The position numbers were made by a program, and so were the translations under genes. From positions 115,554 through 179,553 of the forward strand of contig CAVSRX010000007.1 in NCBI GenBank assembly GCA_963730445.1: a stretch of DNA of 64,000 bases, read 5' to 3'. Origin of the DNA: Vicinamibacterales bacterium. GTDB lineage: Bacteria; Acidobacteriota; Vicinamibacteria; Vicinamibacterales; JAMQPK01. Shown one piece after another: positions 1 through 64,000 of the stretch; the stretch's first letter is position 1; each line of letters starts with the position of its first letter. The notes under the pieces are model-generated. The model searched no databases, had not been told where the DNA came from, and saw nothing but the letters and a program-made list of their open reading frames with translations.

Positions 1-2
1 CG

Positions 3-1874
3 TACGCGATGGAAGGCTGCGCCATCTACCGTGAAGACCAGCGCAAGTTCGTGTACTACGCGCGCAAGGGCAACGACTTCGACGAGTGCCAGATCGACAA
101 GAGCGGCAAGTGGCTGCTCATCAAGGAACAGCTCGACGGCGCGGCCGGCGAAGATAACCGCGTCATCGACATCGATCGCAATACCGAGCGCGTGCTGAAC
201 GATCCGGATGGTGCGGCAGGACACTCCGACCTGGGCTACGGCTATCTCGTGGCCGAAGACAACTTCAACAACCGTCCAGGCGCGGTGCGCGTGTGGGACT
301 TCAACAAAGATCTTCGCGGCGGACAGCCGAACTCTCCAGTGCAGGGACAGGGCACGCTCGTGTATCAGATAGCCGACTGGATGTCGCTTGCGCAGCACAT
401 CGCGCACGGCAACTCGAAGCCGGGGCTCCCGCTGGATCAGCAGGTTGCCTGCGCCAGCAACGGCACGGGCGCACACGCGCCGCGCACAAACGAGATCGTC
501 TGCTTCAGGCTGAACGGCTCGCTCGAAACGCTCGTCGTTGCGCCGACGCTGACCGATGTGAACGCGTCGGGCAACGGCGGCATGGACGGCGAAGCGTATT
601 GGAAGTTCCCGAAGGGCAACCTCGATATCACCGGCGAGTACTTCATCTGGACGACCAACGGCGGCACGAGCCGAAACGACGCGTTCATCGTGAAGGTGCC
701 GCTCAATCGCCTCGGCGCGAGCGGGTCCGGATCGCCGGAGCCCGACTCCGGTTCGACTGGTCCGGCTGCCCCGCCGCCGCCGGCACCGGCGCCAGCACCC
801 GCACCAGCGCCAGCACCCGCACCAGCGCCGTCGCCCGCTCCGGCGCCGACCTCAACGAGCGGCGGCACGTCGCCCGTGAGCTGGACGGACGTCGTGAATG
901 CCTCCACGGTCGGCAACAGCCTCATGAAGGCGGGCGGATGCGGTGGATGTCCCGACGCCGGCGCCATCTCGGCGCAGTCGATTTCGTCGGGCGACGGGTA
1001 CGTCGAGTTCACGGTTCCCGAGACGGGCACGCTGCGCTTCATCGGCCTGAGCTCGGGCAACAGCGGCACCGACCCGAGCGAGATCAAGTTCGCGCTGCGG
1101 CTGCAGGGTGGCAACGCGGAAGTGCGCGAGTCGGGCGCCTATCGCACCGAGACCCAGTTCTCGACCAGCGACGTGATGCGCATCGCATACGTTGGCGGCA
1201 CCGTGCAGTACTCGAAGAACGGCAACGTGTTCTACACGAGCGGCAACGGACCGGCCTATCCCGCCATCGTCGACACCACGCTGTTCGATGACAACGCGTC
1301 GGTATGGAACGTCATGATCAGTTCCGGTTCCGGTTCCGGTTCCAGTTCCGGTTCCGGTTCAGGTTCCGGTTCTGGCGGTTCTGGCTCGCCCGCACCGGCA
1401 CCACAGACCTCCGGTCCGGTCGGTGTGAGCTGGACGAGCGACTCGAACGTCGCCATCAACGGCAACAGCCTGGTCAAGACGGGCGGCTGCAGCGGCTGCG
1501 GTGACGCAGGTGCCGTCTCGGCTCAGCAGATCTCATCAGGTGATGGATACGTGGAGTTCTCGGGGGCGGGCGACGGGCTTCGCTTCATCGGGCTCAGCTC
1601 GGGCAACAACGGAACGGACGCGAGCGAAATCAGGCACGCGCTGCGCCTGCAGAGCAACACCGCCGAAGTGCGCGAGTCGGGCGGGTACCGCAGCGAGGTG
1701 GGCTTCTCCGGCGGCGATACGCTGCGCATCGCCATCGTCGGCGGCAACGTGGAGTATTCGAAGAACGGCAGCGTGTTTTATACCAGCGCGCTGCAGGCGT
1801 CGTATCCGATGCTGGTCGACACGTCGCTCTTCGACGGCAACGCGTCGATCAACAACGTCGTGATCTCTCAGTAG
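3..1874 (+). CDS. secreted multidomain protein, 5'-partial (beta-propeller-like region plus two tandem ~150-aa Cys-pair domains, possibly glycan-binding)
   Basis: The frame of ORF 9..1874 stays open to the window edge. The C-terminal half is an internal duplication. The block VSWT..GNSL.K.GGC.GC.DAGA.SAQ.ISSGDGYVEF..LRFIGLSSGN.GTD.SEI..ALRLQ..AEVRESG.YR occurs twice, after a (PA)n linker (~nt 770-850) and across an (SG)n linker (nt 1321-1386). No family name recognised. Confidence 0.55.
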   Translation, partial: YAMEGCAIYREDQRKFVYYARKGNDFDECQIDKSGKWLLIKEQLDGAAGEDNRVIDIDRNTERVLNDPDGAAGHSDLGYGYLVAEDNFNNRPGAVRVWDFNKDLRGGQPNSPVQGQGTLVYQIADWMSLAQHIAHGNSKPGLPLDQQVACASNGTGAHAPRTNEIVCFRLNGSLETLVVAPTLTDVNASGNGGMDGEAYWKFPKGNLDITGEYFIWTTNGGTSRNDAFIVKVPLNRLGASGSGSPEPDSGSTGPAAPPPPAPAPAPAPAPAPAPAPSPAPAPTSTSGGTSPVSWTDVVNASTVGNSLMKAGGCGGCPDAGAISAQSISSGDGYVEFTVPETGTLRFIGLSSGNSGTDPSEIKFALRLQGGNAEVRESGAYRTETQFSTSDVMRIAYVGGTVQYSKNGNVFYTSGNGPAYPAIVDTTLFDDNASVWNVMISSGSGSGSSSGSGSGSGSGGSGSPAPAPQTSGPVGVSWTSDSNVAINGNSLVKTGGCSGCGDAGAVSAQQISSGDGYVEFSGAGDGLRFIGLSSGNNGTDASEIRHALRLQSNTAEVRESGGYRSEVGFSGGDTLRIAIVGGNVEYSKNGSVFYTSALQASYPMLVDTSLFDGNASINNVVISQ

Positions 1875-1887
1875 GAATCAGTCGCGC

Positions 1888-3246
1888 TCACCACTGGGAT
1901 CGCACAGAGCACACGGAGGAGATGAACGCATCCGTGACCTCTGCCGTCTCTGTGGTCACCAAGACAGGCCGCGAGACAACGCGCGGTCCGGGTTCTCCTG
2001 GCATCCTTTCCCAGGTAACCCGCTGCCGGCGGGCCACGATACGTGAACATCCCACGATCGTGGCCCAGCCGAGCAGACACATCGTGTAAGGGACGCTGAA
2101 GACCGGCGTGCGCTTCGGCGCACGGATCACCTGGCGGCGGTCGCTGTTCATTCGCCGTCCCGTTTTGGTGCGCGCGATGCGACGCCGCTCGATTTGGGCG
2201 CGCCGGGTCCGCTCCGGGCGTCCCTGGATATACCCCGTCAGCGCCGCGGCATAGAACATCGACTGACCTGCCAGGAACACCCGAAAGAAGACGGCATCGA
2301 TCAGCGCCACGTTGGCGACGAGCACTGCGAATTGCAGCGCCGGTATGGCGAGACGAAGCGCTTTGTGCGACAGCACCTCGAACCACACGCGGCAGCGCAG
2401 CGGATTCAGCATCCACGGATGGCGCGCGAGCAGCTGAAAGGTTCCCGCGATCGTTCTCGCCTTCCTGATGAAATCCTCGCGCGGGTTCATGGCAATCAGG
2501 TCGTGCGCGCGCGCGTCGGCTTCGAAAACCACCCGATAGCCCTTGCGCACGATCTGCATCGGGATGAGCACGTCATCCAGGATGGTGTCCGCAGGGATCG
2601 GCTGGAAGAGGTGGCGGCGGATCGCGTAAATCGCACCGGTCGCGCCGACCGTTGAGCCGGACCAGCTTTCGTTCGCGCGGATGAATTTCTCGTACTGCCA
2701 GTAAAACCCGGCGCCTTCTCCGCCAGGCGACGTGCCACTTCGCTTTCGCAGGTGAAGCTCACCGCTGACAGCGCCGACCTCGGCGTCGGCGAAATTGGCG
2801 ACGAGCGCCCGAATAGCGGCAGGCTCGAACCGCTGACGGGCATCGGCAAGCACGACGATCTCACCCTCCGCCGATGCGATCAGATCGTTCAGCACGGAGG
2901 TCTTGCCGCGGCGCTGGCCGAACTCGCGCACCGTCACGCCCCGATCCTCGTACCGCAGAGCGACCTCGACCGTGTTGTCGGTCGATCCATCGCTGCCGAC
3001 GATGATGGCAAGGCGTTCGCGCGGGTAATCGGAGGCGAGCAGATTTTCGATACGGCGGCCGATACGGTGTCCCTCGTTGTGCGCCACCACCACCACCGTG
3101 ACGTGAGGCTCGATCGGCGCACGCGCGACGGGTCGCGGGCGCGCCTTGCGCCGCAGCCACGCGATGAGCGGATAGCCGAAATACACGTACACCAGCAGCG
3201 CGAGGGCGCACCAGAATACGAGCAGCGGCGCGCTCAGTTGCGCCAT
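1888..3246 (-). CDS. family 2 glycosyltransferase, membrane-bound
   Basis: ORF 1888..3615 trimmed to the ATG at 3246. It starts MAQLSAPLLVFWCALALLVYVYFGYPL (N-terminal TM), followed by VTVVVVAHNE, GSDGSTDNT and VLADARQ GT-A motifs and C-terminal TM helices. The upstream 369 nt of the long ORF overlap the beta-helix gene in another frame. The start overlaps the upstream stop by 13 nt. Confidence 0.8.
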   Translation of the reverse strand: MAQLSAPLLVFWCALALLVYVYFGYPLIAWLRRKARPRPVARAPIEPHVTVVVVAHNEGHRIGRRIENLLASDYPRERLAIIVGSDGSTDNTVEVALRYEDRGVTVREFGQRRGKTSVLNDLIASAEGEIVVLADARQRFEPAAIRALVANFADAEVGAVSGELHLRKRSGTSPGGEGAGFYWQYEKFIRANESWSGSTVGATGAIYAIRRHLFQPIPADTILDDVLIPMQIVRKGYRVVFEADARAHDLIAMNPREDFIRKARTIAGTFQLLARHPWMLNPLRCRVWFEVLSHKALRLAIPALQFAVLVANVALIDAVFFRVFLAGQSMFYAAALTGYIQGRPERTRRAQIERRRIARTKTGRRMNSDRRQVIRAPKRTPVFSVPYTMCLLGWATIVGCSRIVARRQRVTWERMPGEPGPRVVSRPVLVTTETAEVTDAFISSVCSVRSQW

Positions 3247-4890
3247 ACCGCCACCTCGCCCATCGCATCCGTCAACGCACGCACGTCGGCGCCGGCACGA
3301 CGCGCATCCCGCCCGTCGCGCGCAAAGACATTGTCGAGCGGATACTGGTCGGGCTTCCCGCCGGGAAACACGTTGCCTGTAATGACCGCGCCCGGAAAGT
3401 ACCGATCGATCGAGGCCCTGCCGACGCCTGTCCCCGATCCGACAAAGCCCGCGCCGTTGTCCGGCATCATGTTGTTCTGAAAGACGAAGCCCGTGTGCGG
3501 GTCGTGATCGCCCCCAAACACGACGCCGCCCGTTGTGCGTTCGGCGGTGTTGCTGGTAATCGCGACGCCGGCTGTTCCGTCGAGCAGTTGAAACAGGCGG
3601 CCGTTGCCGCCCCACTTCCCGCCGACGTCGGAGAGCAGGTTGTTGTGAATGGCGATGCGCCGCGTCTGTTTGCTTTCCTGGTTGTCGTCACGGCCGAGAA
3701 TGTTGAAGCCGGCTGCGACGTTGCGGAGAACGTTGTTGCGGAACGTCACGTCTTCGACGACCGACCACGGCGCGCGCCCATCCTGGTTGCGCGGCGTAAA
3801 CAGAATCGCAAAACCGTTCTGCGCGTGCGGCCAGTTGTGCTCGAGCAGGTTGCCCTCGACGAGCACGCGCCGCGCGTTCTTCAGCTCGAACAGGTTCTTC
3901 ACGGCCCACGGCGTGCCTTCGTAGGTCGGATGGTCCATCTTCCAGCGCAGCGGCTTGGCGAAGTGATTGCGGACGATCTCGATGTCGGACGGCACGAGGC
4001 CGTGCACGGCCGGATCGGCGCCGCCGAACATGACGTTTTCGCCGGCCGCCTCGAGATAGTTGTTCGCGATTTTGAAGGGCCCGGGCCCGTTCCATCCCGA
4101 AATCGCCTGCGAATCGGCGCCGACTTCCTTGAAGTCGGAAAAGTACGAATTGACCACTGCGATGTCGCGGCCGTTCAACGCGATGCCCCGGCGTCCGCCC
4201 TTGCGCGCGTCGCCATGAATGTAGGAGCGGTCGAACACGATGTGATGCGGAATCTCCGTCAGGTTCGCATCCTCACCGCCGAGCTCGATGAGATTGTAGA
4301 GAAATGCTCCAGCCGCGGGTGCGACCTCGACACCAGCAAAACGGTAATGATGCGCGCCGGGATCGGTGATGACGGCCGACCGTGACGCCGCGACGAGCTT
4401 CGCCATATGTCGGGCGTCCGAGGGACTGACGCGCTTGGCTGCCGGGAGCTCGCGCAGCCGGTTCGACGCGATGACGATCCACGCGTCGCCGTCTTTCTTC
4501 CGCAGCTTGAACGGTCCTTCGTAGGTCGCACCCGCCTCGAGCGTGATGCGATCGCCTGGCTGCGCGGCGTCGAGCGCCGACTGCAGCGACTCGCCCGCGG
4601 CGACGTGAAGGGTGCGGCCGTGGTCCGCCTTGCGTGTTCACTTTCGCGCGTAGTCAGACGGTCGCCATCGTCGATCGTCGAGCGGCATCGGATCGTAGAG
4701 TCGCTGTCGTCGATCGTCGATCGGCCATCGTCGATCGATCGTCGATCGCCTGACGATAGACGATGGACGCTGGACGATCGACGATCGGCGATCGACGATG
4801 GACGATGGCCGATGGACGATCGACGATCCGCGGTCCGAAGGCTGCCGCCGTACCCAGCAGCACTCCAAGGACCGCAGTAGCAGGCATCAT
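3234..4890 (-). pseudogene. secreted right-handed parallel beta-helix protein (pectate-lyase fold, putative glycanase), disrupted at the 5' end
   Basis: ORF 3234..4406 carries beta-helix turn motifs (IANNYLEAAGENVMFGG, VEGNLLEHNW, FRNNVLRNV, IHNNLLSDV, FQNNMM). The same frame continues upstream as clear coding sequence with no start codon (..RTLHVAAGESLQSALDAAQPGDRITLEAGATYEGPFKL..) until a TGA at 4638-4640. A signal peptide MMPATAVLGVLLGTAAAFGP starts at ATG 4890, overlapping the TAA of the upstream gene by 1 nt. It lies in another frame and is separated from the mature part by the 4661-4829 repeat. Confidence 0.6.
4661..4829. repeat. 7-nt-periodic imperfect palindrome (units ~CGTCGAT on the left, ~ACGATSG on the right), rich in CGATCG/GATC
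   Basis: Read directly. 4708-4750 (cgtcgatcgtcgatcggccatcgtcgatcgatcgtcgatcgcc) is ~90% reverse-complementary to 4787-4825 (ggcgatcgacgatggacgatggccgatggacgatcgacg). The intervening ~36 nt are built of the same heptads. There are about 12 GATC sites in ~170 nt. Several frames are open on both strands, as expected for a stop-free low-complexity repeat. Confidence 0.85.
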
Positions 4891-6212
4891 TACGCGACGC
4901 ACGTCCTGCTCTCGGCGCTCCGCGGCGCCATCTCGTGGACCGCGCCGCGCGTCAGATCGACGACGACCTGATCGGGCCGCGCGACCGCAAGCACCTTCAA
5001 GGCATCCTGCCCGGCCGTGCCGAACACGAGCACTTCCGCGTGCTCGGCCAGGCATTCCGGCGTGTCGCACAAGAGCGACGACACATGCGGGATCTCCTGC
5101 TCGATATAACTGCGATTGGCGCCCTTCAGCCGCGCCATCACCACATTCGGGTCGTAAATCTTCACGTCGCAGCCTTTGCCGATGAGCGTTTCGACGAGCG
5201 TCACCATCGGGCTCTCGCGCAAATCGTCGGTATTCGACTTGAACGCGAGACCGACGACGCCGACCTTCTTCTTGCGCGTCTGCAGAACGGCATCCACCCC
5301 GCGCGCAATCTGCGCCTTGTTGGACTGGACAACGGCCGTCAGCACAGGTGTCGAAACGTCGTAGATGCGTCCCGAGCAGAGCAGCGCGCGCACATCCTTC
5401 GGCAGGCACGACCCGCCGAACGCGAATCCTGGCTTCAGGTAGGCCGGCGCGATGTTGAGCTTCTTGTCCTGCCGAAACACGCGCATCACGTCCTGCGCGT
5501 CGGCGCCGAGCGCATCGCAGAGGTCGGCGATCTCGTTGGTGAACGTAATCTTCAGGGCGTGGAATGCATTGCACACGTACTTGACCATTTCTGCCGTGCG
5601 CACGGACGTCTGCAGGAACGGAGCGCTGATGCTCGCATACAGCTGACGCAGCGCCGTCGCCGTATCGGGATCGTCGCACCCCACCAGCACGAAGGGCGGC
5701 TGATCGAAGTCTTCGATCGACGAGCCTTCGCGCATGAACTCGGGATTGACGGCGATGCGCAGGGGCCCGGCCATGCGGCCGCCGTTGGAACATTCCGACA
5801 ACACGCGCGCGAGCACGCGCTCGGTCGTGCCAGGCAGCACGGTGCTGCGCAGCACCACAGTGAGCGGAGTCGTGCGCGACTCGCATGCCGCGCCGATGGC
5901 CGACGCGACGCGCGCGAGCCCGTCGTAGTCGGGCTGACCGTGGCCGAGGTCGGGTGTGCCCACACAGATGAGCGCGACATCCGCATCGGCAAGGCCCTCT
6001 TCAGCCGAGTCCGTGGCCGACAGCCGCCCCTGCCGCACGACGCGCGAGACGAGATCGGCGAGCCCCGGCTCGATAATCGGCGACGAGCCCGCGTTGATCA
6101 TCGCCACCTTCTCGGCGTTCACGTCGACGCCGATCACATGATGACCATCGCGCGCGAGGCAGGCGGCCGTGACACATCCGACATATCCGAGACCGAAGAC
6201 ACTGACGTTCAT
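4890..6212 (-). CDS. nucleotide-sugar 6-dehydrogenase (UDP-glucose/GDP-mannose dehydrogenase family, AlgD-like)
   Basis: ORF 4890..6833 trimmed to the ATG at 6212. It starts MNVSVFGLGYVGCVTAACLA (Rossmann GxGxxG) and contains NPEFMREG and GFAFGGSCLPKDVRAL catalytic-Cys motifs. There is an ATGA overlap with the upstream deacetylase stop (6209-6212). Confidence 0.9.
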   Translation of the reverse strand: MNVSVFGLGYVGCVTAACLARDGHHVIGVDVNAEKVAMINAGSSPIIEPGLADLVSRVVRQGRLSATDSAEEGLADADVALICVGTPDLGHGQPDYDGLARVASAIGAACESRTTPLTVVLRSTVLPGTTERVLARVLSECSNGGRMAGPLRIAVNPEFMREGSSIEDFDQPPFVLVGCDDPDTATALRQLYASISAPFLQTSVRTAEMVKYVCNAFHALKITFTNEIADLCDALGADAQDVMRVFRQDKKLNIAPAYLKPGFAFGGSCLPKDVRALLCSGRIYDVSTPVLTAVVQSNKAQIARGVDAVLQTRKKKVGVVGLAFKSNTDDLRESPMVTLVETLIGKGCDVKIYDPNVVMARLKGANRSYIEQEIPHVSSLLCDTPECLAEHAEVLVFGTAGQDALKVLAVARPDQVVVDLTRGAVHEMAPRSAESRTCVA

Positions 6213-6954
6213 CGCGCTCCTCCGTAAATCCAGTCCGCGACCCGCGGATAGGACGACCCAAGTAACGGCTTCACCAATCCCTTTGCGTTCCACGCCGCCC
6301 ATTCCTTCGAACGCGCCCACGGCGCGCCTTGCACCAGCCGGCGCGCGAGATCTGCGGGCGCTCCGCTGCGAATCACGAAGCGTCCGGCAATCGCGCACCC
6401 GTCGATCGCACGCGCCGATCGAACCGGCTCCGAGTTGAACAACAGGAAGAGTCCCGACTCCGCCGCTGCACGGCCAACCTCTTTCGAGAAATAACCGCCA
6501 GGCACCGAGCCCGTCGTCACGGCGTGCCCGAGCACGTCCTCGAGCCGCTGGCGGCTCTCGGTCCACTCGCGGCGCATGTCCGCGCGGCTCAGCGCGCTGA
6601 ACCGAGTGGGATGCGACGCCGAGTGAGTGCCGATGACATGGCCGCGGGCATCGAGCTCGCGCACCTGCGCTGCATCGAGAAAGCCGGGCCGTCCGATGAA
6701 ATCCGTGGTCACGAAGCAGTACGCGTGCAACCCACGCGCTTCCAGCTTGTCTGCCACGATCGTGTAAAACGACACGCCGCCATCGTCGAAACGTCAATCG
6801 CGCCGCACGCACATCCGGCGCACCCGATTGCACCGAGTTGCGTCTCGAACTCGCGCAACGACAGCTTGTAGCGATCGGCGGCCGGCGAATTGAAGCCGCT
6901 CTCGCCGACGTCGCTCACGTAGACGTCATGAAACAGCAGCGATACTGGTTGCAT
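6209..6954 (-). pseudogene. polysaccharide deacetylase (NodB-like), one frameshift in this assembly
   Basis: The N-terminal part is ORF 6709..6954 (MQPVSLLFHDVYVSD..YKLSLREFETQLGAI..). The C-terminal part is ORF 6209..6775 (..FDDGGVSFYTIVADKLEARGLHAYCFV..HSASHP..). The two join at ..AIDV|FDDGG.. if one base is added to the AAA run at 6788-6790. Confidence 0.75.
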
Positions 6955-6999
6955 TCGATTTCTTACTCCGAGCGGCTTTCTTCCACCGCAGGTAATCGG

Positions 7000-7761
7000 T
7001 CAGCCGGGCTGGCCCCACACGGCCGACGTGCGGCCTGCAGTGGAAACCGGGTCCACTTTCTTTCCGTTGAACAAATCGATCAGCGTCGCCGCGATGCGGT
7101 CGAGATTTTCCGTGACGACGCGGTACTGAATGACGATGTGCGATTCGGCGAGCTCGTCGATGGGGCACCCGGCCTGCAGATACACCGGACCGGTGTCGAC
7201 CCCTTTGTCGATCTTGAGCAGCGTCATGCCGACGCGGTCGAGATCGCGGTTGACGAGCGCCCAGAAACACCCATGCGCGTTGCGATACTCGGGGCAGATG
7301 CCGGGATGCAGTGCGAACGCGCCCACGCGCGCGAGCGAAAAAATGTCCGGCTTCAGGATGAACTTGCAGCGCGCGATGACAATGTCAGGTTTAACGCTGT
7401 TCAGGAACTCGCGCGAGGCCTCGCTGTTCGGATTGGCGACAACGAGCCGCGGCACGCGATCGAGGTCCGCGGGATACTGCGCCTTGAGCGCCTCGATCTG
7501 CTCCGCCTTCCACGCATCTTCCCTGGCGCGCAGCCGCAGCCGCGCGAACACACGGTAGGCAACGACGTCGAGAAACCCGAACCAACCGACGCGTCGAAGC
7601 TCGCGCCGTGCAGCCGTCCACAGACGGCGTCCTTTGTCAGAAATGACGATGAGGCCGGCCAGGTTCATCGTGCCGGCGAGCCACGACGCGAGCCCCTCGG
7701 TGTCGAGGCGATCGCCTTCGTGGCATATCAGCACGACTGTCGGCCGGTTCGTCTTCATCAT
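7000..7761 (-). CDS. formyltransferase-family protein (sugar N-formyltransferase candidate)
   Basis: LHPGICPEYRNAHGCFWAL and LLKIDKGVDTGPV match formyl-transferase core motifs. The C-terminus probably continues to 6926 (..QPG|LTDYLRWKKAARSKK..) after a 1-nt indel in the G/C run at 7003-7008. Confidence 0.7.
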   Translation of the reverse strand: MMKTNRPTVVLICHEGDRLDTEGLASWLAGTMNLAGLIVISDKGRRLWTAARRELRRVGWFGFLDVVAYRVFARLRLRAREDAWKAEQIEALKAQYPADLDRVPRLVVANPNSEASREFLNSVKPDIVIARCKFILKPDIFSLARVGAFALHPGICPEYRNAHGCFWALVNRDLDRVGMTLLKIDKGVDTGPVYLQAGCPIDELAESHIVIQYRVVTENLDRIAATLIDLFNGKKVDPVSTAGRTSAVWGQPG

Positions 7762-8962
7762 GCGTTGGCACTACCCCTTCGCAGTGCGCTTCGAACTCGC
7801 GGGCCACTTGCGGCCAGGAGTAGCGCTCAACCACGAGCGCCCGCCCGGCCTGGCCGAGTTCGTTTCGTCGCCCTTCGTCGTGCAAGAGGTGGACCACCGC
7901 TGCAGCGAAATCCTCGGGGTTGTCAGCTGCGATGAATTCTTTCTGGTCACTCAATGCGAGCCCCTCGGCTCCCACTGTCGTGGACACGACAGGCTTGGCC
8001 ATGCCGAGGGCTTCGAAAATTTTCATGCGCGTTCCGCTGCCGGCTCGCAGCGGCACGACATAGACCGCGGCTTCATCCAGGTACGGCCGCACATCGTCGA
8101 CGGTGCCCGTGACGATCATGCCGAGCCGCTCCGCCGCGTCGCGCAATTTCTGAGTGGGATTCCGCCCGACAATCGCGAACGACGCGTCGGGCACCTGCTC
8201 GCGGATTTTCGGCAGAATCGACTCGCCGAAATAAATGACGGCGTCCTCGTTCGGATGCCAGTCCATCGATCCGCTGAAGACGAGCCGCGCGGGAATCTGC
8301 GGCCGGCCGGCTGGCGCGAAATACGCCGTGTCGACGCCCGTTGGTATCGCGCCGGTTTTTGCGGCCGGCGCCATCTCGGCAAGGCGCGCGCGATCTTCCT
8401 CCGATACCGCGATCGTCAGATCGGCGCGGCTGCAGAGCTCGGATTCTTTGTTGCGCAGCTTGCGCCACTCGATCTCGAACAGCAGCTTCTTGATCGGATT
8501 GCGCTCGAGCGCGCTGAGCCGCTTCCAGATCAGGTACTCGACGTTGTGCTCGAACAGCACGACGGGAACTGTGCCGCCGAGCGGCACGTTCGCGGCCGCG
8601 AACAGAAAGTCGGACACGACGACGTCGATCTGATCTTTCTCGACGAGCGCCTGTACCGTGTCGCGCACTTCGGCGACGCGCCACTTCCAGAGATCCACGG
8701 GATACGACGAGAACCACGATCGCGCCACGGTCAGCGGAAACGCCGACGAGCCGCGCTTCGGCACGTCGTACGGAATCGACACGACCTGCTGGCAGTCGGG
8801 CAGCTGCCGGGCGAGCCCCTCGGGATCGTCGCCGGCCCCGTGCGTCGTCACGAGCGTGACTCTATGATGCCGGGACAGCGCCGACACGATCTGCAGGCTT
8901 CGCACTCGCCCGCCAGTCGTTGACGGCCACAGCCCGCCCATCTTGACCCAGAGGATTCGCAT
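7637..8962 (-). CDS. GT4-family (GT-B) glycosyltransferase
   Basis: Begins MRILWVKMGGLWPSTTGGRVRSLQIVSAL.. and contains ..VPLRAGSGTRMKIFEALGMAKPVVST (E-x7-E region). The last ~45 codons overlap the next gene. A 1-nt change in the C4 run at 7774-7777 would give ..EFEAHCEG-stop just before ATG 7761. Confidence 0.8.
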   Translation of the reverse strand: MRILWVKMGGLWPSTTGGRVRSLQIVSALSRHHRVTLVTTHGAGDDPEGLARQLPDCQQVVSIPYDVPKRGSSAFPLTVARSWFSSYPVDLWKWRVAEVRDTVQALVEKDQIDVVVSDFLFAAANVPLGGTVPVVLFEHNVEYLIWKRLSALERNPIKKLLFEIEWRKLRNKESELCSRADLTIAVSEEDRARLAEMAPAAKTGAIPTGVDTAYFAPAGRPQIPARLVFSGSMDWHPNEDAVIYFGESILPKIREQVPDASFAIVGRNPTQKLRDAAERLGMIVTGTVDDVRPYLDEAAVYVVPLRAGSGTRMKIFEALGMAKPVVSTTVGAEGLALSDQKEFIAADNPEDFAAAVVHLLHDEGRRNELGQAGRALVVERYSWPQVAREFEAHCEGVVPTHDEDEPADSRADMPRRRSPRHRGARVVARRHDEPGRPHRHF

Positions 8963-10881
8963 TCATCACCTGCATGACCGTTGCGGGGTCTTCGCCCTCG
9001 CAGAACATGCGCTGCCAGATTTCGAGATTCACCAGCAGCCACAACCGATCGCCGTGCTTGCCGCGCCCCGACCGGTGTTCGTCGGCCATGCGCGCAAGCG
9101 ACGCGCGATCGAAGTACCCGCGGCTCGTCGCGCGCGGGCCGAGCACGAACTCCTGCACGACCGGCCAGAAATCGTCACGCAGCCAGCGGCCGACCGGCAC
9201 CGGAAATCCCATCTTCTTGCGCGTGAGAATCTCGGCCGGAATGATGTCGCGCACCGCTTCGCGGAAGATCGCCTTGGTCTGCCACATGCGCACCTTGAGA
9301 TCGCTCGGCAGCGCGGCGACGTGCTCGACGAGCTCGTCGTCGAGAAACGGCACGCGGCTCTCGATCGAGGCCGCCATGCTCATCTGGTCCTGCTTCATCA
9401 GCAGCTCGTGCAGATACGTCTGCAGATCCGTGCGGCTCATGCGATCGAGGATGTCTCCCTCGGCGTCCGCATAGCACTGCATCTGCACGGCGTAGGGATC
9501 GCGGCGGGCGAGCATCTCAGGGCGCGAGAGCAGCGTCCGCTGCACATCCGCGGTATGCACGGCAAAGTTTTCGAGGAACAGGCTGCGGATGCCAGGATCG
9601 AGCGCGAGGAACGTCCGCTCGCCCACGCGTCCAAGCCGCGACGGCAGCGCCTGCACCATGCGGCGCACCTGAGTGCGCAGCGCCGCCGGCATCGCGGCCC
9701 AATACGGCCGCCCCAGTCTGTCGTTCCACATCGTCACGCGATAGCGGTTGTAGCCGAGGAACAGCTCGTCGGCGCCCTCGCCGGTCAGCACGACCTTGAC
9801 GTGGTTGCGCGCCAGCTTGGCGACGAAGTAGAGCGGCACGCTCGACGGAAACGCAATCGGCTCGTCTTCGTGCCACACGAGATGCGGCAGCGCTTCGAAG
9901 AAGTCGGACGGCGTGACCGTGACATCGCGGTGCTCGCGCCAATCGCGCTTGGCCACGGTCCGCGCGTACGGGAGCTCGTTCGCCTCTGCCTCTGCGAACC
10001 CGACAGAGAACGATTGGATCGGGATCGCGCACCTGCGCGAGACATCATGGCCGCGAGCGCGCTCGAATCGAGTCCGCCTGAGAGGAACACGCCGAGCGGC
10101 ACGTCGCTCATCAGGTGGCTTTCGACCGACGCTTCGAGGCGCGCGCGAAGGTCTTTCGCCTGCGCCTCGAACGGAATGTCGCGCACATCGCTCGAAGGGG
10201 CGGGCAGCTGCCAGTAGCGGCGTGTGCGAATCCCCTTCTCCGCCGACCAGGTGAGCACGTGACCCGGCAGCAGCTTCCGCACGCCGTGGAAGAACGTGTC
10301 GGCTCCCGACACGAAGCGCGTCGAGAGATACTCGGGCAGCACTTCTTCGTTGAAGGTCGCCCGAACGCAGCCCGAGGCGAAGAGCGACTTGATTTCCGAC
10401 CCGAACACGAGCTCGCTGCCCGTGCTGGCGTAGTAGAGCGGCTTGATGCCCAGCCGATCGCGCGCGAGCAGCAGCTCCTGCTTCTTCTTGTCCCAGATCG
10501 CGAAGGCGAACATCCCGTGCAGCTTCTCCACGCACGCGTCGCCGTCCTCTTCGTACAGATGGATGATCGTTTCGGTGTCGCACCGCGATGCGATAGCGGT
10601 GCCCCTTCGCCTCGAGGCCCGGCCGCAGTCGAGGCGTGGTTGTAGATCTCGCCGTTGAAGGCGATCCACACGCTGCCGTCCTCGTTGGTCATCGGCTGCT
10701 CGCCGGCCGAGCTGACGTCGACGATGGCGAGCCGCCGGTGCGCGAGGCCGACGGCACCGTCGATGAACAGACCGGCGCCGTCGGGACCGCGATGGCTCAA
10801 CACATCGCGCATCCGGCGGAGACGATCCACGTCGACGGGCTGACGCGGGTCGAAATGAGCGATGCCAGCAAAGCCACACAT
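8862..10881 (-). pseudogene. asnB: asparagine synthetase B-type glutamine amidotransferase (exosortase-locus type), at least 3 frameshifts
   Basis: MCGFAGIAH..NGEIYNH lies in the frame of ORF 10111..10881. [43 protein letters not shown] lies in the frame of ORF 9785..10879. IQSFSVGFAE..VLTGEGADELFLGY..DLQTYLHELLMKQDQMSMAASIESRVPFLD lies in the frame of ORF 8862..10583. Two shifts fall within ~60 nt at 10585-10640. The 3' end overlaps the next gene by ~100 nt, so the true stop is uncertain. Confidence 0.8.
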
Positions 10882-10887
10882 AGATTT

Positions 10888-10923
10888 ATCTACTGATCTA
10901 GAGATCTACTGATCTCGAGATCT
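10888..10923. repeat. AT-rich 16-nt direct repeat (ATCTACTGATCTNGAG x2 plus a partial copy), with two AGATCT sites
   Basis: atctactgatct at 10888-10899 recurs at 10904-10915. This is the only AT-rich patch in this part of the operon. It spans the heparinase-like stop (10906-10908) and the 24-nt spacer before the asnB ATG (10881). No SD-like motif precedes that ATG. Confidence 0.6.
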
Positions 10924-11333
10924 AAAGATGTCCGAGTCGTCGACGAAGACCGATTCGCGTCGATCCTCGAGCTCGATGCCAATCGGCAGATCGTGGTCGT
11001 CGAACAGCGCCGAGACGGCCGGCGCAGACGACCAATCGCCGCGCTGCGGCATCAACAGCGTGATGCTGCGCCACGGCAGCGGCGCTTTGGCCGCGTACAC
11101 CAGAGCGGCGCCGGTGTCCGCTGGCCGTAGTCGGCTCGACACCCAGCCGCGAATCGGCGCCAGCTCTCCGAGCTTCACGTGAGGCCTCATCGCAGCCGGT
11201 CGCGAACGACCCGATCCAGAACGTATTGCCGGCCGGCGTCTGCGCCCGCGCCCATCGATCGCGCACCGAGGGACACAGACATCGGCGCGAACTGAAATCC
11301 GAGATCGATTTGATGAAGGGCGATGTTCGTAGT

Positions 11334-11360
11334 GCCGACCTTGAGGTCGGCTGTCACATC
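11334..11360. repeat. REP-like hairpin element, copy 1 (GTTCGTAGTGCCGACCTTGAGGTCGGC)
   Basis: These 27 nt are identical to 16207-16233. The stem is GCCGACC/GGTCGGC with loop TTGA. It lies inside the heparinase-like coding sequence and is read as ..[25 protein letters not shown].. Confidence 0.8.
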
Positions 11361-13111
11361 GTCGACAACGACCCAATAATCCGGCTTCACGAACAGCACG
11401 CGGCGGCGATGCGTGATGCCGTCGTAACCGTCGTGGCTGGCGTCGACAAAATCGCACTCGGCATTGCGTGCGCCACTCGCGCACGTGCACGCGCGGACGT
11501 CCTCGCCAGCCGAACGGGCCTGTCGGTCTCGACCTGGTCGCAGCCGTCGATCATCACGGTGCTGTGCGCTGCCGTGCCGCGGAAGATAGTTGCGCCATTC
11601 CGTTTCCGGCGTGTAGCAGTAGGTGCCCGCATCGACGAGCACGGGCTCGCCAAAGGCCGAGCACTGGATGCTGAGCAGGTCGGCATGGCCGTGGCCGGCG
11701 CTGACCGGGCATCCGAGCGGGCCGACATCGACGATCATCTGGTGCGCATCGCGCTCCCATCCGGTTCTCATCACGGCGTAGCCGCCGGACGGAAACATCC
11801 GCGAGAGCACGCCGGCCGGTTTGCGAAGGCGGTCGCCGCCGCAAACGCGCGCACGCCTTCCGCGCCCATGAGCCACGGCACCTCCGGCGTCATGCCTTCC
11901 GCCGCCTCGGCCAAATCTCCGCCGCCCGAACATCGCCGCGGCCACGGCGAACACGCCGCGCGGATCGCACTGCCCTCGCTCGACGAGCGGCAGCAGGCGC
12001 CCGCCGTCGGCATCGCCGATCTCCGGCATCGCGCCGTCGGGCCTGTCGCACCGCAAGCAGGAAGTCGACCATGCGACGCACGTGGTCGCCGAGGTCCGCA
12101 GGCACCGGCACGCGGTTGCGCGCGGCGAGCAGCAGAAACTGCTGATAGGTTTCGACGGTGTAGCGGTGGTAACAGGTCGACCGCTCGAAGTGCACGCCGT
12201 CGGCGCAGATCTGCGTGCGGCTCTCGGCGATCAGCACGCGAGCGCCGAGCCGCCGCCAGCGCGCGCGTCCTTGAACTCGGAGAACAGCGTGCCTGCGTAG
12301 AACAGCCCGAGCGCCTCGCCCGTGAGGTGCGTGTTCGGCGAGAAGTAGAACGACAGGTATCGCGCGACGTAATGGGCGTGCAGCCACACGCCCGCGAGAA
12401 TTCCAGTCGAGCCGCTCGGCCGACAGCGCAGCGGATTCGCGAATCAGCATGCAGCGTCCAGGACCACGACATCAGCCGGTACGCCACTTCGAGACTGCTC
12501 GCCCAGTTGACCCCGATGCCGTGCGGGTTCGCCTCGATCCACGACTCGATCGCGCGAAGCGCGCTTTCGGCGTAGCGCTCGTCGCCGCTCACCGCATACG
12601 CCTGTGCGAGGCCGGACGAGCCACTGATGCCGATTCAGCTCCCAGACGACCTTGCTGTCGCCGACTTCCGCCGGGTCGAGCGGGTTCAACTGCGTCCAAT
12701 GCACGCGCGGCGCGCGGCGCGACCACACCGGATCGAGATGCCAGTCGATCGGATCGCCGAACCACAACGTCTGATAGCCAAGCAGGTCGAAGCGATGCTG
12801 CAGCGTCGCCGCCGCGCTGCTCAGCACCGCGTCGCGGTCCCCGGCAACCGCCTGAGCGACAAACTGAAGATTCTCGACTCCTGCGAAGAACCTCGACGGC
12901 GCCACCCGTCGGAGAATCTCGAGCGCCGCAGCAGGGTTGACGAACGCCGGCGCCTGATCGCGCAGGATCGTTGCAGGATCGACGGGTCGATCGACGGTCG
13001 TGACGCGATCGATCAGCTTCGCGGCTTCCTGTCGGCTGCGGCCCGCGATCTCGGCAACGGCATGCGTCCGCAACCGACGAAGCTTGTCGATGACGGACGC
13101 GCGGCCCGTGA

Positions 13112-13129
13112 GCCGACCTGAAGGTCGGC
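13112..13129. repeat. REP-like hairpin, variant copy (GCCGACC-TGAA-GGTCGGC)
   Basis: Same 7-bp stem as the 27-nt family with loop TGAA. It lies 35-52 nt downstream of the heparinase-like ATG (13164), next to the GAACCGG array. Confidence 0.7.
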
Positions 13130-13160
13130 ACGACGAGCGTCGGTTGTGCGGAGGTCTTGT

Positions 13161-14281
13161 TCATTGAACCGGCACCTCAGAACTTGAACCGGAACCGCAG
13201 AACCCGGAACCTGAACTCGGAACCGGCATAAACCGCGCTCCATTGGTCTCTGACTGCCCGCCACGTGTATTTGCCGAGCTCCGCGATGCGCCTGCTCCGC
13301 CATCTGCAGCGCGCGCTCGGGCCGGTTGAGCGGCGTCGGCGATCGCGCGCGCCATCGCGACCGGCGCTTCAGGCGGAACGATGACGCCGGTCTCGCCGTG
13401 GCGCACCATCGACGGGATGTCTCCCGTCGGCGTCGAGATGACCGGCAGACCCGAGGCGAACGCCTCGAGAATCGAGACCGGCTGGTTGTCGACGACCGAC
13501 GCGTTCAGGAAGATGTCCGAATCGGCGTAGAGCTTCGGCATCCACTCCGGGCGCCACCTTGCCGACGAACCGCACGCCGCCTGTCGTCAATTGCGCGGCC
13601 ATCGCGCGCAGCCGCGGCTCTTCGCTGCCGTAGCCGGCGATCGTCAGCGTCGCAGTCGGGACAGGTCTTCTGGAAGCGCGCGAACGCCTCGATGATGACG
13701 TCGACCCGGTAGTACGTCTCGAGGTTGCGCGTCGACAGCAGCCGCGGGCGCAGCGGCGGCGCTCGCGATAGTCGAACACGCGTCAGATCGACGACGTTCG
13801 GAATCACGCGCGCGCGATAGCCGTAACTTCGCGAACACGTCGCGCAGGTACTCCGACGGCACGACGATCTCGTCCGCCAGCCTCAGCCACGGGATGCACG
13901 AGCGCGCCCCAGTGCGCGAGATGATCGTCGGCCTCGCCGCTGTGGTAGTGCAGCACGACGCGCTTGTTGAACAGCCGCGCGGCCAGCATCGCCGGCACCG
14001 GCGCGAGCAGGAACGACGAGTACGACGCGGAGAACACGTGCACGACGTCGAGCGCGCGCGAGCCGCGACAGGCCGGGAACATACAGCGGCTGGTTCAGCG
14101 AGCGTGCGCAGCGTACGGCAGCCGCCGCATCCAGCGCAGGCCGCGCGGAAACCGCGGATTGATCGGGAACGAGCGCCGCATCGACTCCGTCGTCGCGCAG
14201 CGAGTCGCACGAGCGTCTGCGCCTGCACTCCCTGGCCGCCCGAGGATGTCGAGGCTCGCGGCGACAATCGGCGACACGCAT
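13161..14281 (-). pseudogene. GT4-family glycosyltransferase, multiple frameshifts
   Basis: Blocks lie in different frames. Examples: SPIVAASLDILG (ORF 14095..14277); GGQGVQAQTLVRL and PWLRLADEIVVPSEYLRDVFAK (frame of ORF 13644..14897); DVVHVFSASYSSFLLAPVPAMLAARLFNKRVVLHYHSGEADDHL (ORF 13804..14082); NLETYYRVDVIIEAFARFQK (ORF 13505..13807); LYADSDIFLNASVVDNQPVSILEAFASGLPVISTPTGDIPSMV (ORF 13161..13541). The start is ATG 14281 or GTG 14277. Confidence 0.65.
13166..13226. repeat. degenerate GAACCGG short tandem array
   Basis: gaaccgg..gaactt gaaccg gaaccg ca gaacccg gaacct gaactcg gaaccgg. It encodes the odd C-terminal tail ..PVPSSGSGFCGSGSSSEVPVQ of the GT4 gene. The 14-mer gaactcggaaccgg (13213-13226) recurs inverted at 16190-16203, beside hairpin copy 2. 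Confidence 0.7.
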
Positions 14282-16175
14282 CACGCGAGCCGCCTTCGGG
14301 CTTTCGAGGGGGACGTCGAGGAACCGGCGGCACCACAGCTCGAACGACAGAATCGTCCACAGGTGCAGATCGAGATCGCGGCCGCGCTGGTGCAGCCGCA
14401 GCAGCCGCTCGACGTAGCCGACGTCGAAGAATCCGCGCTGGCGGCAGGTGTCCGACAGCAGGATGTCGCGCGCGAATCCGAGCAGCTCGCCGCGGAACCA
14501 GCGCGCCAGCGGCACGGCGAAGCCCTGCTTCGCGCCGGTCGATGATGTCGTCGGGCAGCACGCCGCGCATCGCCTGCTTGAACAGGTATTTCGTGGTGTC
14601 CGTCGCGCAGCCGCAGGTTCGACGGAATCTGTCGCGGCGAACTCGACAAGGCGGTGATCGAGCAGCGGCGGCCGCGCCTCGATCGAGTGCGCCATGGTCA
14701 TGCGATCGACCTTGGTCAGGATGTCGAGCGGCAGATACGTCTGGAGATCGCAGTACTGCGCGGCCGACATCCAGTCGCGATCGCTCTGCGAGATACGACA
14801 GCCGATCGACCCACGGATCGAACCGCGACGATGTGCTCGAAGGCGCTCGTCTGGAACAGCTGCTCCATTTCGTCGGCGCGGAACAGCGTCGACGCATCGA
14901 GATAGCGCTGCGGGCCGTCGAGCGCGAGATGGCGCAGGAAGCGGCGGCCCCGCATGCCTTCCGGCATCGCGTCGCCGATCGCGCCCGCCATTCCCCGCAG
15001 CGCGGCCGGCACGCGGTCGTACTCGCGCTCGCGGCGCTCGACGACGTACTTGTCGTAGCCGGCGAAGAGCTCGTCGCCGCCGTCGCCGGTGAGCACGACC
15101 TTGACGTGCTCGGCCGCCAGCTTCGACACCATGTAGGTCGGAATCGCCGACGTGTCGCCGAACGGCTCGTCGAGATACCACGCGAGGTCCTCGACGATGC
15201 GACACGACGTCGGGCTTCAGCACGAGCTCGTGGTGCTCGGTGTCGAACGCCTTGGCCACTTTGCGCGCGTGCACCAGCTCGTCGAACCCGTCTTCGGCGA
15301 ACCCGATCGAGAACGTCTTGATCTGCGGCCCGGCTGCCTCGCCGCCATCGTCGCGACGACGGCGCTCGAATCGATGCCGCCGCTCAGGAACGCGCCGACC
15401 GGCACGTCGCTGATCTCGTGGAGCGGCGACGGACTCGGCGAGCAGCTCGCGCAGCTGCTCGACCAGCTCGCCTTCGGTTGACATCTCGTCGGGCTCGAAC
15501 TCGACGTCCCAGTAGCGCTCGATCCGCAGCGACGAGCCGCGCTCGGCCACCGCGAGGCGCGCCGGCTCGAGCTTCTTCACGCCGTCGACGATGCTCTGCG
15601 ACGGCCGGCGTCGCCAGGAACGTGAACAGATGGCTGACGCGCCTGCCAGTTGACGGTGCGATCGACCTCGGGCAGCGCGCAGGATCGGCTTCAGCTCGGA
15701 GGCGAACGCCAGCCGCCGTCGCGTCTCCGCGTAGTAGAGCGGCTTGATGCCCAGGCGATCGCGGGCCAGCAGCAGCCGCTTGTGCCGCGATGTCCCAGAT
15801 CGCGAACGCGAACATGCCGCGCAGCTGGTCGACGCACCGCGCGCCGTAGTCCTCGTAGAGGTGGACGATCGTTTCGGTGTCGCTGTCGGTGCGGAACGTG
15901 TGGCCGCGCGCGCTCGAGCTGCGCCGCAGCTCGCGGTAGTTGTAGATCTCGCCGTTGAACACGACCCAGACCGAGCCGTCCTCGTTGAGGACCGGCTGCT
16001 GGCCGCCCTCGAGGTCGATGATGCTGAGCCGGCGCATGCCGAGCCCGACGCCGCCGCCGACGTAGATGCCCTCGTCGTCGGGTCCGCGGTGCACCATCAT
16101 GCCGCACATCGAGCGGATCTCGTGCTCGAAGACGGGTTGACCGTCCCAGCGGATGATTCCGGCGATGCCGCACAT
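14281..16175 (-). pseudogene. asnB: second asparagine synthetase B-type amidotransferase, at least 8 frame switches
   Basis: [35 protein letters not shown] is in ORF 15384..16175. [15 protein letters not shown] and KTFSIGFAEDGFDE are in the frame of ORF 13883..15580. [16 protein letters not shown] is in ORF 15217..15405. KVVLTGDGGDELFAGY is in ORF 14716..15132. DLQTYLPLDILTKVDRMTMAHSIEARPP is in the frame of 13883..15580. TKYLFKQAMRGVLPDDII is in the frame of 13644..14897. The exact 3' end is uncertain. Confidence 0.75.
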
Positions 16176-16182
16176 AAGGGTT

Positions 16183-17702
16183 CTAATTTCCGGTTCCGAG
16201 TTCGACGTTCGTAGTGCCGACCTTGAGGTCGGCCGCGACGGACTTCACACGCACAACGGACGGCTTGCGGCGCTCCCAGCGAAATGCCGCATACGCGATC
16301 GCGGCATACACCGCCCAATACAAGGCGCCGGCTGCAACCAGCACGACCGGCCGCGGAAGCGTCGAGGTGCGGCTCAGCCAGTACGCCGGACCGGCCGCGG
16401 CGATGGCACAGAGCGCGATGCCTGCCAGATGGCGCGAACGGCAGAATATTCGTGAGCGGCGCCTTCAGCAGGTACGCGATCCGCCCGATGCTGATGATGC
16501 GCACGGCGGTCGTCGCCAGCAGCGTGACGAGCACGGCGCCGACCAGTCCGAACGTCGAGAGGCACCACGAGATGAGCGCCAACGACGAGGGCCAGCCGAG
16601 TCAGGTTCATCGCAAAGAGGAACCGCGTCTGCGCATACGCCCGCAGCACCGCGTCGACGCAGAACACCGCCGGAAGATCGTCAGCGTCCAGGCCATGAAG
16701 ATCGGCACGCTCGCGACATACTGCCGGTGAACAGCGTGATGATGACGTCGCGCGACAACAGCAGCAGCACGACGGCCAGCGGGAAGATGAGCAGCGCGAG
16801 GCGCGACATCGTGTCGTGCCACAGCTCGAGCGCGGTGCCCCGCTGCTCGTGCAGCCCGTCCTCGGCCATCTTCACCATCATCACGTTCGCGCGTCGACGT
16901 GGTGATGAGATCGACCAGCGGAATCTGCAGGCAGCCGACCGCGTAGATCGCGAACGTCGCCGCATCGAATTTCGACGCGACGACGTAGGGATGCAGGTTC
17001 GCCTGCAGCACTTCGATGCCGACCGCGAGCGCGAACGGCAGCGCGTAGGCCAGCTGGTACTTCCAGAGCGCGCGGTTCGGCCGCAGGTCTGCGCCGATAC
17101 TCGCGGCGCAGCCAGTGCAGCATCGCCACCACGCGGACCGCGCCGAATGCGACGCCGCCCCACAGGACCGCGCGCAGCCCGCCGTGCACGAACGCCGGAA
17201 TCACGAGCAGAATCGTCCGCGCGACGTCCGAGGCGCCATACGTCCAGGCCGCTGTCAGTATGCCGCTTGCGCGCGACCATCACGATCTCGAACGCGCGCG
17301 GAGACGAGCATCAACATCAGGAACGCGCCGAGCAGCACGATGTGGTCGGCGAGCTGCGGATTGCTCAGCCACGCGACGATGCGATCTTCAGCGATCCACA
17401 GCAGCCCGAGGCACGCCGATGCCGGCCAGGGCCAGCGTGATGAGCGCGTTCGCGATGTACGGCCCCGCCTCCTGCGGCTTGCGCGGCACGAAGTAGTAGA
17501 GGCTCTCGGCCATGCCGAATTGCGCGAGGCCGTACAGCGTGCCGTAGATCAGGAAGAGCTGCTTGTACGTGCCGAACTCCGCCTGGTTGAACGTGCGGAC
17601 CAGGAGCACGGGGATGATGAACGACGCCGCGAACCCGATGGTCCGGCCGACCACGAGCAGAAATGCGGGCTTCGAGATTGCGTCGCGGGTAAATCGGCTC
17701 AT
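16183..17702 (-). pseudogene. Wzx-like polysaccharide flippase (MOP superfamily), multiple frameshifts
   Basis: The N-terminus is MSRFTRDAISKPAFLLVVGRTIGFAASFIIPVLLVRTFNQAEFGTYKQLFLIYG (ORF 17388..17741, with an ATGA overlap at 17699-17702). Later hydrophobic blocks sit in ORFs 16681..17283, 16607..17011, 16374..16667 and 16097..16582. The last fragment ends ..[38 protein letters not shown] at 16183, so the tail is encoded by hairpin copy 2 plus the inverted GAACCGG motif. Confidence 0.6.
16207..16233. repeat. REP-like hairpin element, copy 2
   Basis: Exact 27-nt match to 11334-11360. It is preceded at 16190-16203 by ccggttccgagttc, the reverse complement of 13213-13226. Confidence 0.8.
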
Positions 17703-18796
17703 ACCTGATGGGTCCGCTCGCACCGCCGAGCCGGCGGCCACAAGTCGTGGATTTGACAGTTGAAGACAGCCGACGAAAATTCACCGTCGGCATCGATGGA
17801 CGAGCCTTCCCACAGGAGCAGACGCTCGAGCGTCAGCTCGGGATGCGTCGCATCACCGTGCGTGCACGCGGTATACGCGTACCGGTATCCGGCCTCGTGC
17901 AGCGCGCTCACGACTCCGGCGTTGAACTGGCCGCCGGGATACGCGAAATGATCGATCGGCTCGCCGAGCTCGGCTTCGAGCACGCGCTTCGATCCTTCGA
18001 GCTCTTCCTTCACGTCCGCCGGCTTTTCCAGCGGGAGACACACGTGGCTGCGGGTGTGCGACCCAATCGTGATGCCGCCACGCCGCATCTCGTGAATCAT
18101 TGGCCACGTGACGCTGAGCGGAATGTCGCTCGTCTCGGTGCCGACGCGTGTCTCAAGACAATCCATTAGGCGAAGCACATCTGCCTGCGGCAGGACAGGA
18201 AGCAAAGCGGATACCGCCGACATCGATGACGACAGCGATCCGCGGCGAAACATCTGTCCTGTTGGAATACGCAGTTCGGTCATCAGCTCGAACAGCCGGC
18301 GCCTCGGGTCGTCCCACGCGTTGAACGCCTTGTCGACGAGGTAGTACAGCCTGTCGTGCGTCTGCCAGAGCGGCCCGCCGATCAAATCTGTGACGACGAA
18401 CATGGCGGCCGGGATGCCCTTGCGGCGAAGGAACGGGAATGCGTTCTCATACACGTCTCGGTAGCCGTCGTCGAAGGTAATGGCGGCGACAGGCTCGGCG
18501 AACGGCTCGCCCCGCGACACGTGCTCGCCGATCTCGTCGAGGGAGACGAAGCGGAAGCTCTTGCCGATCGACTCAACGTGGCGCTCGAACATCGCCTGGC
18601 CGATGAGCATGCTCGGCATCTCGGTTTGCGATGCGGCCGCAAAGTCGGAGACCACGCGGTGGTATCCGAGAATCAGCGGACACCGCTGCTCGCGCGCCTT
18701 GCGCGCGTGCTGCTCGAGGCCGCACGCGCCCGCAATGGCGGACGCAAGAGCCGCTCTGAGATGCCAGCGCCAGCGGTCAGCTCGTTTGCGGGGCAT
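17699..18796 (-). CDS. polysaccharide deacetylase family protein
   Basis: ORF 17699..18985 trimmed to the ATG at 18796 (MPRKRADRW..). Motifs present: ILGYHRV, AITFDDGYRDVYENAFPFL, GSHTRSH and FAYPGG. Intact. Confidence 0.8.
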   Translation of the reverse strand: MPRKRADRWRWHLRAALASAIAGACGLEQHARKAREQRCPLILGYHRVVSDFAAASQTEMPSMLIGQAMFERHVESIGKSFRFVSLDEIGEHVSRGEPFAEPVAAITFDDGYRDVYENAFPFLRRKGIPAAMFVVTDLIGGPLWQTHDRLYYLVDKAFNAWDDPRRRLFELMTELRIPTGQMFRRGSLSSSMSAVSALLPVLPQADVLRLMDCLETRVGTETSDIPLSVTWPMIHEMRRGGITIGSHTRSHVCLPLEKPADVKEELEGSKRVLEAELGEPIDHFAYPGGQFNAGVVSALHEAGYRYAYTACTHGDATHPELTLERLLLWEGSSIDADGEFSSAVFNCQIHDLWPPARRCERTHQV

Positions 18797-19883
18797 GGGC
18801 AGATATGACGCGGCGCGCGAAGGCGCGCAAGGTACGTTCGGTTTCCAGCGCTCGCCGCTGCACGCGGCCGCCAAGACCGGCCGGAAAGACGTCGTAGCGC
18901 GCGAGCGGACGCTTCTCGCTCGTCCAGGCAGATTTGTAGGCTTCGCCGCCGTACAAGAGATCGAACTCAGCGAGCCCTTCCTCAATCGCTGCGCGAATGC
19001 TCATGTCGAGCACGGCGCGTCCGACACCGTGGGACTGGAACTGTGAATCGTAGCCGTGCTGATAGAAGTAGAAGCGCCCTTTGAACGAGATCCCGTACAT
19101 CACGCCGACAAGGCTGTCGTTCAAATGCAGCACGAAGAGACGCAGCATGCCGGCCCTTTGCAGACGATCGGTGACGTCGAGATGGAACTCGCGCAGGGCC
19201 GTCGTGTGAAATGCCGTTCCGCGGCTTCCGAAGCGCGCGCGATGGAAATCGAAGAGCTTTGCGAGCGCGTGCTGCCGCATCGCTTCGTCCGTGATCTGCT
19301 CGAACCGCATGGTGAAGTCCCGCTCGAGCGAGCGCAGACGGCGGCGAGTCGTGGCGCGATGCGCAGGACCAATCGTGGCAAGAAACGAATCCCACGAGTG
19401 CCCTGCAAGCCGAATGAACGGGCAAAAGCCGTCGGCCGCCGCGCGCACCGACCATCCGCTTTCGGCCAGCGGTGCCGCGAGTCTGGACAACGACGAGCTC
19501 GGCGGCAGGCGCACGAGGTGAAGCGCAGCGTCCTTCTGCTTGACGTAGTCGGCGAGCGCACGCATGGCTTCGAGCTCGTGTCCGCGGCGAACGATGGCAT
19601 CGAGGTAGTCCGACCCGGCGAAACCACTGCCCATCAGCTCGAAGCGCCACAAGAACGGCAGCCTCCCGCGTGATGCGCAGAAGGGCGCGATCGCCATCAG
19701 CTGGTTGCCGTCGCGCACTGCGACGATCGAAAGGCGGCGCGAGCCGCCGAGATGCGCCCACCACGCGTTGAGCCATTCCCATGTGAGGAACGGCGACTCA
19801 GCCGAGCTGGCCTCGACGAGCTCGGTCCACTCCGCGCGCAGGGCAGCAAACTGGCCGGCGTTATCGATGAGCTCGATCGTCAC
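18777..19883 (-). CDS. FemAB/CelD-like GNAT acyltransferase (PEP-CTERM-locus type)
   Basis: GTG 19883 forms a GTGA overlap with the upstream stop. The sequence reads VTIELIDNAGQFAALRAEWTELVEASSAESPFLTWEWLNAWW..YFYQHGYDSQF..GVGRAVLDMSIRAAIEEGLAEFDLLYGGEAYK. It is a paralog of 21007..22128. Confidence 0.7.
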   Translation of the reverse strand: MTIELIDNAGQFAALRAEWTELVEASSAESPFLTWEWLNAWWAHLGGSRRLSIVAVRDGNQLMAIAPFCASRGRLPFLWRFELMGSGFAGSDYLDAIVRRGHELEAMRALADYVKQKDAALHLVRLPPSSSLSRLAAPLAESGWSVRAAADGFCPFIRLAGHSWDSFLATIGPAHRATTRRRLRSLERDFTMRFEQITDEAMRQHALAKLFDFHRARFGSRGTAFHTTALREFHLDVTDRLQRAGMLRLFVLHLNDSLVGVMYGISFKGRFYFYQHGYDSQFQSHGVGRAVLDMSIRAAIEEGLAEFDLLYGGEAYKSAWTSEKRPLARYDVFPAGLGGRVQRRALETERTLRAFARRVISAHAPQTS

Positions 19884-21034
19884 GACATCCTCAGATTCAG
19901 CCGGGCGACCTGCTCGGCCACGTAGTCGATGTGCCGATCGGTGAGATCCTGGTGAATGGGCAGGCCAAGGACGTGCCGGCGCAGATACTGCGCGTTTTCG
20001 CCTTCGGCTTCGGCGCGACCGGCACCTTCGGCGCCGTGATTCCAGAATTCGAGCACGTCGATGTCGCAACTTCGCAGGACCTCTGCCGTTTCCTGTTTGT
20101 CCTCGACCAGAATCGGAAACAGCAGCGGGCAGACACCAATGGGAAGCTCGTCGTGCAGCGGGGTCACCTGTCCCGCGAGCTGCATCGCAAGCCGGCGATA
20201 GTTCGCCATGCGGCGGGTGCGCACCTCTTCGAAGTCGAGACGCTTCAGCAGGCGCGCCGAAATCTCCGACATCGCGAGATCGACATCGTCGATGTTGAAC
20301 CCGATGTCGCCGATCTTCGCGCGCGGCACGTCCATCGCGCCAACCGCCCGTCCCGCCGCGCGCTTCATCGACTCCATCGCAGCGCCGAGACTGTCCGATC
20401 GGCTTCGGATGTTTCGCACGACGAGCTCGGCCGTGCGGCCGAGCACCGACGGCAGTCCTGCCTGGCGAAGGCTGATGTGGTCGAGCCCGGCGAGGTGCGT
20501 GCCGTTCTCGACGAGACACGCGCCATTGGGCAGCGGCAGCGTCTTATAGAGACAGAACACCGAGAAGTGACCGAACGTCCCGAGCGGCTGCTCACCGGCA
20601 TCGCTCAAGAGCGCGAGCGCGCAGTCTTCGACGAGCCACATGCCGCGGCGGCGCGCGAGATCGGCGAACTGCCGAATCGGCTGCGGCCAACCGAGGTAAT
20701 GAATCACGTAGAGCACGTCAGGATGGTGCACCGCGCACAGGCGCTCGACTTCGGCCGCATCGGCCTGCCCATCGGGGCCGACCGGGTAATAGCGGATCGT
20801 GGCGCCTGCCGCCTCGAGCGCGAGCACTTCGTTGCCGCTGTTGTAATCGGGCACGAGAACCGTCAGCTGCTCGTTGGTCGACTTGAGCACTCGAAACAGG
20901 TGATAGATCGCATTCCTCGCGCGATAGAACGTGAGGTGCGGCACGTCGAACGGGTACCGGCGCGCCGTCGTTTTGCCGGACGCGGACAGCACGAAGTCGG
21001 TGGCGGTCAGGCCCTGGAAGGTTGGGATGAACAT
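19880..21034 (-). CDS. PLP-dependent aminotransferase (DegT/DnrJ/EryC1-like fold)
   Basis: ORF 19880..21457 trimmed to the ATG at 21034 (MFIPTFQG..). Contains ..VEDCALALLS..GHFSVFCLYKTLPLPNGACLV, a putative PLP-Lys context. Confidence 0.6.
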   Translation of the reverse strand: MFIPTFQGLTATDFVLSASGKTTARRYPFDVPHLTFYRARNAIYHLFRVLKSTNEQLTVLVPDYNSGNEVLALEAAGATIRYYPVGPDGQADAAEVERLCAVHHPDVLYVIHYLGWPQPIRQFADLARRRGMWLVEDCALALLSDAGEQPLGTFGHFSVFCLYKTLPLPNGACLVENGTHLAGLDHISLRQAGLPSVLGRTAELVVRNIRSRSDSLGAAMESMKRAAGRAVGAMDVPRAKIGDIGFNIDDVDLAMSEISARLLKRLDFEEVRTRRMANYRRLAMQLAGQVTPLHDELPIGVCPLLFPILVEDKQETAEVLRSCDIDVLEFWNHGAEGAGRAEAEGENAQYLRRHVLGLPIHQDLTDRHIDYVAEQVARLNLRMS

Positions 21035-22128
21035 GTCCGTCGTAACGCTGGAACGACTTGAAATTTCAGAGGATGAAGGAGCCGCCCTCGCGGCGTGCCG
21101 GCAAACACGAACAGCCAGTCGTGCGGGCGCGTGGTCGATGTCCACTCGAGCTTCCACGGTTCGGTGTCGCCAAGAAAATCGAATTCGCTGTAGCGCTTGT
21201 CGAACGCGTGCCGCAGCGCGAAATACGTGAGCATCTTGAAGGGCGAGCACTTCGCGAATTCCGGGTCGTACCCGGTCTTCAACAGGAAGAGCCTGTTCGC
21301 GTACACCGCTGCGTAGCACGCCGCGATACGGCGGCCGCCGACGGAAAGAAACATCAGGCGCAGCCAGGGGCACTCGTTCGCACGCTCGGTCATCAGCGTG
21401 TAGAAGCGCTGCACCGATTCGTCTGACGCGATCGCGGTGCCCTCGGTCGCCTTCCATCCCGAGTCTTCGAGCCGCTGCGCATCGGCCCGACCCGCGCCAA
21501 TCGCGTCGGCATCGTCAAGCACTTCAAGCGTGGGCTCACCGATCTGCGACAGACGGCCCAGCCTGTTTCGCAGGTTCCCCTTGAACTTCGAGCTCAGGCC
21601 GTTCATATACGCGTCCCACGTCGATGAGAGCTGCAGGTACGGAGCCGCGCCGCTCTCCCACACGCCTGTCTGCCGTCCCGCGGCCGCTGCAAACTGCCGG
21701 AACTTTTCGCGACTGCCCGAGTCGGCGGGCATCTGGCTCAGCTGAAGCACATCCCAGCGAGGGCCCGCATCCAGAACGGCATGCCACAGCGCACGGTAGG
21801 CATCTTCGACGTGGTCGGCCCCATCATTGACAACGATGACATCGGTGCGCGGCGTGTGATCGTTCTGCAGGAACCGCATGCGGCGGACGGGCATGCCATA
21901 CATCTGCGCGCGCTCGAACATGAGCGGCGCGATCGCGCACACGCGCGCGGCGTGGCGCACAACAAGAATGTTGAGCTGATGCGACTCGCCGAAGGCGTCC
22001 CACCACGTCCGCACCCACTCGTGGCGCAGAAAGGGATGCGCGATCGCGGCGCGATCGACCGCGTCGTTCCACTCCCCTTCGAGGGCCAGGAACGCGGCCT
22101 TATCGGAGACTAGGTCTACCGAGTACAT
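21007..22128 (-). CDS. FemAB/CelD-like GNAT acyltransferase, second copy
   Basis: ORF 21007..22254 trimmed to the ATG at 22128. The sequence reads MYSVDLVSDKAAFLALEGEWNDAVDRAAIAHPFLRHEWVRTWW..LFLLKTGYDPEFAKCSPFKMLTYFALRHAFDKRYSEFDFLGDTEPWK. Confidence 0.7.
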   Translation of the reverse strand: MYSVDLVSDKAAFLALEGEWNDAVDRAAIAHPFLRHEWVRTWWDAFGESHQLNILVVRHAARVCAIAPLMFERAQMYGMPVRRMRFLQNDHTPRTDVIVVNDGADHVEDAYRALWHAVLDAGPRWDVLQLSQMPADSGSREKFRQFAAAAGRQTGVWESGAAPYLQLSSTWDAYMNGLSSKFKGNLRNRLGRLSQIGEPTLEVLDDADAIGAGRADAQRLEDSGWKATEGTAIASDESVQRFYTLMTERANECPWLRLMFLSVGGRRIAACYAAVYANRLFLLKTGYDPEFAKCSPFKMLTYFALRHAFDKRYSEFDFLGDTEPWKLEWTSTTRPHDWLFVFAGTPRGRLLHPLKFQVVPALRRTCSSQPSRA

Positions 22129-23296
22129 GACTGAATCCTGCGGAGGTCTTCCGCTGTTTCCGCGCGAGCAGATCGAGGTACAGAGATTCGGTTGCGCGCA
22201 CCATCTTCTCGACAGAGTAACCATCGGCGATCGCTTTGCGCGAGGCGTCGCCAAGCCGGCGCGCGAGCGCCGGCTCGCTCAGCAGCCTTGCGACCGCCTC
22301 GGCGAGCGCCGTGGCATCGCCAGGCTCCACGATCAGGCCGGTCACTTCGTTGACGATGGCTTCTGGGGTACCTCCCACGCGCGTCGCGACGGTCGGGGCG
22401 CCGGCGGCCATCGATTCGAGCAGCACGTTCGACAACGCCTCGTTCAGCGACGGCATGACAGACACGGTCGCGCCGGCGAGCAGCGCGGGCACATCCTGTC
22501 GAAGGCCGGTGAAAATCACGCGATCGCTCAACCCCAGACGCTCGGTGAGCGCTTTCAGCGCGTCCTCGTACTCCCGCTCGGCGGGATTCGCATAGCCCAC
22601 TATCACGAAGCGCGCGTCCGGGAACCGGGGCGCGAGCATTTGTGCGGCTTCGAGAAATTGCTCGAGACCTTTCTGGCGCGTGAGGCGCGACACCACCATC
22701 ACCACCGGCGAGCCCGCAGCGATGCCGAGCTCGCGACGCACCCGCTCGGGATCGGGACGCTCGGAGAAGCGATCGAGCTCGACGCCGTTCGGAATGACGA
22801 CGATCTTCGCGGGGTCGTACCCTTCGCTCGTCAGCCAGTCCTTGACAGCCTCGGCATTCACGAGCACGCAATCGGCAAAGCGGCAAACGAATCGCTGCAC
22901 CCGCTTCTGCATCGGCGTGAGGTACGCCGCCCGGTCGCGAATCGACGCAATCACAACCGGCGTCCCCGCCAGCCGTGAGGGCAGAATCCCGAAGACGTTG
23001 CCGTAAAAGCTGTAGGCATGCATCACGTCGATGCGTTGCTTTGCCATGCGGCGCGCGAACTTCGTCATCTGCGCCACCGCTGCGAAACTGTAGAAGCCGG
23101 GGATGGGGTAATCGGACAGCGGGATACCGCGGTCGCTGAGTTCTTTGATGAACGGACCGATCCGGCGCAGGCACGCCACCTCGAGGCTGAACCCCTGCTC
23201 GTGGAGCGATCGCGCGAGCGTGATGGCCTGATTCTCGGTACCGCCGCACAACAGCGTCGGCACGATCTTCAATAGGCGAATCGGCGCTGTGTTCAT
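22100..23296 (-). CDS. GT4-family glycosyltransferase
   Basis: The 805-aa ORF 22100..24517 is trimmed to the ATG at 23296 (MNTAPIRLLKIVPTLLCGGTENQAITLARSL..). Contains ..VMPSLNEALSNVLLESMAAGAPTVATRVGGTPE. ATGA overlap with the upstream stop (23293-23296). Confidence 0.85.
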   Translation of the reverse strand: MNTAPIRLLKIVPTLLCGGTENQAITLARSLHEQGFSLEVACLRRIGPFIKELSDRGIPLSDYPIPGFYSFAAVAQMTKFARRMAKQRIDVMHAYSFYGNVFGILPSRLAGTPVVIASIRDRAAYLTPMQKRVQRFVCRFADCVLVNAEAVKDWLTSEGYDPAKIVVIPNGVELDRFSERPDPERVRRELGIAAGSPVVMVVSRLTRQKGLEQFLEAAQMLAPRFPDARFVIVGYANPAEREYEDALKALTERLGLSDRVIFTGLRQDVPALLAGATVSVMPSLNEALSNVLLESMAAGAPTVATRVGGTPEAIVNEVTGLIVEPGDATALAEAVARLLSEPALARRLGDASRKAIADGYSVEKMVRATESLYLDLLARKQRKTSAGFSHVLGRPSLR

Positions 23297-24657
23297 GCGG
23301 CGACTACCGTCTGCTCTGAGCCAAGTCGGAGGGCCTGCTCGTCGGACGTCCGCAGCATGGCCAGCTCGGTTCTGCAGGTGTTCTGCAGCGCCACCGCAAG
23401 CCCGCCGATGCAGTAGAAGTAGAACTGATACGCCACTGGATGAAAGAACGACTCGACCGCGAACGCCACGAGCGCAATCTGCACGCCGCCCGCGAGCACA
23501 ACCAGGTCGCGCAAATGCGGCTCGCGCGCGGCGCGCACGCGCACGCGCTTGGCGCCGCGGAACGTCGCCACGAGCAGCCAGATGAACAGCACCGCGCCGG
23601 GCAGGCCGAGGTCGACGGCGTACTGGAGGTAGACGTTGTGAACGGATCGCCACGTCGCGCCGCGCTCTTCGTTCAACGCCAGGATGTCCTGGCCGAGGCC
23701 CACGCCCGTGATGGGATTCTTGATGACGACGTCGACGGCTGCACCGAAGTCTTCCCAGCGCCCTTGCGCCGATCCCGTTCGATCGCTCTCGATGTCGGTG
23801 ATGGTGTTCAGGCGATTCAGATAGCCCGGGGGCAGCATCGGCGGGACGACCAGCGCCAGCAGCAGAATCGCGATTGCCGCTCCCGGAAGGCGTCGCCGGA
23901 TGAGCGCGACGAACCCGAGGAAGACGATCACGATGAGCGCGATGAACCCGGCGCGCGAGAACGTGATGACGACGGTCATCACGCTCAGCAGCAGCGTGAA
24001 TGCGGCAGCGGCCTTGAGCGGCACCTTCCTCGTCATGATGAGCAGCGCGCCGGCAATCGGGATGAGCAGGTTCAGCATCAGCGCCAGATCGTTCGGATTG
24101 CTGGCGATGCCCGAGCCCGCATAGCCCGCAATGCGCTGCACTATCGCGCGGCGGCTCGTCACGAACTCGCCCGACAGAAAGTTCTGCACGCCTGTTGCGG
24201 CTAATGGAATCGAGCAGAGCACGAGCGTCCACGTAAACACCATCAACCGCTTCTTGGTGATGACGAGCGTCCCGATCAGCCAGAAGAACATGACGGCTTT
24301 CAGAAAGTGCTCGGTCAACTCCGTCACGCTGCCGCCGGGCCAATACGACAAGGGAATGGTGAGGATCGACCAGGTGACCAGCGCGAGGCAGATGCCCATC
24401 TCCTTCGAAAAGGTCGAGACGGGCCTGCGCTGCACGGCCGAGTCGAACATGTAGGCGACGAAAGACACGGTCGCCGCCAGAAGAGCGATGCGCAGGCTCT
24501 TGAGCACGGGAAACCATTCCTGCGGCGCGAGCAGCAGGATGGCCGTGAATGCGACCAGGGCCTTGAACGCGAGGTCGGTGTCCGGAACAGCTACGGACGC
24601 CGGCGTCGCGACAGGCTCAGGACGCCACCAGTCTTGGGAAAGTTCGGACGTCAGCAC
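23293..24657 (-). CDS. O-antigen-ligase/Wzy-like polytopic membrane protein (exosortase-locus O-glycosylation-ligase type)
   Basis: About 10 TM segments, with SNPNDLALMLNLLIPIA..VITFSRAGFIALIV (Wzy_C-like loop). Intact 454-aa ORF. Confidence 0.75.
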   Translation of the reverse strand: MLTSELSQDWWRPEPVATPASVAVPDTDLAFKALVAFTAILLLAPQEWFPVLKSLRIALLAATVSFVAYMFDSAVQRRPVSTFSKEMGICLALVTWSILTIPLSYWPGGSVTELTEHFLKAVMFFWLIGTLVITKKRLMVFTWTLVLCSIPLAATGVQNFLSGEFVTSRRAIVQRIAGYAGSGIASNPNDLALMLNLLIPIAGALLIMTRKVPLKAAAAFTLLLSVMTVVITFSRAGFIALIVIVFLGFVALIRRRLPGAAIAILLLALVVPPMLPPGYLNRLNTITDIESDRTGSAQGRWEDFGAAVDVVIKNPITGVGLGQDILALNEERGATWRSVHNVYLQYAVDLGLPGAVLFIWLLVATFRGAKRVRVRAAREPHLRDLVVLAGGVQIALVAFAVESFFHPVAYQFYFYCIGGLAVALQNTCRTELAMLRTSDEQALRLGSEQTVVAA

Positions 24658-25601
24658 CAGACTCCGCCAGCTTCTTGCCGCTCATCCGGATTGGGCCGTC
24701 GAAGATCTCGACGTCGTGAAATCCGTTTTCGCGGAACCATCGGAAAATTTCGGGATAGAGATATTTGAACTGGTACTTCGGCGTGTACCAGTCGAACGTG
24801 TCGAGCCACCGCCAGCGCGCCTCGGGCTCCATCGAGATCGGCGCGGCGAGCTGGAAGAGCTTGCCGACGACCGGCACGCGATAGAGGTAGTAGAGCGGAA
24901 TCGCGACGGCCGAGAGCCCCCACATCACCTTCAGCGGCAGCCGCGTCGTCACATGGCGGATGGCGTCCGAGGCTTTGTGCGACGGGCCGTAGCGCGCATA
25001 CATGTAGACGGCGAGCTTGCCGCACGGCTTCACGGTGGCGGCAACGCGCGCGAACGCGCCGCGCGGGTCCGGCGTGTGGTGCAGCACGCCAATCGAGTAC
25101 GCCAGATCGAACGTGTCGTCGCGGAACGGCAGCGCGAAAATATCGGCCTGGAACAGATGCACGTTCGGCCGCGTGCCGATGTTTCGATACGCCGCATCCA
25201 CGGCCATCGTCAGATCGACGCCGAACACCTCGGCGCCCTTCGCCGATGCGCGATCGGCAAACCGTCCGGCGCCGACACCCGCGTCGAGCAGGCGGCTTCC
25301 CTGGAAATCCTTGTCGCTCCAGCCGGTCGCGCCGACGAGCGCCTGTTCGGACTCAGGCGACTCGTTGATCGAATCCAACTGAACGGTCCTGAACCAGTTC
25401 CACTGATAGCCGAAGCTCTGGGCGTAGGCATCCTGCGGCACGAAGCGCGGCACGCCTTTCGTAATCGGATAGACGTTGCCGCACGCGTTGCAGGTGAGCG
25501 TGCCTTCGATGATTTCGGCGGCTTCTTTCACGCTCGTCACGCAGCGCGAGCTCGCCTTTACAGTGCGGGCAGACGATGACGTCGAGCGCCGAGAGTTTCA
25601 T
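24617..25601 (-). pseudogene. Trm112-like zinc-ribbon plus class I SAM-dependent methyltransferase, one frameshift
   Basis: MKLSALDVIVCPHCKGELAL (ORF 25353..25601, ATG 25601, ATGA overlap with the upstream stop) and ..IIEGTLTCNACGNVYPITKGVPRFV (ORF 24617..25540) are the two halves of one CxxC..CxxC ribbon, split near 25535-25545. The SAM motif LLDAGVGAGRFA follows. Confidence 0.75.
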
Positions 25602-26726
25602 TGCTCCACCGCCTGCGCCGTCACGAGCGCTGCGCGCAGCTTCACGGCCTGTTCACGGCGCACCTGGCGGCGCACTTCGGCAGCGCCGTGGCCGGTCATC
25701 ATGATGAACACGGTTTCGAACAGGATCTTGAAGTCGAGCCACAGCGTGTGGTTCTTGATGTAGTAGAGGTCGTAGCGCATCTTCTCCGTTTCCTGTTCGA
25801 GGTTGTTGGCATAGCCGTAGCGCACCTGCGCCCAGCCGGTGACGCCCGGCCGCACCGTGGACCGGAGGCCGTAATACGCGATGTACTCGAGGAAGATCTG
25901 CTGATTGCTCGTCGGATGCGGCCGCGGCCCGATCAGGTTCATCTCTCCGCGGAGCACGTTCACCATCTGCGGCACTTCGTCGAAGCGGAACCGGCGCAGC
26001 CACTTCCCCACTCGCGTGATGCGTCCGACGTTGTCCTGCACCCACTCCGAGGTGGGCGGCGCCGACCCGGCAGGATGCATCGTCCGGAACTTGAAGAGGC
26101 TGAACGGCTTTCCGTTCCAGCCCGCGCGCTCCTGAACGAAGAAGACCGGGCCGCGCGAATCGATCTTGATGGCGAGCGCGACGAGGAGAAGAATCGGCGC
26201 GCACAGGACGAGTCCGACGAGCGCGATCGTGAGGCTCATGGCGCGAGCCACCGCCTGTCCGAATCCCTCGTGCCGGAACCCCTTCGACAAGAATCAGCGT
26301 GCCCGGCGTGAGCTCTTCGATGGCGATCTTGCCGGTGAGGCGCTCGTAGAACTCGAGCACGTCTTCCACGACGACCCCTTTGATGCGCGACTCGAGCAGC
26401 GCCTCCAACGGGAGACGGCCGCGGCGATCGGCGAGCGCGACGATAATGCGCGACGGGCGCACGCGATCGACGATTTCTGAAAGATGATCGAACGATCCCA
26501 GCCAGGGAATCGAGCGCAGCGCGTCGTCGGTGGGCCGCTGGTGATCGACGAGGCCTGCCAGATGGCAGCCGTCGTTGGACGAATCGACCTCTTCGATGAG
26601 CTTCGACGTCATGGGCCCCGTGCCAAGAATCACGATCGGCCTGGCGTCGAACCTCTGTTGTCGCCGCACCAGCACGATGGTGCAGATAATCGCGAACGAG
26701 AGTGCAACCAGGAGAGTCATCACCAA
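25598..26726 (-). pseudogene. polyprenyl-phosphate sugar phosphotransferase (EpsB/WbaP-like initiating enzyme), one frameshift
   Basis: The N-terminal TM and linker domain is in the frame of ORF 25653..26726 (MVMTLLVALSFAIICTIVL..IVILGTG..RIIVALADRRG..). The catalytic domain is in ORF 25598..26290 (PVFFVQERAGWNGKPFSLFKFRTMH..DEVPQMVNVLRGEMNLIGPRP). They join near 26285. Confidence 0.8.
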
Positions 26727-26730
26727 ACCC

Positions 26731-28575
26731 CTATTCGACGGTTACGCTTTTTGCGAGATTGCGCGGCTGATCGACGTCGGCGCCGCGGAGGGTCGCCAGG
26801 TGGTATGCCAGCAGCTGCAGCGGAATCGCCGTGAGGAACGGCTGCAGCCAGTGTGGAGCGCGCGGAATCGGAATCTGCACGTCGGCGATCCCTTTGCTCG
26901 CCTCGTCCCCCTCGGTGACGATGGCAATCACGAATCCATCGCGCGCCTTCACTTCCTGAATGTTGCTGGCCATGCTCGCCAGCGTCGGCCCGCACGGTGC
27001 GAGCGCGACAACCGGCGTGCCCGATTCGATGAGCGCGATTGGCCCGTGCTTCATTTCGCCGGCCGGGTAGCCCTCGGCGTGCTGATAGGAAATTTCCTTC
27101 AGCTTGAGGGCGCCTTCGAGCGCCATCGGGTACTGGAGTCCGCGGCCGAGGTACAGGAAATCCCTCTTGTCGACGAGCGGCTCGGCAATCTTTCGAATCG
27201 CGTCGCTCTGCTCCAGCGCCTTGCGCATCAGGTCGGGCAGCGCGAGCAGCTTCGCGACGATGTCTGTCGAGAAATGAGTGTCGACGGCCCCGCGCGCGAG
27301 CGCGATCTTCAGCGCGAGCAGCGTGACCGCCGCGATCTGCGTCGTGAACGTCTTGGTCGCAGCCACCCCGATTTCGAGGCCTCCGCGCGTGTAGAGCACG
27401 CCGTCGGCTTCGCGTGCCAGCGCGCTGCCGACGATATTGCTTATCGCGACGACGCGTGTGCCGAGCGACTTGATGAGCCGGCTCCCCGCAAGCGTGTCGG
27501 CGGTCTCTCCCGACTGCGAGATGGGCACCGCCAGAAGGCCCGGTTCGGCGACGGGCCGCCGATGCCTCAGCTCGGATGCAATCTCCGCTTCCGCCGACAG
27601 CCGCGCCCACTCTTCGACGAGGTATTTGCCGAGTAGCGCCGCGTGCCACGACGTGCCGCACGCGAGGAACGACACGCGCGAGAGCGAGGCGAGATCGCGA
27701 TCCTCGAGACCGAGGCCTTCGAGCTGCACACTTGCCTTCGACGTGGCGATACGGCCGGCCAGCGTGCTCTGCACCGCGTCCGGCTGCTCGAAGATTTCCT
27801 TGAGCATGAAGTGCGCGTACCCGTTGCGCTCGACCGCCTGGGCGTTTATCGAGATGGGCGTCGCGCGCCGCCGGACCGTGCGCCCATCGAGCCGCTGAAT
27901 GCTCGCCTTGCCGCGAGTCAGAATGGCGACGTCCCCTTCTTCGAGCACGACCGCCTCGAGGCCGCGTCCGAGCAGCGCGGGGATGTCGGACGCGAGAAAC
28001 GTTTCGTCGTTGCCGAGGCCCAGCACCAACGGAGATCCGCCGCCGCGCACGGCGACGAGCATGTCGGGACGATCTTCGGTGATGCACGCGATGGCAAACG
28101 AGCCTTTCAGCTCCTTGACCGCTCGCGAGATGGCCTCGATCAGATCGCCGCCGGTCTGTCGGCGATGCGACTCGATGAGGTGCGCGATCACCTCGGTGTC
28201 GGTCTGCGACCTGAACGTGTGCCCCTTCGCCGTCAGCGACGCGCGAAGCTGCTGGTAGTTCTCGATAATGCCGTTGTGGACGACGGCCAGGTGGTTGTCA
28301 CAATCGACGTGCGGATGCGCGTTCACTTCGCAGGGACGGCCATGCGTCGCCCAGCGCGTGTGCGCAATCCCCAGCGAGCCGGCCGGCGAACCGACCTTCG
28401 CGAACTGCGCCTCGAGGTTCGAGATCTTGCCGAGGGCCTTGCAGATCTCCAGGCCGTGGCCGTTGATCGTCGCCACTCCCGCGGAATCGTATCCGCGGTA
28501 CTCGAGCCGCTTGAGGGCGGGCACGAGCACGTCGACGGCTGTGCTCGTGCCGATGTATCCGACTATGCCGCACAT
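26731..28575 (-). CDS. glmS: glutamine--fructose-6-phosphate aminotransferase
   Basis: Intact 614 aa. Starts MCGIVGYIG (Ntn Cys), with two SIS domains (PISQSGETADT) and the C-terminal ..NLAKSVTVE. Confidence 0.95.
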   Translation of the reverse strand: MCGIVGYIGTSTAVDVLVPALKRLEYRGYDSAGVATINGHGLEICKALGKISNLEAQFAKVGSPAGSLGIAHTRWATHGRPCEVNAHPHVDCDNHLAVVHNGIIENYQQLRASLTAKGHTFRSQTDTEVIAHLIESHRRQTGGDLIEAISRAVKELKGSFAIACITEDRPDMLVAVRGGGSPLVLGLGNDETFLASDIPALLGRGLEAVVLEEGDVAILTRGKASIQRLDGRTVRRRATPISINAQAVERNGYAHFMLKEIFEQPDAVQSTLAGRIATSKASVQLEGLGLEDRDLASLSRVSFLACGTSWHAALLGKYLVEEWARLSAEAEIASELRHRRPVAEPGLLAVPISQSGETADTLAGSRLIKSLGTRVVAISNIVGSALAREADGVLYTRGGLEIGVAATKTFTTQIAAVTLLALKIALARGAVDTHFSTDIVAKLLALPDLMRKALEQSDAIRKIAEPLVDKRDFLYLGRGLQYPMALEGALKLKEISYQHAEGYPAGEMKHGPIALIESGTPVVALAPCGPTLASMASNIQEVKARDGFVIAIVTEGDEASKGIADVQIPIPRAPHWLQPFLTAIPLQLLAYHLATLRGADVDQPRNLAKSVTVE

Positions 28576-28582
28576 ACAGTTT

Positions 28583-29081
28583 TTACCGTCCGTTCGCCAT
28601 CAGATTGACGAGTTCGGACTGCAGGTTGACGGCGTTGCCGTTCGAGTCGGTGCCGCTGAACGTGTGCTGCGCGGTGTGCTTCCCGCTCGTCGAGCTGCAC
28701 CACCGCGGGTTCAGCTTGATCTCGCCGTTGGCCGGCACCACCACTTTGATGCCGGTGAGGTTGTTGACGACGAACCCGTCGAAGGCGTCGATCTGCGCGT
28801 TGAACGTGACCGGGGCGCCGCCCGTTTCCTTGAGCGTCAGCTCGTAGTACCACGTGTTGTTGCGGTTCGTGCATCCGGCAATATCGGTGATGGGCTTGCC
28901 GTCGAACGGCACAGGGTTCGGGTTGATCGCCACGGTGACGCCTCCCGTCCTGCCCGTCGACGAGCTGCGACGGGTTGTTGTCGGACGGCCCCGCTGGATT
29001 CGACGAACTGCTGCAGCCCGAGGTTGCGATGAACCCGGCGAGAAGGAACACCACGCAATAGGATGTCGACTTCGAGGACAT
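28583..29081 (-). pseudogene. small lipoprotein of unknown function, one frameshift
   Basis: ATG 29081 is preceded by AGGAG. The lipobox is MSSKSTSYCVVFLLAGFIATSG-C-SSSSNP (ORF 28563..29081). The body is in ORF 28583..28933 (..VTVAINPNPVPFDGKPITDIAGCTNRNNTWYYELTLKETGG..). They join near 28950-28990. Confidence 0.55.
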
Positions 29082-29112
29082 GGCTTTCTCCTATATTGAG
29101 ACTTCGGTAGTT

Positions 29113-29130
29113 GTCCGGCTTCAGCCGGAC
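29113..29130. repeat. REP/terminator-like hairpin (GTCCGGC-TTCA-GCCGGAC)
   Basis: A perfect 7-bp stem with a 4-nt loop abutting the stop of the kinase gene (29130-29132). Same architecture as the GCCGACC hairpins. No T-tract follows. Confidence 0.55.
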
Positions 29131-29825
29131 TAGTGAGACCTGCGGGAGAAGTACCGGCGGTAATTCGTGTCGTAGCCGTATAGCGGCCGGTCGTCGTTAT
29201 TGAAGACGATGCCGACGACCTTGGCGGGATCGAGCTCGTTCAACGCTTCTTCGAGCAGCTTCCGAGGCGTCTTGTTGGCCGACACGACCACGAGCACGCC
29301 ATCGACCACGCGCGACAAGAGCGCGGAGTCGACGACGGGCACAATCGGCGGCGTGTCGAGGATTACGTAGTCGTAGCGTTCGCGAGCGTGGCTCAGCAGC
29401 TGGGGAAGCCGGGCAGAGCGAAACACTTCGTGGATCGGGCCGGCGACGGTGCCGGCCGGAATCACATCCACGTTATGGCCGTCGAGCGGCCGAATGACCT
29501 GCTGGAACGATACGTCGCCGGGGCCGACGAGATCGGCGAAGCCGAGGGCGCCGGAGCCGAGGCGCAGCTGGTTGGCCACTTCCGGCCGGCGCAGGTCGGC
29601 GTCGATCAGCAGCACGCGCGCCGCGGCGCCGCGCGCAAGGGCGCCGGCGAGGTTGATCGACGTGACGGTCTTGCCGTCGGCAGCGCCCGGGCTCGTAATC
29701 GCGATGACGCGAAGATCGCGCGTCTGGCGCAGCCGCTCGATCTTGAGCCGCAGGTTCTGATACTGCTCGGCGGCGAACGACGCGGGGTTGTTAAAGCTGA
29801 CGAGTCGAGTCGAGAGAGTTTCCAT
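29130..29825 (-). CDS. BY-kinase-type tyrosine autokinase ATPase subunit (EpsG/CpsD-like)
   Basis: Walker A ITSPGAADGKT, Walker A' LLIDADLRRP, Walker B YDYVILDTPP, and a Tyr-rich tail PLYGYDTNYRRYF. Intact 231 aa. Confidence 0.85.
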   Translation of the reverse strand: METLSTRLVSFNNPASFAAEQYQNLRLKIERLRQTRDLRVIAITSPGAADGKTVTSINLAGALARGAAARVLLIDADLRRPEVANQLRLGSGALGFADLVGPGDVSFQQVIRPLDGHNVDVIPAGTVAGPIHEVFRSARLPQLLSHARERYDYVILDTPPIVPVVDSALLSRVVDGVLVVVSANKTPRKLLEEALNELDPAKVVGIVFNNDDRPLYGYDTNYRRYFSRRSH

Positions 29826-29834
29826 GACGTGTAT

Positions 29835-31404
29835 TTATCCCCTCACCAGCAACCGCACGAGCTGCTCGTTGTTCTGAGCCATGCGAATGGAAAGCGTGAC
29901 GACCACGAAGAGCACCGCGGCCAGACAGCCGGTCGCGGCCGCCCACCGAAGCACGCGCGTCGTCGGTTTCGGATACATGCGCGGAATCGACCCGAGCACC
30001 GGAATCCGCGTGAACTGGCGAACCTCGTCGACGTTGTGAAATGTCGTGTCGAACTGCTCCACCGCGAGGACGGCGATGAACGCCAGCACGAGCGCGAGAA
30101 TGAACCCCATCATCAGGAGGCGCATCCGGTTTGGCGCGCTCGGATCGGCCGGCGGAATCGCCGCTTCCATGATGCGGAAGCGCTCGCCCGACTTGTCGGT
30201 CTCCATGCTTTCCGACACCTGCGCTTCGCCGTATCGCGTCAGCAGTGAGTTGTAGATCTCCTGCGCGGCATTGTGGTCGCGCGAGATCATCGCGTAGTCC
30301 TGCTGGCGCGTCGGCATGCTCTCGAGCTTCTTCTCCGTGGCCACGATCTGCGCCCGGATCGATTCCTCTTCGCGCTTCTGCTTGTCGAGCTCCGCGTCGA
30401 GGTTGCCGAGCACCGCCGCACGGCCTCGCGCCTGTCCCGCAGCCATCGCCTCTTCAGGCGTGGGCGCGTTCGGCTTGCCCTGCGTGGCTTCGAGCGCGGC
30501 AATCTCCTGTTTCAGCCGCATGACGTCGGGGTGCTTGCTCGTGAATCGCGACTCCAGGTCGCCGAGCGCGGCTTTCTTCTGATCGAGCAGGTCGGCGGTC
30601 GGCGAATCGGATGCGGACATCCGGCCGCTGGGGCTGCCCGACGCCGGAATGCCGTCCATCAGCCGCTGGCGCTGTTCGAGCGTTCTGATCTGCTGCTCGC
30701 TGATGAGCCGCAGCTGCGTGTTCAAGCGATCCAGCGTCGCGAGGTTCATGTCGACCTGCTGCGGCAGCTCGCCGTTGTGCGCCGACGTGTAGGAGCGAAG
30801 GCGCCCTTCCTGCACGTCGAGCTGGCGTTTGGCCTCCTCGAGCTGCGACTTGAGGAAATGCGAGGTCTTGCTTGCGTCGCCCGACCGCATGGCGTCGTTC
30901 TGCGCGACGTAGAAGGTCGCGATGTCGTTGGTGACCAGCGCGACGGTGTCCTGCCGTTCGCCCGTGTAGCTCAGGTTGAACGCGACGGTTTTGATCTTGC
31001 CGCTCAGCATCTCGGGACCGGTCGGGTCGACGTTGACGTCGCGCCGCATCTGATCGAGCGCGCCTTCGATTTGCCCGCCGCCTCTGAGCTCGGGATACAG
31101 GTTGTACCGGGTAATGAGCTGCGTGAGCCGTCGCGCGGCTCAGAATCTCCTGCTTGATGATGTGCAGCCGGCTCTCGAGCTCGCCGCTCACCGCGGCTCG
31201 GACGAATTGTTCCGATACCGGGCGCTCGACGAGCACGACCGCCGTGGCTCGGTAGAGGTTCGGCAGATACAGCGCAAACGTCACAGCCGACGCCAGCACC
31301 GTGGCGAACACGACGAGAGCAATCATCTTGCGCCGCCGGAGAATCTCCAGCGAGCGAAGCATCATGGAATCTTCCTGCGCAGTCGAGAGAATGTCGCGGG
31401 GCAT
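29835..31404 (-). pseudogene. polysaccharide chain-length determinant (Wzz/GumC/EpsF-like), one frameshift
   Basis: The N-terminus is in ORF 30454..31404 (MPRDIL..MIALVVFATVLASAVTFALYLPNLYRATAVVLVER..IIKQEILSRA). It continues in ORF 29835..31049 (..RLTQLITRYNLYPEL..MRRDVNVDPTG.., a long coiled coil, and the C-terminal TM LLMMGFILALVLAFIAVLAV). The join is near 31130-31140. Confidence 0.8.
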
Positions 31405-31413
31405 GAGGACCTC

Positions 31414-32091
31414 TTATGGAACGACGATGATGTCGCCGGGCTGCACGACCAGGTTCGCCTGCTCGTCGCCGGCCGCTACTTTGCGGTAGTTGAACGGGAT
31501 TCTCTTGGTCTCGCCGTTCTCCTGGCGGAGGACCACGACGCGATCGCGCGCCGCGAAGTCGGTGAAGCCCTGCGCGAGCGCAATCATCTCGAGCACCGTG
31601 GCCGCGCTCTTCAGCTCGTAGCGCCCCGGGGTCTTCACCGACCCCACGACCGCCACTTTCATGCTGTGCACTTCGCGGACGATGACCGCCACTTCCGGCG
31701 CCGGAATGAACTCGGACAGCCGATCGATCAGCTGCTGCCGCAGCGCGGTCGGCGTGAGGCCGGCGGCCTGAATGTCGTTGACGAGCGGCAGCGACACTTT
31801 GCCGTCGGGGCGCACCGGCACGGTGCGGCTCAGCTCGGGGTTCTTCCACACCGAGATGTCGAGCAGATCCTCGGGCCCGATCTTGTAGTCGTTGGCGTTA
31901 TTGAGGATCGCGGTTTCGATTTTCGTGGCGGCCGGAGCGGCGGCAACGGCTGGCGTAGCCGGCGTGCCCGCCGTAGCGCCGTCAGGCGTGGAAGCGGGAG
32001 CTGGCGTCGCGGTCGCGGCCAGCTCCTGCGCGGACGCTGCGCCCGCGACGAGAAGAGAGGCTGCCGCGGCAGCAAAGATACGACGGATCAT
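31414..32091 (-). CDS. periplasmic polysaccharide export protein (Wza-like, Poly_export plus SLBB)
   Basis: ORF trimmed to the ATG at 32091. Signal peptide MIRRIFAAAAASLLVAGAASA, then YKIGPEDLLDISVW..VRPDGKVSLPLV..VAVVGSVKTPGRYEL. ATGA overlap with the upstream stop. Confidence 0.85.
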   Translation of the reverse strand: MIRRIFAAAAASLLVAGAASAQELAATATPAPASTPDGATAGTPATPAVAAAPAATKIETAILNNANDYKIGPEDLLDISVWKNPELSRTVPVRPDGKVSLPLVNDIQAAGLTPTALRQQLIDRLSEFIPAPEVAVIVREVHSMKVAVVGSVKTPGRYELKSAATVLEMIALAQGFTDFAARDRVVVLRQENGETKRIPFNYRKVAAGDEQANLVVQPGDIIVVP

Positions 32092-33283
32092 CGGAACACT
32101 CCTTTGGAACGCGGATCGTTCGGATCCGCCGGTCTGATGCGGCTGAGGCGCGGCGCGAACGTCACGCTCACCTTCAGGACGTGACGGACGATTTCCCTGT
32201 CCGAGAGGAACTCGCTGCGAACATCGCCCTTCTGAAAGTCGACGCCGTAGGAACCGGCGACGACATACGAGGACCCCGGACTGTACGAGACGACCATCTC
32301 GGGGTGAAACACACGTGCGTGGCCTTGAAACAGCGTTTGGCTTTGGAACACGCCGGCGTGGCCGCCGACCTCGATATTGCGGCGAACGGGCCACGACGAC
32401 TTCAGAGAGAAGCTCTGGATGTCGACCGGGCCTCGAATGCCCATGATGATCGTTTCACCCTGCCAGTAGTCGAGCCCGAAGCGCCCGGCGCGAAGCTGCT
32501 TCGAAAAGTTCGCCAGCACCTCAGGCTTGTTGTTTCCGTACGACGACGAACGCGGTCCGCCCTGCACACTGAAATTTGTTCCCACTCCGACAGCGCGGCT
32601 GTATCCCAGGAGGACGGCGTGCGAGCGCTCCGTGGCGGCCGGGTTGAACATGTCTGCACCACTCGCAAAAGTCCGGCCGAGATAATTGACGGACCAGACG
32701 TCGCGAGTTGTTTGCATCCTCGACACCCCGAAGCGCGCGATGAACATGTCGCCCTGCATGTCCGCGCCGAGCATTTCCTTCGTCGCGTCGTACTGCGCCG
32801 TGACGATCGTCCGCGAACGAATGCGATACGGAGATGGCCGGTGTCAGCTGATACCGGCGCGCGCGCTGGCGGCCGAGCAGCACGCCGGTGTCGAACATGA
32901 GATCGCCCGGGCGGTCCGACACGTCGTAGCGGCCGATGAGCGACAGCCGGAACTGCGGGTTGATCTGGAAGCCCGTGTTGATCATCGCGTGCCGCTTGGC
33001 GTCGAGCGAGTTCAGCGTCGAGAAGCCGACGGCGCGCTGCATGTCGAAGTTGAACAGGCTGCGGAACGTCGTGGTCGGCGATTCGTAGAACGCTTCGAAG
33101 GCCGGCGTGACGAGCATCATCGCGTCGCCGCTGCCCTGCTGCGTCGTGAAGATGTTGTCGTCGTAGGTCGTGCTGAACGACACCGACGGCACGAGCTCCA
33201 TGCGCGCCTGCGCACCGGCATCGGCGGCGGCGAGCAACAGCCGCAAGAAGAATGAGCAGAGGAATGCGTGATGGCATGGTCAT
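32088..33283 (-). pseudogene. outer-membrane beta-barrel protein of the EPS locus (EpsL-like), 2-3 frameshifts
   Basis: ATG 33283 forms an ATGA overlap with the NusG-like stop. The signal peptide MTMPSRIPLLILLAAVA shifts into ..AAADAGAQARMELVPSVSFSTTYDDNIF (ORF 32521..33246), then into ORF 32088..32774. The sequence shows an alternating beta-strand pattern ending ..DPRSKGVFR. Confidence 0.6.
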
Positions 33284-33813
33284 CGCTTTGAACGGACGGC
33301 CGTGCAGTCGACCTCGACCGCAACGCTGCGTCCGAGAAGGTCGACGTTCAGCACGAGTCGCCCTTTGGTTGGCTTGTCCTGCACGAACAACCCTTCGAGG
33401 CCCGAGAGCGGGCCCTCGGTCACCTCGACCCGATCGCCCTGGGCGAGGTGCTCGTGCGCGAACACCGGCACTTCGGCGGTGACGACCTGTTGCAGGGCAT
33501 CGATCTCGACGTCGGGTACCGGCGTGAGGCGGGTCCATCCGTCTTCGAGAATGCGCACGACGCCGCGTGCTTTCAGAATTTCGACGTAACTCTGCTTGTC
33601 CATCCCGTCGCGCACGAACAGGTACCCGGGGAACATGGGGACGCGAATCAGGCGCTGCTCGCCGCCGCGCTTCGACCAGACGCTCATCTCCGGCAGAAAT
33701 GCCGTGAACCCTTTCGCCGACAGCTGTTGCGACACGGACTGCTCGAAGTGGCTCTGGGTCCACACCGCATACCATGCCGGATTCTGAATTCCCGTCACTC
33801 CCGAAACTGCCAA
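33280..33813 (-). CDS. NusG/RfaH-family transcription antiterminator paralog (UpxY-like), first gene of the EPS operon
   Basis: ..NPAWYAVWTQSHFEQSVSQQLSAKGFTAFLPE..PMFPGYLFV (NGN domain) plus the KOW motif GDRVEVTEGPLSGLEGLF. The start is TTG 33813 (AAGGGGG sits 7 nt upstream) or GTG 33798. The long ORF 33280..34341 is a start-less extension. Confidence 0.75.
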   Translation of the reverse strand: MAVSGVTGIQNPAWYAVWTQSHFEQSVSQQLSAKGFTAFLPEMSVWSKRGGEQRLIRVPMFPGYLFVRDGMDKQSYVEILKARGVVRILEDGWTRLTPVPDVEIDALQQVVTAEVPVFAHEHLAQGDRVEVTEGPLSGLEGLFVQDKPTKGRLVLNVDLLGRSVAVEVDCTAVRSKR

Positions 33814-34174
33814 GGCTTCGCCCCCTTCGGTTTGCGATTTCCTTTTCTGAAATCGCCGGCCGCTGCCGAGTCGTATAAGTCGCGCTCTTCGTCTCCGCCT
33901 TCGCGGAAACGTTGACCGCGACCGTTTGGTTCGCGGACGACAGCCGACACTGCATTTTGTGTTCCCGATTTTCAGGAGTGATTGGAAAAGTCGGTGATTC
34001 GGCGGGCGAGTGTTTGCGAATCGATACAGATCATTGGAGATCGCGGAACGAAACAGCCGGAAAATATATTTGTCGCGCGGAACGAACTTGATCGCAAAAA
34101 GTGCCGCAAGTGGCGAACAGCGTTCAACTTGTATGCTTTTTGTGGTGTTCGGCCTGACCTCGTATGAAAAAGTA
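33814..34174 (-). promoter_or_regulatory. ~360-nt comparatively AT-rich leader/promoter region of the EPS operon
   Basis: This is the only long non-coding gap in the 32-kb locus, lying between the arsR stop (34175) and the NusG-like start. It contains A/T tracts (caaatatattttcc, cacaaaaagcatacaagttgaac on the minus strand). No promoter could be assigned confidently. Confidence 0.45.
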
Positions 34175-34630
34175 TCAAATGCGCGCGCGCCGGCGATCCT
34201 TGCGGCGCTCGGTTCGACGATTGCCCCCCTCCTTCGCGCGCGCTCCGGCGGATGAACAGCATTCGAGATGCGTGGACTCCATCGGCACACAGCATCCGGT
34301 CTGCGCTTCGAGTCGCTGACGATCTCTTGTGACGGCGTCACAATGCGAGAGGACGTGCGTGACGGCGCTCATCAGCACGCGCATGACGGGTTCGTCGAGC
34401 GCGGCGAGCTTGTAGTGCACCCACAGCCCATCCTTTCGCGTCTCGACGAGATGTTTGCGGCGCAGATACGCGAGATGACGCGAAGCAGCGGGCTGCGAAA
34501 TGCCCAGGCAGTCGTGAATATTGCAGACGCAGATCTCTCCTCCCGCCAGCAAGCCGAGGATGCGCAGCCGTGTCGGGTCGGCGAAGGCCTTGAACGCGTC
34601 TTCCAATGTGGTGAGCCGGGCGTCTTTCAT
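34175..34630 (-). CDS. arsR: ArsR/SmtB-family metalloregulator
   Basis: FKAFADPTRLRILGLL..GEICVCNIHDCLGISQPAASRHLAYLRRKHLV (winged HTH with a CVC metal site) and a Cys-rich C-terminus (CCVP..ECC). GGAG lies 3 nt before the ATG. Confidence 0.9.
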   Translation of the reverse strand: MKDARLTTLEDAFKAFADPTRLRILGLLAGGEICVCNIHDCLGISQPAASRHLAYLRRKHLVETRKDGLWVHYKLAALDEPVMRVLMSAVTHVLSHCDAVTRDRQRLEAQTGCCVPMESTHLECCSSAGARAKEGGNRRTERRKDRRRARI

Positions 34631-34638
34631 GTCTCCAG

Positions 34639-34706
34639 TATATGCCTATTGACATATATATACGTACGGGAATATTGTCCTGGTAGTGTATTCGTATAGG
34701 CATATA
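34639..34706. promoter_or_regulatory. divergent arsR/arsM control region with an 11-bp perfect inverted repeat (candidate ArsR operator)
   Basis: TATATGCCTAT (34639-34649) and ATAGGCATATA (34696-34706) are exact reverse complements 46 bp apart. They flank an ATATATATACGTACG core in a 75-bp intergenic region. Confidence 0.6.
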
Positions 34707-35482
34707 TGGAGGGCAGCATGAACGGCACAGACATCAGGCAGGCAGTGCAGCAGAAGTACGGCGAGATCGCGGCGGCGGTGAAATCGGGCGGGGCGGCGTG
34801 TTGCGGCCCCTCCTGCTGTTCCACCGAGGACCCTATCACCGGGAACCTCTATAAGAACGAACAGACGTCCGGTCTTCCCACTGAAGCGGTGACCGCATCG
34901 CTCGGATGCGGCAACCCCACGGCCCTCATCGATCTGCACGAGGGGGACACGGTGCTCGACCTCGGCTCGGGCGGAGGCATCGACGTGCTGCTGTCGGCCC
35001 GCCGCGTCGGCGCGACCGGCAAGGTCTACGGCCTCGACATGACCGACGAGATGCTCGAGCTCGCGCGCGACAACCAGCGCAAGGCCGGCGTCGGGAACGT
35101 GGAATTCCTGAAAGGCGATATCCAGGCCATCCCGCTCCCCTCGCGCTCGGTGGACGTGGTCATTTCAAACTGCGTGATCAACCTCGCGCCCGATAAGAGC
35201 CAGGTGCTGGCCGAGGCGTTCCGCGTCCTCAAGCCGGGTGGGCGGTTCGCGGTCTCGGACGTCGTGGTTCGCGGCGAGGTCTCCCCTGCCCTGCGCCGCG
35301 ACATGGAACTGTGGGTCGGATGCATCGCCGGGGCCCTGGACGAGACCGACTACAAGAACAAGCTCGTGGCTGCGGGATTCGAGGATGTCAACGTGGAGAC
35401 ATGGCGGGTCTACGAAGGGCTGGCCGGAGAAGCGGAGGGCACGTTCGCCAGCGCATTCATCAGGGCGACGAAACCTGCCTGA
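34706..35482 (+). CDS. arsM: arsenite S-adenosylmethionine methyltransferase
   Basis: Cys-rich N-terminus (GGAACCGPSCC), SAM motif VLDLGSGGGIDV, ..VISNCVINL.., WVGCIAG. The true start may be ATG 34718, since GGAGGG lies at 34708-34713. Confidence 0.88.
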   Translation: MEGSMNGTDIRQAVQQKYGEIAAAVKSGGAACCGPSCCSTEDPITGNLYKNEQTSGLPTEAVTASLGCGNPTALIDLHEGDTVLDLGSGGGIDVLLSARRVGATGKVYGLDMTDEMLELARDNQRKAGVGNVEFLKGDIQAIPLPSRSVDVVISNCVINLAPDKSQVLAEAFRVLKPGGRFAVSDVVVRGEVSPALRRDMELWVGCIAGALDETDYKNKLVAAGFEDVNVETWRVYEGLAGEAEGTFASAFIRATKPA

Positions 35483-35512
35483 TTGGCACTGTTATGGCAG
35501 AGGGGCAAGGCC

Positions 35513-37597
35513 ATGAGCCCGACCGCGGCCCGTCGCGCCCGACGGCTGCCCGCCAAAACGACAGCAGCATCGGCGGCGGGTCCCGATCTCCGGGATCCGT
35601 CGCTCTACTTCGACCGCGAGCTCAGCTGGCTATCCTTTAATGATCGGGTGCTGGAGCAGGCCAGGGCCGGCCATCCGCTGCTCGAGCGTGCCAAGTTTTT
35701 CGGCATTGCCGCCAACAACCTCGACGAGTTCTTCATGGTGCGCCTCGACAAGGCCGATTCGCGCGCGCGGGACCGCGCCACGACGATGCTCGCCGAGCTG
35801 TCGGACTTCTGGCAGGAGACGCTGCGCACACAACTCGCCGAAGAGGGCATCATCGTGCTCGAAACCAGCGATTACACCGACGACGATCGCGCGTATCTCG
35901 AGCGGCAGTTCAACATCGATGTCTGCCCCGTGCTGACGCCGCTGGCGTTCGACCCCGGGCATCCGTTCCCGCTCGTCTCGAATCGCAGCAAGAACCTCGC
36001 GGTGGTGGTCGAACACAAAGGGCGGACGAAGTTTGCGCGCGTGAAGGTGCCCGATCTGCTGCCGCGCTTCGTCGCGCTTCCCCGTTCTGAGGGCATCCGC
36101 CGCTTCGCGATGCTCGAAGACGTCATTCGCGAAAACCTCGGCCAGCTCTTTCCCGGCGTGGGCATTCGCACCGCACACATGTTCCGCGTCGTCCGCGACA
36201 TGGAAGTGGCGGTGACCCATCCCCAGGACACCGCAGAAACCATTCTGGAAGTGGTCGATCGCGGACTGCGCGAGCAGCAGCGCGGACCGGTCTCGCTGCT
36301 CGAGGTCGATCACGCCATGCCCTCGCGCGTGCTGGATCTGCTGATCGAGAATTTCGAAACGAGCCGCGATGTCATCCATCGGACTCGCGGCCGGATGGGG
36401 TTTGCCGATTGGATGGCGCTCGCCGCGATCGCGCGCCCCGATCTGCACGACCGGCCGCTGAAGCCGGCCCAAATCTGGCGGAAGGGATCGCCGGACATCT
36501 TCGATGAGATCCGCTATCGCGATCAGCTGGTCCACCACCCCTTCGACTCGTTCCAATCGGTGGAGTCGTTCGTCGACGCGGCCATCGACGACCCGCGCGT
36601 CGTCGCCATCAAGATGACGCTCTACCGCATCGGCACCAACTCGCCGGTCGTCGATCGGCTCATCAAAGCGGCCGAGCGCGGCAAGCAGGTCGCGGTACTC
36701 GTGGAGTTGAAGGCGCGATTCGACGAGCGCAGCAACATCGAGTGGGCAAAGCGACTTGAAGACGCGGGGGTGCACGTCGTGTACGGCGTGGAAAAGCTGA
36801 AGACCCATTGCAAGCTCTGCCTCGTCGTCCGGCAGGAAGAAGACGAGATTCGCCGCTACGTCCACATCGGCAGCGGCAACTACAATCGAACGACTGCGAG
36901 GCTGTACACCGACATCGGCCTCTTCACCGCGCGGCCCGGAATCGTCGCCGACGTGTCCGAGCTGTTCAACTATCTGACGGGCTATTCGAACCAGAAAGAT
37001 TACCGCGAGCTGCTGATTGCCCCGGTCGCGCTGCGGCGGCGATTCGGCAAGCTCGTCGCGCGCGAGATGGGGCACGCCAAGCGCGGGAAGCCGGCGCGCA
37101 TCATCGTCAAGTCCAATGCCCTGACCGATCCGGGCCTCGTCCGGCTGCTCTACCGCGCATCGCAGGCCGGCGTGAAAATCGACCTGGTTATCCGCGGCGT
37201 TTGCGTGCTCCGGCCCGGGGTGCCCGGCGTCAGCGAAAACATCATGGTGCGCTCGATCGTCGGCCGCTTCCTCGAGCATTCGCGCATCTGGTATTTCGAG
37301 AACGACGGCAAGCCGCAGGTGTATATCGGCAGCGCCGATCTGATGGAGCGCAACCTGAACAAGCGCGTCGAGGCGGTCTGCCCGGTGCTCGACACGGAAC
37401 TGGCTCAGTTTCTCCGGCATGTCGTGCTCGAGGCGTATCTGCGCGACAATGTCCGCGCGCGCGTGCTGCAGGCTGACGGCACGTACGTGGCGGTCGAGCG
37501 CGACGGCGTGCCATTCGATGCGCAGTACACAATGATGAGCCGGCGCCTCCGGTCGATGCTGGCGCGCGAGCGGCTTGGGGATCAACTGCAACAATAG
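35513..37597 (+). CDS. ppk: polyphosphate kinase 1
   Basis: ORF 35483..37597 trimmed to the ATG at 35513. Motifs: LYFDRELSWLSFNDRVLEQA, NLDEFFMVR, KTHCKLCLVVRQEEDEIRRYVHIGSGNYN (autophosphorylated-His region) and two PLD-like C-domains. Intact. It starts 30 nt after arsM and ends 2 nt before arsC. Confidence 0.93.
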   Translation: MSPTAARRARRLPAKTTAASAAGPDLRDPSLYFDRELSWLSFNDRVLEQARAGHPLLERAKFFGIAANNLDEFFMVRLDKADSRARDRATTMLAELSDFWQETLRTQLAEEGIIVLETSDYTDDDRAYLERQFNIDVCPVLTPLAFDPGHPFPLVSNRSKNLAVVVEHKGRTKFARVKVPDLLPRFVALPRSEGIRRFAMLEDVIRENLGQLFPGVGIRTAHMFRVVRDMEVAVTHPQDTAETILEVVDRGLREQQRGPVSLLEVDHAMPSRVLDLLIENFETSRDVIHRTRGRMGFADWMALAAIARPDLHDRPLKPAQIWRKGSPDIFDEIRYRDQLVHHPFDSFQSVESFVDAAIDDPRVVAIKMTLYRIGTNSPVVDRLIKAAERGKQVAVLVELKARFDERSNIEWAKRLEDAGVHVVYGVEKLKTHCKLCLVVRQEEDEIRRYVHIGSGNYNRTTARLYTDIGLFTARPGIVADVSELFNYLTGYSNQKDYRELLIAPVALRRRFGKLVAREMGHAKRGKPARIIVKSNALTDPGLVRLLYRASQAGVKIDLVIRGVCVLRPGVPGVSENIMVRSIVGRFLEHSRIWYFENDGKPQVYIGSADLMERNLNKRVEAVCPVLDTELAQFLRHVVLEAYLRDNVRARVLQADGTYVAVERDGVPFDAQYTMMSRRLRSMLARERLGDQLQQ

Positions 37598-37599
37598 CG

Positions 37600-38017
37600 A
37601 TGGCTGACACGCTCGGTCCGTCCAAGGTGGTCTTTGCCTGCGTCGCGAATGCGGGGCGATCGCAGATGGCGGCTGCGCTTTTTCAACACGCTCGCCAAAC
37701 CGGCGCGCGCCCGCGCGATCTCCGCGGGCACCCGTCCAGGGACCGCGGTTCACCCCGAAGTGGTGACGGCAATGCGCGAGCTGAACATCGACATCTCCTC
37801 TGCCACGCCGCAGTACCTCTCGACCGACCTCGTGAAGGATGCGCACATCCTGATTACGATGGGATGCGGCGACGAGTGCCCGCTCATCCCCGGCGTCGAG
37901 CGCGACGACTGGCCGCTCGACGATCCGAAAGGACAGCCGGTAGAAACGGTGCGGCGGATACGGGACGAGATCAAGATGAGAGTGGCGGAGTTGGTGAAGG
38001 AGAGGAAGTGGGGGTAA
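37600..38017 (+). pseudogene. arsC: arsenate reductase, LMW-PTPase type, one frameshift
   Basis: MADTLGPSKVVFACVANAGRSQMAAALF (CX5R P-loop, ORF 37600..) continues as NTLAKPARARAISAGTRPG..ITMGCGDECP..DPKG (ORF 37634..38017). Removing one T from the T5 run at 37679-37683 restores one frame. Confidence 0.8.
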
Positions 38018-38126
38018 GAGTCGGAGAGAGTCGGAGAGAGTTGGAAGAGTCGGGAGAGTCGAGAGAGTCGGGGATAGTTGGAAGAGTCGAGAGAGTCGAT
38101 AAGAGTCGGAAGAGTCGAACGAGAGT
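38016..38126. repeat. degenerate 8-10-nt tandem array (A)GAGAGTCGG x ~12, containing ~9 GAGTC (GANTC) sites
   Basis: The array fills the whole arsC-map spacer: taagagtcggagagagtcggagagagttggaagagtcgggagagtcgagagagtcggggatagttggaagagtcgagagagtcgataagagtcggaagagtcgaacgagagt-ATG. It is strongly purine-rich on the plus strand. Confidence 0.85.
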
Positions 38127-38870
38127 ATGTCTATAGAAACGGCCGCCGATCTTGAGGGCATCACGCTCGCCGGGCGGGTCGTGGCTGAAGCGCTTTCTGC
38201 GATGGTGCGTGACGTCCGGCCCGGCATGACGACGAGGGATCTCGATGAGATTGGCGCCGGCGTCCTGAAGCAACACGGGGCGCGATCGGCACCCCAGGTT
38301 GTCTACGGGTGTCCGACTGTCAATTTGATTAGTGTGAACGACGAGGTCGTGCATGGACTGCCTGGATCGCGGGTGCTGCACGCCGGCGACGTCGTGAAAA
38401 TGGATGTGACCGCTGAGACCGGAGGATACATCGCGGATGCTGCGACCACTGTTGTGCTTCCCCATGCATCGGCCGACGCGTTGAAGCTTCGCGATTGCGC
38501 TGTCGCAGCGTTCGCGGCGGGCGTTGGAGTGGCGCGCGCAGGCAGCCGCGTTTCCGAGATCGGACGGGCCGTTGAACAGGAAGTTTCAGCCCGCGGATTT
38601 CACGTCCTCCGCGAGTTATCCGGGCATGGCGTCGGCCGGACGATTCATGAGTCGCCGACGGTTCCGAACTATTTCGATCCATTTCAGCGCGATCGACTGA
38701 CAGAAGGACTGGTGCTCACAATCGAGCCGCTGATTTCAGAACGCCGGACGCGCATTCGAACATGCGCCGATGGCTGGACTCTAAGAACCGCGAACGGCTG
38801 CCTCGCCGCGCATCACGAGCACACGATCATCGTGACAAACGGCGCTCCTATAGTTGTCACGGCTCTTTAA
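38127..38870 (+). CDS. map: type I methionine aminopeptidase
   Basis: Intact 247 aa, with ..VVHGLPG..DVVKMDV..GGYIADAA..HGVGRTIHE..LTIEP..HHEHTIIVT metal-ligand pattern. Confidence 0.9.
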   Translation: MSIETAADLEGITLAGRVVAEALSAMVRDVRPGMTTRDLDEIGAGVLKQHGARSAPQVVYGCPTVNLISVNDEVVHGLPGSRVLHAGDVVKMDVTAETGGYIADAATTVVLPHASADALKLRDCAVAAFAAGVGVARAGSRVSEIGRAVEQEVSARGFHVLRELSGHGVGRTIHESPTVPNYFDPFQRDRLTEGLVLTIEPLISERRTRIRTCADGWTLRTANGCLAAHHEHTIIVTNGAPIVVTAL

Positions 38871-38873
38871 CGC

Positions 38874-38889
38874 GACTCTCCGACTCTTT
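38874..38889. repeat. inverted copies of the GAGTCGG unit (GACTCTCCGACTCTTT)
   Basis: This is the reverse complement of aaagagtcggagagtc and lies 4 nt after the map stop. A degenerate third unit (ccccgacttt) follows at ~38904. Together with 38016-38126 it brackets map in inverted orientation. Confidence 0.7.
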
Positions 38890-39383
38890 CAAGACGCCCA
38901 CACCCCGACTTTCAATCGCCGCGCCATTGCCTCGAGCGCGATGAACTCGTCGCGCCGCGGGTGTGAGCCCTGGCGATCGGCGTAGCCGTAGCCGCGCTGG
39001 ATCATCTGCGCGTTCACGAGCGTCTTGTCCGCGAGAAATACATAGGCGTACCGGCGCCCTTCCAAATCCCCGATTCGCCACCCGTCGTATACGGGCGTTA
39101 CGCGCTGACCGACGAGAGTCGAGAGGAATGCGGCCGCATCAGGTGCCACGTTCTTGCCGCCCAACAGCTCGCCGCCACCAATTGGTGCGTGTGCGATGAC
39201 GGCAGAGCGCAGCGGAGGTTCGACGCCTCGCAGCGCGACCAGCCCGGCGCCGCAGACGTTGAGTGTGTAGTCGCGTCCATGATCGACGGCCATCACCTGG
39301 CCTGGGATGCACTGCACATTTTGCGCGATTGAGATTACCGACAGGAGCGCAAATCCAAGCGCGATAAGCATGGCTTTAGGCAA
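38889..39383 (-). CDS. secreted thermonuclease (SNase)-like protein
   Basis: Signal peptide MPKAMLIALGFALLSVISIAQ. The tail RRYAYVFLADKTLVNAQMIQRGYGYA..EFIALEAMARRLKVGVW resembles the staphylococcal-nuclease C-terminal region. Confidence 0.6.
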   Translation of the reverse strand: MPKAMLIALGFALLSVISIAQNVQCIPGQVMAVDHGRDYTLNVCGAGLVALRGVEPPLRSAVIAHAPIGGGELLGGKNVAPDAAAFLSTLVGQRVTPVYDGWRIGDLEGRRYAYVFLADKTLVNAQMIQRGYGYADRQGSHPRRDEFIALEAMARRLKVGVWAS

Positions 39384-39570
39384 CGTCCGGCGGCTCCGTC
39401 GAATCAGACGCCACCGAAACAGCCCATCGCTTGTAACAGCTGAGACACACGATCACGATGTACTCGCCTTCTGGCGGAGCGACGTGCACCTGCGCCGACT
39501 GACACGCGGGGCATCGAAGCTGATGCGACCCGCGCGGAACCTTCTTTTGCGGAACCTTCTTCTGCACCAA
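39376..39570 (-). CDS. small zinc-ribbon protein (CPAC..CLSC)
   Basis: 64-aa ORF overlapping the nuclease start by 8 nt. It has a Lys-rich N-terminus followed by RCPACQSAQVHVAPPEGEYIVIVCLSCYKRW. Same architecture as the 56-aa ORF at 45348..45518. Confidence 0.5.
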   Translation of the reverse strand: MVQKKVPQKKVPRGSHQLRCPACQSAQVHVAPPEGEYIVIVCLSCYKRWAVSVASDSTEPPDVA

Positions 39571-39657
39571 GTCCCCTTCATGCTACGCCTTCTGACTGGT
39601 CGTCATCAATTCGGACGTGCCTGCCCGCCGATCGGCGGTACACTTACCCGCTTGACG

Positions 39658-40542
39658 ATGCGATTTTCGCTCTGGTTGTGGATGGCGGCGACGCTCGTGG
39701 CCATGGCTGCGACGATTGCGCACACCCAAACGCAGACGGTGCGCCTGTATCTCGAAGCGCTCGACGAGCGTGGCCCCGTCGAGGGGCTCGCGCCGAGCGA
39801 CGTCGCGATATTCGACAGCGGAGCAACCCGCACGATTACGCAGCTCGTTCGCGCGGACGATCCAATGCGCATTCTCCTGCTCGTCGACAACGGACGCTCC
39901 GCACAACCGTTCATCCAGGAAATCCGCGGCGGCATTGTCGCGTTTGCCGATGCGATTCCGGCTGTGCACGAGCTCGGCCTCGTCACCATCGGGAACACTC
40001 CCGTGGTGCGCCAGGAGCCGTCACTCGACCGGATGAAGCTCAAACAGATCGCCAGGACGCTGACAAGCGGCGGCACAACCGTGCTGGTCGGCGCCGTCTA
40101 CGAGATGTACGACCGCTTCTTGCGCAACGCCGGCGATCGCTGGCCTGTGCTGGTCATCATCACGAGCGACGGCTCGGAAGGCAGCGGCCAGTTCTACCCC
40201 GAGAAGTTCGCCGCGTTCGGCCGCGACATGCAGGCGAAGGACGTCGTCGCGCACGCGATTGTGCTGATATCGGCGAAAGGGGATGCGCTGCAGGTTCAGA
40301 TCGCTCGTGCACTGACCGAAGGCACGGGCGGCACCTATAACACCACGGCCACTGGCGGCGACCTGACGAGCAGGCTCGCGGCGATGGCGCAGGATATCGT
40401 CGCGGACTTCGATCGCACGTCCACGCAATATCGTCTGGAGTACGCCACCGAATCTGCGCAGCCGGCCTCCGATTTAAAAGTCAGCTTGCTCCGCGACGGT
40501 GTGAAGATGCGGATGTCGCGCGCGGGACGCATTCGGGACTGA
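39658..40542 (+). CDS. secreted VWA-domain protein (VWFA-related acidobacterial type)
   Basis: ORF 39307..40542 trimmed to the ATG at 39658. Signal peptide MRFSLWLWMAATLVAMAATIAHTQ, then VRLYLEALDERG..DVAIFDSG, ILLLVDNG and VLVIITSDGSEGS. It resembles the N-terminal part of the 57293 ORF. Confidence 0.65.
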   Translation: MRFSLWLWMAATLVAMAATIAHTQTQTVRLYLEALDERGPVEGLAPSDVAIFDSGATRTITQLVRADDPMRILLLVDNGRSAQPFIQEIRGGIVAFADAIPAVHELGLVTIGNTPVVRQEPSLDRMKLKQIARTLTSGGTTVLVGAVYEMYDRFLRNAGDRWPVLVIITSDGSEGSGQFYPEKFAAFGRDMQAKDVVAHAIVLISAKGDALQVQIARALTEGTGGTYNTTATGGDLTSRLAAMAQDIVADFDRTSTQYRLEYATESAQPASDLKVSLLRDGVKMRMSRAGRIRD

Positions 40543-40557
40543 CGCTCGCTCGGTTCC

Positions 40558-41127
40558 TCACCGCTTGGCGCGCGCCATATCCGTGACACGGCGAACGAAC
40601 TCACCTTTTCCATCTGTGTACGCCGTCCGATCGTTGGGGAACTCAGCAGCGAGACGCAGCTTCAGCTCGAGATATTGCTGCGCGACGTCTGGATGCGCGA
40701 TGAGATAGTCGCGAAACAGCAGCGCCTCCCACTGCGGAAAATCGCGCTCCACCATGTGAATGTGATGCGTGCGCCGCCCCTCTCTGTCGCGCTTGATGAA
40801 CCAGGCGTAGAACGGGGGCACATCGTCGCCGCTCGTCGGCCGCCACAGATAGTCGTAGCCGTCACCTTCCAGCACCGGCACAATCTGCTCCGTGGTTGCT
40901 TCGAGGCTGGTCACTTCGATTAACATGTCGACGATCGGCTTTGCCGAAAGACCCGGGACTGCCGTGCTGCCCATGTGTTCGACGCGCCGCACGAGCGCCG
41001 GAAAGAGATCGACAAGGCGCGCGCGCTCTTCGAGAAACAGCCCAGGCCATCGAGAGTCGTAGGGCACGATCTCGACCGTCTCGCGCCCAAGGCGCTCGAT
41101 GCGCTCGCGCAGGTGCTCCGGAATCAC
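40558..41127 (-). CDS. GrpB-family (UPF0157) protein
   Basis: VEIVPYDSRWPGLFLEE..VEHMGSTAVPGLSAKPIVDMLIEV..HIHMV..FRDYLIAHPDVAQQYLELK. Confidence 0.8.
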   Translation of the reverse strand: MIPEHLRERIERLGRETVEIVPYDSRWPGLFLEERARLVDLFPALVRRVEHMGSTAVPGLSAKPIVDMLIEVTSLEATTEQIVPVLEGDGYDYLWRPTSGDDVPPFYAWFIKRDREGRRTHHIHMVERDFPQWEALLFRDYLIAHPDVAQQYLELKLRLAAEFPNDRTAYTDGKGEFVRRVTDMARAKR

Positions 41128-41453
41128 GGAATCGGCTGTAGCGTCGGCGGCTCGCGCATCACCCGCACGAGCAGCGTCGGATTGGTGATCGCGACCGGCA
41201 GCGATGCATTGTTCACGTTGACAGGAAGCGATGCATTACTCACGATGACGGGAAGCGCCCTCGCGCCAAGGTTGACGCGAAATCCTTCCGACGTAAACAG
41301 CGGCGTCCCCTTCGCATCGACGAGCATCACCGGCGCCGGCTCGGGCTTGCCCGCCTGCGCTTGTGCCACTGGCGTTGCGCCGTTCACGCACATCCACACC
41401 AGACACGCCGCTATGACGGTGAGCACGGCTTTCGTATAGAAGTCGACTTTCAT
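41124..41453 (-). CDS. small secreted hypothetical protein
   Basis: 109 aa with an N-terminal TM/signal segment (AVLTVIAACLVWMCVNG) and a repeated NASLPV motif. The stop overlaps the GrpB start (ATGA). Confidence 0.45.
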   Translation of the reverse strand: MKVDFYTKAVLTVIAACLVWMCVNGATPVAQAQAGKPEPAPVMLVDAKGTPLFTSEGFRVNLGARALPVIVSNASLPVNVNNASLPVAITNPTLLVRVMREPPTLQPIP

Positions 41454-41552
41454 GGCTCCTCCTCCGCACAGGATCGCATGAAAGGCGACCGGCCAAACCG
41501 GCGGTCTCGTCGTCTAAAGCTGCCACTAATAGCATTTCTGAGGAGGGTGCCG

Positions 41553-42092
41553 ATGACTCGGGTCCTTTCGCTATTCGTGTGCCTTGCCGCGGCGACGGTG
41601 TGTCCAGCTTTCGCCCAATCGTTGAATACTTCGGTCTCGACGCGCATTGCATTCTTCAGCCCATCACGAGCATTTGCCGAGTCTGCCGACGGCAAGGCGG
41701 CCACCGCGCGCCTGACATCGCTCGAAGCTGTTCGCGTAAAGGCCGCTCAGGAGAAAGAGGCCGCGCTCCAAAAGCTGGAGCGATCGCTCGAGCAATCGAC
41801 GGCGGTGCTCAGTGAATCCGCGCGTGGGGTACGCACAAAAGAGCTGGAGCGGTTTCGCCTCGATACGCAACGGTTTATCGAGGACGCGCAGGCTGAGCTG
41901 ATGGGCGTGCGCCGCGATGCGGAGAGCGCATTTCTCGTGAAGTTGCGGCCGGCTATTGAGCGGGTCATCAAGGACAACGGTATTCAGCTGTTGTTCAATT
42001 TCGACAGCGGCGTGCTGGCGTGGGGTGATCCGTCCCTCGATGTGACCAGCGAGATCCTCAAACACGTTGAAAGTCCTCCCGCGGCAAAGTAG
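41553..42092 (+). CDS. OmpH/Skp-like periplasmic chaperone
   Basis: ATG 41553 follows GAGGAGGG. Signal peptide MTRVLSLFVCLAAATVCPAFA, then a long coiled-coil region rich in E, K, R and L. Confidence 0.65.
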   Translation: MTRVLSLFVCLAAATVCPAFAQSLNTSVSTRIAFFSPSRAFAESADGKAATARLTSLEAVRVKAAQEKEAALQKLERSLEQSTAVLSESARGVRTKELERFRLDTQRFIEDAQAELMGVRRDAESAFLVKLRPAIERVIKDNGIQLLFNFDSGVLAWGDPSLDVTSEILKHVESPPAAK

Positions 42093-42110
42093 GGTTTATA
42101 CGGAGGTCAC

Positions 42111-42431
42111 ATGCCGAAATACCTCATGGTTGGGTCCTACTCTGTGGAAGGCGCGAAGGGACTGCTGAAGGACGGCGGGTCGAAGCGGCGGAAGGTTGCC
42201 GAAACCGCGTTGAAGAGCGTGGGCGGAACCGTCGAAAGCTTCTACTTTGCATTCGGGGAGCACGATCTCTACATCATCCTTGACCTACCCGATAACGTGT
42301 CCATTGCGGCGGCGTCGATGACGATTAGCGCCGCGGGCGGTTTCCGGGCGAGGACCGTCGTGCTGCTCACTCCTGAAGAAATCGATCAGGCCACAAAAAA
42401 GACGACGAATTACCTGCCACCCGGGCGTTAG
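42111..42431 (+). CDS. GYD-domain protein
   Basis: MPKYLMVGSYSVEGAKGLLKDGGSKRR..GGTVESFYFAFGEHDLYIILDLPDN. Confidence 0.75.
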   Translation: MPKYLMVGSYSVEGAKGLLKDGGSKRRKVAETALKSVGGTVESFYFAFGEHDLYIILDLPDNVSIAAASMTISAAGGFRARTVVLLTPEEIDQATKKTTNYLPPGR

Positions 42432-42439
42432 AGGCAGGG

Positions 42440-43457
42440 CTAACGCGCTGCGCCACCTGCGGGATGCTCGCGTACGACTGCGCGAGCATCCTTGTCACCC
42501 CGCATTCCCACGAACGCGGAATGGCGCAAGTTGCCGTCGCGGGTCCACTCGGTAAAGGCAATCTCGGCGACAAGCGTGGGTTTCACCCACTTGAGGAGCT
42601 TCATGTCCTCCACCGTCACGCCTTCGCCCCAATGGCCTGTCCGGGTGCTCGGCAGATCGGTGAACGGACACGTCTCGACTTTCAACGGGCGCAGCAGGTC
42701 GAACAGCGCGGCGCGCTGCGGCGCCGTGAATCCGGCGCGCACGCGTGCGGCAAACCGCAGCTGCTTGTTCTCGTAATATCCGACGACAATGGATTGAAAG
42801 TTGGTGTTCTCCGGTTTGTAGCCGCCGATGACGAACTCCTGGCGAAGCTGCACCTTGAATTTCTGCCAGACGCCGCTGCGCTTGCCGGCTTCATATCGCG
42901 AGTTTCGCCGTTTCGCAACGACACCTTCGAGCCCGACATCCGAAACAGCTTGAATGACATCGCTCAGCTGTACCGGGAAGCTCTGCTGAAAACACCACGT
43001 CGGAACCGCTCAGGACTCTCTCCAGCGCGGCACGGCGCGCCTCGAGAGGCTCGGCCTGCAGATCCTTTCCGTTGAGATGGAGCAAATCGAATGCGAAGTA
43101 CCGTATCGCCGCGGGGTTGGCGGAACGGTGGTGGAGCTGTTGAAACGATGGGCGTCCGGTTTCGTCGAAGGCGACGATCTCGCCGTCGACCACGGCAGAC
43201 TTCGCTTTCAACGCGGCGACCGCTTGCCTGATTGCCGGGTAATTCGCGGTCAGGTCGTTTCCCTTGCGCGACAGGATCTTCACGCTCGCGCCGTCCTTCA
43301 ACGTCAGCGCGCGGTATCCGTCGAACTTCGCTTCGTACAGCCAGTCGTTGCCCGTCGGCAGCGCATCGACCAGGGCGGCGGCCATGGGCTCGACAAAGCG
43401 CACTGCCGATAAGACTGGTATGGCCCGTTTCATTCTGGCGGTTCTATTCTTCTTCAT
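42440..43457 (-). pseudogene. ATP-dependent DNA ligase (LigD ligase-domain type), one frameshift
   Basis: ORF 42891..43457 holds ..NDWLYEAKFDGYRAL (motif I KxDG) ..VVDGEIVAF. After ..AELPGT the sequence continues in the frame of ORF 42440..42853 (QLSDVIQAVSDVGLEGVVAKRRNSRYEAGKRSGVWQKFKVQLRQEFVIGGY..LRHSAFVGMRGDK). The join is near 42985. No Ku gene in the window. Confidence 0.8.
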
Positions 43458-44152
43458 CGGCAGCGCCGACGCGCAAGCGCAAAGTCACTGGGAGTATCTC
43501 TCGAAAACCCCAGAGCGTCTCATCGGGCTTCTCGATTTGCCGGACATCGTCGCGGGTGGCTGCGGCCCGGCACCGAACCGAACCACGACGCGCGCGTTCG
43601 GCGCACCTTCGCAGAATGGACGCAGCGTTGGAACGATTTACATGCGCGACGATGCGGAACGCCGGCTGCGGATTGATGATTGAGAAGACCGGCGGCTCGA
43701 AAGAGGAAATTCCCACGCTGGAGAGCGGTTACGAAATCCCGGCGGCCATCGTCTACGAACGGCGCGGTGCGTGGTTGCGCATCAGGCTGAGCGTCGGTTC
43801 GGCCTGGGTACGACACGCCGACCAGAAGGATTTTCTTCAATATCCCGAAATCCTCCGCGAGAACCTTCCGTACACGCTGCAAAGCTGGGACGGCATGCTC
43901 CGCGCGACGCCCGGCCGTTCCGGGCGGGTCACGCCTCTCTCGTCGGGATGGAAGGCGTTACTCGATCGCCAGTTGAGCATCCAGTATCTCGGCTCTCGAA
44001 GAGTGGGCGATGAACTGTGGCTACACATTCGGCTGGCTGCAAAGAGCGGGTGCGACCAGACCTACGAGGGTGTGACAGATGTCGCGGGATGGATTCCCGC
44101 ATATCAGCCCGATCGGACGCCTTCGGCTCGGTTCGCGTCGAGGGGATGCTAG
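43420..44152 (+). pseudogene. secreted hypothetical protein, one frameshift
   Basis: ATG 43420. Signal peptide MARFILAVLFFFIGSADAQA (frame of ORF 43264..43683), continuing in ORF 43232..44152 (..GCGLMIEKTGGSKEEIPTLESGYEIPAAIVYERRGAWLRIRL..). The join is near 43660. Confidence 0.45.
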
Positions 44153-44165
44153 ACTGAGACGCAGT

Positions 44166-44242
44166 CGGGGCGTAGCGCAGCCTGGTAGCGCACCTGCCTT
44201 GGGCGCAGGGGGTCGCTGGTTCGAATCCAGTCGCCCCGACCA
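44166..44242 (+). tRNA. tRNA-Pro (anticodon TGG)
   Basis: Cloverleaf folded by hand. Acceptor CGGGGCG/CGCCCCG; D-arm GCGC-AGCCTGGTA-GCGC; anticodon arm CCTGC-CTTGGGC-GCAGG; variable loop GGGTC; T-arm GCTGG-TTCGAAT-CCAGT; discriminator A; encoded CCA. 77 nt. Confidence 0.93.
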
Positions 44243-44261
44243 CTTAGAATCAATCACTTAA

Positions 44262-44287
44262 GGCTCGGCCATCCGCCGGGCCTTTTT
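44262..44287 (+). terminator. rho-independent terminator candidate after tRNA-Pro
   Basis: GGCTCGGC-CATCC-GCCGGGCC (8-bp stem with one G-T pair) followed by TTTTT. Confidence 0.6.
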
Positions 44288-44339
44288 CATTTGTGCAACG
44301 TTTGGGCAACTCAGCCACCCTTCCCGCCGTCCCCCTCCA

Positions 44340-45251
44340 GTGTCGATCATCTGTTTCGACGCGAACGCCGCCACGAACGACGACGTACAGAAGGCCACAC
44401 GGGCGACCGCGGCCATGCTGGAGAAGCGTGGAGCCGTCGTGCGTATCGCGCGGGTGCCTGTCGAGGACGGTGTCAACGGGCCGGACGACTTCATCGGCCA
44501 GCATGGTGCCGTAGCGTTCTGGAAGCTGATCGACGCCGCGGTCCCATGCACCACCACGAAGAACGCTGGCACACAAGATGAGGCGACGAAGGACTCGCAG
44601 GCGACGATCCTGGTTCGGCTGGCCCGCGAAGCCGGCGCCGAGTTCTTCCACGACGACGACACGTCCTATTTCGGTGTGTGCGTCGGCGATCACCGGGAGA
44701 CACACAAACTCCGCTCGCGTAGCGGCAAAGCCTGGCTCGTCTCACTGTTCGTCGACAAGTTCGACAAGTCGCCGGGATCGCAGGCCATGGCGGACGCCGC
44801 GAACACGCTCGAGGCGCTGGCTCTTCGAGGTTCAGAAGAGCGCGTGTACGTGCGCATCGCAGCCGTAGACGGCAGGATCTATATCGACCTGGTCGATGCT
44901 ACCTGGCGCTGCATCGAGATCAACCGCACAAGCTGGCGCATCATTTCCAACCCGCCAGTCCGATTCCGCCGGCCGAAGGGGCTGCTTCCTCTTCCAGTGC
45001 CCCAACCCGGAGGAAGTGTCAGCGATTTGCGGAAGTTCGTGAACGTCACGACCGACAACGACTTCGTCTTGCTCGTCTCATTGCTCGTGGCGTGGCTCCG
45101 CGGGCGGGGACCGTATCCCGTGCTCGTGGAGAACGGCGAGCAAGGGAGCGCGAAGTCGACCCTGACGCGCATCCTCAATGCCACTTCTAGAGGTCGATTT
45201 CTGATTCAACACTTTGCAGAAGTTGTCAGCGGCCGTACAAGTTCACGGTGA
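44340..45251 (+). pseudogene. primase/helicase-like replication protein fragment (Toprim-like C-part plus Walker A, truncated at both ends)
   Basis: It starts mid-domain (IICFDANAATNDDV..RIARVPVEDGVNGPDDFIGQHG, Toprim-like) and stops ~20 codons after a P-loop (VLVENGEQGSAKSTLTRIL). Proteins of this type normally continue for several hundred more residues. Confidence 0.55.
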
Positions 45252-45347
45252 ACCGTGGTGAGTTCGATGCTCTGCAATTGCGTCGCGCGCGTTCGGATTC
45301 GGATGTCAGGGAGCTTATCGAACAACACCCTGACAGAAGATGAACCG

Positions 45348-45518
45348 CTACTGAAGGGTATCTGGAAGGCGGGGAAAACGCCGCTCAATGGTCCACTCGT
45401 GCGCGCAGGGAGCGCACCGCAGGTAAATGAGCAGCTGCGTAGCGTTGAGCGTCAGCTTATACGGTGTGCACGTCTCTTGGCAGTTGGGGCATGGATGCGA
45501 TTCTTGAGCGTCAGCCAT
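45348..45518 (-). CDS. 56-aa zinc-ribbon protein (below the ORF-track cut-off)
   Basis: Hand translation: MADAQESHPCPNCQETCTPYKLTLNATQLLIYLRCAPCAHEWTIERRFPRLPDTLQ-TAG. It has a CPxC..CxxC.(H)xW layout like 39376..39570. Confidence 0.4.
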   Translation of the reverse strand: MADAQESHPCPNCQETCTPYKLTLNATQLLIYLRCAPCAHEWTIERRFPRLPDTLQ

Positions 45519-45624
45519 TAGGGTAATCTACACACGACTCAACAGACTATGACGTGCAAGGCTTTTGCCTATGGCGTGCCGCTAAAAGGGCGGTGCGCGA
45601 GTCGCGCGAGAAAGGCAAAAAATA

Positions 45625-45846
45625 GTGGACCCGATCCAAAAGCGCGGGCCGACCGGCGTTGTGAAGGTAAAGAAGGTTGCGGCTCACCAGTTTATTCCAT
45701 TCGTTTGCGGGGATTGCCAGGAAGAATTCCTCTTTAACATTGAGAACGTTGGACATCGACTGATGCGCGATCGACCTTACAAGCGCACGATGCCATGCTC
45801 GTGTGGTGGCGTTATGAAGCGGAGTCGGTTTCGAGCCCCCTTTTAG
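45625..45846 (+). CDS. small zinc-ribbon protein (FmdB-like CxxC..CxCG), tentative
   Basis: ..VKVKKVAAHQFIPFVCGDCQEEFLFNIENVG..RTMPCSCGGVMKR. It competes with antisense ORF 45547..45858. The region is low-GC, so codon bias gives no help. Confidence 0.3.
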   Translation: MDPIQKRGPTGVVKVKKVAAHQFIPFVCGDCQEEFLFNIENVGHRLMRDRPYKRTMPCSCGGVMKRSRFRAPF

Positions 45847-45869
45847 AGGCCGGGCCACCGTGAGGGTCT

Positions 45870-46548
45870 TTAGGTTTTGGCAAAAATGAGCCGCAAGATC
45901 ACACCAACGGCAACTAAGGCGACGCTGGTCGGCTCAGGGACGTTGTTCGAGGGTGAGGGCACAAACGGATCAGCCTCTTGAACAGTCGACGTGCCAGGAA
46001 CCCCAACAGCGGCCGCACCCACTACTGCACCCGCTTGATTTCCTGAGTCGCTTGCATGAGTGGAACCCAGGCCAAGTTCCCCAACGATGTCGGTGATGTC
46101 GAACACGTCCGTGATCGAGGCGCCAGTGGACGCATCATTGGCAAAAACTCCAACTAGCGCGGTCGCTGTCTGGGGGGGCGAAGCCGATACGGAACCAGCG
46201 GTGACGAGATCTTCGATGGTGTTCGAAGTCTGCGAAGCAACGCTCACTTGGCCGATCAAATTGGCCCAGGGCGGCGGGATGTCAGCATGAAGCGATGCGA
46301 CGCTGAAGTTCGCGATTGTTTTCGAGTCGTTCCAGGGCGGCGGTATGTCGGCATGAAGAGACGCTGCGCTGGGATTGGTGCCCAGCGGTGAGTCTGGCGC
46401 GTTCACCAGCGATAAGTCGGACGCTGCGCATTGTGGAAGACATTTCATCAGTCCGGGAAATTCAGTCAGGTCGTTGCCCAGGGTACTGATAAATCGGTAA
46501 CGCATCAACCGTTGAGGCGAGACCGAGCAAAAGAGCACTCGCACACAT
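45870..46548 (-). pseudogene. PEP-CTERM-tailed secreted protein, one frameshift
   Basis: The C-terminus ..NNVPEPTSVALVAVGVILRLIFAKT has VPEP, a TM segment and basic residues. The signal peptide MCASALLLGLASTVDA-LPIYQYPG starts at ATG 46548 in another frame. It joins ORF 45870..46544 (..NDLTEFPGLMKCLPQC..) if the C3 run at 46477-46479 loses one base. An internal repeat ASLHADIPPPW occurs twice. Confidence 0.65.
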
Positions 46549-46724
46549 GAGATGTTTAGGATTTAAAGCCACGGAGTTCTCCTGGGGGAAGTTGACCACC
46601 ACAAACACTTATAGCGCAGCGGTAATGTCGCGGCAATGCAAATTGCCAGAAGCGCTGAAGTCGTCAGGACGGCGACCTTTAGTCCGCAAATCAGCGTCGC
46701 AGAAGCCGTGGCGGCGAGTGGCTC

Positions 46725-47678
46725 GTGATTGACATCACGACCGACGCCATCGAGCAGTATCGTGAGGCGCGTTTACCATCCGGGCTCGCCGCGACGAATC
46801 GGGATCTATCGCTGCTCCGGGCGATGTTCAATTGGGCGATTCGCACAAAGCATGTGAAAGAAACACCATTCAAACTAGGGACAGAGTCGATCGTGAGACT
46901 GGCTCGCGAAGCCCCGCGGTCTCGCCGGCTTGAACCTGGGGAGGGTGAGCGGCTGCTCGCGGCCTGCGGGCCGCACCTTCGCGCCGTGGTCGAGGCAGCG
47001 CTCGAGACGGGGATGCGCCGCGGCGAAATCTTGTCGTTACAGTGGTCACAGATGCGATCGGAGCCACGGGCGGAGGTGTTTTTGCCGGCGAGCAAGACGA
47101 AGACACGAACCGATCGCCGGATCCCGATCTCGGGGCGGTTGCAGATGATTATCGACATGCGGAAGATCGGCCCCGATGGGCAGGAACACGCGGCCGATGA
47201 CTACGTCTTCGGGAACGAGTGCGGCGAACAGGTGACGACGTTCAAACGGGCATGGGAACGCGCGGTGCTGGTGGCTCACGGCCACAAGGCGCAGTACGTG
47301 AAGCGCGAGGCTGGCGAAGGCAAGAAGCCTGTGAAGACGGCCGTGTTGACGATCGAGAGCCGCGTGCTACTCCGCGGCATCAACCTACACTTCCACGATC
47401 TTCGGCGCGAGGCCGGCTCACGATGGCTGGAAGGCGGCGTCGGGTTGCACATCGTGCGTGACTGGCTCGGCCATACAAACGTCGCGCAGACGTCCACGTA
47501 CTTGTCGGGCACGATGCAGGGTCAGCACGACGCGATGAAGCAGGACCAAGCCCGCCGAGAGGCTGTGCAACAAAGTGCAACGGCATCGGGGAAACCCGGC
47601 AAGAAACGGCGACGACTCGCTATGATCCCGAAGACGAGACCACGAAAGGGTTCAACAATCTCCCATCGGGCACATTAA
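46725..47678 (+). CDS. tyrosine recombinase/integrase, probably N-terminally shortened
   Basis: ALETGMRRGEIL (Arg), HFHDLRREAGS (H-x-x-R), WLGHTNVAQTSTYL (His and the catalytic Tyr). GTG start, only 317 aa, with no arm-binding domain visible. Confidence 0.85.
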   Translation: MIDITTDAIEQYREARLPSGLAATNRDLSLLRAMFNWAIRTKHVKETPFKLGTESIVRLAREAPRSRRLEPGEGERLLAACGPHLRAVVEAALETGMRRGEILSLQWSQMRSEPRAEVFLPASKTKTRTDRRIPISGRLQMIIDMRKIGPDGQEHAADDYVFGNECGEQVTTFKRAWERAVLVAHGHKAQYVKREAGEGKKPVKTAVLTIESRVLLRGINLHFHDLRREAGSRWLEGGVGLHIVRDWLGHTNVAQTSTYLSGTMQGQHDAMKQDQARREAVQQSATASGKPGKKRRRLAMIPKTRPRKGSTISHRAH

Positions 47679-47681
47679 TTT

Positions 47682-47733
47682 CCTGCCTTGGGCGCAGGGG
47701 GTCGCTGGTTCGAATCCAGTCGCCCCGACCACT
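47682..47733 (+). repeat. attR: duplicated 3' 52 nt of tRNA-Pro
   Basis: cctgccttgggcgcagggggtcgctggttcgaatccagtcgccccgaccact is identical to 44193-44244. It lacks the 5' acceptor and D-arm, so it is not a tRNA gene. Confidence 0.9.
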
Positions 47734-47734
47734 C

Positions 47735-48440
47735 CTAATTCGTCACCCTCACGTTAGTCGGGCTGCCGGGGGGTGAAACATTTCCTATCTGGGTAATCGT
47801 CACGGTCTGTCCGGCAATCGTCAGGGTGCCTGTGCGTGACGTGGGCGCCGAGTTAGCCGCCACTGTGTAGCCGGCAGTACCGCTGGATATGGTGCTTCCG
47901 CCGCTGGTGACCGTGATCCACGATGCATTGCTGACCGTGTTCCAGATGCACCCGGTGGTCGTCGTCACGGCGGTGGTGAACGCTCCACCAGCCGCCGCCG
48001 CGGTTTGCGCGTTCGGTGAAATCGTAAAGCTACAAGCGTACCGCTCTGAGTGACGGTGAGCGTCTGTCCCGGCGATCGTTAGCGTTCCGGTGCGCGGACT
48101 GGTCGCGGTGCGCGCCGCGACATTGTAAGTAACCGTGCCAGTGCCTGTGCCGCTGCTGCCGGCCGTGACCGTGATCCACGCCGTACTGTTGCTCACGCCG
48201 GTCCATGTGCATCCGCTCGTCGTGGTCACGGCGGCTGTCTGCGACCCGCCAGCCGCAATCACGCTTTGCGCCGTCGGTGCGATGCTGAAACTGCACGCGC
48301 CCCCCTGGGTGCCGTCACCGTCTGGCCGGCGATCGTCAGCGTGCCGGTGCGCGGAGTGGCCGAGGTGTTTGCTGCCACTGTGTACGCCACAGTGCCGTTC
48401 CCCGTTCCACTTCCGCCGCTTGTGACCGTGATCCAGGACG
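47735..48440 (-). pseudogene. BACON-like/Ig-like repeat protein fragment (three repeats, no start, abrupt end)
   Basis: Three repeats of ..CSF.I.P.AQ...AAGG..T.AVTTT.GC.W..VSN..WITVT.G.SG.G.G.V.Y.VAAN....[15 protein letters not shown] are spread over ORFs 48259..48483, 48030..48296 and 47735..48262. It begins mid-repeat right after the stop of the neighbouring gene (48441). It ends ..PPGSPTNVRVTN-TAG, 1 nt from attR. Confidence 0.6.
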
Positions 48441-48926
48441 CTAGGGGACCCAGCCGGGCAGCGCGGCCGCCTGCCTGATCCACGTCGTCATCTGCGCCTC
48501 GTCGAGCTGGTCGCCCTTGCGGATGTCAAGGTAGCGCACTTCCTTGTGCTTGGACTCGCCAGGCGGGACAGGACGCAGCAACGTGCCGCGGAAGAAAGCC
48601 ACCTTGACGTAATGCGTGAAGGTATGGAAGCTGAGGAACCAGCCCTGGCCCTCGACTCCGTAGAAGGGCGAGTTCCATTTGACCGCCTTGCGCACGCCGG
48701 GGACGGTGCGCTCGATGAGCGCGTCGAGGCGGCGCCCGACGTCGCTTTTCCAGCCCGGCATCGCCGCAATGTAGGCCTGCACGGGAGCGTCGCCGTCGGC
48801 TTTCGCAATCTGAGGGTTGCCGCCTGCGAGGAGCGCCGGCTTTCCGGCAACTCGCCGGGCGGCCCTCTTCTTTGCGACCTTCGCCGATTTCCTCGCGGTC
48901 TTCTTCTTCGCCGCCGCCTTCTTCAT
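48441..48926 (-). CDS. DUF1801 (YdhG-like) domain protein with a Lys/Ala-rich N-terminal tail
   Basis: [25 protein letters not shown].. followed by ..[64 protein letters not shown]. Confidence 0.6.
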
Positions 48927-48991
48927 CGTATTGCCCTCACATGAATGTGGCGCTCCTCACCCGCTCAATCTCGGCAATGTTTTCGCGCCAT

Positions 48992-49012
48992 AAATTTCGT
49001 CCGCCGAAATTT
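48992..49012. promoter_or_regulatory. perfect 8-bp palindrome AAATTTCG-TCCGC-CGAAATTT in a divergent promoter region
   Basis: Read directly. It lies 39-59 nt upstream of the proline dehydrogenase ATG (49051), in the 124-bp gap shared with the divergent DUF1801 gene. Confidence 0.35.
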
Positions 49013-49050
49013 TCGATCTATTCTCGGACGGACATTTCTGACCTCACATT

Positions 49051-50010
49051 ATGGGCCTGATGCGCAGACTGTTGCTCGCCGGCTCCGAGAGCCCGTGGTT
49101 GCGCCGCCACGCGCCGCACCTGCCGTTTATCAGGAAGGCGGTGAGGCGCTTCATGCCCGGTGAGACGCTCCACGATGCGCTGACCGCGGCCGCCGAACTG
49201 CGCCAGCGGAGCATAAGCACCGTGCTCACGGAATTGGGTGAGAACGTCTCCGACGCGGCTCAGGCCGATGACGTCACTCGTCACTACGTGGATGCGCTAA
49301 CAAAGATTGGCGCCAGTGGACTGGATTGCCACATCTCTGTGAAGTTGACCCAACTCGGTCTCGACGTCGATCGTGCGCGGTGTTTCGCCAACCTGCGCTC
49401 ACTCGTCGCATGCGCGAAAGAGCACGGCACCATCGTCTGGATCGATATGGAGCAGCACGCGTACGTCGATGCGACGTTGGAGATCTATCGTCGCGTGCTG
49501 GCTGATTTCCCCAATGTCGGCGTGTGCCTGCAGGCATACCTGTATCGCACGGCCAATGATCTGACGACGCTAATTCCGCACGGCCCGCCTTCGCCAGGCT
49601 TCGGCGCGGCAGGCGGTGTGCGGCTGGTGAAAGGCGCATATCGCGAGCCCGCCAGCGTCGCCTACCCGAAAAAACACGACGTCGACGACAACTTTCTGGC
49701 GCTTGCCAAGCTGATGATGGGGCCCGACTTGCGGACAGCCGGCTTTCGTGCCGTGTTCGGCACGCACGACTGGCGGCTGATTACAGCGATTCACGACCAC
49801 ATGGACGCGACCGGCCAACCTCGTGAGTCAGTCGAATTCCATCTGCTGTTCGGTATTCAACGCGCGTTGCAGGCGCGGCTGGCGCGCGAGCGCTATCGGG
49901 TTCGCGTCCTCGTCAGTTACGGCGAGCAGTGGTTTCCCTGGTACATGCGACGATTGGCAGAGCGCCCCGCGAACGTGCTGTTTGTCGCGAAGTCGATGCT
50001 GTCGCGCTAG
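49051..50010 (+). CDS. proline dehydrogenase (monofunctional PutA-like)
   Basis: ..ISVKLTQLG..IDMEQHAYVDATLEIYRRV..GVCLQAYLYRT..VRLVKGAY..FGTHD..LVSYGEQWFPWYMRRLAERPANV. Confidence 0.85.
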   Translation: MGLMRRLLLAGSESPWLRRHAPHLPFIRKAVRRFMPGETLHDALTAAAELRQRSISTVLTELGENVSDAAQADDVTRHYVDALTKIGASGLDCHISVKLTQLGLDVDRARCFANLRSLVACAKEHGTIVWIDMEQHAYVDATLEIYRRVLADFPNVGVCLQAYLYRTANDLTTLIPHGPPSPGFGAAGGVRLVKGAYREPASVAYPKKHDVDDNFLALAKLMMGPDLRTAGFRAVFGTHDWRLITAIHDHMDATGQPRESVEFHLLFGIQRALQARLARERYRVRVLVSYGEQWFPWYMRRLAERPANVLFVAKSMLSR

Positions 50011-50022
50011 ACTCTCCGTCTC

Positions 50023-51204
50023 ATGCCCTCGACGCTTACGCATCTCCAATGTTCACGCGACAGGTGCGCAGAGGTGGTACCGCACACCTCACTGCAGAAC
50101 CTCTGCCCCGCTTGCAAGGCGCCGCTGCTCGCACGGTACGACCTGGCTGCGGCAAAACGAACGCTCAACCTCGAAGCGCTGCGCACACGAGCGCACTCGA
50201 TGTGGCGGTACGAAGAAGTGCTTCCCGGAGCGCCGCCGATTACGCTTGGCGAAGGGATGACGCCCCTGATTCAGGCCGGCCGCCTCGGCGAGCGGGTCGG
50301 ACTCCGGCACTTGTATATAAAGGATGAGGGATTGAACCCGACGGCGTCATTCAAAGCGCGGGGGCTCGCGGCCGCGGTCACTATGGCAAAAGCCCTCGGG
50401 GCTACGACCCTCGCCCTGCCGACGGCCGGTAACGCGGGCGGCGCCGCGGCGGCCTACGCGGCGAAGGCCGGAATGGGATGCGTCATCGCGATGCCTTCCG
50501 ACACTCCGACAGCGAACATCGTCGAATCGCGAGCGTTCGGCGCCGACGTGCGGTTGATCGACGGGCTTATTTCCGACTGCGGGAAGTTCATCGCCGACCG
50601 CGCCGCTAAAGAAGGCTGGTTCGAAGTCTCCACGCTGAAAGAGCCGTATCGCATCGAAGGCAAAAAAACGATGGGGCTTGAGCTATGGGAGGAGTTCGGC
50701 GGTAGATTGCCCGATGCGATCGTCTATCCGACGGGCGGCGGGGTTGGACTGATCGGCATGTGGAAGGCGTTCGAAGAGCTCGAAGCGATGGGCCTCATCG
50801 GACGCGAGCGCCCGCGGATGATTTCTGCCCAGGCCGCAGGCTGCGCACCCATCGTCAAAGCGTTCGAGCAGCATCGCGACAGCTCCGAGTTCTTCGACAA
50901 CGCCGCCACGCTCGCCTCCGGCCTGCGCGTACCGAAACCGCTCGGCGATTTTCTGATCCTCGCAGGCCTCTATGCCAGCGGCGGCGACGCCGTCTCCGCG
51001 ACCGACGATGAAATGCTCAAAGCCTGTCGCGATATGGCGGCGTTGGAAGGTATCTTCGCCGCGCCCGAAGGCGGCGCCGGGCTCGTCGCGATCGAGAAGC
51101 TTGTGAAGGATAGAAAGATTCAGGCCGACGAAACCGTCGTGCTCTTCAACACCGGCAGCGGCTACAAATACCTCGAGTCCTGGCAAACAGCTTTGGAGAG
51201 TTGA
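50023..51204 (+). CDS. thrC: threonine synthase-family PLP enzyme with an N-terminal zinc ribbon
   Basis: LQCSRDRC..CPACKAPL, then ..LYIKDEGLNPTASFKARGLA (PLP-Lys) ..YPTGGGVGLIG..LFNTGSGYKY. It starts 12 nt after the previous gene. Confidence 0.8.
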   Translation: MPSTLTHLQCSRDRCAEVVPHTSLQNLCPACKAPLLARYDLAAAKRTLNLEALRTRAHSMWRYEEVLPGAPPITLGEGMTPLIQAGRLGERVGLRHLYIKDEGLNPTASFKARGLAAAVTMAKALGATTLALPTAGNAGGAAAAYAAKAGMGCVIAMPSDTPTANIVESRAFGADVRLIDGLISDCGKFIADRAAKEGWFEVSTLKEPYRIEGKKTMGLELWEEFGGRLPDAIVYPTGGGVGLIGMWKAFEELEAMGLIGRERPRMISAQAAGCAPIVKAFEQHRDSSEFFDNAATLASGLRVPKPLGDFLILAGLYASGGDAVSATDDEMLKACRDMAALEGIFAAPEGGAGLVAIEKLVKDRKIQADETVVLFNTGSGYKYLESWQTALES

Positions 51205-51205
51205 C

Positions 51206-52024
51206 ATGAAAATCCTGCTTGCTCTCGCCGCGTTGCTGCAGACCGTCGCACCGGCAGCCGGACCAAACCCGGCCGACTTTCCTCAGCAGAAAAAACTCGC
51301 GGAGCACGTCTACGTCTGGTCCGACGTGCACCCATCGGGTCTCTACACCACGAACAACCTCATCGTCATTACAACGGATGGCGTGCTTGTGGCCGACGCA
51401 CAGAGAGACGCGGCGACGACGAAGAAGATGATCGACGGGATCGGGGCGCTCACCCGGCAGCCGATCAAGGTGGTGGTCATTGGATCCGAGCATGGCGATC
51501 ACACGGGCGGCAATGCGGCGTTCCCGTCGAGCGTCACCTTCATCAAGAACCCGTTGCTCAACGGCAAACAGACCACGCTGAAGATGGGAGGCACGGAGAT
51601 TCAGGTGCTCGACCGTGGCCGCGCGCACACCGGAACCGACCTCGTGGTGTACCTGCCGAAGGAGAAGATCCTCTTCGCGAGCGAGGCGTATTCGCATCAC
51701 ATTTTTCCGAACATGCGCGCCGCAGTTCCAGCGGAGTGGATTCAGACGATCAAGAACATCCGCGCAATCGATGCGAGCACCATCATCCCTGGCCACGGCT
51801 ATGTCGAGGACGGGCCGGCGATGAGGGCGTCACTGGCCGAGTTCGACAACGCTCTTCAACACATTGTCGCGGAAGCCACGCGCCTTCACACCGCAGGCGC
51901 CTCGATTGAGGCGGCGACCAAACAGGCCAACTGGGGCCCCTATGCCGCGTGGACCGCAAGCGATCGGAACGCGCCGGTTGCCATCCAGCGGGTCTACGAC
52001 GCGCTTGACGGAAAACTGAAGTAA
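51206..52024 (+). CDS. secreted metallo-beta-lactamase-fold hydrolase
   Basis: Signal peptide MKILLALAALLQTVAPAAG. Motifs VVVIGSEHGDHTGG and ..IIPGHGYV. It starts 1 nt after the thrC-like stop. Confidence 0.7.
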   Translation: MKILLALAALLQTVAPAAGPNPADFPQQKKLAEHVYVWSDVHPSGLYTTNNLIVITTDGVLVADAQRDAATTKKMIDGIGALTRQPIKVVVIGSEHGDHTGGNAAFPSSVTFIKNPLLNGKQTTLKMGGTEIQVLDRGRAHTGTDLVVYLPKEKILFASEAYSHHIFPNMRAAVPAEWIQTIKNIRAIDASTIIPGHGYVEDGPAMRASLAEFDNALQHIVAEATRLHTAGASIEAATKQANWGPYAAWTASDRNAPVAIQRVYDALDGKLK

Positions 52025-52027
52025 GAC

Positions 52028-53452
52028 GTGAGACGCGACTGGAGAACACTCCACCTGCTGGGTGGACCGCTGGCGTTTCTCGCGTTGCTGCTGCTTCCGG
52101 CTTCGGTGCTGGACTATCCAGTGCGCGGTAGCCTTGGGCTCCTCGTCTGGATGTCGTGGTGGTGGATATTCGAGCCGGTGAATCTGGCGGTTACTGGATT
52201 CCTTCCGCTGGTCGTGCTCGCCCTCTTCAACTTCCTTCCGGTCGCCAGAATCCTTCCGTCCTATTCAGAAGAGCTGATCTTTCTGCTGCTCGGCGCCAAC
52301 ATCCTCTCCACTGTCTGGACCAGGTGGGGATTGGATCGGCGCATCGCGCTTGCGTCGTTGATAGGAGTAGGCACCGGCACGCGGCGGCAAATCATGGTGT
52401 GGTTTGCCATCGCAACATTACTGAGTGCGTTTCTGCCGAACACGGTCGTCGCGGCGGCGATGATCCCCGTCGTCCTCGCGATGCTTCGCTTCATCGGCAT
52501 CGAGGATATCGGCACGAGCGTGTTCGGGTCGGCGCTCGTCATCGCAATCGCATGGGGCACGAGCGTCGGAGGATTCTGGACGCCGCTCGGCGGCGCTCCC
52601 AATCTGCTGACGATCAAGCTGCTGCAGCAGACGGTCATATCGCACGAGTTTCTGTTCATGACGTGGGTGACACGGCTACTCCCACTGACCATAGCGGTCG
52701 CCATCGTGTCGTTCGTCTTCATGTGGTTCGCGTTCACGCCGGAGATCGAGCACGTCGAAGGCACGCGCGACTATTTCGCTCAGGAACTGCGTTCGCTTGG
52801 GAACATGACGACGCCCGAGAAGTGGGGGTTGGGGTTTTTTCTCGCAGCGACGATGCTTGCGTTCACCCGGCAGTTCTACTCGACTCTTCTACCGGGCTTG
52901 AACCCGGCTTATGTCTTCCTGACCTTCGCGATGCTCTGTTTCGCGATCCGCCACAAGGGCGAGCCGCTGTTGACCTGGGAGTACGCGCAGAAAAACATGG
53001 CGTGGGGCCTGTTCTACCTGTTCGCCGGCGGCGCCGCGCTCGGCGAGATTCTCAGCCAGACCGGCACCGCAAAGCTCGTCGCAGACCTGCTCATCCCCTT
53101 CGCCGGCGGCGGAGGATTTCGCGCGGTGCTCGTCTTCTCACTGATCACGATGGCCGTCACGCAGATTACGAGCAACACGGCTGCGATCGGCATCATGGTC
53201 CCGATTACGATCAGCACCTTTCAGAGCCTGGGGATGAACCCGATCCCGTACGTCTATATCGTCGCGGTGGCGGGAAACTGCGGTGTGATGTTGCCTTCGT
53301 CTGCTGGTGGCCCGGCGGTCGCCGCGGGCTACGGGGTGAACCTGAAGATGATGTTCTCGCGCGGCGCGTGGCTCGCGGGCCTGCTGTGGGTCGTCATCGC
53401 CCTGGTGGGATACGCGCTGTTCGCGTATTGGCCGGGCTTCGGGATTGCCTGA
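52028..53452 (+). CDS. DASS/SLC13-family anion:cation symporter
   Basis: GTG start 3 nt after the MBL stop. 474 aa, highly hydrophobic, with ..SAFLPNTVVAAAMIPV.. and ..TQITSNTAAIGIMVPI.. hairpin-like repeats. Confidence 0.7.
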   Translation: MRRDWRTLHLLGGPLAFLALLLLPASVLDYPVRGSLGLLVWMSWWWIFEPVNLAVTGFLPLVVLALFNFLPVARILPSYSEELIFLLLGANILSTVWTRWGLDRRIALASLIGVGTGTRRQIMVWFAIATLLSAFLPNTVVAAAMIPVVLAMLRFIGIEDIGTSVFGSALVIAIAWGTSVGGFWTPLGGAPNLLTIKLLQQTVISHEFLFMTWVTRLLPLTIAVAIVSFVFMWFAFTPEIEHVEGTRDYFAQELRSLGNMTTPEKWGLGFFLAATMLAFTRQFYSTLLPGLNPAYVFLTFAMLCFAIRHKGEPLLTWEYAQKNMAWGLFYLFAGGAALGEILSQTGTAKLVADLLIPFAGGGGFRAVLVFSLITMAVTQITSNTAAIGIMVPITISTFQSLGMNPIPYVYIVAVAGNCGVMLPSSAGGPAVAAGYGVNLKMMFSRGAWLAGLLWVVIALVGYALFAYWPGFGIA

Positions 53453-53522
53453 GGGTATTATCCCTTTTGCCTCTGGTGAGCCACACTCCGCTTCGTTTGC
53501 GCATTGGTACTAAGGAGCGTTC

Positions 53523-54449
53523 ATGAACAGTGCGCGCGCTGTCGCAATTGTCATCGCTATTGCCGCGCTTTCCGGGTGCGCCACGGCCAACTCGCTTGCC
53601 GTCAAGGGGGTCGCGAGCACGCTTTCAGAAGGCGGCGACACCGTCAGGTCGCACGACGATCCGGACCTGATCGCGGGCGCCATGCCGTTCGCCTTGATGC
53701 TGCACGAATCGCTGTTGGCCTCCGTGCCCACACACGAGCCGCTGCTCACCACGACGTGCAGCCTGTTCACGCAGTACGCGTTCGGATTCGTTGCCGCCGA
53801 CGCCGAAATGCTGCAGCGGGACGATTACGAACGATCGAAGCAGCTCAGCGACCGCGCGTTCAGGCTCGCGGAGCGCGGACGGCATTACTGCTGGCGCGGA
53901 CTCGAAGTGAGGTTTCGCGGCATCAGCCAGGCGCTCAAGGCCGATCCCGTCCATGCGCTCGACCGCGCGAAGAAGGAAAATGCGGCGCTCCTCTACTGGT
54001 CTGCGGCCTCACTGGGCGCGGCCATCTCGACCGGCGGCATCGAGCACCCGGAACTGCTGATTGACTGGCCGGTCGTGCGGGCGCTTGCGGAGCGGGCGCT
54101 CGTCGTGGACGAAACGTGGAACAACGGATCGATTCCCGAGCTGATGATCACGGTCGAGAGCCAGGGCGACGCCCTCGGCGGCTCCGAAGAGCGCGCGCGC
54201 CGGTACTTCGCGCGCGCGGTCGAGATTCAGCGAGGCCTGTCGCCGGGCCCGTATGTCGCGCTGGCCACAGGTGTGGTCAAGAGCAAGCAGGACCGTGACG
54301 AGTTCAAGAAGCTGCTCGACGCAGCGCTCGCGATCGACCCTGAAAAGGATCCGGGCCACCGACTCGTGACACTCATCACGCAAAAGCGCGCGCGCCTCCT
54401 GCTCGAGCGCATCGACGACCTGTTCCTCGAACCCGCACCGCGTCCCTGA
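53523..54449 (+). CDS. TatT-type TRAP-transporter accessory lipoprotein (TPR-like T-component)
   Basis: Lipobox IAIAALSG-C, then ..DDPDLIAGAMPFALMLHESLLASVP..LLTTTCSLFTQYAFGFV.., typical of TatT-family proteins. It abuts the DctP-like gene. Confidence 0.7.
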   Translation: MNSARAVAIVIAIAALSGCATANSLAVKGVASTLSEGGDTVRSHDDPDLIAGAMPFALMLHESLLASVPTHEPLLTTTCSLFTQYAFGFVAADAEMLQRDDYERSKQLSDRAFRLAERGRHYCWRGLEVRFRGISQALKADPVHALDRAKKENAALLYWSAASLGAAISTGGIEHPELLIDWPVVRALAERALVVDETWNNGSIPELMITVESQGDALGGSEERARRYFARAVEIQRGLSPGPYVALATGVVKSKQDRDEFKKLLDAALAIDPEKDPGHRLVTLITQKRARLLLERIDDLFLEPAPRP

Positions 54450-55487
54450 TTGGTGGAGGCCATGACTATGTTCGGCACGATCCCATATCGATTCGTCACC
54501 GCGCTGGCAATCATCATGACCGTCTCGCTCAGCGCGCAAGCTCCCGTTAATATCCGCCTCGCCACGCTCGCGCCGGACAATTCTCCCTGGACGAGCGCGC
54601 TGCGCTCGATGGGAACGGCCTGGGAGAAAGCCACCGAACGGCGCGTGCGCCTGACGGTGTATGCCGGCACGATTCCGAGCGAGTCGTCTGCGATCGCGCG
54701 CATGGCAGTGGATGGGCTTCAGGCGGCGACGCTGATGGTCGCGGGGCTCGCCGAAATCGATGAGTCCTTCAACATCTTTGGCGTGCCGTTTTTCTTCGAG
54801 TCGGACGCCGAGCTGGCCCACGTGCAGCAGAAGCTGACACCGCTCATCCAGCAGCGCCTTCAAGCGAGGCACTATCACCTTATCAACTGGGGCAACGCCG
54901 GCTGGGTGCAGCTCTTCTCGAAAATGCCGATTCGAACGCTTGCCGATGTGAAGCAGGCCAAGCTATACACGACGGAAGGCAACCCGAAGATGGTGCAGTG
55001 GTACACCGCCAACGGGTTTCACGCCGTACCGCTGTCGGCCGGAGAAATTCCCAAGCAATTGAAGCTGCCCACCGGCGCGATTAACGCAGCGCCGATGCCA
55101 CCCGTGTATGCCGTCGCCCTCCAGATCTTCAAGGACGCACCGCACATGCTCGACATACGCCTGGCGCCTCTGGTTGGCGCAACGGTCATGACCGACGCCG
55201 CCTGGAAGAAGATCTCGCCAGAGGATCGCCCGAAGATTCTCGCGGCTGCCTCGGCGATGGAACAGCAAATCAACACGCAAGCACCCGGGCTCGACGCCAA
55301 GTCAATTTCGGCGATGACGGCGGCGGGGCTTCAGGTCGTGAAGCTCGACGCTAACGCGGTCGCCGAATTTCGCGCCGCCGCCGAGCGTCTGGGCGCAACC
55401 CAGCGCGGCGCGATGATTCCGGCCGACGTGTACGACCTGGCCGTCCGCGAGCGCGATGCGTTCCGGAAGGCGAAGCCCGCAAAATGA
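54450..55487 (+). CDS. TRAP transporter substrate-binding protein (DctP family)
   Basis: Signal peptide, then VNIRLATLAPDNSPW..GVPFFFESDAE..INWGNAGWVQLFSK... The start may be ATG 54462. It overlaps the permease start by 4 nt. Confidence 0.75.
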   Translation: MVEAMTMFGTIPYRFVTALAIIMTVSLSAQAPVNIRLATLAPDNSPWTSALRSMGTAWEKATERRVRLTVYAGTIPSESSAIARMAVDGLQAATLMVAGLAEIDESFNIFGVPFFFESDAELAHVQQKLTPLIQQRLQARHYHLINWGNAGWVQLFSKMPIRTLADVKQAKLYTTEGNPKMVQWYTANGFHAVPLSAGEIPKQLKLPTGAINAAPMPPVYAVALQIFKDAPHMLDIRLAPLVGATVMTDAAWKKISPEDRPKILAAASAMEQQINTQAPGLDAKSISAMTAAGLQVVKLDANAVAEFRAAAERLGATQRGAMIPADVYDLAVRERDAFRKAKPAK

Positions 55488-57262
55488 GGTTGGCGAAGAC
55501 CGAGGACCTCATCGCCTCGCTCGCCGCGCTCGGCATCATGATTCTGCCCCTGAGCGAAGTGGTGCTGCGGCGCTTCTTCAATACGGGCGTTCCAGGCGCG
55601 GCGCCGTTCACCTCGCATCTCACGCTCGTCGTCGGGTTGATCGGCGCGGCGATTGCCGCACGCGAAGGCAAGCTGCTCACCCTCGCCACGGGGACGATGC
55701 TGCCCGAGGGGCGTCCACGACACCTTGCCGGAGTACTTGCCGCGTTCGTCGGAGCGCTGGTGACGACGATCCTCGCCCTTGGCGGATGGCGGCTTCTCGA
55801 GGTGCACCGCGCGGCGGCGAAGGAAATTGCATTGGGCGTGCCCATCTGGGTTGCCGATCTCGCATTTCCAGTCGCCCTCGGATTGATCGCGCTTCGCCTT
55901 GTCTGGAAGTCCTCGCCAACCATGATCGGCCGCGCGCTTGCTGGATTCGGCATCGCGGCCGGCGCATGGATTTCGATCCACCCGGAGCTGCTGCTCGATC
56001 AGTCTGCCTGGCCGTGGATTGTGGTGCTCATCGGCGCCGCCATTCTGGGCATGCCGATTTACGCGCTGATTGGCGGCGCGGCCGTGATTCTGTTTCTCGT
56101 GCAGGGGGACAGCCCGGCCAACGCCATCATCGGCAGCTACGATCAGCTCACATCGACCGACCTCCCGGCCATTCCGCTGTTCACGCTCGCCGGGTTTCTG
56201 CTTGCCGAGGGGCATGCGTCGGATCGGCTGCTGCGTCTCTTTCGAGCGTATTTCGGCTGGGCTCCCGGCGGTACGGCTGTCGTGACAGCCATCCTGTGCG
56301 CGTTCTTCACGCTCTTGACCGGTGGATCGGGCGTAACGATTCTCGCGCTCGGCGGACTACTGCTGCCCGCGCTGCTCGCGGACGGCTACAGCGAGACATT
56401 TTCGCTCGGCCTGCTCACGGCAGCCGGCTCACTCGGCCTGCTCTTTCCGCCTTCGCTTCCACTGATTCTCTACGGCATCGTCGCCGAAGTGCCTATCGGC
56501 GATCTGTTCATCGGAGGCTTCCTTCCGGGGACGCTCATGCTCTGCGCACTCGCAGCGCTCGGCGTTCGCGAGGGATTGATCACGGGCAGCGCGCGCCGGC
56601 CGTTCACGATTCGCGAGGCGATCGACGCAACGTGGTGCGCAAAGTGGGAGCTGATGCTACCGGGCGTCATCGTCGGATCGCTCCTCGCCGGAGCCACGAC
56701 GGTGCAGTCCGCGGCCCTGGCGGCGCTCTATACGCTCATCGTGCAGCGATTCATCCAGCGCGATCTCGCGGGATTTGCCGATCTGCGGCGCGCGATGAGC
56801 CACTCGATTGCGCTGGTCGGCGGAATCCTGATCATTCTTGCGGTCGCCGTGGGGTTTACGACCTACCTGATCGACGCGCAGGTGCCGGCCCGCCTCGCCG
56901 ACTGGGCGAGAGAGAACATCCACTCGAAGTGGCTGTTCCTGCTCGGCCTGAATGCCTTTCTCATCGTCGTCGGCGGGCTGATGGATATCTTCTCGTCGAT
57001 CATCGTCGTCGTGCCGCTCGTCGTGCCGATTGCGACGCACTTCGAGGTCGATCCGATTCATCTGGGCATCATCTTCGTCGCGAATTCCGAGCTCGGATAC
57101 CTGACACCGCCGGTCGGCGAGAACCTGTTCGTCGCGTCGTACCGATTCAACAAGCCCGTGCTTCACCTCGCGCGGGCGATGCTGCCGATGTATGTGATTC
57201 TGCTGATCGGCGTGCTGCTCATCACCTATCTGCCATGGCTGACGACAGGGCTGTTGCGGTAA
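55484..57262 (+). CDS. TRAP transporter fused small/large permease (DctQ-DctM)
   Basis: 592 aa. The N-terminal ~150 aa are DctQ-like (4 TM). The rest is DctM-like (..IPLFTLAGFLLAEG..GGSGVTILALGGLLLPAL..GYLTPPVGENLFV). Confidence 0.85.
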   Translation: MRLAKTEDLIASLAALGIMILPLSEVVLRRFFNTGVPGAAPFTSHLTLVVGLIGAAIAAREGKLLTLATGTMLPEGRPRHLAGVLAAFVGALVTTILALGGWRLLEVHRAAAKEIALGVPIWVADLAFPVALGLIALRLVWKSSPTMIGRALAGFGIAAGAWISIHPELLLDQSAWPWIVVLIGAAILGMPIYALIGGAAVILFLVQGDSPANAIIGSYDQLTSTDLPAIPLFTLAGFLLAEGHASDRLLRLFRAYFGWAPGGTAVVTAILCAFFTLLTGGSGVTILALGGLLLPALLADGYSETFSLGLLTAAGSLGLLFPPSLPLILYGIVAEVPIGDLFIGGFLPGTLMLCALAALGVREGLITGSARRPFTIREAIDATWCAKWELMLPGVIVGSLLAGATTVQSAALAALYTLIVQRFIQRDLAGFADLRRAMSHSIALVGGILIILAVAVGFTTYLIDAQVPARLADWARENIHSKWLFLLGLNAFLIVVGGLMDIFSSIIVVVPLVVPIATHFEVDPIHLGIIFVANSELGYLTPPVGENLFVASYRFNKPVLHLARAMLPMYVILLIGVLLITYLPWLTTGLLR

Positions 57263-57292
57263 CTAGAGAGCGATCTGGGTTACCCTAACATT

Positions 57293-60200
57293 GTGAGACG
57301 GTCAGTGATCCTGTGCGCCGTCGTCCTCCTGAGCGCGAGCGCCGTCGCGCAACAGCAGCCGCCGCCAAAGCCCACGTTTCAGAGCGCCGTCACCCTCGTC
57401 ACCTCGGACGTCGTCGTCCGCGATCGACGCGGACAATTCCAGGCGAATCTCGCGAAAGAGCACTTCGAGCTGTACGAAGACGGCGTGAAGCAGGCACTCA
57501 CGTCATTCGTGCTCGTGCATGGCGGGCGCGTGTATCAGACCCCGGGCGCGGCGCAGGCCTCCGCGCGCGAAGGGGTCGTCCTGCCTGCGTCGCGGCCGGC
57601 GAACGACGCGGCCGGGCGCATCATCATCTTCGTCATCGACGATCTCCATCTCACTTCGCGCGACACACCGCGTCTGCGGCAGCTCTTCAGGCAGATGGCG
57701 AAGGAACTGGTGCACGACGGCGATCTCTTCGGCGTGGTGTCGACGGGCACGTCGTCCATTGCGATCGATCTCACCTACGACCGCGCGCGGCTCGAAGAGG
57801 CGGCCAACAAGATGAGCGGCAGCAGCCTGCGCCCTTCTGAAATCCTCCAGCAATCGGCCATGGGCACAGGGCAGGTCCCGCAAGAGGTCATGCATCGCGC
57901 CAACGTGGCCTTCTCGACGATCTACGACATGTTGAACAATCTTCAACAGACACAGCACCGGCGCAAGGCGGTCGTGCTGATCAGCAACGGCTACGACTTC
58001 GATCCCTTCGCCGCGACGCGCGCAGCAGCGAGCGATCCGCTCTTGAGCCAGGGCACGCAGTTCAATGACGCCGATCTCACCGGCCGCCTCGCCGAGCTGA
58101 CACGCCAGGCCAATCGCGCGAACGCCACAATCTACACCTTCGATCCGCGCGGCCTTGTGGCGGGACAGGACATCGACGAGCCGGTCGATGCCGTTGAATG
58201 GCAGACGCACGTGCGCAAGACGCAAGACAGCATGCGTGTCATTGCGGACTTGACCGGCGGCTTCGCCGTCGTGAACACGAACGACTTCGCGAAGGCGATG
58301 AGGCGCATCGACAACGAAACGAGCGATTACTACGTCCTCGGCTACTACTCCACCAATCCCGATCCGACACAGCGGCGCCGAACGATTGAAATCAGGTTGA
58401 ACGTGAAAGACGCAGAGAGCATGGAGCTCGTCTACCGGAAGGATACACATTACGTAACCGTTAGTGCCAGCACAAATTTGAAAGTTGCACGCAATTTCGA
58501 TTTTTTTTGCTCGCCTCAAAAAAAGTCCCCTACACTCGACCACATGGCTCGAATGTCCATCTCCGCCTCAGTCATCGTCGCGGCGATCGGCGTGCTGCTC
58601 TTTCCGGTGGCGATCTCTTCACAAGGCCGCCGTATCGGTACGCTGGAGGTCGAGAACATCAATAATCGACCCGCCGCCGCGCGCGAAGTGCTCGTGAAAC
58701 TGCGCTCGCCGCTTCCGGGCGCACAGGCCGCGCAATTTGCCTCTGGCGTCGATGCTGAAAGCGTCGAGGCAGTCGGGCGAGCCGGCATCTTCCGCGTCCG
58801 GTCGCGATCGTTTCGGGTCGCAGCGCTCATCGATGCGCTCTCGAAGCGCCCGGATGTCGTCTATGCCGAGCCGAACTTCATCGTCCACGCATTTGCCGAG
58901 CCGAACGACCCGCTGTACCCGCAGTTGTGGGGACTCAAGAACATCGGGCAGCCGGTGAATGGCGTGCCAGGAACCCCCGGCGCCGACATACGCGCCCCCG
59001 AGGGCTGGGACATGGCCCTGGGAAGTACCTCTTCTGTCGTGGCCATCGTCGATACGGGCATCGACTACACGCACCCCGATCTCGCCGCCAACATCTGGTC
59101 GGCGCCGGCGCCATTCACGGTGACGATCGGCGGCGTGTCGATCACCTGCGCGGCTGGCACGCACGGGTTCAACGCCATCAATCGAACCTGCGATCCGATG
59201 GACGACCACAATCACGGCACGCACGTGTCCGGCACTATCGGTGCGGTCGGAAACAACGGCGTCGGCGTGGCCGGCGTCAGCTGGGTGGCGTCGTTGATGG
59301 GCCTGAAGTTTCTCGGGCCAGATGGCTCTGGCACCACCGCGGATGCTATTGACGCAGTCGAGTTCGCGATTCAGGTCAAGAACATCTTCGCTGGAAGCGG
59401 AGCGGCCAACATTCGGATCCTGTCCAACAGCTGGGGCGGCGACGACTTCTCGCAAGCCATGCTGGATCAGATTCACGAGGCCAACGAAAGCGAGATGCTG
59501 TTTGTGGCGGCCGCTGGCAACTACGGCATCCCGAACGAGTTCCTGCCGAATTATCCCTCGAGCTACGACGCCCCAAATGTGGTCGCCGTCGCGGCCACGA
59601 CCAACACCGATGCGCGCGCGTACTTTTCGAACTACGGCCCAACCACTGTGCATCTTGGCGCGCCGGGTATGGATGTGCTCTCAACGATGCGGGGCAACAC
59701 CTACGGGTTCTCCAGCGGCACGTCAATGGCCGCCCCTCACGTATCGGGCGCGGGGGCGCTCGCGTTGTCGCACTGCACGCTCAACACCGCTGAGCTCAAG
59801 GCCACGCTCGTCGATTCGGTCGATGTCATTCCGTCGATGGCGACGACGACGATTTCCGGCGGCCGCTTGAACGTGCGGAGAGCGCTCGAATCGTGCTCGG
59901 CGCCTCCCTCTGCGCCCACCAGCCTGAGCGCGATCGCCGGAGACAAACAGGTGAAGCTCAACTGGCCCGCCGCGACGAACGCGTCGAGCTATCGCGTGAA
60001 GCGCAGCACCACGTCCGGCGGACCTTACACGCTCGTCGCGTCGAACATCAAGACGCTGCAATACATCGACAGCGGCCTCGTCAACGGGACAACCTACTAC
60101 TACGTTGTTTCCGCCGCGAACGTGCGGGGAGAAAGCGCGCCCTCGCCAGAAGCCTCGGCCACGCCGAAGCTTCCCGCAGATGTGATCGTGTCGGCGTTCA

Positions 60201-61573
60201 TTGTCCCCGCCAGTGCGGCGGCCGGTTCAACGTTAGCGGTCACCGCGACGACCAAGAATCAGGGCACGGGATCGGCCGGCGAGTCGACGACACGGTTCTA
60301 CATTTCCACGAACACTGTGGTGGACGCTCTCGACGTGCGCCTTCTCGAGGTGCACGCGGTTCCGTCCCTCGCGCCTGGCGTTTCCGCAACCGCGTCGATC
60401 TCGCTCGGCATTCCTTCCGATCTCGGCGCGGGCAGCTACTATCTGATTGCGAAGGCCGACGCCGATGACGTGCTGTGGGAAAACCAGGAAGCGAACAATA
60501 CGACCGCCAAGGCGCTGAAGGTCGGTCCCGATCTGCTCGTGTCGGCTCTTACGGTGCCGGCCGCCGCCGCGGAAGGTGCACTCATCACCGCGACCTATAC
60601 CGTGCGAAACCAGGGCACCTCACAGGCTGCGGCATCGACGCTGCGGTTCTTCTGGTCGGTGAATACAAGTATTGGCGCCACCGACACGGTGCTCGCCACC
60701 GTGAATCTCCTGCCGATCGGCGCCGCCGGCACGGCTTCCGGTGACGCGATGCTGACGATTCCGCCCGGCGCTGCGACAGGCACCTACAGCATCATTGCAG
60801 AGGCCGATTCATTGAAGGTCATTCAGGAATCAACGGAAACGAATAACACCCTGGCGCGAACTGTGCGCATCGGCGGCGATCTGGTGGTCTCCACATTCGA
60901 TGCGCCGGCGGTCGGTGGCGCCGGATTGCAGATTTCCATCAGCGACACGACCAAAAACACCGGCGCGGGCGAGATCGAAGCATCTCTCACGCATTTCTAT
61001 CTCTCACCAAATGCGGTGCTCTCGGCATCGGACACGCCGCTTGGAACACGCGCGGTCGGCGTGCTCGCAGCGAATCAGGCCAGCGCAGGCGTCACGCCGG
61101 TGACGATTCCCCCAGGCACAGCGGTCGGTTTGTATTATCTGTTTGCCAAAGCGGACGGCGGCGATCTCGTCGCCGAAACGCAGGAAGGCAACAACAGGGT
61201 CGTGCGATCCTTCTCGATCGGGCCAGACCTGACCGTCTCAATTACGCAGGTTCCGTCGCCGATGCTCGCCGGCACGGCAGGCCTCGTCAAAGATACCGTC
61301 ACAAACCGAGGCGGCGGTGAGGCAGGGCCGTTTGTCGTCAGGTATTACCTGTCGACGAACTCCACGTTCGACGCCGGCGATCAACTACTCGCCGAGCGGT
61401 CGATCAACTCACTCGGCCCTGGTGCGACAAGTATTGCTTCGACATCGATGACCGTTCCCGCGGGCACGGCGCCTGGGTACCACTATCTGATTGCCAGGGT
61501 AGACGCCGGCGGCGCCGTGGTGGAAAGCTCTGAGACGAACAACACCTCGGCGCATCTGATGCGAGTGAACTGA
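57293..61573 (+). CDS. uninterrupted 1426-aa ORF: VWFA-related acidobacterial-type domain protein followed by an S8 subtilisin-like protease (I9 propeptide, S8, FN3, 4x CARDB); probably two genes
   Basis: Part 1 (57293-~58464) has signal peptide MRRSVILCAVVLLSASAVA, then FQSAVTLVTSDVVVRD and IIIFVIDDLHL. Part 2 has its own ATG at 58544 and signal peptide MARMSISASVIVAAIGVLLFPVAISS. It carries the triad motifs VDTGIDYTHPDL, HGTHVSGTIGA and GTSMAAPHVSG, then FN3 (YRVKRSTTSGGPYT) and four ~115-aa CARDB-like repeats. The two parts are linked by an AT-rich spacer containing T8 and A7 runs. Confidence 0.8.
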   Translation: MRRSVILCAVVLLSASAVAQQQPPPKPTFQSAVTLVTSDVVVRDRRGQFQANLAKEHFELYEDGVKQALTSFVLVHGGRVYQTPGAAQASAREGVVLPASRPANDAAGRIIIFVIDDLHLTSRDTPRLRQLFRQMAKELVHDGDLFGVVSTGTSSIAIDLTYDRARLEEAANKMSGSSLRPSEILQQSAMGTGQVPQEVMHRANVAFSTIYDMLNNLQQTQHRRKAVVLISNGYDFDPFAATRAAASDPLLSQGTQFNDADLTGRLAELTRQANRANATIYTFDPRGLVAGQDIDEPVDAVEWQTHVRKTQDSMRVIADLTGGFAVVNTNDFAKAMRRIDNETSDYYVLGYYSTNPDPTQRRRTIEIRLNVKDAESMELVYRKDTHYVTVSASTNLKVARNFDFFCSPQKKSPTLDHMARMSISASVIVAAIGVLLFPVAISSQGRRIGTLEVENINNRPAAAREVLVKLRSPLPGAQAAQFASGVDAESVEAVGRAGIFRVRSRSFRVAALIDALSKRPDVVYAEPNFIVHAFAEPNDPLYPQLWGLKNIGQPVNGVPGTPGADIRAPEGWDMALGSTSSVVAIVDTGIDYTHPDLAANIWSAPAPFTVTIGGVSITCAAGTHGFNAINRTCDPMDDHNHGTHVSGTIGAVGNNGVGVAGVSWVASLMGLKFLGPDGSGTTADAIDAVEFAIQVKNIFAGSGAANIRILSNSWGGDDFSQAMLDQIHEANESEMLFVAAAGNYGIPNEFLPNYPSSYDAPNVVAVAATTNTDARAYFSNYGPTTVHLGAPGMDVLSTMRGNTYGFSSGTSMAAPHVSGAGALALSHCTLNTAELKATLVDSVDVIPSMATTTISGGRLNVRRALESCSAPPSAPTSLSAIAGDKQVKLNWPAATNASSYRVKRSTTSGGPYTLVASNIKTLQYIDSGLVNGTTYYYVVSAANVRGESAPSPEASATPKLPADVIVSAFIVPASAAAGSTLAVTATTKNQGTGSAGESTTRFYISTNTVVDALDVRLLEVHAVPSLAPGVSATASISLGIPSDLGAGSYYLIAKADADDVLWENQEANNTTAKALKVGPDLLVSALTVPAAAAEGALITATYTVRNQGTSQAAASTLRFFWSVNTSIGATDTVLATVNLLPIGAAGTASGDAMLTIPPGAATGTYSIIAEADSLKVIQESTETNNTLARTVRIGGDLVVSTFDAPAVGGAGLQISISDTTKNTGAGEIEASLTHFYLSPNAVLSASDTPLGTRAVGVLAANQASAGVTPVTIPPGTAVGLYYLFAKADGGDLVAETQEGNNRVVRSFSIGPDLTVSITQVPSPMLAGTAGLVKDTVTNRGGGEAGPFVVRYYLSTNSTFDAGDQLLAERSINSLGPGATSIASTSMTVPAGTAPGYHYLIARVDAGGAVVESSETNNTSAHLMRVN

Positions 61574-61602
61574 CACGGCCCGCGATTTGCTCCTAAGTCT
61601 GC

Positions 61603-62217
61603 GTGGGCGTATTCGGGCGAACCCTGGCGGGGATATTCCTCTCTTCGGGCGGACTGTTCGTACTGGCGGCGGCGGAATCGACGGTGTTCTTCTGGTTCCC
61701 TTTCGGTGTCGATGCTGCGGTCATTCTTCTCGTTGCGCGCAACACGGAGCGCGCCTGGCTGTACCCGCTAATCGCGACGGCCGGATCTGTGCTCGGCACC
61801 GCGGTGACGCTGTGGATAGGAAAAAAAGTCGGCGAGAGCGGAATCGCCCGCTACGTTCCCGCGAGGCGGCTCAAGGCCGCGAAAGCGAAAGTCAAAAAGA
61901 AAGGCGCCGCCGCGATCGCGCTGCTGGGCATCGTGCCGCCGCCGTTTCCGTTCACCGCGTTCGTCCTGGCATCGGGTGCACTCAAGGTGAACCTGCTGCG
62001 GTTTCTTGCCGTGCTGACTGTCGTGAGGCTTGTCCGGTTTGGCACCGAGGCGTTGATCGCAGCGAGATTCGGCCGCCTCGCCATCAGATGGCTCAACTCC
62101 GACGCCATGCAGTTCATCGTGGGGGGGCTTATCGTGCTGGCCTTCGCCGGTACTGCCGTGATGCTGTTCGGGCTGGCACGCCAGCGACATGTTGCGGCAA
62201 GTAAGCATAGCCGCTAG
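61603..62217 (+). CDS. YqaA/DedA-family (VTT-domain) membrane protein
   Basis: GTG start. AAESTVFFWFPFGVDAAVILLV..LIATAGSVLGTAVTLWIGKK..LLGIVPPPFPFTAFVLASGAL. Confidence 0.6.
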   Translation: MGVFGRTLAGIFLSSGGLFVLAAAESTVFFWFPFGVDAAVILLVARNTERAWLYPLIATAGSVLGTAVTLWIGKKVGESGIARYVPARRLKAAKAKVKKKGAAAIALLGIVPPPFPFTAFVLASGALKVNLLRFLAVLTVVRLVRFGTEALIAARFGRLAIRWLNSDAMQFIVGGLIVLAFAGTAVMLFGLARQRHVAASKHSR

Positions 62218-62401
62218 CGGGAGAGGACCGACCTGGCGTATTCCGCTACGCGAAAGACCGCTGACAGCGTCGCGCGCGAGAGAACCACCCCGAGGGTCAT
62301 CGAACCAGCCACCAGAACGATCGTCACCATTGCTCAGTAATATCGGCATCACCCCGCAGCACCTTCATGCCCTACTTTGGGAATGCATCTTGCAGTACCG
62401 T

Positions 62402-63091
62402 ATGGTACAAAAGGACATGCTTCGAAGATATTCGTACGCCTTAACGGCTGGAGTGTTTTCAATGGGTGCACCCGACCTGCTGGGTGTCCGTTTGGCGCGC
62501 TCTGTCCTCTTCGCCGCATTCGGATACATCCTTGGGCGCCAGGCCGACGAGTTGGCCCAGCTGTCCCAGACCGACCCGCTCACCCGGTTGCTGAACGCCC
62601 GCGGGTTCGCGGGGCGGCTCGACGCCGAAATCAAACGCTCACGGCGCTATCGCGAGCCCCTCAGCCTGTTGTTCCTCGACGTCGACGGGTTGAAGAACAT
62701 CAACGATCGCCACGGTCACCGCGCCGGCAGCGAGGTGCTGCGCGAGGTCGCCGGCGTCATTCGCACCCAGCTGCGCGAAACCGACACGGGTGCCCGTTGG
62801 GGCGGCGACGAGTTCACCGTCATCGCGCCGAATACCAGCAAGGACGCGGCAACGAGATTTGCCGAGCGCATTCGCGCGCGCGTGGCGGAACATCGCGGAG
62901 ACTGGCCCATCACCGCGTCGATCGGCGTGGCCACACTTTGCGGTGATGAAGCTGGACTGCCTGCGGATGCCGTGGCGCTGATGCGCGCGTCAGACGATGC
63001 GATGTATGAAGCGAAGCGGCGGGGAAAAAATGCCGTCGTCGCCGCAAACACGAACGGCGCGGCCGAAGCCGCGCCGTTGTGTCTAGCCTAG
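62402..63091 (+). CDS. diguanylate cyclase (GGDEF domain)
   Basis: ORF 62189..63091 trimmed to the ATG at 62402. DPLTRLLNARGF..LLFLDVDGLKNINDRHGHRAGSEVL..RWGGDEFTVIAP..SIGVA..ADDAMYEAKRRGKN. Confidence 0.85.
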   Translation: MVQKDMLRRYSYALTAGVFSMGAPDLLGVRLARSVLFAAFGYILGRQADELAQLSQTDPLTRLLNARGFAGRLDAEIKRSRRYREPLSLLFLDVDGLKNINDRHGHRAGSEVLREVAGVIRTQLRETDTGARWGGDEFTVIAPNTSKDAATRFAERIRARVAEHRGDWPITASIGVATLCGDEAGLPADAVALMRASDDAMYEAKRRGKNAVVAANTNGAAEAAPLCLA

Positions 63092-63115
63092 ATCCCGAAA
63101 GCCCGATCGTTCTTC

Positions 63116-64000
63116 CTACCAGTACAGCTTCAACCCCAACTGCATCTGGCGCGGTGAATTGCCCTGCGAGGTAATCATGCCGAAGTTCGCGTCGTTGAAG
63201 CTCGTATTCGGCGCGCCCCAGACGACGCGATTCAGCACGTTGAACGCTTCCAGACGGACGTCCATGCGAAGCGCATTAGTCATGCCGATCGTCTTGGCGA
63301 GGCTGATGTTCTCCGACAGGTTCCAGAATCGCCGCACATCGCCGTTGATCCGCGGCGTGTTGCCCAGCTGCCCGACAGGCTGCACGAACGCGGCGCTGTT
63401 GAGGAAGCGGTCGACGCGCGGATTGAACTCGTCACCGGCAGTCTTCGCGCGCCAGTCGGCGCCGGTCACGTTCGGACGATTCGTGCCGTTGAAAATCGGC
63501 AGCGGCGCGCTGGTCGTCACGCCGATCGGAAGACCGCTGACGTAGCTCTGGACCGCGGCAATCCGCCAACCACCCAGCACATGGCTCCCGATACCGCTGG
63601 TGAGCCAGCGCTTTCCGCTGCCGAACGGCAGTTCAAAGACGGTATTCAGCTTGATGCTGTGCGTCTGATCGAACCGGCCGATCGAATATTCGAGCTCAGG
63701 CTGCGCCGTATCCATGGCGCCGGTGCTGCCGCTGAACGCGTCAGCGTTGGTCATCAGCTTTGAATAGGTGTAGCTCCCCTGGAACAGGAACCCGGCGGAC
63801 AACCGCTGCGTCAGCTTCAAGACGCCGGCGTGATACATCGATCGGCCGGTCTTGTCGCCGCCGCTATTGGTGGTGTTGATGTTGTTGTACTGCGGAAACG
63901 GACGCAGTGACTGCGCAACGTTTCGGTTCGTCTGTATGGCCGCATTCGTGAAATTCGTGTACGGGATCTTGATTCCGGCCGCGACGGCCGCCGGCGAGTT
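63116..64000 (-). CDS. TonB-dependent receptor, C-terminal part (5' end outside the window)
   Basis: The frame stays open from 63838 to the window edge (..PFPQYNNINTTNSGGDKTGRSMYHAGVLKLTQR..). It shows a beta-barrel strand pattern and the terminal ..PRQMQLGLKLYW aromatic residue. Confidence 0.75.
   Translation of the reverse strand, partial: NSPAAVAAGIKIPYTNFTNAAIQTNRNVAQSLRPFPQYNNINTTNSGGDKTGRSMYHAGVLKLTQRLSAGFLFQGSYTYSKLMTNADAFSGSTGAMDTAQPELEYSIGRFDQTHSIKLNTVFELPFGSGKRWLTSGIGSHVLGGWRIAAVQSYVSGLPIGVTTSAPLPIFNGTNRPNVTGADWRAKTAGDEFNPRVDRFLNSAAFVQPVGQLGNTPRINGDVRRFWNLSENISLAKTIGMTNALRMDVRLEAFNVLNRVVWGAPNTSFNDANFGMITSQGNSPRQMQLGLKLYW

What the first reader, a model, noticed from the sequence alone, without database searches (positions are those of the whole stretch)
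4638..4890. 7-nt-periodic palindromic repeat wedged between the signal peptide and mature domain of the beta-helix gene
The signal peptide MMPATAVLGVLLGTAAAFGP starts at an ATG coupled to the upstream TAA. It is followed by ~170 nt of heptad units (CGTCGAT-type, then the complementary ACGATSG-type). 4708-4750 is ~90% reverse-complementary to 4787-4825, a potential ~40-bp hairpin or cruciform. The segment holds about 12 GATC/CGATCG sites. The conserved mature part begins only after a TGA at 4638-4640, in a different frame from the signal peptide, whose own frame stops at 4654-4656. Because 7 is not a multiple of 3, gain or loss of one unit changes the frame. Heptanucleotide tracts in 5' coding regions are a classic slipped-strand phase-variation device. 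With the present stops, unit changes alone would not rejoin the two parts. The alternatives are a MITE-like insertion that killed the gene, or a mis-assembled repeat.
Basis: partly seen in the sequence, partly recalled or inferred. Interest (0 to 1): 0.6.

Follow-up and report, generated by a model that had tools for sequence, protein, structure and literature searches.

The report
Translated heptad-repeat linker, not a switch
The 7-base palindromic repeat is real, but relatives translate the same repeat in frame as a flexible spacer between the export signal and the enzyme body. The break in this copy of the gene lies just after the repeat and looks like one of many small insertion errors in this part of the assembly.

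Summary
**Observation:** confirmed. About 170 nt (4664-4835, gene on the minus strand) consist of CSATCGT units, then their complement. They hold 12 GATC and 10 CGATCG sites and fold into a strong hairpin.

**Interpretation:** mostly not supported.
- Fifteen or more orthologues (76-97% identical) carry the same kind of array in frame. It reads as a 7-residue-periodic spacer (SSIVDRP / STIDDRR) between signal peptide and beta-helix domain.
- Two near-identical alleles differ by exactly 21 nt, which is 3 units.
- In the window the array stays in the signal-peptide frame down to the conserved A-T-V codons.
- The break (TGA 4654-4656, net +1 nt before 4619) lies in the next ~40 nt. This patch carries 13 extra bases in scattered small insertions.
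- Similar frame breaks hit the neighbouring deacetylase, AsnB and the genes at 12-17 kb, while the domain shows dN/dS 0.07. A consensus or assembly error is therefore the likeliest cause. Regional decay is the alternative.

**Family:** the array belongs to a dispersed heptanucleotide repeat family with several loci per genome in Vicinamibacterales and Chloroflexota MAGs. Copies lie before start codons and in frame inside genes such as PheT. The closest known relatives are cyanobacterial STRR-type heptamer repeats. It is a new member of a known kind and of moderate interest.

The parts
4831..4890 (-). Signal peptide or N-terminal hydrophobic segment MMPATAVLGVLLGTAAAFGP. Its ATG (4890-4888) overlaps the TAA (4892-4890) of the upstream UDP-glucose/GDP-mannose dehydrogenase-type gene.
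   Evidence: Orthologues have the same N-terminus. The signal-peptide function is inferred from hydrophobicity only.
4753..4829 (-). Forward arm: 11 heptads of CSATCGT type on the coding strand (GGATCGT CGATCGT CCATCGG CCATCGT CCATCGT CGATCGC CGATCGT CGATCGT CCAGCGT CCATCGT CTATCGT). In the signal frame it is translated as RIVDRPSAIVHRRSPIVDRPASIVYR.
4707..4752 (-). Turn (CAGGCGA) and reverse arm of ACGATSG-type heptads, translated as QAIDDRSTMADRRST. It pairs with the forward arm to form the long hairpin.
   Evidence: (I6, I17).
4683..4706 (-). Irregular spacer (..CAGCGACTCTACGATCCGATGCCG..). It aligns with the REP-like hairpin GCAGGACTCTACGTCCTGCC that sits at this place in the close relative L145.
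   Evidence: (alignment to L145).
4664..4682 (-). Short second run of reverse-type heptads (CGACGAT CGACGAT GG).
   Evidence: (21-nt period row).
4657..4665 (-). GCG ACC GTC (A-T-V), still in the signal-peptide frame. It is homologous to the K-A-T-V of the conserved LPKATVDTREP motif, which shows that the whole repeat region preserves the reading frame.
   Evidence: (GGCGACCGT shared with L145, L146 and L002).
4620..4656 (-). Broken tail. It has TGA 4656-4654 in the signal frame. Seven scattered small insertions add 13 nt relative to close relatives, which leaves a net +1 frame offset before GGC CGC ACC (G-R-T). The TGA at 4640-4638 is only an out-of-frame stop of the mature frame.
3234..4619 (-). 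Mature domain (GRTLHVAAG... to stop), 461 codons, uninterrupted. It is a right-handed beta-helix family with a weak profile match to PL6 alginate lyases. Against the 97% orthologue it has no indels and dN/dS 0.07.
   Evidence: PF13229 is precomputed for several orthologues. The window protein itself has no Pfam hit.

Best explanation
**What the region is.** Region 4664-4835 is an in-frame heptanucleotide simple-sequence array, (CSATCGT)n followed by its complement (ACGATSG)n. It belongs to a dispersed repeat family found in Vicinamibacterales and other soil bacteria.

**Why it can be translated.** The unit has no stop codon in any of the six frames. Three units make 21 nt, or 7 codons. The array is therefore translated as a 7-residue-periodic, low-complexity spacer (SSIVDRP-type, then STIDDRR-type). 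This spacer lies between the signal peptide and the catalytic beta-helix domain of a secreted polysaccharide-lyase-like enzyme in an exopolysaccharide gene cluster.

**How it evolves (inferred).** It grows, shrinks and acquires inverted arms by replication slippage and hairpin-mediated template switching. Functional alleles keep only changes that are multiples of 3 nt.

**The hairpin.** It is a by-product of the two orientations. A specific function for it is not shown.

**The gene interruption.** The repeat does not cause it. The interruption lies in the ~40 nt after the array. It is most likely a consensus or assembly error in a strain-variable stretch of a long-read-type metagenome assembly, because the same cluster of genes carries many similar small insertions.
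For: **Orthologues translate the same array in frame.**
- P0001 reads ..AAAFGPRIVVRPSSVVDRPSSIVHRPSSIVQSPALPTTTVDTREPASAGRTLHV.
- P0011, P0009, P0013 and P0017 carry both arms.
- DNA of L001, L002, L121 and L122 confirms this.
- The short protein calls P0004 and P0005 are mis-called starts, not breaks.

**Alleles within about 97% identity vary in length but keep the frame.**
- P0001, P0122 and P0121 are 526, 532 and 539 aa. P0121 and P0122 differ by PSTIVHR, which is 21 nt or 3 units.
- P0146 is 15 aa longer than P0013 in the linker.

**The window's array is in frame** with the start codon down to A-T-V of the conserved KATVDTREP motif.

**The family is dispersed.**
My own estimate of the chance expectation is below 0.1 hits.
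- Several loci come from the same MAG, for example MFD05454.bin.2.147 and MFD00962.bin.2.7.
- By taxon, 30 loci are Acidobacteriota and 66 are Chloroflexota.

**Genomic contexts of other copies.**
- Some lie immediately 5' of start codons.
- Some lie in frame inside PheT, a PSD/PSCyt protein (again between signal peptide and first domain), an Hsp70-like protein and others.
- In the fetched loci, period-7 arrays far outnumber periods 5, 6, 8 and 9.

**The break is one of many in this region.**
- The mature domain has no indels against L001 and dN/dS 0.07.
- The tail carries +13 nt in 7 small insertions.
- The deacetylase is split by +8 nt in a 9-nt-repeat patch plus a TT to TTT change.
- AsnB is split over 3 frames by four 1-nt insertions, at 86-90% amino-acid identity.
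- The AsnB paralogue is split over at least 4 frames.
- The GC3 phase plot shows about 11 phase changes in 13.3-17.1 kb and gene-sized spacing elsewhere.
- Two sister assemblies, L145 and L146, are also riddled with frameshifts in this locus but have a normal tail.
Against: - No reads are available, so a real null allele cannot be excluded.
- The frame breaks are confined to about 4.6-17 kb of the window. Long ORFs elsewhere are intact. Real decay of a dispensable gene cluster would also produce this pattern.
- Only one array occurs in this 64-kb window. Dispersal is therefore shown for related genomes, not for this genome.
- Strong hairpins recur at this position in 5 of 6 linkers examined, including a non-heptad one, L120 at z -6.9. 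This leaves room for a selected structure.
- The slippage and template-switch mechanism is inferred, not shown.
- The signal-peptide role is inferred from hydrophobicity only.
Confidence: 0.7

Rival explanations
1. The break is real. The gene is a recent null allele, or the whole exopolysaccharide cluster (about 4.6-17 kb) is decaying in this strain. Lesions appear first at its mutable repeat patches.
For: - The stop and the frame offset are present in the deposited sequence. The 390-aa truncated product P0124 is on record from NCBI and ENA.
- Frame breaks are regional rather than window-wide.
- Repeats are natural mutation hotspots.
Against: - dN/dS is 0.07 and there are no indels across 1386 nt of the mature domain.
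- The broken genes keep 86-93% amino-acid identity to orthologues.
- Nearly all unpaired lesions are small insertions at non-homopolymer sites. From my own knowledge, natural bacterial decay is deletion-biased.
- Lesions come in tight clusters beside strain-variable patches.
- Sister assemblies with 'contig_N' record names, which is how long-read assemblers name contigs, show the same kind of damage at other positions.
Confidence: 0.2
2. The heptad tract is a slipped-strand phase-variation switch. Gain or loss of one 7-nt unit turns the secreted enzyme on or off.
For: - The unit length is not a multiple of 3.
- The tract lies in the 5' coding region.
- Tract length is highly polymorphic among close relatives.
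Against: - The array is in frame in the window.
- Every intact allele seen differs by multiples of 3 nt.
- The units are imperfect, at 79% matches with a longest perfect run of 16 nt. This disfavours high-rate slippage.
- The present stops cannot be bypassed by unit changes.
- The same arrays sit in frame in essential genes such as PheT.
- Protein databases are biased towards intact calls, so OFF alleles could be under-sampled.
Confidence: 0.04
3. A MITE-like mobile palindrome inserted between the signal peptide and the mature domain and inactivated the gene.
For: - The architecture is palindromic.
- The window has about 100 nt more than the 97% orthologue L001.
- Copies are dispersed in related genomes.
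Against: - There are no terminal inverted repeats distinct from the units, no target-site duplication and no conserved flanks or fixed length.
- Arrays occupy the same site in orthologues down to about 76% identity.
- Arrays also occupy orthologous sites in different species, as in L008 and L119.
- The array does not break the frame.
Confidence: 0.03
4. The hairpin itself is the selected feature. It would be a structure in the mRNA or DNA just after the signal-peptide codons that tunes expression inside a translationally coupled operon, for example as a decay barrier, a translational pause or an attenuator. Any available palindromic repeat could supply it.
For: - Significant hairpins occur in the window (z -4.4), L002 (-5.7), L122 (-5.2), L121 (-2.9) and the non-heptad linker of L120 (-6.9).
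- Many other orthologues carry REP-like palindromes here, for example VGRVLLDPP...QSKTRPT, which I read by eye as reverse complements of each other.
- The upstream stop overlaps the start codon, and the flanking genes in the syntenic loci also overlap. There is therefore no intergenic room for such an element.
Against: - L001 has no significant hairpin (z -1.2).
- Many orthologues have plain linkers.
- Dispersed palindromic repeats would give hairpins wherever they are tolerated.
- There is no terminator or known RNA family.
- No covariation test is possible on repeat DNA.
Confidence: 0.1

Closest known systems
Dispersed heptanucleotide repeats of bacteria: STRR sequences of Calothrix/Nostoc, TAACTGA repeats of Beggiatoaceae, cyanobacteria and Bacteroidetes (PMC4679880), and GGGNATC repeats of Xanthomonas and Nostoc (PMC4692102). 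This includes the general excess of heptamer SSRs in large high-GC genomes that both papers cite.
   Same: - Tandem 7-nt units of one motif.
- Many dispersed loci per genome, with variable copy number.
- Often directly upstream of start codons.
- A patchy multi-phylum distribution.
- Heptads dominate over other periods.
   Different: - The motif is different (CSATCGT, rich in GATC and CGATCG).
- Inverted paired arrays forming long hairpins are common: 7 of 33 in Acidobacteriota.
- The unit is stop-free in all six frames and is often translated inside genes. TAACTGA has stops in forward orientation, and GGGNATC is under-represented in ORFs.
- My three literature searches on heptanucleotide repeats found no paper tying them to Acidobacteriota or Chloroflexota.
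Rickettsia palindromic elements (RPEs), reviewed in PMC10969869
   Same: Palindromic repeats that sit in frame inside unrelated protein-coding genes and add a peptide segment without destroying the protein. Here the hosts are the beta-helix linker, PheT, a PSCyt protein and an Hsp70-like protein.
   Different: - RPEs are discrete elements of about 100-150 bp in sequence families, each with one conserved peptide.
- Here the element is a variable-length array of 7-nt units with no fixed ends.
- The two lineages are unrelated.
SSR contingency loci (for example the heptanucleotide tract controlling HMW1A in Haemophilus influenzae, PMC8262952)
   Same: A 7-nt unit that is length-polymorphic and lies close to the 5' end of a gene for a surface or secreted protein.
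   Different: - Contingency tracts are near-perfect repeats whose unit number toggles expression.
- Here the units are degenerate and the array is in frame.
- Observed variation keeps the frame.
- Essential genes carry the same arrays.
REP/REPIN-type extragenic palindromes (PMC3116915)
   Same: Short dispersed hairpin-forming repeats. Other orthologues carry REP-like hairpins at the very same linker (L120).
   Different: REPs are single imperfect palindromes of 20-40 nt tied to RAYT transposases and lie outside genes. No heptad periodicity is known for them, and no RAYT link was tested here.

Membership tests
Dispersed heptanucleotide SSR family (STRR-like) | Tandem array of one 7-nt motif | tested here: met
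   TRF finds period 7 with 17.3 copies.
Dispersed heptanucleotide SSR family (STRR-like) | Many separate loci of the same motif per genome | tested here: inconclusive
   Met in related genomes: several loci per MAG among 117 loci. Only one copy lies in the 64 kb available for this genome. That fits my rough estimate of about one array per 50-75 kb, made from the extra arrays in the fetched loci.
Dispersed heptanucleotide SSR family (STRR-like) | Copy number varies between strains at a given locus | tested here: met
   Window, L001, P0121, P0122, L145 and L146 all have different linkers with mature domains about 95-97% identical.
Dispersed heptanucleotide SSR family (STRR-like) | Heptads over-represented relative to other unit lengths | tested here: met
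   There are 34 and 149 period-7 arrays against 0-5 for each of periods 5, 6, 8 and 9 in the fetched loci. This includes non-ascertained motifs. The sample is ascertained on one heptad, so the excess is partly built in.
Phase-variable contingency locus | Near-perfect repeat tract | tested here: not met
   Matches are 79% and the longest perfect run is 16 nt.
Phase-variable contingency locus | Unit-number changes switch the reading frame on and off | tested here: not met
   The array is in frame. Alleles differ by multiples of 3 nt. The stops at 4654-4656 and 4638-4640 block rejoining.
Phase-variable contingency locus | Within-population heterogeneity in 7-nt steps | not testable with these tools
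   No reads are available.
MITE | Terminal inverted repeats, target-site duplication and a defined length | tested here: not met
   Flanks of 30 or more arrays share nothing, and lengths run from 28 to over 170 nt.
Rickettsia-type in-frame palindromic element | In-frame insertion in unrelated genes | tested here: met
   PheT, PSD/PSCyt, Hsp70-like and the L114 protein.
Rickettsia-type in-frame palindromic element | Discrete conserved element of about 100-150 bp | tested here: not met
   The arrays are variable-length runs of 7-nt units.
Right-handed beta-helix polysaccharide lyase (host gene) | Sequence or profile match to a beta-helix family | tested here: inconclusive
   The window protein has no Pfam hit. 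PF13229 is precomputed for some orthologues. The family profile weakly matches PL6 alginate lyases: 6kfn at 1e-5 and 7dmk at 0.028, over the N-terminal cap only. No structure was predicted.
Known RNA family or intrinsic terminator | Rfam gathering score, or a stem followed by a U-run | tested here: not met
   Only sub-threshold hairpin look-alikes appear. There is no minus-strand terminator.

The most novel reading that the evidence does not exclude
(CSATCGT)n arrays may be an actively propagated family rather than passive slippage products. In this reading they are a coding-compatible satellite, free of stops in all six frames, shared across soil phyla (Acidobacteriota, Chloroflexota, Bacteroidota and others). 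They would seed hairpins, new peptide segments and even start codons. The last GACGATG unit supplies the ATG of ispE, of an MFS gene and of a secreted-protein gene. The hairpin at the junction between signal peptide and mature domain of this exopolysaccharide enzyme would be selected as a regulatory structure.
Probability: 0.1. Interest if true: 0.7.

Novelty: new member of a known kind. Interest (0 to 1): 0.35.

Why it matters
**For annotation.**
- A repeat that looks like a frameshift switch or an insertion scar is here an ordinary, translated and fast-evolving linker.
- The apparent pseudogene is probably a consensus error.
- Long-read metagenome assemblies of strain-variable loci should be checked for clustered small insertions before anyone calls pseudogenes or phase variation.

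**For biology.**
- It extends the poorly understood class of dispersed heptanucleotide repeats, known mainly from cyanobacteria, Beggiatoaceae and Xanthomonas, to abundant uncultured soil lineages.
- It shows a motif whose six stop-free frames let it persist inside genes, including an essential tRNA synthetase subunit. There it creates 7-residue-periodic peptides and hypervariable spacers.
- It offers a tractable case for asking how such repeats are seeded at many loci.

Tried and rejected
- **Independent copy of the window's broken tail.** A metagenome pattern scan found nothing. A protein-guided scan found only relatives at or below 80% identity. An exact look-up of the window's 390-aa product found no contig on record. 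A protein search with a conceptually repaired N-terminus found no allele with the same tail.
- **Template for the tail.** I looked for a copy elsewhere in the window that could have templated it by a quasi-palindrome or template-switch event. There is none.
- **First screen for frameshifts.** A screen for start-less coding extensions of open stretches flagged only the beta-helix gene and wrongly suggested a clean assembly. tblastn against orthologues and a GC3 phase plot then showed many breaks at 4.6-17 kb.
- **Apparent second and third broken alleles.** P0004 and P0005 are mis-called starts. P0131 is cut by a contig end. P0123 and P0125 come from assemblies with many frameshifts.
- **Rfam and terminator scans.** Nothing meaningful.
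- **REP-like hairpin of L120.** It is absent from the window and from the other fetched loci.
- **Consensus-structure or covariation analysis of the hairpin.** Not attempted, because repeat DNA cannot be aligned unambiguously.
Full report
**1. What is in the sequence**

The genes here run on the minus strand. A UDP-glucose/GDP-mannose dehydrogenase-type gene ends with TAA at 4892-4890. An ATG at 4890-4888 overlaps that stop and opens MMPATAVLGVLLGTAAAFGP.

From 4829 downwards the coding strand reads as follows:
- eleven heptads of the type CSATCGT (to 4753);
- a short turn;
- about six heptads of the complementary type ACGATSG (to about 4707);
- an irregular 24-nt spacer;
- two or three more reverse-type units (4682-4664).

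The statistics support this reading:
- TRF reports period 7 with 17.3 copies, plus a related 21-nt period.
- 13 of the 14 window matches to a two-unit probe fall here, against 0.5 expected.
- There are 12 GATC and 10 CGATCG sites, against 1.9 and 0.5 expected.
- The arms pair over 31 nt at 94% and 16 nt at 94%, in different registers.
- The region folds far better than shuffles. DNA gives -66 kcal/mol (z -3.5). RNA gives -107 kcal/mol (z -3.7). The core gives z -4.4.
- The signal frame stops at TGA 4656-4654. The conserved domain frame opens after TGA 4640-4638 and has no start codon before ATG 4406.

**2. Orthologues carry the same array, translated**

The mature domain has thousands of homologues. 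The closest are 76-97% identical, and full-length ones run 518-548 aa, about 55-80 aa longer at the N-terminus than the domain itself.

- P0001: ..AAAFGPRIVVRPSSVVDRPSSIVHRPSSIVQSPALPTTTVDTREPASAGRTLHV
- P0013: ..GPQIVDRPSSIVYRQSIDDRRSTIDDRRPELPRAKVDTSEAPTTGRT
- P0009, P0011, P0017, P0121, P0122 and P0146 are similar.

DNA of four such loci confirms heptads in one or both orientations inside an open frame. The unit explains this. (CGATCGT)3 reads RSSIVDR and its complement reads TIDDRRS. Neither these nor the CCATCGT variant gives a stop in any of the six frames, and three units make seven codons (and direct reading).

Two short protein calls that looked like further broken alleles (P0004, P0005) are mis-called starts on intact frames.

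**3. The linker is hypervariable, but in frame**

Every sequence with a mature domain about 95-97% identical to the window has a different linker:
- L001/P0001 has the forward arm only.
- P0122 and P0121 have both arms and differ by exactly seven residues, which is 21 nt or three units.
- L145 and L146 differ again.
- The window has the longest linker of this set.

More distant orthologues have other hairpin-forming, REP-like inserts at the same place. Examples are L120 (GAGCTCGACTAAAGTCGAGCTC and GCAGGACTTTAGTCCTGC) and the peptides VGRVLLDPP...QSKTRPT, which I read by eye as reverse complements of each other. Others have plain linkers.

Five of the six linkers folded give significant hairpins, including the non-heptad one. 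L001 does not.

**4. Where the window is actually broken**

The signal frame runs through the whole repeat region to ATG GCG ACC GTC. This is homologous to AAG GCG ACC GTT (K-A-T-V) of the conserved LPKATVDTREP motif in L145, L146 and L002. So the array does not disturb the frame.

The next ~40 nt (4656-4620) align to the relatives' GAT ACG CGC GAG CCC GCA AGC GCC only with seven scattered small insertions totalling 13 nt. These create the TGA and leave a net +1 offset before GGC CGC ACC. Beyond that point the 1386-nt domain has no indel against L001, is 96% identical, and shows dN/dS 0.07.

**5. The break is one of many in this part of the window**

Comparison with the syntenic loci L001 and L002 shows the following:
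- The polysaccharide deacetylase is split by +8 nt inside a variable 9-nt (GGTGCNACG) repeat patch, plus a TT to TTT change next to the conserved TFDDG motif.
- AsnB is split over three frames by four 1-nt insertions, at 86-90% amino-acid identity.
- An AsnB paralogue at 14.2-16.2 kb is split over at least four frames.
- A GC3 phase plot shows about eleven phase changes in 13.3-17.1 kb, but gene-sized spacing from 17 to 64 kb.
- My earlier, cruder screen missed this.

The truncated 390-aa product of the window (P0124) is on record from NCBI and ENA on a 283-kb contig. Two sister assemblies whose records are named 'contig_N', as long-read assemblers name contigs, are also full of frameshifts in this locus, yet they have a normal tail.

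Four things point to consensus error in a strain-variable region of a long-read-type metagenome assembly:
- strong purifying selection on the domain;
- lesions that are nearly all insertions;
- tight clustering of lesions beside variable patches;
- the same syndrome in neighbouring genes.

I put this at roughly 0.75. Real regional decay, at about 0.2, cannot be excluded without reads.

**6. The array belongs to a dispersed family**

By taxon:

| Group | Loci |
|---|---|
| Chloroflexota | 66 |
| Acidobacteriota (mostly Vicinamibacterales MAGs) | 30 |
| Saprospiraceae, Lentisphaeria, Armatimonadota, Planctomycetota, Prevotellaceae, Gemmatimonadales, one Pedobacter, one Streptomyces and others | the rest |

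Several loci often come from one genome. In the Acidobacteriota loci there are 33 arrays. The median core length is 42 nt and the maximum is 112 nt. Seven have both orientations. The flanks share nothing: no terminal repeats and no target duplications.

Contexts fall into two groups.

*Just upstream of start codons.* The neighbouring genes were identified by eye from their N-terminal sequences.
- Examples are enolase, an EttA-like gene and several membrane-protein genes.
- In several cases the last GACGATG unit supplies the ATG itself. These are ispE in L088, an MFS gene in L092, and the orthologous secreted-protein genes in L119 and L008.

*In frame inside genes.*
- PheT, between the N-terminal segment and the B3_4 domain (L041).
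- A PSD/PSCyt protein, again between signal peptide and first domain (L080).
- An Hsp70-like protein (L081).
- A loop of the L114 protein.
- A C-terminal tail (L036).

L008 and L119 carry arrays at orthologous sites in different species, and the beta-helix linker array spans orthologues down to about 76% identity. Arrays therefore persist and turn over in place.

Period-7 arrays, including other motifs, far outnumber periods 5, 6, 8 and 9 in the fetched DNA.

**7. Comparison with what is known**

Dispersed heptanucleotide repeats are documented but poorly understood:
- three tandem heptanucleotides in Calothrix (STRR);
- TAACTGA repeats directly upstream of start codons in Beggiatoaceae, cyanobacteria and a few Bacteroidetes;
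- GGGNATC repeats in Xanthomonas and Nostoc;
- a general excess of heptamer SSRs in large high-GC genomes.

These come from PMC4679880 and PMC4692102. The present family fits that class. It differs in four ways: its motif, its frequent inverted pairing, its six stop-free frames and its frequent translation.

In that last respect it resembles the in-frame Rickettsia palindromic elements (PMC10969869). It fails their definition as discrete elements of about 150 bp. It also fails the defining tests of a contingency locus and of a MITE (see the membership table). My three literature searches on heptanucleotide repeats found no paper linking them to Acidobacteriota or Chloroflexota.

**8. Mechanism and confidence**

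| Status | Claim |
|---|---|
| Shown | The array is periodic and palindromic. |
| Shown | It is in frame here and in orthologues. |
| Shown | It is length-polymorphic in frame-preserving steps. |
| Shown | Related genomes carry many copies, both before and inside genes. |
| Shown | The window's break lies after the array, among many regional frame breaks. |
| Inferred | Growth and shrinkage by slippage, and arm inversion by hairpin template switching. |
| Inferred | Tolerance because the junction between signal peptide and domain is unconstrained. |
| Inferred | The break is an assembly artefact. |
| Open | How the same heptad is seeded at many loci and in several phyla. |
| Open | Whether the recurrent hairpin at this junction has a function. 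|

**9. Verdict**

It is a new member of a known kind of repeat, of moderate interest. It also carries a practical warning about pseudogene calls in this assembly.

Noticed in passing
window 6790-6830 (minus strand, polysaccharide deacetylase gene): A 9-nt coding repeat (GGTGCNACG, read as G-A-T/G-A-S) varies in copy number among relatives (L001, L145, L146). In the window it carries +8 nt, plus a TT to TTT change beside the conserved TFDDG motif. This splits the gene into ORFs 6709-6954 and 6209-6775.
   Followed up: partly
window ~8865-10881 and ~14261-16175 (minus strand): The asparagine synthase (AsnB-type) gene is split over three frames by four 1-nt insertions (about 10629, 10590, 10036 and 10020). 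A paralogue is split over at least four frames. The GC3 phase plot shows about 11 phase changes in 13.3-17.1 kb and normal spacing elsewhere in the window.
   Followed up: partly
window 38017-38118: A purine-rich tandem array (consensus AGAGTCGGG, period 9 with 28- and 37-nt super-periods, about 11 copies) fills the intergenic gap. It lies between a TAA at 38015-38017 and the ATG at 38127 of the next plus-strand gene, and it is full of GGAG/GAGAG Shine-Dalgarno-like motifs.
   Followed up: no
window 1321-1372; 772-848; 10888-10924: Further short tandem repeats: GTTCCG x8.7 (91% matches); an 18-nt unit x4.3 (CGCCGGCACCCGCACCAG); and a 16-nt unit x2.3 (ATCTACTGATCTAGAG).
   Followed up: no
L088 1474-1501; L092 2964-2998; L119 7482-7546; L008 892-968: In several Vicinamibacterales genes the ATG start codon is the ATG of the last GACGATG unit of an upstream heptad array. 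The genes are ispE, an MFS transporter gene, and orthologous secreted or membrane-protein genes in two species.
   Followed up: partly
L041 951-1010: A PheT (phenylalanyl-tRNA synthetase beta) gene carries a 20-residue heptad-derived insert (VTIDDGRSTMDDGRSTIDDA). From my own knowledge, this is exactly where the tRNA-binding B2 domain sits in other bacteria. Pfam finds B3_4, B5, the core domain and FDX-ACB but no tRNA_bind domain.
   Followed up: partly
L120 1845-1985; protein linkers of P0002, P0003, P0007, P0034, P0041, P0043 and P0044: Other orthologues carry unrelated REP-like palindromes at the same linker. These are translated as RLKSSxT, GLDFSRA, VAQDFSPA or VGRVLLDPP...QSKTRPT. The L120 linker folds at z -6.9. 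The junction acts as a general landing or nursery site for hairpin repeats.
   Followed up: partly
L021 (MAG MFD03066.bin.2.29), enolase gene downstream of the array at 7543-7584; L145 and L146 whole loci: Several public MAG or metagenome assemblies of this lineage show frameshifted essential or conserved genes. Examples are enolase running out of frame after ..AVDLRDGGDA.. (judged by eye from the expected enolase sequence), and split deacetylase, dehydrogenase and GT2 genes. This indicates error-prone consensus sequences.
   Followed up: no
L003-L119 (non-Acidobacteriota loci, about 615 kb): Chloroflexia MAGs carry very dense heptad arrays, up to 4-5 per 8 kb as in L026 and L044. Besides ACGATGG there are many other heptad motifs (ACGATAG, AATTACG, ACTGAGG, AAAGTCC and others).
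   Followed up: partly

Follow-up and report, generated by a model that had tools for sequence, protein, structure and literature searches.

Frameshifting indels clustered in a putative exopolysaccharide locus of a Vicinamibacterales bacterium are very probably sequencing or assembly errors

Introduction

Within the window, the whole 64-kb stretch of DNA analyzed here, which derives from a soil acidobacterium, a run of adjacent genes with predicted roles in exopolysaccharide (EPS) synthesis is broken into many short reading frames, which raises the question of whether the organism has lost these genes or whether the sequence is wrong. The initial annotation, made from the sequence alone, had placed four such genes at 10906–17702, estimated ~25–30 frame switches and leaned towards consensus error, with genuine pseudogenization of part of the locus as the other option. 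Small-indel frameshifts are a known problem of long-read assemblies, in which errors can survive polishing locally (10.1101/2021.08.23.457338, PMC8812927), and errors in homopolymer length are reported as the commonest type to remain in such assemblies (PMC8812927).

Results

Frameshift mapping against intact orthologues

The search for orthologous loci was anchored on the polysaccharide deacetylase gene, which lies intact immediately right of the broken region; its best match in the genome scan had 73% amino acid identity. Nucleotide references were short-read metagenome contigs, denoted L007 (90.1% nucleotide identity), L006 (91.8%), L009 (89.1%) and L010 (86.1%). With 86–92% nucleotide identity, these closest references belong to different species. 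A same-species copy was sought with a window-specific exact 27-mer, which had no match in metagenome contigs, and with the exact glmS product, for which no database record was found. Five independent assemblies (L001, L003, L007, L008 and L009/L010) carried the orthologues intact and in collinear order. The same five genes were collinear in L001, L003 and L007, and L008 (79.5% nucleotide identity) was collinear over 21048–10125. By this collinearity in L001, L003, L007 and L008, the EPS segment is not hypervariable in gene content.

Shifts were mapped with our own frameshift-aware dynamic-programming alignment of proteins to DNA. This replaced plain tblastn, which was rejected for counting because its high-scoring segment pairs crossed wrong frames in the high-GC sequence and shifts were under-counted. 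The affected genes and their neighborhood are as follows.

8865–10881, minus strand: asnB1, paralogous amidotransferase; 6 indels in the 5′ half, 3′ half clean
10906–13164, minus strand: heparinase II/III-like (alginate-lyase-like) gene; 17 indels (14 insertions, 3 deletions)
13177–14281, minus strand: GT4-family glycosyltransferase; 15 indels (14 insertions, 1 deletion)
14281–16175, minus strand: asnB2, glutamine-hydrolysing asparagine synthase-like amidotransferase; 12 indels (11 insertions, 1 deletion)
16183–17702, minus strand: polysaccharide flippase (Polysacc_synt_3); 9 indels (7 insertions, 2 deletions)
17699–18790, minus strand: polysaccharide deacetylase; first intact gene right of the block
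9934–17420, no strand assigned: error-dense block; 59 frameshifting indels of 1–2 nt in ~7.5 kb

Alignment to the intact, syntenic Vicinamibacterales orthologues identified 53 frameshifting indels in 10906–17702 and confirmed that the conserved blocks of the four proteins are scattered over all three minus frames; the estimate of ~25–30 was, thus, about twofold too low. By nucleotide alignment, the 53 comprised 17 in the heparinase-like gene, 15 in the GT4 gene, 12 in asnB2 and 9 in the flippase gene; frameshift-aware protein-to-DNA counts against L001 and L003 were 15–17, 15, 12–13 and 9, respectively. Insertions in the heparinase-like gene included one of 2 nt, and 13066/13056 formed a compensating pair. 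A further shift pair, 11338/11310, was not counted, as it reflects natural 3-nt length variation in a variable loop. Two additional indels beyond the 53 lay in the repetitive 3′ tail of the GT4 gene, where a GTTCCGG-like tandem repeat shows a 7+1 nt difference from L007. Flippase indels mapped to 17419, 17297, 17259, 17097, 16891, 16722, 16676, 16578 and 16433.

The neighboring asnB1 gene carried six more indels (10630, 10590, 10036, 10020, 9947 and 9934), and the affected block, therefore, spans ~9934–17420. The initially annotated dense region was confirmed, but its left boundary had been set ~1 kb too far right, missing the six asnB1 indels within 9934–10630. This left edge lies inside asnB1 and not at a gene border. 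The right edge is sharp, with the final indel at 17419 and none from there to 18593, within the deacetylase gene, against L010 or to 26291 against L001 and L003. Orthologue alignments revealed no indels in 7778–9934 or in 17420–26291, and the ~14-kb flank at 17.7–31.4 kb contained just two shifts, at 26291 and 31131. Across 7778–31413, 53 of 61 orthologue-verified shifts fell within 29% of the span (binomial P = 4e-21), bearing out the strongly non-uniform distribution proposed earlier.

Outside the orthologue-covered span, the background rate was estimated from a codon-usage Viterbi model and a few Pfam checks. Segments were long and unbroken over 49–61.4 kb, in agreement with the earlier description of 49–61.5 kb as uninterrupted. 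Candidate shifts were noted near 32.8 kb, 35.5 kb and 43.0 kb. In the region of the 53 indels, the same segmentation likewise yielded ~27 pieces, because closely spaced shifts are invisible without a reference.

An insertion-dominated signature outside homopolymers

The 59 block indels comprised 51 insertions and 8 deletions (P = 9e-9 for the insertion excess). Their spacing (mean 129 nt, coefficient of variation 1.03) fits a Poisson process, and insertion codon phases of 18/14/9 did not differ significantly from uniform (chi-square calculated by hand). Only 7 of 41 insertions adjoined an identical base, compared to 22 expected (P ~1e-6), indicating that homopolymers are avoided, and 24 of 33 G/C insertions created a CpG, compared to 11 expected (P ~5e-6). 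Within 3 nt of a shift, the longest homopolymer run had a mean length of 1.89, against a null value of 1.99. No conserved sequence or structure marked the indel sites, for which phase and spacing were random.

Isolated shifts had been described as sitting in short homopolymer runs, an observation taken to favor consensus error. This description did not hold: at 31131, the extra base is an A flanked by G and C, and run lengths were close to the null value. In the block itself, homopolymer avoidance together with CpG creation means that the homopolymer argument fails. Accordingly, homopolymer-length error of the type typical of nanopore, 454 or Ion Torrent residuals was rejected as a source, as the indels are not in homopolymer runs. 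Repeat-driven misassembly was likewise discarded, given that asnB1 and asnB2 share only 71–83% identity over stretches of <100 nt, too little for collapse.

Repaired genes are complete and under purifying selection

Undoing just the 1–2-nt indels yielded four full-length single ORFs with zero internal stops; the corrections were guided by references of other species (86–92% nucleotide identity). For each repaired protein, the match to its Pfam or NCBIfam model ran end to end. The repaired flippase (503–504 aa) covered positions 2–293 of 293 in PF13440 and was 82% identical to L001 and 93% to L009 at the amino acid level. Repaired asnB2 (~626–630 aa) and asnB1 scored 524 and 520 bits, respectively, against TIGR01536 (asparagine synthase, glutamine-hydrolysing), exceeding the cut-off of 267 over model positions 1–517 of 517. 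The GT4 protein matched Glyco_transf_4 and Glycos_transf_1. Repaired to ~750 aa, the heparinase-like protein scored 145.5 bits with PF16889 (Hepar_II_III_N) and 150.9 bits with PF07940 (Hepar_II_III_C), above the gathering score; by its domains the product is a heparinase II/III-like protein with putative lyase activity. Its best database match, P0001 (749 aa), is intact and aligns along 100% of the query with 90% identity, and the top 120 homologues measured ~710–780 aa save for a few truncated or fused entries.

Selection appeared undiminished. Values of dN/dS relative to L007 were 0.089 for asnB2, 0.18 for the GT4 gene and 0.22 for the heparinase-like gene, compared to 0.11 for the largely clean asnB1. 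Amino acid changes specific to the window (25) were not in excess over those specific to L007 (21), and the repaired heparinase-like protein had one private change at columns otherwise invariant among 60 homologues, within the range of 0–3 for intact homologues. The 2,231 codons of the repaired genes contained no nonsense codons, whereas 5–16 new stops would be expected if the 53 indels were real and accompanied by 3–10 substitutions each (P = 0.009 to 1.5e-7). Nucleotide alignments showed no larger deletions; longer gaps were only in frame or within the repeat tail or a spacer.

Discussion

Because repair restores the ORFs, selection is intact, orthologues are intact, the signature is unlike mutation and the boundary is sharp, we conclude that the frameshifts are very probably sequencing or assembly errors and not biology. 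The lean of the initial annotation towards consensus error is, thus, strongly supported by repair without stops, dN/dS values of 0.09–0.22 and the preponderance of insertions. The asnB1, heparinase-like, GT4, asnB2 and flippase genes of the putative EPS locus would then be intact and functional in the organism; on the sequence evidence, their intactness is almost certain.

On this evidence, the consensus is far less accurate in a discrete ~7.5-kb block (~9.93–17.42 kb) than elsewhere in the contig: single bases were added at random positions at ~0.7% per base, deletions occur at ~0.1% per base and substitution errors are not detectably raised. Probably, the block is supported by few or noisy long reads or was missed by polishing. 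Reduced coverage, or a patch bridging a strain-variable EPS region, could underlie it, in which case the flanks would have deeper or more accurate support. The cause put forward in the initial annotation, read support that is low or strain-heterogeneous in a variable EPS segment, is plausible, with the caveat that the segment is not hypervariable in gene content. Confinement of the errors to 7.5 kb of the 64-kb window requires such a patch or coverage drop as an added assumption. The avoidance of identical bases suggests spurious non-cognate calls, a run-length-encoded consensus or alleles of polymorphic sites merged side by side. Merged synonymous-SNP alleles would favor third codon positions; the observed phases, not significantly different from uniform, speak neither for nor against this idea.

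The data resemble the indel errors that remain in long-read or hybrid (meta)genome assemblies and that frameshift correctors and polishers such as proovframe and Polypolish address, in that single-base indels split ORFs, the fragments still match full-length homologues and reference-guided removal restores the genes. They differ from typical residual errors in being 86% insertions, homopolymer-avoiding and CpG-creating, and from contig-wide errors in being limited to a single 7.5-kb block with sharp edges, at ~0.8% per base.

EPS loci tend to be variable and dispensable, and bacterial gene decay is deletion-biased. Genuine, very recent pseudogenization, in which real indels inactivated five adjacent EPS genes in this lineage, would account for ORFs that are disrupted as they stand and for damage limited to one contiguous, co-oriented gene set, and genuine bacterial pseudogene clusters likewise feature several adjacent genes, each interrupted many times. 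Unlike such clusters, this locus lacks nonsense codons, relaxed selection, a lineage-specific substitution excess and larger deletions, its 51 insertions against 8 deletions run opposite to the deletion bias, and indels vastly outnumber extra substitutions. Pseudogenization would need 12–17 independent hits per gene essentially without accompanying substitutions, an indel-to-substitution ratio opposite to any spontaneous spectrum known to us, and the block edge cuts through asnB1 instead of following a gene border. We regard this option as very unlikely and, in effect, excluded. Frames that remain perfectly conserved and under purifying selection despite their interruptions are also what a recoding system would predict, in which extra bases are real but are removed by RNA-level deletion editing or bypassed by massive programmed frameshifting to give full-length proteins; the context bias of the insertions, with its CpG creation, points the same way. 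We know of no such system in bacteria, relatives L001, L003 and L007–L010 have the same genes without the extra bases, similar extra bases occur sporadically elsewhere in the window (26291 and 31131), the block border falls within a gene and the sites share no conserved sequence or structure, with random codon phase and spacing. Recoding of this kind is exceedingly improbable. The broader claim that the ~59 bases are real and are removed from RNA or skipped in translation, together with its weaker variant of an extremely recent local burst of +1 insertions from a mutational process favoring CpG creation, is highly improbable as well; if true, such removal or skipping would parallel, in a bacterium and on one EPS operon, the insertion/deletion editing of organelles. 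Lastly, divergent orthologues and a GC content of 65–69%, which generates many long spurious off-frame ORFs, could have produced apparent shifts by alignment alone, as plain tblastn hits passing through wrong frames illustrate. This reading, to which we assign next to no probability, is already refuted by controls: six independent references gave the same positions at the protein and nucleotide levels, residues flanking each junction are conserved on both sides, the same method gave 0–1 shifts per gene in 11 flanking genes and the sole spurious pair, 11310/11338, was spotted and removed.

In the genes present and in their order, the locus resembles XrtA/PEP-CTERM-type EPS loci, which encode AsnB-like amidotransferases in pairs together with GT4 transferases, a heparinase II/III-like protein, a deacetylase, FemAB-like proteins and a flippase, and asnB1 and asnB2 match TIGR03108 (XrtA/PEP-CTERM amidotransferase) end to end. 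Membership is not established by these models, as all matches lie below trusted cut-offs (551.3 bits for asnB1 and 650.5 for asnB2 against 816.9 for TIGR03108; 246 against 317 for the upstream glycosyltransferase and TIGR03087).

The finding is a quality flag and annotation warning rather than biology. The signature (insertion-dominated, homopolymer-avoiding, CpG-creating and sharply bounded) may help to trace the failed assembly step, and the corrected protein sequences are usable in comparative work. Automatic annotation would render five adjacent EPS genes as ~30–60 fragments or pseudogenes, wrongly hinting that this Vicinamibacterales bacterium has lost the ability to make exopolysaccharide and inflating pseudogene counts.

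A conserved exopolysaccharide-type locus

The minus strand of the window (GC 60-69%) bears an exopolysaccharide (EPS)-type locus. Using the intact deacetylase gene at 17699-18790 as an anchor for a genome scan, we found syntenic loci in two Vicinamibacterales MAGs (Acidobacteriota), termed L001 (73% aa) and L003 (68% aa). In both, five single ORFs come after the deacetylase, and the window matches them gene for gene and in order. The comparison with orthologous loci proposed in the initial annotation thus finds intact counterparts for every gene of the block.

Genes of the block, their counterparts in L001 and L003 and frameshifts detected by protein-to-DNA alignment
~17702-16183, minus: flippase (ORF 1 after the deacetylase, ~505 aa); 9 frameshifts
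~16175-14281, minus: asnB2, AsnB-like amidotransferase (ORF 2, ~630 aa); 12-13 frameshifts
~14281-13177, minus: GT4 glycosyltransferase (ORF 3); 15 frameshifts
~13164-10906, minus: heparinase II/III-like protein (ORF 4, ~750 aa); 15-17 frameshifts
~10881-8865, minus: asnB1, second AsnB-like protein (ORF 5, ~675 aa); 3 frameshifts

Closer relatives came from metagenomes. A protein search with the heparinase-like sequence repaired in silico returned thousands of full-length relatives, including an intact 749-aa protein (P0001; 90% identity, 100% coverage) whose contig, L006, is collinear with the window at 91.8% nucleotide identity. A 6.8-kb MEGAHIT contig, L007, is likewise collinear (90.1%) and carries asnB2, GT4, heparinase-like and asnB1 genes, all intact, while the flippase region is matched by the collinear JGI contigs L009 (89.1%) and L010 (86.1%). 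The locus is similar to EPS loci of the XrtA/PEP-CTERM type, but its proteins score under the cut-offs of the NCBIfam models specific to that system, and it was therefore not classed as a member.

Extent and density of the frameshifts

Three-frame translation spread protein-like pieces of each gene across all three minus frames, and the GC3 frame plot changed phase every 100-500 nt in 10.9-17.7 kb but held steady over 1-2 kb stretches elsewhere, confirming the scatter of conserved blocks initially described. Because ordinary tblastn passed through wrong frames, we built a custom protein-to-DNA aligner with explicit frameshift states and ran it on every orthologue pair in 7.7-31.4 kb. Eleven flanking genes had 0 or 1 frameshift each. 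True shifts lie at 26291 and 31131; a further two calls were discarded because they fell upstream of start codons.

At the nucleotide level, 53 frameshifting indels were counted in 10906-17702 (heparinase-like 17, GT4 15, asnB2 12, flippase 9), and the repetitive GT4 tail holds two beyond these. The initial estimate of ~25-30 frame switches agrees with a reference-free codon-usage Viterbi segmentation (27 pieces), but the orthologue-aligned count is about twice as high. The same segmentation gave long unbroken segments over 49-61.4 kb, in line with the uninterrupted ORFs reported there. The uneven distribution also stood: 29% of the span examined holds 53/61 verified events (P = 4e-21).

The start at 10906 had to be revised. 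Six single-base indels (10630, 10590, 10036, 10020, 9947 and 9934) were resolved in asnB1; two of them, an insertion and a deletion 13 nt apart, compensate each other, and the gene is clean over its 3' half. The left border therefore lies inside asnB1, and the block really spans ~9934-17420; its 59 events are on average 129 nt apart. Its right border is sharp: the final event is at 17419, followed by none to 18593 against L010 and none to 26291 against L001 and L003.

Error signature

Insertions predominate among the 59 events (51 versus 8 deletions; P = 9e-9), and their spacing (CV 1.03) is compatible with a Poisson process. For 41 resolved single-base insertions (C 19, G 14, A 5, T 3), codon phases were 18/14/9, with no significant departure from uniform in a hand-computed chi-square. 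Only 7/41 lie beside an identical base, where random insertion would give 22 (P ~1e-6), and a CpG arises from 24/33 G/C insertions, compared with 11 expected (P ~5e-6). Seven further flippase insertions follow this pattern (0/7 beside an identical base; 4/4 G/C insertions creating CpG). Homopolymer runs near shifts do not exceed in length those around random positions (1.89 versus 1.99), so the homopolymer argument originally offered for consensus error fails, and the signature differs from the usual homopolymer-length error type. Substitution errors showed no detectable rise, asnB2 dN being only 0.004 above that of asnB1.

The shifts at 26291 and 31131 are lone single-base insertions disrupting two conserved genes, whose orthologues lie at 5417-6535 and 766-2346 in L001; the one at 31131 places an A between G and C, outside a homopolymer. 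Both resemble the process seen in the block, acting at low density. The codon-usage model also points to possible frameshifts at ~32800 (ORF pair 32402-33955 / 32088-32774), at ~35450-35900 near the ppk 5' part (PP_kinase_N matched only at positions 1-56 of 107) and at ~42990, where a fragment of an ATP-dependent DNA ligase (42891-43457) covers domain positions 19-150 of 204.

Selection on the repaired genes

Removing 1-2 nt indels with L007 as guide restored single ORFs for asnB2, GT4, heparinase-like and asnB1 genes, and the corrected sequences contain no internal stops in 2231 codons. Were the 53 indels real, ~5 new stops would be expected at 3 substitutions per indel and ~16 at 10 per indel, these ratios being assumed from what is generally known of bacterial mutation spectra. 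Matches over threshold run end to end in the repaired heparinase-like protein (Hepar_II_III_N and Hepar_II_III_C), GT4 (Glyco_transf_4 and Glycos_transf_1), flippase (Polysacc_synt_3) and both AsnB-like proteins (TIGR01536). Relaxed selection, raised in the initial annotation, was not seen: dN/dS against L007 was 0.089 for asnB2, 0.18 for GT4 and 0.22 for the heparinase-like gene, compared with 0.11 for the mostly clean asnB1. Four-way alignments of the three dense genes gave 25 lineage-specific amino-acid changes in the window versus 21 in intact L007, and in a set of 60 heparinase-like homologues the repaired protein differs privately at one otherwise invariant column, versus 0-3 for intact homologues.

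The five genes are thus not decaying. Genuine pseudogenisation, one of two options initially put forward, is rejected, as every selection test speaks against it and the indel bias runs in the wrong direction. Recoding or editing that bypasses the extra bases during expression is very unlikely and finds no support: these bases are missing in relatives, their sites lack a marking motif and similar ones are scattered over other parts of the window. Nor are the shifts an alignment artefact, which the clean controls and six independent references exclude.

Repeats and neighbouring features

A 31-nt sequence with a perfect hairpin (GCCGACC-TTGA-GGTCGGC) is present in three copies, always within the error-dense block (4 matches versus 0.03 expected).

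Copies of the 31-nt hairpin sequence
11321-11352, +: variable loop of the heparinase-like gene
13111-13142, inverted: first codons of the heparinase-like gene
16203-16233, +: last codons of the flippase gene

The exact palindrome was not found in loci L001-L007, nor a 27-mer of the sequence in JGI metagenome contigs; in L007 the heparinase-like loop holds another hairpin, similar in length. The GT4 3' tail is a GTTCCGG-like tandem repeat (13164-13226), 7+1 nt short of that in L007, so that GT4 stops at ~13177 without overlapping the heparinase-like ATG; the shortfall may be natural variation of the repeat or belong to the error block. The short asnB1/heparinase-like spacer (10888-10929) contains a 16-nt palindromic tandem (ATCTACTGATCTAGAG, 2.3 copies).

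Elsewhere, 44166-47678 is probably a mobile element integrated at a tRNA gene, with a low-GC segment (56-59% versus ~64%) following the tRNA.

Features of 44166-47678
44166-44242: tRNA-Pro(TGG)
44340-45251: DUF3854 protein, in the low-GC segment
46725-47678: tyrosine recombinase, in the low-GC segment

A single ORF of 1426 aa at 57293-61573 encodes a subtilase S8 domain together with an fn3 domain and four CARDB repeats; ~460 N-terminal residues are without a domain match. The initial annotation suspected here a fusion created by an indel at 58441-58442.

Interpretation

The block consists of Poisson-distributed, insertion-dominated, context-biased single-base events that cross gene borders, and the genes beneath are under normal purifying selection. 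It is a consensus-quality problem, not biology, and the initial suggestion of consensus error is upheld by the intact repaired genes, purifying selection and indel signature. Reports on long-read data describe small indels that fragment genes and errors that can outlast polishing locally (10.1101/2021.08.23.457338; PMC8812927). The cause would be a low-support or unpolished block, possibly reflecting falling coverage or a bridging patch across a strain-variable EPS region; spurious non-cognate calls, a run-length-encoded consensus or side-by-side allele merging may account for the scarcity of insertions next to identical bases. The block is of little interest except as an annotation warning.

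Follow-up and report, generated by a model that had tools for sequence, protein, structure and literature searches.

The 64,000-nt stretch of DNA analysed here (the window) carries a polyphosphate kinase gene, ppk1, between the arsenic genes arsM and arsC and next to a divergent arsR. The same gene order recurs across a clade of Vicinamibacterales, so the adjacency cannot be put down to chance in a single genome. Judged from its sequence context, ppk looks like a resident gene to which arsenic genes have become attached and not like a new arsenic-resistance enzyme, and it does not appear to be simply ArsR-controlled. With slightly better than even confidence, we read the locus as a lineage-specific cluster in which a resident ppk1 has its own promoter-like element and arsC is a passenger, possibly with read-through from the ArsR-regulated promoter.

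Gene content of the locus

The window derives from a soil acidobacterium of the order Vicinamibacterales. The features of the locus are as follows (window coordinates):

34175-34630, minus strand: arsR, ArsR/SmtB-family metalloregulator, 151 aa, divergent from arsM
34631-34717, no strand: divergent arsR/arsM control region, with a predicted sigma-70-type arsM promoter and a candidate ArsR operator
34706-35482, plus strand: arsM, As(III) S-adenosylmethionine methyltransferase
35483-35499, plus strand: sigma-54-like -24/-12 element TTGGCACTGTTATGGCA, 13 nt upstream of the ppk ATG (GG at 35485-35486, GC at 35497-35498)
35513-37597, plus strand: ppk1, polyphosphate kinase 1, 694 aa
37600-38017, plus strand: arsC, three-cysteine (thioredoxin-type) arsenate reductase of the LMW-phosphatase fold, broken by a 1-nt insertion
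37678-37683, plus strand: frameshift site, a C followed by a T5 run (GCG-C-TTTTT-C), one base longer than in six aligned relatives (DNA alignment)
38017-38117, no strand: purine-rich 9-nt tandem repeat occupying the whole arsC-map spacer (AGAGTCGGG, approximately 10.8 copies; Tandem Repeats Finder)

ArsR matches HTH_5 (5.7e-13) and NF033788 (93.6 bits, cut-off 55) and has conserved cysteines in helix alpha-3 (CVC...C) and at its C-terminus (GCC...CC). Orthologues that are 74-87% identical share its position in eight relatives, and the gene context suggests arsenite as its ligand. ArsM scores 340.7 bits against the arsenite methyltransferase model NF008823 (cut-off 263), and its top solved-structure matches are arsenite methyltransferases, with which the cysteines of GCGNP, SNCVINL and C-x-AGAL align. 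The true arsM start is likely the ATG at 34718, 5 nt downstream of GGAGGG, giving a product of 254 aa; alignments of its relatives begin at residue 5, which supports this start.

All four Pfam domains of PPK1 were matched (PP_kinase_N, PP_kinase, PP_kinase_C_1 and PP_kinase_C), and the protein scores 769 bits against TIGR03705 (cut-off 466). It aligns with E. coli PPK (1xdo; 4e-114) with the histidine-motif residues of THaKL and HIGtGN conserved. The N-terminus M-S-P-T-A is conserved among relatives, and no alternative in-frame ppk start codon was found between 35516 and the conserved LYFDRELSWLSFN block. Polyphosphate accumulation has been reported for Vicinamibacteraceae (PMC8100337).

The arsM-ppk1 gap is 30 nt (35483-35512) and the ppk1-arsC gap is 2 nt (37598-37599). 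The initial annotation had given both exactly, and profile matches and coordinates bear out its divergent arsR, its plus-strand arsM, ppk1 and arsC, and their boundaries up to the arsC start. It had also reported no terminator-like structure at either junction and no arsenite efflux gene in the window, and we likewise found neither. Folds at the two junctions were no better than those of shuffled sequence (z of +0.67 and +0.94). Among window ORFs of at least 150 aa with at least three hydrophobic segments, the scan covered all but a 1436-aa ORF and returned Wzy_C, a Na/sulfate-symporter/CitMHS protein, DctQM and a VTT-domain protein, with no ArsB or Acr3. Pfam tables placed no arsB or acr3 within 6-10 kb of the relatives' loci. 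The arsC-map spacer (38017-38117) contains no recognisable terminator; its fold z is -2.0, but it has no hairpin followed by a T-run.

arsC is interrupted by a frameshift in the window

An LMW-phosphatase-type arsC does begin at 37600 as initially annotated, but it is not one open frame to 38017, and the frameshift had been missed. The frame from 37600 encodes codons 1 to about 27, including the P-loop CVANAGRS, followed by nonsense to 38136, and the rest of ArsC is encoded in the +1 frame (37634-38017). The LMWPc match (2.8e-09) is confined to the second frame, and tblastn returns ArsC as two segments (37600-37686 and 37679-38014). With one base removed, the frame reads through as a 138-aa protein with 68-83% identity to ten intact relatives; none of the ten sequenced relatives is disrupted at the frameshift site. 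The insertion in the window is either a fresh inactivation or a sequencing error. The three-cysteine relay, made up of the P-loop cysteine and the C-G-D-E-C pair (Cys14, Cys88 and Cys92), shows no variation among 11 sequences.

Distribution of the cluster among relatives

A neighbour-joining PPK tree placed twelve PPK lineages (74-92% identical), including the window, in one Vicinamibacterales clade. The other loci are listed below (R, arsR; M, arsM; P, ppk; C, arsC; percentages are PPK identity to the window):

L081 (91%): R, M remnant, P, C
L085 (90%): P C; 5' side lost at contig end
L167 (90%): P only
L168 (86%): R M P C
L082 (85%): M scrap, P, C
L083 (84%): R M P C
L171 (82%): R M P C
L172/L173 (78%): R M P C
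L084 (76%): R M P C
L001 (75%): R M P C
L166 (74%): P C

The adjacency pointed out in the initial annotation thus recurs in relatives, with arsR and arsM intact upstream of ppk in seven lineages (window included; PPK identity down to 75%) and arsC directly downstream of ppk in 11 of the 12. The remaining five comprise two with arsM remnants, two without arsR and arsM, and one cut by a contig end. Both deep branches of the PPK tree include loci with all four genes, and the gene-loss lineages are nested within the clade. ArsM, ArsR and ArsC divergence spans PPK's own range (68-87%). The ppk-arsC spacers are mostly 2-4 nt and at most approximately 115 nt. No ars genes were found near ppk in the sister lineages L164 and L165 (67-68%) or in other Vicinamibacterales (55-59%), nor near approximately 150 more distant ppk loci except for one ArsM-like match 5 kb away in L030.

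The four-gene grouping is kept despite differing flanks: a capsule/EPS block adjoins arsR in the window, the relatives have AhpC...RNase PH...IMPDH there, and downstream neighbours also vary. The arsenic genes are eroding in four or five of the 12 lineages, window included. ppk or ppk-arsC persists where arsR and arsM have been deleted or have decayed (L166, L167, L082 and L081), and ppk alone among the four was never seen damaged, remaining intact at every locus with decaying ars genes. This persistence suggests that ppk behaves as a stable resident gene and not as a recruited ars-operon component. All of the evidence comes from one clade, hence from one evolutionary origin, and persistence could partly be inertia.

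Control regions upstream of arsM and ppk1

A promoter scan of positions 33800-39000 returned a single promoter-like match, the predicted arsM promoter (-35 TTGACA at 34649-34654; -10 TATTGT at 34673-34678). It is embedded in a conserved AGTATAT-N5-CTTGACATATATAT block, which is kept together with the -10 in L081, L083, L084 and L001; the remaining spacer varies. Inverted repeats are present in the control region, and the AT-rich palindromic block is the likely candidate for the ArsR operator.

The element upstream of ppk has the clade consensus TTGGCA-N5-ATGGCA and lies at a near-constant 12-17 nt from the start codon. It is kept in all 11 clade members with a sequenced ppk 5' end, among them L166 and L167, which lack arsR and arsM, and L082, which lacks arsR and has only an arsM scrap; the ars-free sisters L164 and L165 also have it. 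Across 13 loci the GG, A, T and GCA positions carry 2 bits each and the flanks 0-0.5 bits, with GG-N10-GC invariant. TTGGCACTGTTATGGCA comes within one mismatch of TGGCAC-N5-TTGCW and matches the clade consensus exactly, and no other site in the window does either. Sigma-54-like sites in the window are no more numerous than expected by chance, so the case for the element is one of conservation. Its -12 half reads T-G-GCA against the consensus T-T-GCA. A more distant Vicinamibacterales group has a different GG-N10-GC element (CGGCATCGGTCCTGCA) before ppk, which fits sigma-54 but does not fit a direct-repeat binding site. The ppk element is promoter-like and probably sigma-54-dependent. We found neither rpoN nor a gene for an enhancer-binding protein (GAFTGA motif) in the window or flanking the clade loci.

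The predicted ppk transcript start at approximately 35509-35511 would make the mRNA leaderless or near-leaderless, and the purine-rich stretch upstream of the ATG is not conserved, which is compatible with this. Leaderless mRNAs from sigma-54 promoters are unusual. The initial annotation had envisaged one probably co-transcribed, ArsR-controlled unit. Co-transcription of ppk and arsC is very plausible given their 2-4 nt spacing in most members, and the lack of terminators agrees with the wider unit, but a ppk promoter is predicted within the arsM-ppk spacer.

Possible explanations for the arrangement

We propose that the arsR<>arsM-ppk1-arsC chromosomal cluster was gained once, at the base of a Vicinamibacterales subclade, and was mostly inherited vertically. 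ppk1 would most likely be the lineage's ordinary polyphosphate kinase, retaining a promoter-like element that is probably sigma-54-dependent, older than the ars genes and the source of a near-leaderless mRNA. arsC would be expressed from the ppk transcript, on which it comes second, because most of the spacers are too short for a promoter. arsM would be driven by the sigma-70 promoter overlapping the likely ArsR operator, and its arsenite-induced transcription would probably read through and add to ppk-arsC expression, because no terminator separates arsM from ppk. We infer from this layout an arsenate/phosphate logic, whereby arsenate reductase would be made whenever the cell builds polyphosphate, that is, when it imports phosphate and arsenate with it, and its production would rise further once arsenite is sensed. 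If clade genomes hold a second ppk1, the present copy could be a dedicated paralogue.

It is unlikely, in our view, that, along the lines of the initial annotation, arsM-ppk1-arsC is a single ArsR-repressed operon in which PPK is a true arsenite-induced component of the arsenic response, with polyphosphate helping cells stressed by arsenate or arsenite as a chaperone, an ATP reserve or a buffer for phosphate. The short, terminator-free gaps and the order kept in seven lineages, with arsM remnants in two more, would suit such an operon, as would L081, which has a decayed arsM yet retains arsR, the promoter block and ppk-arsC. However, the conserved element is shared with ars-free sister lineages, ppk-arsC (L166 and L082) or ppk alone (L167) survives without arsR, ppk is spared damage, and we found no published precedent. 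We also give little credence to neutral synteny, whereby chance insertions in one ancestor put an arsR-arsM pair and arsC on the two sides of a housekeeping ppk and the order has so far stayed unbroken with no functional coupling. The single origin in one clade, the regulatory element of ppk and the repeated erosion (arsM remnants in L081 and L082, loss of arsR and arsM in L166, loss of all ars genes in L167 and the arsC frameshift in the window) speak for it, but arsC has stayed directly behind ppk in 11 of 12 lineages over approximately 25% protein divergence, appears dependent on ppk transcription, and belongs to a cluster that has held together while both flanks were rearranged.

It is highly improbable that the downstream protein is instead a phosphatase partner of PPK, acting for example on phosphoproteins or polyphosphate ends, with the upstream ars genes unrelated. 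The repaired protein does fall below all three NCBIfam ArsC cut-offs (76.6 against 215, 74.4 against 157.6 and 65.2 against 174.3 bits), and its pairing with ppk is more constant than that with arsR and arsM. Among solved structures, however, its best match is the arsenate reductase 3t38 (1e-25) and the next 13 are also arsenate reductases, down to 1e-10, with tyrosine and arginine phosphatases at 1e-7 or weaker. The cysteine relay is invariant, and arsR and arsM belonged to the ancestral cluster.

Comparison with known systems

Three features link the cluster to arsR-arsM units and to canonical ars operons (arsRBC of E. coli and pI258; arsRDABC of R773): an ArsR/SmtB repressor adjoining its target promoter, a SAM-dependent As(III) methyltransferase that has the conserved cysteines, and an ArsC of the LMW-phosphatase type whose relay comprises three cysteines. 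It differs in having no arsB or acr3, whether in the window or, for relatives, within 6-10 kb. It also differs in that arsM and arsC are parted by a 2.1-kb ppk1 of housekeeping type, which has a promoter-like element of its own, and in that arsC expression seems to hinge on transcription of ppk and not on a promoter that ArsR controls directly. We found no paper describing ppk within an ars cluster, in line with the initial annotation, which knew of no ars operon with ppk1 as a member.

Operons of the E. coli ppk-ppx type are tight pairs of genes headed by ppk1, with the second gene starting within a few nucleotides of the ppk stop. The layout here is the same, with arsC in the ppx slot, but the second gene encodes an arsenate reductase instead of an exopolyphosphatase and the predicted promoter is of the -24/-12 type. 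Phosphate-metabolism genes travel with arsenic genes in gapdh-arsJ and in arsenic islands with pst/pho genes, because arsenate mimics phosphate. There the gene tied to phosphate metabolism is an additional, dedicated copy whose arsenate-related role has been demonstrated or proposed, whereas the present ppk looks like a resident gene. We know of no arsenate-related activity of PPK1, and to our knowledge neither arsenate nor arsenite is expected to be chelated by polyphosphate. A synthetic construct meant to raise tolerance (2001 and 2002 work, as summarised in PMC10483234) likewise placed ppk under a metal-responsive operon, but its target is Hg2+, a cation that polyphosphate can chelate.

Structurally, the repaired ArsC is closest to 3t38, the thioredoxin-coupled arsenate reductase of Corynebacterium glutamicum, with which ITMGCGDxCP and the P-loop C-x5-R align. 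The 3t38 chain has 213 residues, including an N-terminal part that is missing from the present ArsC, a stand-alone 138-aa domain that is frameshifted in the window.

Gene content of the cluster

The cluster comprises arsR and, divergent from it, three plus-strand genes:

34175-34630, minus strand: arsR, ArsR/SmtB family; HTH_5 (PF01022) matched at 5.7e-13
34706-35482, plus strand: arsM, 340.7 bits on the arsenite methyltransferase model NF008823 (cut-off 263)
35513-37597, plus strand: ppk1; PF13089, PF02503, PF17941 and PF13090 all matched (Pfam)
from 37600, plus strand: arsC, LMW-phosphatase type

The four-domain architecture of PPK1 (N, head/middle, C1 and C2) is complete in the Pfam scan, and the protein scores 769 bits on TIGR03705 against a curated cut-off of 465.85. 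The N domain is matched over profile positions 1-56 of 107 only, and the alignment with E. coli PPK has gaps there. The E. coli enzyme (1xdo) matches at 4e-114 with its two histidine motifs both in place (K-T-H-C-K-L opposite k-i-H-a-K-L, and H-I-G-S-G-N opposite H-I-G-t-G-N); the aligned histidines of the two PLD-like C domains correspond to the catalytic and autophosphorylated residues of E. coli PPK. The N-terminus M-S-P-T is conserved, and no alternative start codon precedes the conserved LYFDRELSWLSFN block. An 865-aa open frame runs antisense to ppk and arsC (35630-38227, minus strand); third-position GC of the plus-strand genes is 0.80-0.83, and we take this frame to be a shadow ORF of the kind typical of high-GC DNA.

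ArsR scores 93.6 bits on NF033788 (cut-off 55), and its top structural matches are SmtB, HlyU, NolR and CadC. Relatives keep its two sets of cysteines (CVC-x5-C in alpha-3; GCC...CC at the C-terminus), the spacing of which is unlike that of R773 ArsR. The window protein also has an arginine/lysine-rich C-terminal tail of about 20 residues (AGARAKEGGNRRTERRKDRRRARI, 34175-34250), which is missing or different in relatives, where ArsR stops soon past the CC motif. Arsenite methyltransferases are the closest solved structures to ArsM; its cysteines in GCGNP, SNCVINL and C-x-AGAL line up with theirs (5evj), and the ArsM N-terminus carries a CC...CC pair. The likelier true start of arsM is the ATG at 34718, because the alignments of relatives begin at residue 5 and this codon follows a GGAGGG at a distance of 5 nt.

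A consensus scan of 33800-39000 returned a single sigma-70-type promoter, located in the arsR-arsM spacer (TTGACA at 34649, -10 at about 34671-34678). An AGTATAT-N5-CTTGACATATATAT block and the -10 are conserved in four relatives, unlike the remainder of this spacer, and the block is the obvious ArsR operator candidate. The spacer also contains a perfect 11-nt inverted repeat (34639-34649 and 34696-34706; TATATGCCTAT and ATAGGCATATA) that flanks the arsM promoter and ribosome-binding region and is only partly conserved in relatives.

The arsC gene is frameshifted in the window

The initial annotation had identified the four genes and their order correctly, but had taken arsC to be intact. The frame that opens at 37600 covers the P-loop (VVFACVANAGRSQMAAALF) before it enters unrelated sequence, which continues to 38136, while the last 112 residues of ArsC lie in the +1 frame, the only frame in which LMWPc was detected (Pfam). 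A DNA alignment with six relatives places one additional base in the window gene, at GCG-C-TTTTT-C (37678-37683), so that a 1-nt insertion splits arsC into two frames. The correct frame carries no further lesion 3' of the shift, which suggests either a recent mutation or a homopolymer sequencing error. Programmed +1 frameshifting at CUU-UUU-C was considered and rejected, as the relatives all use one frame. The genes map, SNase, GrpB, OmpH and GYD, common to relatives, each align as a single segment.

Removal of one base yields a 138-aa protein. Among solved structures its 14 best matches are all arsenate reductases, led by 3t38 (1e-25); phosphatases of the tyrosine and arginine types match at 1e-7 or weaker, and we consider it very improbable that this LMW-phosphatase protein has a role other than that of ArsC. 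The motifs C14-VANAG-R20-S and C88-GDE-C92, with the three cysteines Cys14, Cys88 and Cys92, are invariant among 11 sequences. Its cysteine loop matches 3t38, and pI258 ArsC has a longer one. Since the repaired protein falls below all three NCBIfam ArsC cut-offs (NF010053, 76.6 versus 215; TIGR02691, 65.2 versus 174.3; TIGR02689, 74.4 versus 157.6), we call it an ArsC-like three-cysteine arsenate reductase outside those equivalogs; its structural neighbours place it on the ArsC-like branch of the fold.

A probable single origin and repeated erosion of the arrangement

Gene neighbourhoods were recovered for 11 other lineages, all distinct, making 12 with the window. There are numerous PPK homologues at 73-92% identity; few carry source names, and these are mostly labelled Vicinamibacterales.

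Gene arrangement around ppk in the 11 relatives (locus handle, PPK identity to the window, genes present)
L081, 91%: arsR, arsM deletion remnant, ppk, arsC
L085, 90%: ppk, arsC; 5' side cut by the contig end
L167, 90%: ppk only
L168, 86%: arsR, arsM, ppk, arsC; identical PPK protein on 11 contigs
L082, 85%: arsM scrap (residues 150-205), no arsR; ppk, arsC
L083, 84%: arsR, arsM, ppk, arsC
L171, 82%: arsR, arsM, ppk, arsC
L172/L173, 78%: arsR, arsM, ppk, arsC
L084, 76%: arsR, arsM, ppk, arsC
L001, 75%: arsR, arsM, ppk, arsC; GTDB Vicinamibacterales MAG
L166, 74%: ppk, arsC

The adjacency, which the initial annotation had proposed to look for in related genomes, proved to be conserved by descent within one clade, with arsC following ppk in 11 of the 12 lineages, window counted. 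The upstream side is sequenced in 11 lineages; arsR and arsM are both intact in seven, arsM is a remnant in two (L081, with an intact arsR, and L082, without arsR) and neither gene is present in the other two. In a neighbour-joining tree of PPK these lineages form one clade, and since the full arrangement occurs on both deep branches with the loss lineages nested, the tree implies one gain, followed by erosion on at least three or four independent occasions. ArsM, ArsR and ArsC span the same range of divergence as PPK.

The eroded loci differ in what is left. L081 retains arsR and the promoter, with arsM reduced to residues 1-110 plus the C-terminal tail (9572-9950); the arsM scrap of L082 lies at about 9830-9940; and L167 (5855-8130) has lost arsR, arsM and arsC, with a VWA-domain gene 3' of ppk.

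No ars genes were found near ppk in the two sister loci, L164 (68% PPK identity) and L165 (67%), or in other Vicinamibacterales at 55-59%. PPK scans of genome and metagenome contigs listed mostly distant matches (40-50% identity), the close ones among those listed being L001, L084 and L085; the other loci came from look-ups of single PPK homologues. Around approximately 150 more distant ppk loci among the matches listed, ars genes were absent with one exception, an ArsM-like match 5 kb from ppk on a Cyanobium contig, and none of the matches listed outside the clade had an ArsC-like gene beside ppk.

A conserved sigma-54-like element precedes ppk

The spacer between arsM and ppk opens with a further feature:

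35483-35499, plus strand: TTGGCACTGTTATGGCA, sigma-54-like -24/-12 element

Compared with TGGCAC-N5-TTGCW, the element has one mismatch over 11 specified positions, and it is the sole such site in the 64 kb. It lies 12-17 nt 5' of the M-S-P-T start in every clade member sequenced there. It is kept in L166, L167 and L082, which have no arsR and in which arsM is lost or a scrap, and also in both ars-free sisters. Across 13 loci GG-N10-GC is invariant, with GG, A, T and GCA at 2 bits each and the flanks at 0-0.5 bits. Sigma-54 promoters are characterised by such an invariant GG-N10-GC, and transcription from them starts about 12 nt past the GC. We read the element as promoter-like and probably sigma-54-dependent. 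This case is built on phylogenetic conservation and claims no statistical enrichment, because the number of sigma-54-like sites in the window is not above shuffled expectation. Neither rpoN nor a gene for an enhancer-binding protein with a GAFTGA motif was found in the window or in the sequenced flanks of the clade.

Given the position of the GC (35497-35498), the predicted transcription start falls at about 35509-35511, and the ppk mRNA would be near-leaderless. Consistent with such a transcript, the 13 loci do not conserve the purine-rich stretch 5' of the ppk ATG. Leaderless sigma-54 transcripts are unusual.

A different conserved element, CGGCATCGGTCCTGCA, is found about 75 nt upstream of ppk in four more distant Vicinamibacterales loci (L004, L087, L088 and L089; 55-57% PPK identity). 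It keeps GG-N10-GC and has no direct repeat, which fits sigma-54 and not a direct-repeat binding site. Control of ppk of the sigma-54 type may therefore be general in the order Vicinamibacterales. In the element of the clade TGGCA occurs twice with an 11-bp period, and this can also be read as a direct repeat of the PhoB/OmpR type. We rejected this as the primary reading, given the repeat-free conservation in the distant group and the position of the element, which ends 12-17 nt from the only usable start, where a -10 box and leader would not fit. The element may instead be a repressor site or an RNA element. Whether it is one of these or a sigma-54 promoter, it is, on this comparative evidence, a ppk-specific cis-element older than the association with ars genes.

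Transcription of ppk and arsC

The initial annotation described arsM, ppk1 and arsC as probably co-transcribed within one ArsR-controlled unit. Its observations at the junctions were confirmed: the arsM-ppk and ppk-arsC gaps are 30 nt and 2 nt, a scan of 33800-39000 found no terminator-like sites at either, and the RNA folds of the two junctions are not more stable than shuffled sequence (z-scores of +0.67 and +0.94). Rfam returned no matches in 30000-42000. The lone plus-strand terminator-like match (37661-37677) lies within arsC at the frameshift run and was taken as chance.

Since there is no terminator-like site between arsM and ppk in the window, read-through from the arsM promoter into ppk-arsC is likely. 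The ppk-arsC gap is 2-4 nt in the window, L081, L082, L166, L168 and L171, with a maximum of about 115 nt in L001, and because arsC follows so closely, its predicted expression from ppk transcripts is very plausible. As judged from the loci compared, the stable core is ppk together with its own control element. This points to ars genes having gathered around a resident, separately controlled ppk, rather than to the kinase having been drawn into an ArsR regulon.

On balance, we lean towards a dual-input arrangement that combines the -24/-12 element with read-through from the arsM promoter. The -24/-12 element would provide basal, nutrient-regulated transcription of ppk-arsC, to which the ArsR-type arsM promoter would add arsenite-induced read-through. 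Arsenate comes in with phosphate, and the logic of such an arrangement may be that its reductase is tied to the enzyme that stores imported phosphate. The stricter model of the initial annotation, with ppk as part of a single ArsR-controlled operon, is compatible with the terminator-free junctions, but a separate conserved promoter-like element stands in front of ppk and ppk persists in lineages without arsR, so we regard that model as unlikely.

Neutral synteny, with which the single origin and the visible erosion agree, seems to us similarly improbable. A further reading, which we advance only tentatively and consider doubtful, extends the dual-input arrangement to a selected ppk1-arsC module under sigma-54 and ArsR read-through control in which PPK1 aids arsenic tolerance. 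Arsenate reduction would then be hard-wired to polyphosphate synthesis, with the sigma-54 promoter answering nutrient or phosphate status. PPK1 might aid tolerance through sequestered phosphate, so that arsenate is out-competed, or might supply an arsenate-insensitive energy reserve. If this reading were true, ppk1 would be an unrecognised accessory arsenic-resistance gene in abundant soil Acidobacteriota.

Relation to known systems

Taken singly, the parts are unremarkable: each belongs to a known family or is closely related to one (ArsR/SmtB, ArsM, PPK1, LMW-phosphatase-type ArsC). The literature searched contains no description of ppk combined with an ars cluster, and its papers treat the two subjects apart; arsR-arsM-ppk1-arsC is new as a described cluster variant. 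Near analogues are phosphate-related genes in arsenic islands, gapdh-arsJ, and the E. coli ppk-ppx operon, in which ppx occupies the slot held here by arsC.

To our knowledge, the usual case for linking phosphorus storage with arsenate detoxification draws only on how similar the two anions are chemically. Vicinamibacterales are abundant in soil and wastewater. An arsenate reductase carried clade-wide as a passenger of the PPK transcript would be a concrete, testable genetic form of that link. The lineages in which arsM has decayed, arsR and arsM are lost, all ars genes are lost, or arsC is frameshifted offer natural experiments on the contribution of each part. The importance of the arrangement would grow with a second, housekeeping ppk1 in these genomes, or with a measurable effect of ppk on arsenate tolerance. 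If the link is not functional, the cluster cautions that a gene inside a resistance cluster can be the resident and the resistance genes the newcomers. A further near analogue is an engineered ppk within a mer operon, as cited in PMC10483234. Polyphosphate accumulation and the presence of ppk have been reported for Vicinamibacteraceae (PMC8100337).

Genomic surroundings and spacers

The four genes keep together while their flanks differ between relatives. Beside arsR, relatives have IMPDH...RNase PH-Ham1-DAO/Rieske-AhpC, and the window has an UpxY-family antiterminator and capsule/EPS genes; the downstream neighbours are also variable. The capsule/exopolysaccharide-type block (23296-33849, minus strand) has the UpxY/RfaH-family antiterminator at its head (33280-33849), a Wzy_C polymerase/ligase at 23296-24681 and putative chain-length-determinant and export genes at 29835-32394. 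This block adjoins arsR directly, in the place taken by AhpC...RNase PH...IMPDH in all relatives, which indicates a rearrangement breakpoint immediately beside the cluster.

The initial annotation also reported no arsB or acr3 in the window, and this was borne out among the Pfam-scanned multi-spanning ORFs, which encode Wzy_C and VTT-domain proteins, a Na/sulfate-symporter/CitMHS protein and a DctQM fusion; another ORF, 1436 aa long and with four hydrophobic segments, lies outside that scan.

The spacer between arsC and map (38017-38117) is taken up by about 10.8 tandem copies of a purine-rich 9-nt unit (AGAGTCGGG). Short tandem repeats also occupy two spacers of L001, with GCTGGT units and a hairpin fold of -45 kcal/mol between arsM and ppk and CACGAAG units between ppk and arsC. 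Such microsatellites between genes may be characteristic of these genomes.
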